Counted from the first letter of the stretch, positions 1-19,811 are shown. The stretch: 19,811 nt of DNA from Armatimonadia bacterium (GCA_039683575.1 JBDKRC010000059.1:1-19811), one strand, 5' to 3'. The notes: generated by a model from the letters alone, not told the origin. Numbers and translations are program-made.

Positions 1-22
1 GGGTACGAGCCCCCGCCCTACA
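1..22 (-). repeat. Truncated GTAG-type REP-like hairpin (second family)
   Basis: Reverse complement reads TGTAGGGCGGGGGCTCGTACCC: GTAG followed by the start of a GC-rich palindrome cut by the window edge, just downstream of the stop at 38-40. Confidence 0.55.
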
Positions 23-37
23 GCCCAATGGCGTAGA

Positions 38-1039
38 CTATTCCTGGTCCTCAAACAGCTTCTCGAACTTAATGGCCCATGCGGCCTCGTCTATCCCGTC
101 CAGCGCGCTCTGCATCGCCTCATTGGCCTTCAGCCACGCCCGCGTGTCCAATAGGGTATTGCTGCTCAGCACCGCCTGTAGGCCCTGCAGCGCCTCTTCC
201 GCCGCCTTCACCTGCCCCGCGATAGCCTTCTGCTTTTCGGGGTCGAACTTCTTCAGGTCGGCGCTCTTCACCGTCTTGAGCGCGTCGTTCAACTGCGCCT
301 CGAGGTCAATGCTTCTCTGGGCCGCCCGGGCGCACTCGATGAGCGTGGCCCGGTCACCGCTGCCGGCCTCGCCGCCGAATATGAGCCTCCCGAACTTCGC
401 TGGCTGATGGAAACCGCCCTGGCTGGGGCTCCAGCATGACCACTCGGTGTCGCCCTCGCCATTGCGGTCGCGGCAGACGTTGAAGCCCCACGTCGCGCCC
501 GGCACGCCGTACTGCCCGAATGACTTGAAGCTGATCGCACACTCGAGATACCACGCGTCCTTGCCCACCGAGCCGGCTGCTTGCCAGTCCGCACCCCAGC
601 CGGGGTTGAACCCGATTGCGTCGTACTTCGTGCCGATGCTGTTGGCGGCAAGCTGGTAGTAATCCGTTCCCTGCAGGTCCGGCTGCAGGAAGATCTCAAG
701 GGCATCATCGCCCATTACCGAGGACAGGTCGTCCACTTTGACCTGAGCAATGATCCGCTCCGGGCTCTTCTCAAGGCAGGTGATGCCCAGATAGAGCTTG
801 CCCTCGTCATAGACCGCCTGCAGGAGGGTCTGCTGCATGTTGGGTCCGCCCTTGAGCAGCCAGAACTCCCCGCTCGCGCTGGCCTTTTGCCAGCATGCGT
901 CATTGAGCTTGCCGTCAATCACCGGCGCCTGTGCCGCTCGCTGGCACTCATACAGCCGTTTCTTGCCCAGGTCCTGCGTATGACCTGCCACAACCGTCGC
1001 CAGCAGTATTGCCACAATCAGACAGTGATGCGCTCTCAT
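38..1039 (-). CDS. Secreted CBM9-like (DOMON-type sugar-binding) protein with C-terminal helical domain
   Basis: Signal-peptide-like N-terminus (MRAHHCLIVAILLATVVAGHTQ). CBM9-like motifs APVIDGKLNDACW, YDEGKLYLGITC, DDALEIFL, WYLECAI, WGFNVCR, WSP..GGFHQPAKFGRLIF. SD GGGGAG upstream of ATG 1039. Confidence 0.8.
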   Translation of the reverse strand: MRAHHCLIVAILLATVVAGHTQDLGKKRLYECQRAAQAPVIDGKLNDACWQKASASGEFWLLKGGPNMQQTLLQAVYDEGKLYLGITCLEKSPERIIAQVKVDDLSSVMGDDALEIFLQPDLQGTDYYQLAANSIGTKYDAIGFNPGWGADWQAAGSVGKDAWYLECAISFKSFGQYGVPGATWGFNVCRDRNGEGDTEWSCWSPSQGGFHQPAKFGRLIFGGEAGSGDRATLIECARAAQRSIDLEAQLNDALKTVKSADLKKFDPEKQKAIAGQVKAAEEALQGLQAVLSSNTLLDTRAWLKANEAMQSALDGIDEAAWAIKFEKLFEDQE

Positions 1040-1056
1040 CGCGTACTCCCCTGAGA

Positions 1057-2529
1057 TCAGACTTGGTCGGCAAGCCCCAGCCGCTCATACTGCTCGGCTG
1101 GCGCGTCATTCTCCCCCATCAACCGCACCAGGTGCTCGGTCATCTTCTGCTCAGTGGCGGGGTCGGCCACCGGGCGCTCCTGCTGCGGGTCATTCTCGCA
1201 GTCAAACAGCATCGTGCCGAAGTCCGCCGCGTTTCGCCACGAGCGCCCCTCGATCTTCATCGTGCGGCAGCCCTTGGTGAACGCAAACGGCTCCTGGAGC
1301 TCGATATCCTGCAATTCGTCCATGCCGAAGGCCCTCTTCATGTGCGTGGGCATCAGCGTGTACTCATAGAGTGGCTTGTTGTCCGGCTCGGTATTGGCTC
1401 GCATGTACACATAGCGCCCGTCCGTGCAGTTCACATGGGCCCCGAACAGCCCGAACAGCCCAGCCTCGCGCACCGGCGCCTCTTCGGCCACGGTGTCCCC
1501 GAGCGGCACGCCCTGCATGTCCGGCGGGCGCTCCACCCCGAAGTACTCAAGCACCGTCGCCGGCAGGTCAATCGTCTGCACAAGGCTCTGGCGCCGCTCT
1601 CCGGCCTTCCGGCAGCGCGGGTCCCAGATGAACAGCGGCGTGTGTGCGATCTCGTTATAGAAGGGTTGGCAGCACTTGGCCCACCAGTCATGCTCGCCGA
1701 GCAGGAAGCCGTGGTCCGTGTTGACGATCAGCATCGTGTCGTCCCAGAGGCTCAACTCGTCCATGAGGTCGAGCACGCGGCCGAGGTAATGGTCGCACAT
1801 GGTGTGCAGGGCCGCACTCATGGCCCGCATGTGGCGCACATCCTCGGGCGTCTCCTGAACCTGCCGGTACGGCGGCCAGTCCCAGTGCCGCTCCTGCAGA
1901 TAGTCCCGGTATAGGTCCTGGAACCGCTCCGGGCAGAAGTACGGCTCGTGCGGGTCGAAGGTCTCGAGGTGCAGGAACCAGTTGTCCTGGCCATGGTTGG
2001 CGCGCAGGAACTCTTCGCCCCGCGCGAAAGTCTGCGGCTGTGGCTGGTCTTCCTCGCTTGGCATGTACGCCCGGTTGATCCAGTCCTGTTTGAGCAGGTC
2101 ACCAGCCCGAAGCTCGTTGTTGCGGCTATCCGGCACCTGCACGCATAGCTCGCTGCGCCACGGGTCGCCCTCCTGCCCGCGGATGATGTCCCACGACGAG
2201 TAGCGGGTATGGTAATTGCACCCGCCCTCTTCCCAGTAATGATAGTGGTCGCTGATCAGGTGCGAGCGTATGCCCTGCTCATCGAGCAGCCGGGGCATGG
2301 AATCGTCAAACGGCTCCAAAGGCCCCCAACTGCGGTGCAGGAAGTTGTAGCGCCCCGTATGTAGCTCGCGCCGGGCGGGCATGCAGGGCATGCTGCCCAC
2401 GTAGCTGCAGTCAAAGACCACGCCCCGGTTGGCGAGCCGCTCGAAGTTCGGCGTGAAGACCCAGTCGCACCCATACGGCGACAGCATCCGCCGGTTCAGC
2501 GAGTCAAACATCACCATGATGGCCTTCAT
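1057..2529 (-). CDS. Formylglycine-dependent (Cys-type, S1) sulfatase, no signal peptide
   Basis: CMPARRELHTG (CxPxR) signature; metal-site motifs FDS, DPHEP, NTDHG; FDCENDPQQ near the C-terminus. ATG 2529 preferred over TTG 2535 because AAGGAG, overlapping the upstream TAA, lies 8 nt before it. Confidence 0.92.
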   Translation of the reverse strand: MKAIMVMFDSLNRRMLSPYGCDWVFTPNFERLANRGVVFDCSYVGSMPCMPARRELHTGRYNFLHRSWGPLEPFDDSMPRLLDEQGIRSHLISDHYHYWEEGGCNYHTRYSSWDIIRGQEGDPWRSELCVQVPDSRNNELRAGDLLKQDWINRAYMPSEEDQPQPQTFARGEEFLRANHGQDNWFLHLETFDPHEPYFCPERFQDLYRDYLQERHWDWPPYRQVQETPEDVRHMRAMSAALHTMCDHYLGRVLDLMDELSLWDDTMLIVNTDHGFLLGEHDWWAKCCQPFYNEIAHTPLFIWDPRCRKAGERRQSLVQTIDLPATVLEYFGVERPPDMQGVPLGDTVAEEAPVREAGLFGLFGAHVNCTDGRYVYMRANTEPDNKPLYEYTLMPTHMKRAFGMDELQDIELQEPFAFTKGCRTMKIEGRSWRNAADFGTMLFDCENDPQQERPVADPATEQKMTEHLVRLMGENDAPAEQYERLGLADQV

Positions 2530-2541
2530 CGACAAAGCTCC

Positions 2542-5500
2542 TTAGGGAAGGCTGATGGTCGTCTCGCCCGTCTGCCCGCTGATGGCATCTCGCGCGGTGA
2601 TCTTCCACTTCCCCGGCGTGTCGTTCAGCGCAAACTGCACCTGGCCTGTCGCCTTGCCCTTCTCCGTGCGCAGGTTCTGGCCGTAGTGCTTGCGTACCTG
2701 GCCATCTGGCCCGGTCACTATCACCTGGACATACTGCGGTCCCGGCGTTTTGCTCGTGGTCTGCAGCGTCACGTTCACAGTCGCCACCGGCCCCGTCTGC
2801 TGTCCCTTGGCCTGTCCCGGCGCCTTCGTCGCCGCCACCTTCACGCCAAGTATCTCATAGGGCAGCCGCGCGAACAGCTTCGCCCGCGCCGGCGTGAAGT
2901 CGCTCTGCCAGTCTGCCACTTCACCGAGATACTGCCCAGTCCGCATGTCGTAGGTATGCATCCGCCGGCCCTTGGCATCTACGCGGGCGGTCACTGTCTG
3001 CTCGCTTCCACTCGTGCGGTACTTCAGGAAGCCCACATACTCAACCGGCCCATCTTGGAAGCGTACGGTCTCCATCTGCCGCAGTGGATCGGCAGTCGGG
3101 TCGCCAGACACCCAGTACTTCGGCCTGACACCTGCAAAGGCCAGCGCCCCGTAGATCACAGCCCACTGCGGCCGCGCCTGCGCCTCGTTGCGCACCCGGT
3201 ACGGCGCGCCAAACCCGTAGTTCAGCAGCACGGTGCGGCCCTTGCCGGTCTGTTTGGTGATGGCGAGGGGGACCTCCCCGGCCTTGCCCATCGCGTGGCC
3301 ATCCGTTACCTGCACATCCCCGTCCACATCGAGCCCCGTCAGCTCGTACGGCACACCGGCCAGCAAATCGTCCTGTACCAGCCCGCTCTGGTTCTTCAGC
3401 GGCCCCTTGCCAGCCACGCGCTTGATCCCGAACAGGTCATCAAGCATCGCCGACGCCTGGGGCTTGCCATGTTGGTCCATCACCGCCGGGCGCACGTCCG
3501 CGATCAGCACGCCGCCGTCGTTCACGTACTTGCGGAAAGCCGTCGCCTCGGCCGGCGAAATCGCCTGCGAATAGGGCAGGAAGAACGCCGGGTACTCCTT
3601 GACGTCAATCCCGTCCTTCTCGATCTGTGCATAGGCGCGGCACTTGTACTGCAGGCCCATGTCCTCGAGCGTCCCAAATAGTTGCAGCCATACCCGGTCC
3701 AGCCGCCCCCATTCGCCATTCCACGAGCTGGCATGAACCGACGGCTGCGAGTAGTGAATGCCGATGCCGTCGTGCAGCCGCTGCGCGTTCATCAGAGCCT
3801 GCCCGCTGCCGGCGCGGAGTTCCTTCATCTCGTCGGTCGCCCACTGGAACGAGGGGTAAACGGTCGTGCTCGGCGTCATCGCGTCCATCGGGCAGATGGA
3901 CTTGGTGCCATGGTAGACCGCATACCACCACATGCTGTTGAAGCCGTTGAAGATACCCTTCCACGGCCACAGGCGCTCCTCGTCCTCGGTGCGATGCTCG
4001 AAGTAGCCGCCATACCACAGCCCCAGCAGCATCCCCGGCCGCGAGAACGAGCGCAGGAACTCCCATTGCGTCGGCTGGTGGAAGTACACGTTGCAGATGT
4101 CGAACGTGCTCATGAGCTGCCACCAGTCGTTGCCCGACTCGCTGCTGGTGTCAAACGGCCCGTCAAAGCCGACCTCGGCCGCGGGATCGCCCTTGCGGAT
4201 GGCATCCTCGGCGCGGGTCATCATCCGCGCGTATACGAACTCCATGTGACGGCGGTGATCAACCCACCGCGCCGGCTGGTTGGCCTGCTTGGCATCGGCA
4301 AAAGTGATCGGCTCCGCCTCATCGATGCTCTTGTAGTCCGTGCCCCAGGAGGCGTTCAGCGCCTCCACATTGGGGTACTCGCCTTTGAGCCACTCGCGCA
4401 GGTCCGCCACGCAGGTCGGTGAGAAGCACACGTCCACGCCATTGCGGGCCAGGAAGCACTCATCGCCGAGGCTCTACGCCCGCGGGCCATACGGCCCCAA
4501 CTCCGTCCCGAGCTTCTGCAGCCCCTCCAGGTGCCCGCTCAGGAACTTCGGGTCCGTCAGGCACGGCTTGCGCACCAGTTCCTTGCCCTCATACGAATAC
4601 CGCGTCGCGTACGGGATCGTGTCGAAGTTGTTCTGCGCCAGCCATGTCTGCCCGTTAACGCTCGTCGGGGCGTTCGTATGCATGTCCACATCGCAGTTCT
4701 TGAGCTGCTGGAAGTGCAGCCGCCGCACGTGGTCGTTCCGCTGGTCCGCCGCGCTCCAGACCGCGTGGGCATAATTGCCACGGCTGCGCTTGAGGGGCAC
4801 GTAGAGCATTGTCGAGGCGTTCGCTGCATTGGCCTGCTCAAGGGGCCGCTTGCCGGGGTTCCCCTCCAGCAGATACACCGTCACCTTCGCGCTCATGGCC
4901 AGCGGGTTGATCAGTTGGAACGGTATCGAGGTCTTCTCTGCGGCGGGGACCGATTTGCGCAGGATCTCACGCCCCACGCTATCGGTCGCCGTGAGCCACA
5001 GGGCCGCGCCGGGAGGTGGGGCAGAGGAGAGGGTGACCTCGGCGGTCACTGTCTCACCGGGCTTGGCTGAGGGGCGGTCGAGTGTCACCGAAGCGATATT
5101 GGGCTCTGAGGTCACCGTGAACGCCGTTGAGCCCCAGTTGGCTGACGCGGTGCCGTTTTTCAGTATGACATCCGCAAAGTACTTCCCCGCCGGTAGCAGC
5201 GGCATCGTCACCCGCAGGGCCTCGCCAGTCACCGTCGGCGTCGCCTTCAGCATGACGACATCGTCTTCGTCACGAACCGTCACTTCCGCCTTCAGCCCTG
5301 GCGTCGGCGCTGCAATCTTCACCACAAGCGGCGTTGCCGGCAACGCCTTGCGGTCCAGCGTCTCCGCACCAAGGGTGATCTCGGAAATCCCGACCCGCGG
5401 CTCCTTCTTGGCTGCCCACAGGATGCCCTTGAGCAGCAGGGACTGATAGTACTCGTAGTGTAGGTCTCGGTATGAGGTGGTGTCCGTATCCGGCAAGACC

Positions 5501-6243
5501 GGCGTCAGGCAGCAGAATATGGGCCGGCCGGGGTAGTTGAACAGCGCCATCCGCCCGTCATGGAACTGTCGAAGCTCCACGAACTCCTCCGGCTTCATCT
5601 TATCCAGCACCGGCAGCGCCTGCCATGGCACGCCATCCAGCAGCGCCGGCGCCTGGACCGTCCCGGGCTTGGCGAACAACCGCTTGATTACAGGCACGCC
5701 ATTCACCGTCGTCGTCTCGTCCACGAGCGGCTTGGCAAACAGCCGCTCCACCAGCTTGTTGCGCCCAAACTTGTGATAGCACGAGACCAACCCCGTCCCA
5801 TCATGGACCTTCTTCATGATGGTATACAGGCTCTCACGTGGGAACATGTCCCAGTTGATCAGGCCCGTGATGATGACGTCGTAGTCCTGCTTGAGCTTCG
5901 TATTGAGCTCCTGCGTCATCTCTTCCAGCGAGACGCCCTCGGCCGGAGCGTACGGCCCGGACTTGCTGGTCCAGCCGAGTTCATCCTGTGAGAGCGTCAT
6001 GACGCACTGATAATCCAGGTCAAGCCGCTCGGCAACCTCAATCGCCTCCCGCGCCCCTCCGCGGGGCACGATGAACAGCGCACGGACCTTACCCCCGGTG
6101 TAGGGCTTGGCCCAGGCGATGTGCGGGGAGACGAAGTCCTCGGTGAGGCGGTTGAAGTCCTTCTCCATGACATAGGCTTGGGCGGCCCCAGCCACAAAGC
6201 ACAACGCAACCATCATCACGATACCGCGGCGAAGAGACATCAT
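2542..6243 (-). pseudogene. Large secreted GH42/beta-galactosidase-like multidomain protein interrupted by one in-frame TAG (4474-4476)
   Basis: ORFs 4474..6372 and 2542..4437 are in the same frame and join as GPYGPRA*SLGDECFLARNGVDVCFSPTC. SD GGGAGG precedes ATG ATG at 6243/6240, followed by a signal peptide. GH42-like segments LREWLK.EY..VEALNASWGT and RWVDHRRHM; trimerisation-like LRKYV.DGGVLIAD; Ig-like end ALNDTPGKWKITARD. Pseudogene, read error and readthrough cannot be distinguished here. Confidence 0.7.
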
Positions 6244-6253
6244 CTGACCTCCC

Positions 6254-6276
6254 ATAGGGGCGCACAGGCTGCGCCC
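6254..6276 (+). repeat. Degenerate REP-like hairpin
   Basis: ATAG followed by stem GGGCGCA-CAGGC-TGCGCCC, adjacent to the SD of the large hydrolase gene. Confidence 0.4.
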
Positions 6277-6313
6277 GCGATCATGGCCCGGAGGAGCCGA
6301 ATGCCGGCAGCCT

Positions 6314-6406
6314 CGGAGATTCTTCGCTTCGCTCAGAATGACAACCATGCCGTCGCCTGTACCATTTGTCATTCTGATGAGCGCCGTTTGCGACGAGGAA
6401 TCTCCG
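6314..6406. repeat. Inverted pair of GTCATTCTGAGCGAAGCGAAGAATCTC-type ('VILSEAKNL') palindromic repeats
   Basis: 6314-6344 CGGAGATTCTTCGCTTCGCTCAGAATGACAA is complementary at its ends to 6366-6406 TTGTCATTCTG...CGAGGAATCTCCG. The element is intergenic. Confidence 0.7.
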
Positions 6407-6444
6407 GACCGGTGGGGTCCGTCCGGCCGGTGGTAACCGTCCCT

Positions 6445-7629
6445 TCAGTCATTCAGCAGCGAATCGAACTTCAACTCCCAGATACCCTCACGATACTCGG
6501 CAATTGCCTGCGACGCCGTCTGCTCCGCCCCCAGGTCCCCGCCCTTCATCGCTTCGAGGGCCGCCACGATCTTCTCACCCAGCGGCACCAGCGTCTTGCG
6601 CCACTTCGCTGGCTCGGTGGACTTGGCGATCATCGCCTCAAGCTCCGCCCGCTCTCTTGCGGCATCGTAGGTGACAACCTGCCGGTCCCGGAAGTCCGTC
6701 TCGCGCAGTCCCTTCGTGACCTCTCTCTCCACCTTCCGCAGCTGCGCCAGTGCCTCCGCGTTCGTCTTGAGGTGGAAGTCCCAGAACGCCAACCGTACCT
6801 TCCGTACCTCGGGCTTGACCGACAGCAGCGTCGTCACCGGGTAGTTGGTGACATTCAGCCTGGCGGTAGTTACCTGCTCGGGCAAGAACAGCAGCCCGCA
6901 CGGCCCCATGCTATCCTTCTCTTTAGCGAAATCGAAGACGGTGTCCTGGTACAGCAGCCAATAGTCCCTGGCGCCGTCCAGCGTCGCCTGATTGCCCTGC
7001 TCGGTCGTAGTCACCGGCCCTACCACCTCCCGCCACCCGTTGCGCTTGTTCCAGCTTGTGAAGAAGCTCGGGAAGCAGTTCAGGGCCAATTCGAGCTTCT
7101 TGATCTCTTCCTTCGGTTGCAGCGCCAGTTCACACAGCAGGTAATCCTTCTCCGGCAGCAGCATGAACCGCAGCCGCACCTGCCCCTCCGGCGGCGTCCA
7201 CAGCATCTCCACCACGCCTCGCTCGTCGCGCTCCACGATGCGCAGCGTGCTCGGCCGCACGTTCCCGAGGCTTTTGCCGTTGATCAGCACGTTCAGGAAC
7301 CCGCCGCCATACCAGTTCATGCCAGCGGGGCTTGGCATCCCAAGATAGCCCTCGGGTGACGGTTTGGTGCCAGGGCCATTGGTCTCCCAGTAGGCATGGT
7401 AGCTCAGCCCGTAGCGGATGAGTCCGTTTGTAAGCGTGAAAATATGCTGATTGTACTGGTAGCCTTCGGGGGTGGAAGCGGTGGCGGAGGGGTCTTTGCG
7501 GTCCTCGGAGACCTGCACCTGTGCCGGTGCGGACCCGAGCAATGCCAGGAGTGCCAGGCTGCAGACCACCGGTCTGCTGACCATAGGTCTGAAGATGAGG
7601 GGACTGCTGACGACGAACTTGCCGTTCAT
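6445..7629 (-). CDS. Secreted hypothetical protein (beta-rich N-terminal domain, helical C-terminal domain)
   Basis: 394-aa ORF with SD GGGAGG before ATG 7629 (alternative ATG 7584) and signal-like VVCSLALLALLGSAPAQ. No family recognised. Confidence 0.75.
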   Translation of the reverse strand: MNGKFVVSSPLIFRPMVSRPVVCSLALLALLGSAPAQVQVSEDRKDPSATASTPEGYQYNQHIFTLTNGLIRYGLSYHAYWETNGPGTKPSPEGYLGMPSPAGMNWYGGGFLNVLINGKSLGNVRPSTLRIVERDERGVVEMLWTPPEGQVRLRFMLLPEKDYLLCELALQPKEEIKKLELALNCFPSFFTSWNKRNGWREVVGPVTTTEQGNQATLDGARDYWLLYQDTVFDFAKEKDSMGPCGLLFLPEQVTTARLNVTNYPVTTLLSVKPEVRKVRLAFWDFHLKTNAEALAQLRKVEREVTKGLRETDFRDRQVVTYDAARERAELEAMIAKSTEPAKWRKTLVPLGEKIVAALEAMKGGDLGAEQTASQAIAEYREGIWELKFDSLLND

Positions 7630-7658
7630 GTCATCCTCCCAGATTTGAGGGCGTGAAA

Positions 7659-7685
7659 CTTCCCCGTCGCGCGTGTGTTTCCTTT
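7659..7685 (-). promoter_or_regulatory. Sigma-H-like promoter for the leftward unit
   Basis: Minus strand AAAGGAAAC-ACACGCGCGAC-GGGGAAG (AGGA-N17-GAA), about 30 nt before ATG 7629. Spacing fits the B. subtilis sigma-H consensus RNAGGAWWW-N11/12-RNNGAAT. Confidence 0.45.
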
Positions 7686-7691
7686 GTCGCC

Positions 7692-7719
7692 AAGGAATTC
7701 GTCTCGTGCACGTCGAAAT
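7692..7719 (+). promoter_or_regulatory. Sigma-H-like promoter for the DUF4838 gene
   Basis: AAGGAATT-CGTCTCGTGCAC-GTCGAAAT (AGGA-N18-GAA) upstream of SD GAGGAGG (7734-7740) and ATG 7752. Confidence 0.55.
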
Positions 7720-7751
7720 CCGCGGCTCAGCTCGAGGAGGTCCTACCTGCC

Positions 7752-10349
7752 ATGCGGTATTTGTGCCTGTCGCTGCTCATCGTGCTAGCTTTGCCGTGCT
7801 TCGCCGCTACCTGCCCGGTATACGACGGTTCGGCAAAGGCCGTCATCGTGTATCCTGACGGGGCTAAGGACGAAGGCAAGCAGGCTTACGAGGACCTTGC
7901 CCTATACCTCAAGAAGGCCACCGGCCAGGACTTCACCGTCGTGCCTGAGAGCCAGTTCAAGCCCGGTGCCGGCACGCCGATCTACGTTGGCAAGTGCGAC
8001 GCGGTGCGCGAGGCCCTCGGCCGTGAGATCCGCCGTCTCGACCGCGACGCCTATATCGTCTCCGTCGAGCCGTCCCGCATCATGCTCGTGGGCCCCTATG
8101 GCTGGTCCACGTACTGGGCCGTCTGCCAGTTCCTCGAAGACGTCGTCGGTGTCCGCTGGCTCATCCCTGGCCCGCTGGGCGAGGATGTGCCCCAGTGTCA
8201 GCGCATAGCCGCTCCCGTCGGCAAGCAGGTGTACACCCCCGTGATGCTCTCCCGCCTGTGGAGCGGCGCCCACTACGGCGGGCCCTGGAACCTCCGACAG
8301 CGCATCCACAGCCGGTACAATTTCCACCACAACCTCATCAACATCTTCGCTGTGGACAAGTACTGGGCGACACACCCCGAGTACTACCCTATCCATGGCA
8401 CCGAACGCTACAAGCCCGGCGGCCCGGACGACTGCGCTTGGCAGCCGTGTATGAGCAATGAAGCCACCGTCCAGCGTGCCGCCGACGCCGCCCGCGAGGC
8501 TTTTGGCAGCGACCCCACCCTCGAATCGTTCTCCTTCGGCATGAACGATGGCCAGGGCTGGTGCGAATGCCCCGGCTGCAAGGCCATAGACAAGCCCATG
8601 AAGGAGTGGCACGGCTTCTCCGGCGACAAGAGCGTGCTTTTCTATAGCTGGCTCAACCGCGTCGCTGCCAACCTCGAGAAAGACTATCCCAACAAAATGC
8701 TCGGCTGCCTGGCCTACTCCAGCGCCATCCTGCCGCCCCCGGGCATGAAGCTGCACCGCAACATCATCCCGTACTTCACCAGCAACCGCGCGGACTATTT
8801 TGACCCCAAGTTCAAGGCCCAGGACCAGCACCTCATCAAGTGGTGGTCCCAGTCCGCCAACCAGATGGGCATCTATGACTATGCCTACGGCGTCGGTTTC
8901 GCCGTCCCGCGCATCTATAACCATCTCTTCCAGGACGCGGTGAAGTATGCCGTGGCCAACAAAGTGAAGGGCTTCTACGCCGAGGTCTATCCCAACTGGG
9001 GTCTGGACGGTCCCAAGCTCTACACGATGGCCCGGATTGTCTGGAATCCCAACTGCAACGTGAACGCGATCACTAACGAGTGGAACGACCGCATGTTCCG
9101 CGAGGCCGCCGCGCCCATGAAGCAGTACTTCTTCCTCGCCGAAGACACCTGGCGCAAGCAAAAGGGCAATGGCGCGTGGGCCTACCGCCTCGCCGCCGAT
9201 CCCGCCCAGTTCCAGATCTTCAGCCCTGCGGTCATGGATCAGATGACCAAGTGTCTCGACGATGCTGCTGCGCTGGCCAAGGATGACCTCGTCAAGCAGC
9301 GCATTCAGTTCTTCCGCAAGACCTGGGAGCTAACCCGCATCCTCGGCGGCAACTACTGGGCCGGCATGCAGATTCAGCAGCTAATAGACAGGAACGTCCC
9401 CGTTGAAGAAGTCGCCCAGGCGATGCGCAGCATGGTTGATAGCATGGCGGGAGTCGATGTAGACGCCTACTTCAAGGCGACCTTCGACAAGGACCCGATC
9501 GCCTACTTCCCGCCGCTCAACGGCTGGTTCACGCCTCTCAAGGCCGGCGCGATGACCAACGCCACCCGCTACTTCGCCTCGGCCGTCGCCAACGAGGCCA
9601 TCAAGATGTCGCGCGAACAGGGCAAGCTCGACGGTGCCAGCATCCGTCGCAACATTGACAAGCGAGTGGCCGAGATCTTCGGCACGGACGGCTCGGACAA
9701 GTACCGCGCCACCGTCGCACGCATGCGCGACATGTCCCTGAAGATCGGCACCGCCGTCAAGGCTGAGGCCGCGCCGAAGGTTGATGGCGTCCTCGACGAG
9801 CCAGTGTGGCAGCGCTCGGACGTTCTGACCGACTTCATCACCTGGGGCGGCACCGGAGCTGCCGGGCAGGTAACCAGGGTCCGCGTGTGCTACGAGGGCT
9901 CGAACCTCTACGTTGGCCTAGAGTGCCTGCAGGACACCTCGAAGCTCGTGGTACAGTCCGCGCCGCGTGACGGTTCAACATGGAAAGACGATTCGGTGGA
10001 GATCTTCTTCAACAAGGGGATGGAGGCCGCTCCGCACGCGCAGTTCATAGTCAACGCCGCCGGGGCCTTCTTCGACCAGTATGACAAGGACGGCACGCAG
10101 GCCTACGCCGAGCGCCTCGCCCACAACTTCGACTGCTCCTGGGCTGCCAAAGTCTATCCCGACAAGTGGACCGCCGAGGTTCGTCTGCCTCTGCGCGAGC
10201 TTGGCGTTGACCCCGCGAAGCAGAACATGGTTCGCATGAACTTCGTGCGTAACTGCAACGTGGGCAAGGAAATGAACATCTCAGCGTGGTTCTCAAGCCT
10301 GAGAGCCCACGCCGACCCGCTCAGTCGCGGCTGGATCCTGTTCGAGTAG
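7752..10349 (+). CDS. Secreted DUF4838-domain protein with C-terminal CBM9-like domain
   Basis: Signal peptide MRYLCLSLLIVLALPCFAA; VCQFLEDVVGVRWLIPG, HPEYYP, QPCMSN, MNDGQGWCECPGC, CLAYS and YDY motifs typical of DUF4838 proteins. C-terminal APKVDGVLDEPVW...DDSVEIFF...WTAEVRLPL...RMNFVRN. Start moved to ATG 7752 on the SD. Confidence 0.8.
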   Translation: MRYLCLSLLIVLALPCFAATCPVYDGSAKAVIVYPDGAKDEGKQAYEDLALYLKKATGQDFTVVPESQFKPGAGTPIYVGKCDAVREALGREIRRLDRDAYIVSVEPSRIMLVGPYGWSTYWAVCQFLEDVVGVRWLIPGPLGEDVPQCQRIAAPVGKQVYTPVMLSRLWSGAHYGGPWNLRQRIHSRYNFHHNLINIFAVDKYWATHPEYYPIHGTERYKPGGPDDCAWQPCMSNEATVQRAADAAREAFGSDPTLESFSFGMNDGQGWCECPGCKAIDKPMKEWHGFSGDKSVLFYSWLNRVAANLEKDYPNKMLGCLAYSSAILPPPGMKLHRNIIPYFTSNRADYFDPKFKAQDQHLIKWWSQSANQMGIYDYAYGVGFAVPRIYNHLFQDAVKYAVANKVKGFYAEVYPNWGLDGPKLYTMARIVWNPNCNVNAITNEWNDRMFREAAAPMKQYFFLAEDTWRKQKGNGAWAYRLAADPAQFQIFSPAVMDQMTKCLDDAAALAKDDLVKQRIQFFRKTWELTRILGGNYWAGMQIQQLIDRNVPVEEVAQAMRSMVDSMAGVDVDAYFKATFDKDPIAYFPPLNGWFTPLKAGAMTNATRYFASAVANEAIKMSREQGKLDGASIRRNIDKRVAEIFGTDGSDKYRATVARMRDMSLKIGTAVKAEAAPKVDGVLDEPVWQRSDVLTDFITWGGTGAAGQVTRVRVCYEGSNLYVGLECLQDTSKLVVQSAPRDGSTWKDDSVEIFFNKGMEAAPHAQFIVNAAGAFFDQYDKDGTQAYAERLAHNFDCSWAAKVYPDKWTAEVRLPLRELGVDPAKQNMVRMNFVRNCNVGKEMNISAWFSSLRAHADPLSRGWILFE

Positions 10350-10362
10350 GGAAAGCAACCTA

Positions 10363-10515
10363 ACGCCGCGTAGGTGGGTTCGTCTCGAACCCACACTGGA
10401 TCCCGTTCGAGTAGCATCCAGTCCCAATCACGCGTAGGTGGGTTCGTCTCGAACCCACACCCCCGGCCACGTGAGGCAACGGTGTGGGTGCGAGACGCAC
10501 CCACCTACGCGGCGT
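10363..10515. repeat. Cluster of three GTAG-REP hairpins (two direct, one inverted; REPIN/BIME-like)
   Basis: Identical 30-mers CGCGTAGGTGGGTTCGTCTCGAACCCACAC at 10367-10396 and 10431-10460, plus an inverted variant at 10482-10511, between convergent genes. Confidence 0.85.
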
Positions 10516-10529
10516 ATGGCGTACGCGTC

Positions 10530-11060
10530 CTACGGCTTGCCCTGCGCCAGGTACGTCTCCGTGCCGCAGTACGGGCACCGGGCCATACTCTTGCCGGCCA
10601 ATTCGATTGCCCCGCCGCAATTGGGGCACTTATTCCCTGAGATCTTCTCCGCCTCCGCCGAGATGATCTCCCGCCCGCGCCAGTTCACGTAGCCCGTGAA
10701 CAGCCGCTTGCCCACCAGATCATAGATTCCGCTCTCGATGTCCGACGGCCGCGCGTCAAGCTCCCGAGATAGTTCCTCAAAGCTGCACCGCCCGCGCGTC
10801 TGCACCCGCTCCAGAATCTCCTCCTGCAGGTCCGCGGTCACCTGCTCCCTCGCCTCTCCGCCCGCGCGCTGCAGCAGTACCGCTGCCACCACCCACATCA
10901 GCATCGCGGGCATGGCCCCGAACACGCCGATGCCCAGGATGGCCGCGGGCATATCCTGCACCTTGCCGCTAACCAGGCCCGCATACACGAAGAATGAGAT
11001 GACGCTCAACCAGCACACGCCAACAACGATGAGCGCAAAGCCTACCGAACGAGTTGTCAT
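10530..11060 (-). CDS. Membrane protein: 2 TM helices, winged-helix/PCI-like domain, C-terminal zinc ribbon
   Basis: Two hydrophobic segments; CSFEELSRELDARPSDIESGIYDLVGKRLFTGYVNW resembles a winged helix; CPNCG...CPYCG at the C-terminus. Starts 25 nt after the DUF2207 stop. Confidence 0.75.
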   Translation of the reverse strand: MTTRSVGFALIVVGVCWLSVISFFVYAGLVSGKVQDMPAAILGIGVFGAMPAMLMWVVAAVLLQRAGGEAREQVTADLQEEILERVQTRGRCSFEELSRELDARPSDIESGIYDLVGKRLFTGYVNWRGREIISAEAEKISGNKCPNCGGAIELAGKSMARCPYCGTETYLAQGKP

Positions 11061-11085
11061 GCTTGGTCGCCTCTAGCTGAAATGC

Positions 11086-12969
11086 TTACCAGCCGCCCCC
11101 GCCTCCTCCGCCACCACCCCCACCGCCGCCGCCCCCTCCACCACCATCGCCGCCGGGCGAACTGGATAACGTGGAACTCATGCTGTTGATGGTGCTGAAT
11201 AGCCCGTCGCTGATGCTCTGCAGCGAAGGCAGGCTCACACTGGAGCCGATCCCGCCCCCGCCACTGCTGTCATAGCTCGACACGTACCACGTAGGCGAAT
11301 ACACGGGCTCCGGCCCAGCCTCAAGCTGCCGGATGAGCTTCTTCTCAACCCCGAACGCCACCGCATAGGGGAAGTATTGGTCCACGATCTTCTGCGCCTG
11401 CGGAGTCTCGCTGTAGCGCTTGAGGTTCGCCAGATACCGCTTGAAGGCGAGCCACTGCTGCCGCGCCTCGGCTCCTGGCCGCGTCCGCCGCGGCATCAGC
11501 GGGGCAAAGGCTATGAGCACTAGCGCAGACAAAATGCCTGTAGTGACCGCCCCGCCGACGGAAATCACATGAAACGCGGTCCCCGGATTCAGGCCCAACG
11601 CGAACAAGCTCGCCAGGAGAGCGACCAGCACTGTCAGCAGCCTGGCTTCTCCATGGGTCACCCTGTAGAACCAGATCATCGCCACCAGCGCGGACACGCC
11701 CCGCGCAACCCAGTGCCACGCTCCCGGGATGACGGCTGCGTCGAGGTAGAATCCTGCGACGGTGAAGCCCACCAGCAGCCCGTACATCGTATAGCGCTCG
11801 CGCACCTTGTTCGGCTTCTCCTCGAAAAAGCCGGCGCTGGTCACGCTCTGGTACAACTGCGCTTGCATCTGTTGGGCGGTCGTATAGAACTTGTCCTCAA
11901 GATCCTTGAAGTACACAGTGCTTCCCACGTCGGCGTCACTGGCAAACCCTAACCCTTGCAGCGCCGACTGCTCGAAATCCGGCGGCTCGGGCGGCATCTG
12001 CAGCAGTGTGATCCCGGTCTCCTGTTTGCTCGTCGGGTTCTCCTCCAGCCGCAGGAACCCCCGTGCCGCCAGGTCCATGATCGTCGCCGTAACGTCCCTC
12101 ATCTCCGCGCGCTCATCAATCAGTGTCCCGACTAGCCCCGGCGCCAGGTCCGACGGCGGCTCGGTAACATACTTCGCTGTCATCCGCGCCAGAGGGTCCA
12201 CACCATGCGTGTGGTAGGCCACGAGCATCCCCAGAAACACCGCCAGCACCGTAAGAAAGTACAGGAAGTATATCCAGCCGTCGTTCAGCAGCCTCACCGC
12301 CGAGAACACCTGCGGCAGCCCGCACTTGGGGAACCGGATACGGAACTCAAGGTCCTCTCCCGGCTGAACGTCCTCCGCATAGAACTGGACGCGGTTATCC
12401 TTTGAGACCTCAAGCTCTCGTTGGCCGCCGAAGGCATAGCTGGTGGCTTTGACCTCCGCTCCCGCCGGTAATGAATGCGGCAGGATAACCTCCACTTCGG
12501 CCAGCTTGATGTCTGCCTCCCTGTCCGGGAACAGCGGCTTCCAATAGAGCTCCTCGTACAGTCCGTACTGGTCCAGCGCGCCGTGTACGTTGTATGTCAG
12601 CCGCATGTTGACGTGTGTGTTGTCGTATGGCGGTTCGCCGACATCGCGGCTGCGCCATTTTACTCGCAGATGCCCTTCAGTCCGTTGGAGCGTATAGTAC
12701 CCCTTGTCGGTCGGGTTCCCCCGGCGGTATTCGCGGCCATTCTCAAACACTTTGATGTCGCTATATTGATCCACCCGTGACAAATCGAGATCGCGGTAGC
12801 CACCGTTCCACGCACCGTTGTATACATATTCCTGATCTTCGACCACGTGCAGCACCGCGTCATCCCCGACGGTAATGGTGACCTGCACCTTCTGCCAGTA
12901 CAGATCGCGCGCTGCGACGGGCGCTGCAATGGCGGCCGCGAATAGTAGGGGGAGAAGATACCGCGACAT
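11086..12969 (-). CDS. DUF2207 family membrane protein
   Basis: Signal peptide; ELYWK; PPSDLAPGLVGTLID...VTATIMDLAARGFL; several TM helices; WLAFKRYL; YFPYAVAFGV; Gly-rich tail ending GGGW. ATG 12969 has SD GAGGTG. Confidence 0.88.
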   Translation of the reverse strand: MSRYLLPLLFAAAIAAPVAARDLYWQKVQVTITVGDDAVLHVVEDQEYVYNGAWNGGYRDLDLSRVDQYSDIKVFENGREYRRGNPTDKGYYTLQRTEGHLRVKWRSRDVGEPPYDNTHVNMRLTYNVHGALDQYGLYEELYWKPLFPDREADIKLAEVEVILPHSLPAGAEVKATSYAFGGQRELEVSKDNRVQFYAEDVQPGEDLEFRIRFPKCGLPQVFSAVRLLNDGWIYFLYFLTVLAVFLGMLVAYHTHGVDPLARMTAKYVTEPPSDLAPGLVGTLIDERAEMRDVTATIMDLAARGFLRLEENPTSKQETGITLLQMPPEPPDFEQSALQGLGFASDADVGSTVYFKDLEDKFYTTAQQMQAQLYQSVTSAGFFEEKPNKVRERYTMYGLLVGFTVAGFYLDAAVIPGAWHWVARGVSALVAMIWFYRVTHGEARLLTVLVALLASLFALGLNPGTAFHVISVGGAVTTGILSALVLIAFAPLMPRRTRPGAEARQQWLAFKRYLANLKRYSETPQAQKIVDQYFPYAVAFGVEKKLIRQLEAGPEPVYSPTWYVSSYDSSGGGGIGSSVSLPSLQSISDGLFSTINSMSSTLSSSPGGDGGGGGGGGGGGGGGGGGGW

Positions 12970-12993
12970 GGTAGATCGCACCTCGAAGCCCAT

Positions 12994-13021
12994 CTTCGCC
13001 CCGTTTGCGGACCTCTCCTGC
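12994..13021 (-). promoter_or_regulatory. Sigma-H-like promoter for the DUF2207 unit
   Basis: Minus strand GCAGGAGAG-GTCCGCAAACGG-GGCGAAG (AGGA-N18-GAA), about 25 nt before ATG 12969. Confidence 0.5.
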
Positions 13022-13049
13022 ACAGCATAGGTCTCTCTGGCCGTGTGGG

Positions 13050-13079
13050 TTGACAAGGGCCTTTTCAGTTGACTATACT
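13050..13079 (+). promoter_or_regulatory. Sigma-70/sigma-A promoter
   Basis: TTGACA (13050-13055)-N18-TATACT (13074-13079) upstream of the rightward cluster. Confidence 0.75.
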
Positions 13080-13178
13080 GCCTGTAACTACCGGAAGACC
13101 AACTGCGCGCGAGCGGGCGCGCGGGCCGCTATTCCTGGCGCCCCAACCGTACCCGCCTGCGAAGGAGCTACCGCACAC

Positions 13179-14009
13179 ATGGCTGCACCCGAAGCTGCAG
13201 GACCCACTCCGGTGACCACGAAGACCACCTTCTGTCCCGAATGCGGACAGGAGAACCCCGCTCACCGTGGCGCCTGTGTCATCTGCTATAGTCCCCTCCG
13301 CCAGCTCGGCGGCGGCCTCCCCTGTCCGAACTGCGGCGAGGAGAATCCCAAAGACGCAAAGTTCTGCCAGCGCTGTGGCAACCCGTTTTCTTCCGGCGTG
13401 ACACGCCCCAAGACCATCAGTGAGGCCGCTCTCGCGGTGCTACACGGTGGCGTGGCCTCCCTCACGGAGGATTCCGAGGAAGGCTTCTATGAGGAGGAAG
13501 AGGGCGGCTTCATGGGCGCGGAAGAGGCCGAGGAGACTATGGGAGCCCCGGTAGCGCCACCGGCGCCGCCTGCTCCCGCTCCCGCGCCCCCGCCTGTGCC
13601 TGAGCCCGTCAGTGCGGCCGCCGCGGATGAGGATTTCCTTCCGCCGCCGCCTCCTGGCCTTGTGGAAGAAGAGGAAGTCTTCACGCCGCCTCCGCCCCCG
13701 CCTGCACCAGAGCCGGTCAGCGCCGCGGCCGCCGATGAGGATTTCCTACCGCCGCCACCTCCGGGCCTGGTGGACGAGGAAGAAGAATTCGTGCCGCCGC
13801 CCCCGCCGCCGGGGCTAGTGGAGGAAGAAGAAGAGGAATTCGTACCACCACCTCCTCCTCCGGCCCTTGAGGAAGAGGAAGCCGCTCCCGCAGCGCCTCC
13901 GGCCGCTCCGCCTGCCGGGCCCGCGCAGCCGCCTGCGGCGGCTCCCGCCGCGGCCGAGGAAGAAGACTTCGGCGACTGGTCGCTTGACATTGAAGACAAG
14001 TCGAGCTAG
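13179..14009 (+). CDS. Double zinc-ribbon protein with long acidic proline-rich disordered tail
   Basis: CPEC..CVIC..CPNC..CQRC followed by repeated (D/E)F.PPPPP units. SD AAGGAG at 13162-13167 before ATG 13179. The track start 13005 lies upstream of the promoter. Confidence 0.8.
   Translation: MAAPEAAGPTPVTTKTTFCPECGQENPAHRGACVICYSPLRQLGGGLPCPNCGEENPKDAKFCQRCGNPFSSGVTRPKTISEAALAVLHGGVASLTEDSEEGFYEEEEGGFMGAEEAEETMGAPVAPPAPPAPAPAPPPVPEPVSAAAADEDFLPPPPPGLVEEEEVFTPPPPPPAPEPVSAAAADEDFLPPPPPGLVDEEEEFVPPPPPPGLVEEEEEEFVPPPPPPALEEEEAAPAAPPAAPPAGPAQPPAAAPAAAEEEDFGDWSLDIEDKSS
13599..13880 (+). repeat. Intragenic coding repeats (PEPVSAAAADEDFLPPPPPGLV x2; EEEF(V)PPPPP units)
   Basis: A 22-aa identical unit starts at 13599 and 13707 (108-nt period); shorter variants follow. 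Confidence 0.85.
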
Positions 14010-14015
14010 TCTGCC

Positions 14016-14699
14016 ATGAACTCTGTGGCGGCTAATCTCCAACGAGTACAGGCTACGATTGAGGCCGCGGCCGTTCGCGCGGGCCGTGACCCATCCGAAG
14101 TCACGCTCGTAGCAGTAAGCAAGACCCGAGAACCTTCCGAAATCGCCGCCGCCGCTGCCGCCGGAGCCACTGAATTCGGCGAGAACTACGTTCAGGAGCT
14201 CCTGAACAAGCAAAAAGAGCTCGGCGGCATTCACTGGCACTTCATAGGCCACCTGCAGCGCAACAAGGTCAGGTTCATATTGCCCTTCTGCGCTATGGTA
14301 CACGTGGTAGACAGCGTGCGCCTGGCCCAGGAAATCGACCATCGCGCCAGGCAGCTTGACCGCCTTCAGCCCGTCCTGCTGCAGGTTGACCTGGCTGGCG
14401 AAGAGACGAAGTTCGGCTGCCCCGAGAATCTAGTGGAGGAATTGGCGCAGGAACTGGCTAACCTGCCCAATGTGGACTGGCAGGGGCTGATGACGATCCC
14501 GCCGCTGGCGGGAGAGCCGGAGCAGTCTCGTCCGTATTTCATCCGCCTGCGCGAACTGCGCGACAGACTGAGAGAACGTTTCCCTGACCAACCACTGGCC
14601 CATCTGTCTATGGGCATGTCCATGGATTACGAAGTAGCCATCGAAGAAGGAGCCACACTAGTTCGCATCGGTACCGCAATTTTCGGCCCCAGGCATTAA
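14016..14699 (+). CDS. yggS: PLP homeostasis protein, YggS/PLPBP family
   Basis: LVAVSKT (PLP lysine), FGENYVQE, WHFIGHLQRNK, LSMGMS.DYEVAIEEGAT.VRIGTAIFG. Confidence 0.97.
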   Translation: MNSVAANLQRVQATIEAAAVRAGRDPSEVTLVAVSKTREPSEIAAAAAAGATEFGENYVQELLNKQKELGGIHWHFIGHLQRNKVRFILPFCAMVHVVDSVRLAQEIDHRARQLDRLQPVLLQVDLAGEETKFGCPENLVEELAQELANLPNVDWQGLMTIPPLAGEPEQSRPYFIRLRELRDRLRERFPDQPLAHLSMGMSMDYEVAIEEGATLVRIGTAIFGPRH

Positions 14700-14781
14700 C
14701 CGTTCGTGCCCAGGGACTTTTGACATCACGTCCAGCAATAATCATCGCAGCCTTACACTACAGCACGGGAGGATCTAGAAG

Positions 14782-15255
14782 ATGTCATTTCTGCAGACGG
14801 CCATGGACTACTTGGGGTGGGGCAACGACCTCAACGGGGACCCGACAGACTCCGACTACGACTACGAAGAGCAGTACGAACAGCCCGAGCCGGTCAGCCG
14901 CCGGGACAATGGCGTGATTCCGCTGCGCCAGGAGCGCAACGAGTTCGCCGGCGTCAGCATTGTGCGCGCGGACCCCAAGAACATGGACCAGGCCACCACT
15001 GTGGCCGACGAGATCAAGCGCCGCCGCCCCGTGCTGCTCAACCTCCAGGGCGCTGCCGAGCCCGAAGCCAAGCGCATCCGCGATTTCATTGGCGGCGTCA
15101 CCTACGGCCTCAACGGCTACATGCGCCGCGTCTCCGACTGGGTCTACGTCTGCGCTCCCTTCGACATGCCCGTCGAAAAGCTCGTCCTCGATGGCCCCCG
15201 CGCCGGCGAGCCGCGCTACGAAACCAACGATAGCCGCTCGATTCAGGAACTCTAG
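14782..15255 (+). CDS. sepF: Cell division protein SepF
   Basis: N-terminal amphipathic helix MSFLQTAMDYLGW, acidic linker and PVLLNL...AKRIRDFIGGVTYGLNG core. SD GGGAGG; follows yggS. Confidence 0.9.
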   Translation: MSFLQTAMDYLGWGNDLNGDPTDSDYDYEEQYEQPEPVSRRDNGVIPLRQERNEFAGVSIVRADPKNMDQATTVADEIKRRRPVLLNLQGAAEPEAKRIRDFIGGVTYGLNGYMRRVSDWVYVCAPFDMPVEKLVLDGPRAGEPRYETNDSRSIQEL

Positions 15256-15273
15256 AGCGGTCAGGATCACCTC

Positions 15274-16077
15274 ATGTCAACTTATCAACTCGGTGTCATC
15301 GGCACCGGGGCCATGGGTTCGGCTCTGGTAGCCGCAGTTATTAAGGCCGGTGCCGTCCCTGCTAATCAAGTACTGGTCAGTGATGTGCGTCCGGAGGCCC
15401 TTGAGGCCTTCGCTGCCGCCACCGGTGCCGCGACCACCACTGATAACCAGCGTGTCCTCAACGAATGTGACACCATTCTGCTGGCTCTGAAGCCGCAGAT
15501 CCTGTCAGTCGCCCTTGAGCCGCTGCACCCGCGTCCCGGTCAACTGATCATCTCAATCGCTGCCGGCGTGTCGCTGGCGAAGCTTGCCGGCATGCTCGGC
15601 CCCGACCAGCCGCTGGTCCGCGTCATGCCCAATATCCTCGCCACGGTCGGCGCGGCCGCCTCCGGCTATGCCGGCAACGCCCTGGCCACTGCCGAGCATC
15701 TGGCCTTCGCGGATCGTCTACTGTCAAGTGCCGGCGCAGCCGTGCGCGTCGATGAGAAGCTCCTGGATGCCGTTACCGGCCTCTCCGGCAGCGGCCCTGC
15801 CTTCGTCGCGGTGTTTGCCGAGGCCCTCGCCGATGGCGGCGTGGTGGCCGGCCTCCCGCGGGCGGATGCTGCCAAACTGGCCGCCCAGATCATCATGGGC
15901 GTCGGCAAGTGGCTACTGGAGAATCCGGCTGGCCCGGCGGCGCTCAAGGACATGGTGAGTTCGCCTGGCGGCACGACCATCGCCGGCGTTCGCGCCCTCG
16001 AAAACGGGGGCTTCCGCAGTGCCGCCATCGAGGCCGTTGTGGCGGCCGCGCAGCGCTCGCGCGAGTTGGGGAGTTAG
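15274..16077 (+). CDS. proC: Pyrroline-5-carboxylate reductase
   Basis: GVIGTGAMG, LALKPQ, ISIAAGV, VRVMPN, AVTGLSGSGPAF, VSSPGGTTIAG. Confidence 0.97.
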   Translation: MSTYQLGVIGTGAMGSALVAAVIKAGAVPANQVLVSDVRPEALEAFAAATGAATTTDNQRVLNECDTILLALKPQILSVALEPLHPRPGQLIISIAAGVSLAKLAGMLGPDQPLVRVMPNILATVGAAASGYAGNALATAEHLAFADRLLSSAGAAVRVDEKLLDAVTGLSGSGPAFVAVFAEALADGGVVAGLPRADAAKLAAQIIMGVGKWLLENPAGPAALKDMVSSPGGTTIAGVRALENGGFRSAAIEAVVAAAQRSRELGS

Positions 16078-16098
16078 GGAAGACGAAGTGGTGCTGGC

Positions 16099-16383
16099 GT
16101 GCGAATAAGCGATCTAGTTGCCAACCTTTTTGACCTGTACTATATCATCCTCGTGATCCGTGTACTCCTGAGCTGGCTGCCGCAGCGATCTTACGGCAGC
16201 AAGCTCAGCCGGTTCGGTTCGCTCATCTACGGGCTCACAGAGCCGCTGCTCCTGCCGATTCGGCGGGCGCTGTGGCGATACCAGGGGGGCATGCAGGTCG
16301 ACTTCTCCCCTTTGGTCCTGATGCTCCTGATCTTCGTCGCCAGAGCAATCAGCCTGAAGCTGCTCTGGTCGCTCGGGCTCTAG
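16099..16383 (+). CDS. yggT: YggT/YlmG family membrane protein
   Basis: IRVLLSW, LTEPLLLPIRR and DFSPLV motifs; GTG start. Confidence 0.92.
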   Translation: MRISDLVANLFDLYYIILVIRVLLSWLPQRSYGSKLSRFGSLIYGLTEPLLLPIRRALWRYQGGMQVDFSPLVLMLLIFVARAISLKLLWSLGL

Positions 16384-16405
16384 TCATTCCTTCCAGGGGC
16401 CACCC

Positions 16406-17830
16406 GTGGGTATCTCCCGTCCATCCGAAGCCACTTCTCACCTCCGTCTCGTGATCATCGTCGTGATGATCGTGACCGCTGCCGCCCTGATTATGGGCAG
16501 AGAAGACGTGGGTAAGCTCCCCACCGGCGACTGGTACGCTTCCTCCCGCCAGGCCATCATTCAGGCCGACCTCATGTACCGCATGGCCTCGTACTGGGAC
16601 GCCGCTACCGGGGGCGAGTCCAGCTTCCACAGCCACCAGTGGCAATTGCGTGAGAGGGCACTGGCCGAGTACGAGCGCGAGAGCCTCGTGGAGCGTCCCA
16701 ATCCGGTCGCCCTCCACCGTCTCGGCATCATCTACGGCGAACGCGGCTACAGTCAACAGGCCCAGCAGGTTCTCAACCGCGCCGCCACCCTCGATGAAGA
16801 GCGCGCGGGCCTCTACTTTGCCCTCACCAATGTCTATGGTGCCAAGCCACACAAACTCGCGCCTCCGGCCCTGCAGCGCTTGCGCCAGCAGGAGCAGTGG
16901 CTGGCCGACCTCTCCCTGAGCGCCTACTACCGACGCCTCGATCCCCAGCGCGCTCAGGCCGTCGAGCAACAAGCCGCAGAGCACACCCGCCGCTTTGGCT
17001 TGCAGTTTCTCCTGACGCTTACCACCTATGGCGGCCTCGGCCTCATCGGCGCTATCATCGTTTTGCTGGCCATCATCCGTCGCGGCTTCTACGTCCAGCC
17101 GCCGCCGCCTGTCCGCCCCCCGATGCTCGTGCCGTGGGAGCCTCTTGATGCTATCGAAGCAGTCGGGGTGCTATACTTCGGCATGGCTGTCATGGGCGTG
17201 GGCGTGGGCATGTTGCTTGGCCAGACCGTGCTGCACGACGCCCCGCCTGTGGTCCGCGTCATTGTCACCGGAATTCAGTACTTGCTGTTCTCGGGCGCCA
17301 CTCTTGCGGTCCTGTGGCGGCGTATACAGGCTCCGGTACAGCGCCGCTGGCGGATCCTTGGCCTGCGCACAGGTGAGATGGCCAGGCTGATAGCCAACGG
17401 CATTGGCGGCTACGGCGTCCTCGTGGTCGCCCTTGTGGTGCTCACCTACACCTTCTCCGGTGGGCGCATTCTCGGCTTCGCGTCGTTCGGGCAGGCCGGC
17501 GAGCGCCTCGTGTCTTCTGCCACCGGACCCGGCGCGAGAGTGCTTCTCTTTGTCCTGATCTGCATCATTGCTCCGGTCATCGAAGAGATCATCTTCCGGG
17601 GCTTCGTCTACGCGGGCCTGCGCCGCCGCATGACCGTAACGAGCGCGGTCGTCGCCAGCGCTCTGCTTTTCGCCCTGATGCACAACAACCTCGACGCCCT
17701 CTTCACCATCGGCATCATAGGAGTAACCCTCGCCGTGCTCTACGAGCGGACACGCTCCCTGGTTCCCTGCATAGTCTGCCACGCCCTGAACAACACCCTC
17801 GTCTTCTTCCTTCTACTCCTGACCCAGTAG
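16406..17830 (+). CDS. CPBP (Abi/type II CAAX) intramembrane glutamic protease with N-terminal TPR-like domain
   Basis: EEIIFRG, FALMH and HALNN motifs. TPR-like ALHRLGIIYGERGYSQQAQQVLNRAATLD lies between TM1 and the later TMs. Start codon uncertain. Confidence 0.88.
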   Translation: MGISRPSEATSHLRLVIIVVMIVTAAALIMGREDVGKLPTGDWYASSRQAIIQADLMYRMASYWDAATGGESSFHSHQWQLRERALAEYERESLVERPNPVALHRLGIIYGERGYSQQAQQVLNRAATLDEERAGLYFALTNVYGAKPHKLAPPALQRLRQQEQWLADLSLSAYYRRLDPQRAQAVEQQAAEHTRRFGLQFLLTLTTYGGLGLIGAIIVLLAIIRRGFYVQPPPPVRPPMLVPWEPLDAIEAVGVLYFGMAVMGVGVGMLLGQTVLHDAPPVVRVIVTGIQYLLFSGATLAVLWRRIQAPVQRRWRILGLRTGEMARLIANGIGGYGVLVVALVVLTYTFSGGRILGFASFGQAGERLVSSATGPGARVLLFVLICIIAPVIEEIIFRGFVYAGLRRRMTVTSAVVASALLFALMHNNLDALFTIGIIGVTLAVLYERTRSLVPCIVCHALNNTLVFFLLLLTQ

Positions 17831-17858
17831 CCGCCGCCGGCCCTTGCCGCATTCAGGC

Positions 17859-17886
17859 CGCGTAGGTGGGTTCGTCCCGAACCCAC
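17859..17886 (+). repeat. Single GTAG-REP hairpin
   Basis: CGCGTAG-GTGGGTTCG-TCC-CGAACCCAC, same family as 10367. Confidence 0.85.
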
Positions 17887-17939
17887 TCTCCGGGTGCTGC
17901 CGACACTCCGTGGCGGCTCACCGTGGCGGCCACCCGTCC

Positions 17940-17968
17940 TTTACTTCCCACCATCTCTCGTTTACAAT
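17940..17968 (+). promoter_or_regulatory. Sigma-70-type promoter, probably leaderless
   Basis: TTTACT-N17-TACAAT, with ATG 17976 after a 7-nt gap from the -10 box and no SD. Confidence 0.55.
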
Positions 17969-17975
17969 GCCTCCC

Positions 17976-18248
17976 ATGTCCTCGTGCAGCCTTGCAATAC
18001 GCGTAATACCACGCGCCAGCCGCGAAGAAGTCTCCGGCGAGCGCGGTGACAGCATCACCATCCGGCTGACCGCTGCCCCAGTCAAGGGCGCGGCCAACAA
18101 GGCGCTGCTCGCCTTTCTCGGCAAGCGCCTGGGGGTGCCCAAATCCGCACTGAGCATCGTTGGGGGGGAGACGAGCCGCGACAAGCGCCTGCACGTCGAG
18201 GGCCTTGACGAGACCACGGCGCGGGCGCTGCTGCTGGGGGAGAATTGA
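17976..18248 (+). CDS. yggU: DUF167 (YggU/UPF0235) family protein
   Basis: LAIRVIPRAS, IRLTAAPVKGAANKALLAFL, SIVGGETSRDK. The track's 5' extension reads through a REP. Confidence 0.9.
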   Translation: MSSCSLAIRVIPRASREEVSGERGDSITIRLTAAPVKGAANKALLAFLGKRLGVPKSALSIVGGETSRDKRLHVEGLDETTARALLLGEN

Positions 18249-18255
18249 GACGACT

Positions 18256-19050
18256 ATGAACCTCGAATATGTGTATCTATACGACGACCCTGATGCGGCC
18301 GGACTGGATGTGGATTACCTGGGGCACTGGGTCGCGTCCCTCTTTCCGGACGCGCAGGTCGGCATACGCTCCGATTTCCTGACTTTCCACCTCGCCCGTT
18401 TCTCCGACGCGGAGCGCGAGGAGTTGGTGTCAGTGATGTGCGCACAGCTTCAGGGCGCGGAAGTCACCAACCTCGTACGCCCGGACCTGCGTGACAAGCT
18501 GCCCGAGCTTCTGCCCGAGGACCGCAACCTCGACGTCCTCTACGAAGGGAAGCCCCTGCAGGCCATCCTCCGCCTCCTGGTCCCTCAGGAAGAGGTCGGG
18601 CCATCGCGCGTCCACATCACCTTCACCGCCAACTACCTCGGCGAATGGCGTCCTGACGAGGTTTACCTCCACCTGCGCGCCTCAGTCCTCGGCCTCCCGA
18701 ACATCATCTCCCCAAGCAGCCTTATCGAGTCGCTGGAATTGCCGAAACAGTACCACTTCCTGCGGCAGCAGCTGGCCATTCTGGGCGTCGAGGAGGACGT
18801 TGAGGACATGTTTGCCCAGAACACCATCGGCTATGGCGACCCAAGGCTCAATGAGGTATGCAAAGGGCAGGTGTTGCAGGCCATCTCGTTCGCGCTCACC
18901 GGCGAAACCGGGTGCGATGACCCCGAGTGCCGTCTCTACGAAGCGGCCACGCACGAGGCAGTCTTGCATACCCAGGTTGCCGGCAAGCCAGGACTATGCG
19001 AGCGTCACCGGGACCTGTTGGAACCCTTCGGACTGGCCAAGCAGGAATAG
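18256..19050 (+). CDS. DUF6775-like putative metal-binding/metallopeptidase-like protein
   Basis: DPRLNEVCKG..LQA...LTGE..CDDPECRLY...QV......CERH resembles DUF6775 (from recall). ATG starts 7 nt after the DUF167 stop. Confidence 0.6.
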   Translation: MNLEYVYLYDDPDAAGLDVDYLGHWVASLFPDAQVGIRSDFLTFHLARFSDAEREELVSVMCAQLQGAEVTNLVRPDLRDKLPELLPEDRNLDVLYEGKPLQAILRLLVPQEEVGPSRVHITFTANYLGEWRPDEVYLHLRASVLGLPNIISPSSLIESLELPKQYHFLRQQLAILGVEEDVEDMFAQNTIGYGDPRLNEVCKGQVLQAISFALTGETGCDDPECRLYEAATHEAVLHTQVAGKPGLCERHRDLLEPFGLAKQE

Positions 19051-19073
19051 GCATTGCTCCCCTATACCGGCAG

Positions 19074-19778
19074 ATGGAGAGCGGGTTGAAGCACCTCATC
19101 GCCGTAGCCGTGCTGCTGCTCGCCGTCGCGCCCCTTCACCCCGCCCTCGGCGGGCCGCTCAGTGGCAAAGTCATCTGCGTGGACCCCGGACACCCTTCCG
19201 AAACCAGTTCCGGCACGAGTGGCAAGAAGATCACGGAGCTCAGGGCGAACTGGCTGGTGGCCCTGAAGCTCAAGGCCGTGCTGCAGTCGATGGGTGCCAC
19301 AGTGGTGCTCACTAAGGCCCGCGAGACTCAGGTAGTCACCAACCGCCGCCGTGCTGAGACCGCCAACGCGGCCAGGGCCAACCTGATGATCCGCCTGCAT
19401 TGCGATTGTGCCTGCGCCTCCGGCCTCGCTGTGTACTACCCGGACAGACGTGGCCATCGCTACGGCCGTTCTGGACCATCGCCCCTTGTCATCTCCCGCA
19501 GCCGCGCCGCGGGCATGGCCTTCTATGCCTCCATCACCTTAGCCCTGAAAGGGAAGGTCAGGCCGCGCGGCCTGCATGGCGACTCGGCCACCCTCATCGG
19601 CAGTAAGCAAGGCGCTCTCACCGCCTCCGTCTTTTCCAAAGTACCCGTGCTGACCATCGAGATGGTAACCTTGACCCAGAGGGCCGACGAAGACTTCATC
19701 GCCGGCCCCACCGGGCAACTCACCATGGCCAAAGCCATAGCCACCGCCCTGATCGCGGCCGCCAAAGCCCTGAAGTAA
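19074..19778 (+). CDS. Secreted N-acetylmuramoyl-L-alanine amidase (Amidase_3)
   Basis: ICVDPGH, E in ITELRAN, RAETAN...IRLHCD and LTIEM provide the Zn/catalytic residues; signal peptide present. Alternative start TTG 19086 after GGAGAG. Confidence 0.88.
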   Translation: MESGLKHLIAVAVLLLAVAPLHPALGGPLSGKVICVDPGHPSETSSGTSGKKITELRANWLVALKLKAVLQSMGATVVLTKARETQVVTNRRRAETANAARANLMIRLHCDCACASGLAVYYPDRRGHRYGRSGPSPLVISRSRAAGMAFYASITLALKGKVRPRGLHGDSATLIGSKQGALTASVFSKVPVLTIEMVTLTQRADEDFIAGPTGQLTMAKAIATALIAAAKALK

Positions 19779-19783
19779 CTCTT

Positions 19784-19811
19784 CGCGTAGGTGGGTGCGT
19801 CCCGCACCGAC
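19784..19811 (+). repeat. GTAG-REP hairpin at the window end
   Basis: CGCGTAG-GTGGGTGCG-TCC-CGCACCGAC, 5 nt after the amidase stop. Confidence 0.8.

Follow-up and report, generated by a model that had tools for sequence, protein, structure and literature searches.

Dockerin-cohesin pairs assemble secreted carbohydrate-active enzymes, both in cellulosomes and in the glycosidase complexes of Clostridium perfringens, and the dockerins are duplicated Ca-binding loop-helix repeats. Glycoside hydrolases outside cellulosomes are mostly regarded as single chains with their binding modules covalently attached, and known CBM9 modules are parts of enzymes. The locus described here lies in a stretch of 19,811 nucleotides from an Armatimonadia bacterium (the window), which contains a minus-strand run of genes in the order B, hydrolase (H), sulfatase, A. 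The coordinates agree with a preliminary description of this DNA, which had B opening and A closing a single run:

38–1039, minus strand: gene A (P0001), 333 aa by translation, CBM9-like
1057–2535, minus strand: P0003, a sulfatase of 492 aa whose gene separates H from A (Pfam Sulfatase, E 1.2e-32)
2542–6372, minus strand: gene H, with about 1,276 codons for a GH42-like hydrolase, in two ORFs of one frame (P0005, P0004) split by one TAG
4474–4476, minus strand: the in-frame TAG of H, located by alignment of 45 orthologues, directly before a conserved SLGDE
6445–7629, minus strand: gene B (P0002), 394 aa by translation, with a mutarotase-like β-sandwich
7653–10349, plus strand: divergent neighbour, DUF4838 (GH20-like) with a C-terminal CBM9_1 and without the tail described below (Pfam)

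The proteins of the run

Protein A comprises a signal-like N-terminal hydrophobic segment, a CBM9-like β-sandwich (about residues 28–223) and a three-helix bundle (residues 230–332). Its N-terminal domain passed the Pfam CBM9_1 cut-off (PF06452; 36.9 bits versus 23.4, residues 41–220) and had the CBM9 fold, as it matched 1i82, CBM9-2 of Thermotoga maritima Xyn10A, with a Foldseek E of 3.4e-14 and a VIA Z of 22.6 (rmsd 2.4 over 180 residues). A is a putative sugar-binding, non-catalytic secreted protein. Protein B, likewise a putative secreted protein of sugar-binding type and non-catalytic, also has a signal-like N-terminus, followed by a galactose-mutarotase-like β-supersandwich (about residues 37–310) and a helical tail. 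No Pfam or NCBIfam family was found for it. Foldseek returned GH36, GH38, YidC-P1 and aldose epimerase structures (E about 2e-6), and VIA gave Z values of 16.7 to 13 over about 200–245 residues (5xq3, 16.7; 7ufs, 16.2; 2wyh, 15.8). The fold is thus that of the galactose mutarotase-like β-supersandwich; membership of that family by sequence was not found, identity to the matched structures being 4–12%. The signal-like N-termini were judged by eye from N-terminal hydrophobic segments. The signal peptides that the preliminary description gave to both proteins are putative.

The reading frame of H in the window is interrupted by its one TAG, at a column where the 45 orthologues have Y (34 sequences) or W (11 sequences). 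An intact orthologue (L002) passed the Pfam cut-offs for both GH42 (27.2 bits, cut-off 21) and GH42M (30.3 bits, cut-off 25.8); P0004 of the window passed that for GH42 (25.5 bits) and fell below that for GH42M (17.4 bits). The sulfatase is not a part of the conserved module, since the sole P0003-like ORF in 80 related loci (L011) lay about 6 kb from the module. A similar divergent neighbour (DUF4838 plus CBM9_1) adjoins B in L002.

The shared C-terminal tail

The preliminary description had noticed that A and B, two otherwise different proteins, end alike, P0001 in ...SALDGIDEAAWAIKFEKLFEDQE (W at window positions 77–79) and P0002 in ...QAIAEYREGIWELKFDSLLND (W at 6478–6480). The features concerned are:

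41–355, minus strand: helical tail of A, residues 229–333 (helices 230–258, 267–291 and 299–332)
47–79, minus strand: terminal motif of A, WAIKFEKLFED (W321–D331), then QE and the stop
6448–6663, minus strand: helical tail of B, residues 323–394 (helices 323–335, 340–362 and 366–393)
6448–6480, minus strand: terminal motif of B, WELKFDSLLND (W384–D394), the stop following directly

The common ending is W-x-[ILV]-[KR]-[FIL]-x-x-L-[LF]. The likeness is weak when only the two proteins are compared by BLASTP (E 0.07), and it is beyond chance. The strict pattern was found in 3 of 54,614 ORFs of the genome, all of them A or B, with the motif 0–2 residues before the stop, while 20 residue-shuffled sets gave a mean of 0.0 matches. 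When the last 21 aa of P0002 were compared without gaps with the 54,614 ORF C-termini, the best matches after P0002 itself and a B paralogue were P0001 and its C22 copy. When the two families were compared as profiles of their final 105 aa, hhalign gave a probability of 91.5% and an E of 8.5e-7, with the match confined to the last 28 columns. The common motif reported earlier is borne out by these results, and the motif is kept in orthologues of both proteins down to about 30% identity. Among 30 sequences of family A, W321 and L328 were invariant and F325 and L329 nearly so, and among 25 sequences of family B, W384, L391 and L392 were conserved at 0.92–1.0.

In the AF2 models (pLDDT 92.3 for A and 89.2 for B) the C-terminus of A folds as an antiparallel bundle of three helices, the motif forming the final one, and in both proteins the last helix lies inside a compact bundle with a pLDDT of about 94–98. 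The tail had been described as a terminal amphipathic helix; it is indeed helical, but as a compact domain rather than one free helix. Because the last helix is so confidently packed, the face formed by W, F and L-L may be just the core of the bundle rather than an interface. This is the starting point of a first alternative, which we consider unlikely though worth weighing: the tail would be a structural or spacer three-helix bundle, inherited or convergent, with the motif as its hydrophobic core, and A and B would act alone in the neighbourhood of H, without docking specifically. The confidence of the compact model up to the last residues agrees with this, as does the position of W, F, L and L on one helical face (read from their spacing), where core residues would lie. 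Within family A, moreover, conservation is as high in helix 1 of the tail as in the final one, and the bundle aligns to generic three-helix bundles (VIA, tail of A with 3rgu: Z 11.9, rmsd 2.3, 88 residues aligned). Yet a purely structural role leaves three observations given below unexplained, namely the loss of the tail exactly where a β-sandwich is fused to the hydrolase, its restriction to two families linked to H, and the match of tail type between A and B within modules.

The preliminary description had raised the point whether the tail is a domain already described; no Pfam or NCBIfam model covered it in either protein. Searches of PDB sequences (A1, A4 and the tail profile A3) returned the CBM9 domain or chance-level matches only, with no clear match of a solved chain to the tail (best E 0.056), and the Atlas gave only unnamed clusters. 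With residues 288–394 of P0002 as the query, no longer protein with the tail was found at E ≤ 10, which is weak evidence. Among the titles and abstracts listed in literature searches, none was relevant to the module or the tail.

Distribution, gene neighbourhood and fusions

Four ORFs of the window's own genome (6.2 Mb) matched the tail at E ≤ 0.0014, two of family A and two of family B. Across 151 Armatimonadota genomes, 12 had tail matches and 139 had none; 21 of the 22 matches could be classified, all as A or B, the remaining one (L101) being below the threshold of the check. In the 80 related loci, the tail HMM gave 63 matches among 9,611 ORFs (48 B and 15 A), every one of them at most 10 residues from the stop; no H ORF was among them, and none of the nine long CBM9 proteins of these loci carried the tail. 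A metagenome scan with family A (A4) added few complete modules, most of its yield being short contigs and other CBM9 proteins. The HMM scan for C-terminal matches that had been proposed earlier thus returned, among those classified, families A and B only.

Every classified match being A or B, the tail is, as far as these sequence searches reach, not a general tag. The earlier suggestion of a lineage-specific export or anchoring tag is not supported, the tail being confined to two families in the own genome, in the 151 genomes and in the 9,611 ORFs alike. We consider it very improbable that a machine peculiar to the lineage reads the tail as a signal for sorting, export or anchoring in the envelope. 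The tail does form the very end of proteins whose N-termini are signal-like, but against this role stand its restriction to two families, with four ORFs in a 6.2-Mb genome, and the 139 of 151 genomes of the phylum without a match. H, which should share the location, is missing from the 63 matches, and the tail has no hydrophobic span, no basic end and no match to a sorting domain of Pfam or NCBIfam.

The gene that accompanies B is H. In 53 of the 80 loci, from at least four phyla, a GH42-like ORF of about 1,200 aa adjoins B and is read in the same direction, and this holds for 24 of the 28 loci that have 5.2 kb or more of sequence to either side; A accompanies them in 28 of the 80. The gene order varies (B-H-A, A-H-B, H-A-B, H-B), and the module occurs in Armatimonadota, Lentisphaerota, Kiritimatiellota, Planctomycetota and WS1. 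A match to the H family was found in all 12 tail-positive genomes versus 45 of the 151 overall. On the other side, B had neither H nor A nearby in 20 of the 80 loci, many of them on short contigs, which counts against docking, as do three stand-alone, tail-less B-like proteins of about 296 aa. These end at a position aligned just after the helix 290–310 of B, and they indicate that the β-sandwich of B can exist unfused without the tail. Read-through or recent fission of the module genes was considered and rejected, neighbouring genes sharing a frame at 23 of 78 junctions, about the expected one third.

Fused forms of the same domains occur in the window's own genome, in two hydrolase paralogues that have the B-type or A-type β-sandwich at their N-terminus:

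L182:262–4809, 1,515 aa: residues 26–268 correspond to P0002 43–285 (E 2e-26), then GH42 and GH42M
L183:826–5379, 1,517 aa: residues 36–257 correspond to P0001 8–228 (E 3e-39), then GH42

In both, the similarity ends where the helical tail would begin, and no tail match follows. In a metagenome protein of 1,608 aa (P0089), a GH42M hydrolase is joined to CBM9 and a B-like domain with no tail present, and 75 of 150 representatives were CBM9-hydrolase fusions, with no C-terminal tail and one weak internal match. The hydrolase part of most of these representative fusions matches the H profile in the GH42M region only, which counts against docking. A B-H fusion in L051 was discarded as an artefact, as B is separated from H by a run of N and starts independently, with a signal of its own.

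In a tree built from the N-terminal domain of B, with the tail left out, the tails of A and B shift in parallel in three of the four clades: in the first, F stands at +4 and x-D at the end of both; in the second, L stands at +4 and x-x-[ILV] at the end of both; and in the third, W is lost in 4 of 4 B and 3 of 4 A. The co-variation fails in the Lentisphaerae clade. Tails from the same locus scored 25.1 versus 21.7 for those from other loci, a value reached in 111 of 20,000 permutations that were uncorrected for kinship. With few independent events or clades, and uncorrected for relatedness, this co-variation is suggestive only.

Such matching could also arise if the tails paired, A with B or each with itself, their C-terminal helices in register forming a dimeric or multivalent accessory unit that would touch H only secondarily or not at all. 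The same motif at the very C-terminus of both proteins, the equal length of the stretch beyond L-L in the A and B of one module clade and the agreement of the end residues (I/I in L050, L067, L070, L080 and C345; F/F in C169) speak for pairing. We nevertheless regard it as rather improbable, because B retains its tail in those loci, 32 of the 80, that have H and no A within reach, because the A and B tails are unlike in the Lentisphaerae clade, and because the fused paralogues join a β-sandwich to H and not to each other, except in P0089 and P0125. A complex prediction for A (residues 24–333) and B (residues 37–394), made with alignments, scored 0.00 in two runs without controls and speaks in neither direction on binding.

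The tails of A and B thus probably serve to hold these proteins on H rather than as a general sorting tag. We give about an even chance (roughly 0.5) to the reading that the tail is a module for the non-covalent attachment of accessory subunits to H. Docking on the hydrolase had been proposed in the preliminary description; it has indirect support from two sides, the close and widespread linkage of the three genes and the fused paralogues that lack the tail. A and B would be exported separately by Sec, and the bundle would then hold them on H, or on each other within a complex with H, which would thereby gain in trans a carbohydrate-binding subunit and a mutarotase-like N-terminal domain. Binding by the tail, the site to which it binds, and export of A, B and H are all three inferred. 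More tentatively, the three-helix tail could be an undescribed docking module that joins a GH42-like chain with CBM9 and mutarotase-like subunits into a secreted hetero-oligomeric glycosidase, a simple alternative to cohesin-dockerin across Armatimonadota and PVC phyla, with A and B tails co-evolving with one receptor site on H and free switching between docked and fused forms.

If attachment to H is indeed what the tail provides, a widespread module of poorly studied phyla would keep a CBM and a mutarotase-like domain as separate subunits held by a helical domain. B, a large family without a Pfam family, would gain a function, the tail would offer a compact natural tag for the assembly of enzyme complexes, and docked and fused paralogues in one genome would allow a ready comparison. 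Short 'hypothetical' or 'sugar-binding' genes beside such hydrolases should be annotated with caution, since they are probably parts of enzymes.

Comparison with known systems

H resembles the GH42 β-galactosidases (PF02449 and PF08532) in that its orthologues pass both cut-offs and conserve SLGDE in the barrel region. It differs from them in its roughly doubled length, in its signal-like N-terminus, in additional domains at both ends and in coming with A and B. Compared with CBM9 modules, A is a CBM9-like protein that stands alone and bears a helical tail; the window's genome also has the fused form (L183). Residues 37–310 of B resemble the galactose-mutarotase-like N- or C-terminal domains of GH38, GH36, GH65, GH15 and PL26 enzymes and the P1 domain of YidC; in those glycosidases and lyases the mutarotase-like domain belongs to the catalytic chain, whereas B is encoded by a gene of its own and ends in a helical tail.

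As had been stated earlier, the tail is unlike LPxTG, PEP-CTERM, T9SS C-terminal domain and dockerin signals, and profiles and helical models agree on this. Both tails end acidic or polar without a hydrophobic span, and no Pfam or NCBIfam match indicated a signal of the LPXTG or PEP-CTERM type. The all-helical tail likewise had no Pfam or NCBIfam match to a T9SS C-terminal domain. In its antiparallel three-helix bundle the tail of A resembles the helical modules of surface proteins (Fap1 NR-alpha, 3rgu/2kub; Embp, 6gv8; SCIN), but it has no sequence relation to them, and Z values below about 13 are common for helical bundles. It agrees in fold class with three-helix modules of the FIVAR/GA type too, a generic likeness with no Pfam match at E ≤ 0.1.

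Dockerin was not matched in the tails by Pfam at E ≤ 0.1 either, and three long helices take its place. Unlike the dockerin-cohesin system, the candidate docking of A and B involves a three-helix bundle, two families only and no cohesin-like receptor found. The two systems nevertheless have in common that exported proteins of glycan processing end in a short module without catalytic function, with a presumed role in complex assembly, and that the same domains are found combined both covalently and non-covalently.

The hydrolase module in the window

Four consecutive minus-strand genes between positions 38 and 7629 encode the mutarotase-like beta-sandwich protein B (P0002), the large GH42-like hydrolase H, a sulfatase and the CBM9-like protein A (P0001).

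Genes of the window
38..1039, minus: A (P0001), 333 aa; Pfam CBM9_1, 36.9 bits, residues 41-220
1057..2535, minus: sulfatase (Pfam)
2542..6372, minus: H, large hydrolase, two ORFs in one frame; weak Pfam GH42 and GH42M matches
6445..7629, minus: B (P0002), 394 aa; no Pfam match
7653-10349, plus: DUF4838 (GH20-like) gene with C-terminal CBM9_1, divergent neighbour
11086-13056, minus: DUF2207
13005-19778, plus: cluster of zinc-ribbon protein, YggS-like (Ala_racemase_N), SepF, P5C reductase, YggT, Rce1-like protease, DUF167, DUF6775 and Amidase_3

An NCBIfam search contributed nothing further for A, B or H. The sulfatase is without an obvious signal segment; in the closest related locus (L001) A directly follows H, with no sulfatase between them, and this gene lies outside the conserved module. 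A gene comparable to the DUF4838-CBM9_1 neighbour also adjoins B divergently in locus L002, while the divergent CBM9 genes adjoining B in L035 and L037 encode long CBM9 proteins, that of L037 also with a GH123_N domain. The cluster at 13005-19778 is of housekeeping type and has no relation to the tail.

H is split by a single in-frame TAG (4474-4476, minus strand), at a column where 34 of 45 orthologues have Y and the other 11 have W, immediately N-terminal to a conserved SLGDE. Either a nonsense mutation or an assembly error accounts for this TAG. Intact orthologues score above the Pfam cut-offs for both GH42 and GH42M. In-frame stops were also seen within the H matches of several other genomes (two TAG in G016, one TAG in G011, one TGA in G092 and one TAA in G082). 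In the assembly of the closest relative, both H genes (L001:11093-14757 and L020:10908-14277, plus strand) consist of two overlapping ORFs, which suggests a frameshift or assembly error in each.

The C-terminal ends of A and B

The preliminary description had reported similar helical ends on A and B, and it was correct on both sequences and coordinates: A terminates in WAIKFEKLFEDQE and B in WELKFDSLLND. Pairwise BLASTP gave a weak match (E 0.07, 9/29 identities at the C-termini), and three further comparisons gave stronger evidence. When the window's genome was scanned (54,614 ORFs, 60 aa or longer) with the strict pattern W.[ILVM]KF[DE].L[FLIVM].[DE], three matched, all at the ORF end: A, B and a copy of A truncated by the end of contig C22 (mean of 0.0 matches in 20 residue-shuffled sets). 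Ungapped comparison of the last 21 residues of B with the C-termini of the same ORFs ranked a B paralogue best, followed by A and its C22 copy, with the noise scoring clearly lower. Profiles covering the C-terminal 105 residues in the two families were matched by hhalign with a probability of 91.5% (E 8.5e-7), but only within the last 28 columns.

In alignments of 27 B-family and 35 A-family proteins from homology searches, the end was conserved in both families, even at identities as low as about 30%. Its general form is W-x-[ILVA]-[KR]-[FILM]-x-x-L-[LFI], with 2 to about 10 residues after it. W321 and L328 of A were invariant in a 30-sequence alignment and F325 and L329 nearly so; in B, conservation was 0.96 for W384, 1.0 for L391 and 0.92 for L392. 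Judged by sequence, the part of the tail common to the two families is its last helix. Helix 1 of the A tail was equally conserved (R230, I234, E235, A240, S243, L246, E247), and therefore the whole helical region is a conserved domain.

AF2 models built from the family alignments were confident (pLDDT 92.3 for A and 89.2 for B). In that of A, a CBM9 sandwich (1i82, Foldseek E 3.4e-14, VIA Z 22.6) precedes three long helices (230-258, 267-291 and 299-332), and these helices align to antiparallel three-helix bundles such as 3rgu (Z 11.9, rmsd 2.3 over 88 residues), a resemblance that the tool itself notes as generic. B was modeled as a galactose-mutarotase-like beta-supersandwich followed by helices 290-310, 323-335, 340-362 and 366-393; Foldseek returned GH36, GH38, YidC-P1 and aldose epimerase (E about 2e-6), and VIA 5xq3 (Z 16.7), 7ufs (Z 16.2) and 2wyh (Z 15.8). 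The B family is large, lacks a Pfam family and spans at least four phyla; it has the invariant motifs EGY[LI]GMPxP and NWYxxGF, often with several paralogues per genome. The models place the motif as the predicted last helix of a compact bundle and not as a free helix. Their confidence and compactness agree with the main rival explanation, that the bundle is merely a structural domain and the common motif its core.

Distribution of the tail

The terminal helices of both families were combined into a 35-column HMM. Four ORFs of the window's genome matched at E <= 0.0014, namely A, its C22 fragment, B and a B paralogue on contig C51. Around B relatives (80 loci, 9,611 ORFs) there were 63 matches at E <= 1, 48 of them B and 15 A, all at most 10 residues from the stop. 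A looser ending, [KR]-h-x-x-h-h within the last 16 residues, was present in 75/79 complete B ORFs and 24/27 short A ORFs; none of the nine long CBM9 proteins in these loci matched the tail HMM. Among 151 Armatimonadota genomes, 12 contained a total of 22 matches, and the 21 that could be classified were all A or B (the other, in L101, fell below the classification threshold). Among the classified matches in the window's genome, the 80 loci and the 151 genomes, the tail is thus confined to these two families, which argues against a general sorting or anchoring tag. A sorting function is unlikely.

Genomic association with H and loss of the tail in fused paralogues

Relatives of B were found in Armatimonadota, Lentisphaerota/Victivallales, Kiritimatiellota, Planctomycetota and WS1. 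An H homologue (about 1,150-1,250 aa) adjoined B in the same orientation in 53 of the 80 loci, and in 24/28 of those whose flanks reach 5.2 kb or more on each side; A was present in 28/80. The gene orders were B-H-A, A-H-B, H-A-B and H-B. All 12 tail-positive genomes had an H-family match, vs 45/151 overall, these genomes being related to one another. An apparent B-H fusion in L051 was an artefact of an N-run.

The window's genome (G000) contains further unfused modules, including H-A on contig C48, and two fused hydrolase paralogues in which a B-type or A-type beta-sandwich is N-terminal and the helical tail is missing.

Further modules and fusions in G000
G000:C169:6848-13343, plus: unfused H-A-B module (L184)
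G000:C345:3061-8794, minus: unfused H-A-B module (L185)
L182 (contig C77):262-4809, plus: B-type fusion, 1,515 aa, ATG start, signal-like N-terminus; GH42 854-1010, GH42M 1175-1301
L183 (contig C70):826-5379, minus: A-type fusion, 1,517 aa; CBM9_1 64-251, GH42 961-1073

Residues 26-268 of the B-type fusion resemble P0002 43-285 (30% identity, E 2e-26), and residues 36-257 of the A-type fusion P0001 8-228 (37%, E 3e-39). In both, the likeness stops at the point that corresponds to the start of the free protein's helical tail, and the tail HMM found no match; both match H across nearly its whole length. The full-length metagenome protein P0089 (1,608 aa; an ORF of L166) combines a B-like domain, CBM9_1, a GH42M hydrolase and F5/8C, again without tails. 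Among the best 150 representatives found with it, 75 had CBM9 then hydrolase, one had the order B-A-H, one B-A, and three were tail-less proteins of about 296 aa that consist of a B-like domain alone; a C-terminal tail was absent from all 150, and there was one weak internal match. The hydrolase of these metagenomic fusions matches the H profile in the GH42M region only.

A tree of the B N-domain (last 45 residues excluded) had four supported clades, among which the tails varied, A and B being alike within three. In both proteins, the window clade has F at +4 and the end L-L-x-D, and the largest clade L at +4 and the end L-[LI]-x-x-[ILV]; in the H-A-B clade the W is absent from 4/4 B and 3/4 A, and A and B share the final residue. 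No match was seen in the Lentisphaerae clade. The end residues of A and B are identical in the modules of C169 (F/F) and C345 (I/I), whose tails are divergent, with the W replaced in B. Same-locus A/B tail pairs scored 25.1 vs 21.7 for other-locus pairs, a value reached by 111 of 20,000 permutations; because the permutation ignores relatedness and independent events are few, we consider this matching only suggestive. The 12 residues preceding the W showed no same-locus effect. The tails may pair with one another, but B retains its tail in the 32 loci with H and no A in reach.

The best-supported reading regards A and B as accessory subunits of H. The C-terminal bundle would then replace the covalent link present in the fused paralogues; this mechanism is a proposal, and the docking putative. 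A purely structural role of the bundle does not fit the loss of the tail on fusion or its restriction to H-linked families.

Neither the tail nor B is covered by a Pfam or NCBIfam model. Solved chains gave no clear sequence match to the tail (best E 0.056), for B the Atlas gave nothing beyond unnamed clusters, and literature searches brought up no relevant title or abstract among the listed results. The tail itself is not a dockerin, but if it docks, the arrangement would functionally resemble dockerin-type assembly.
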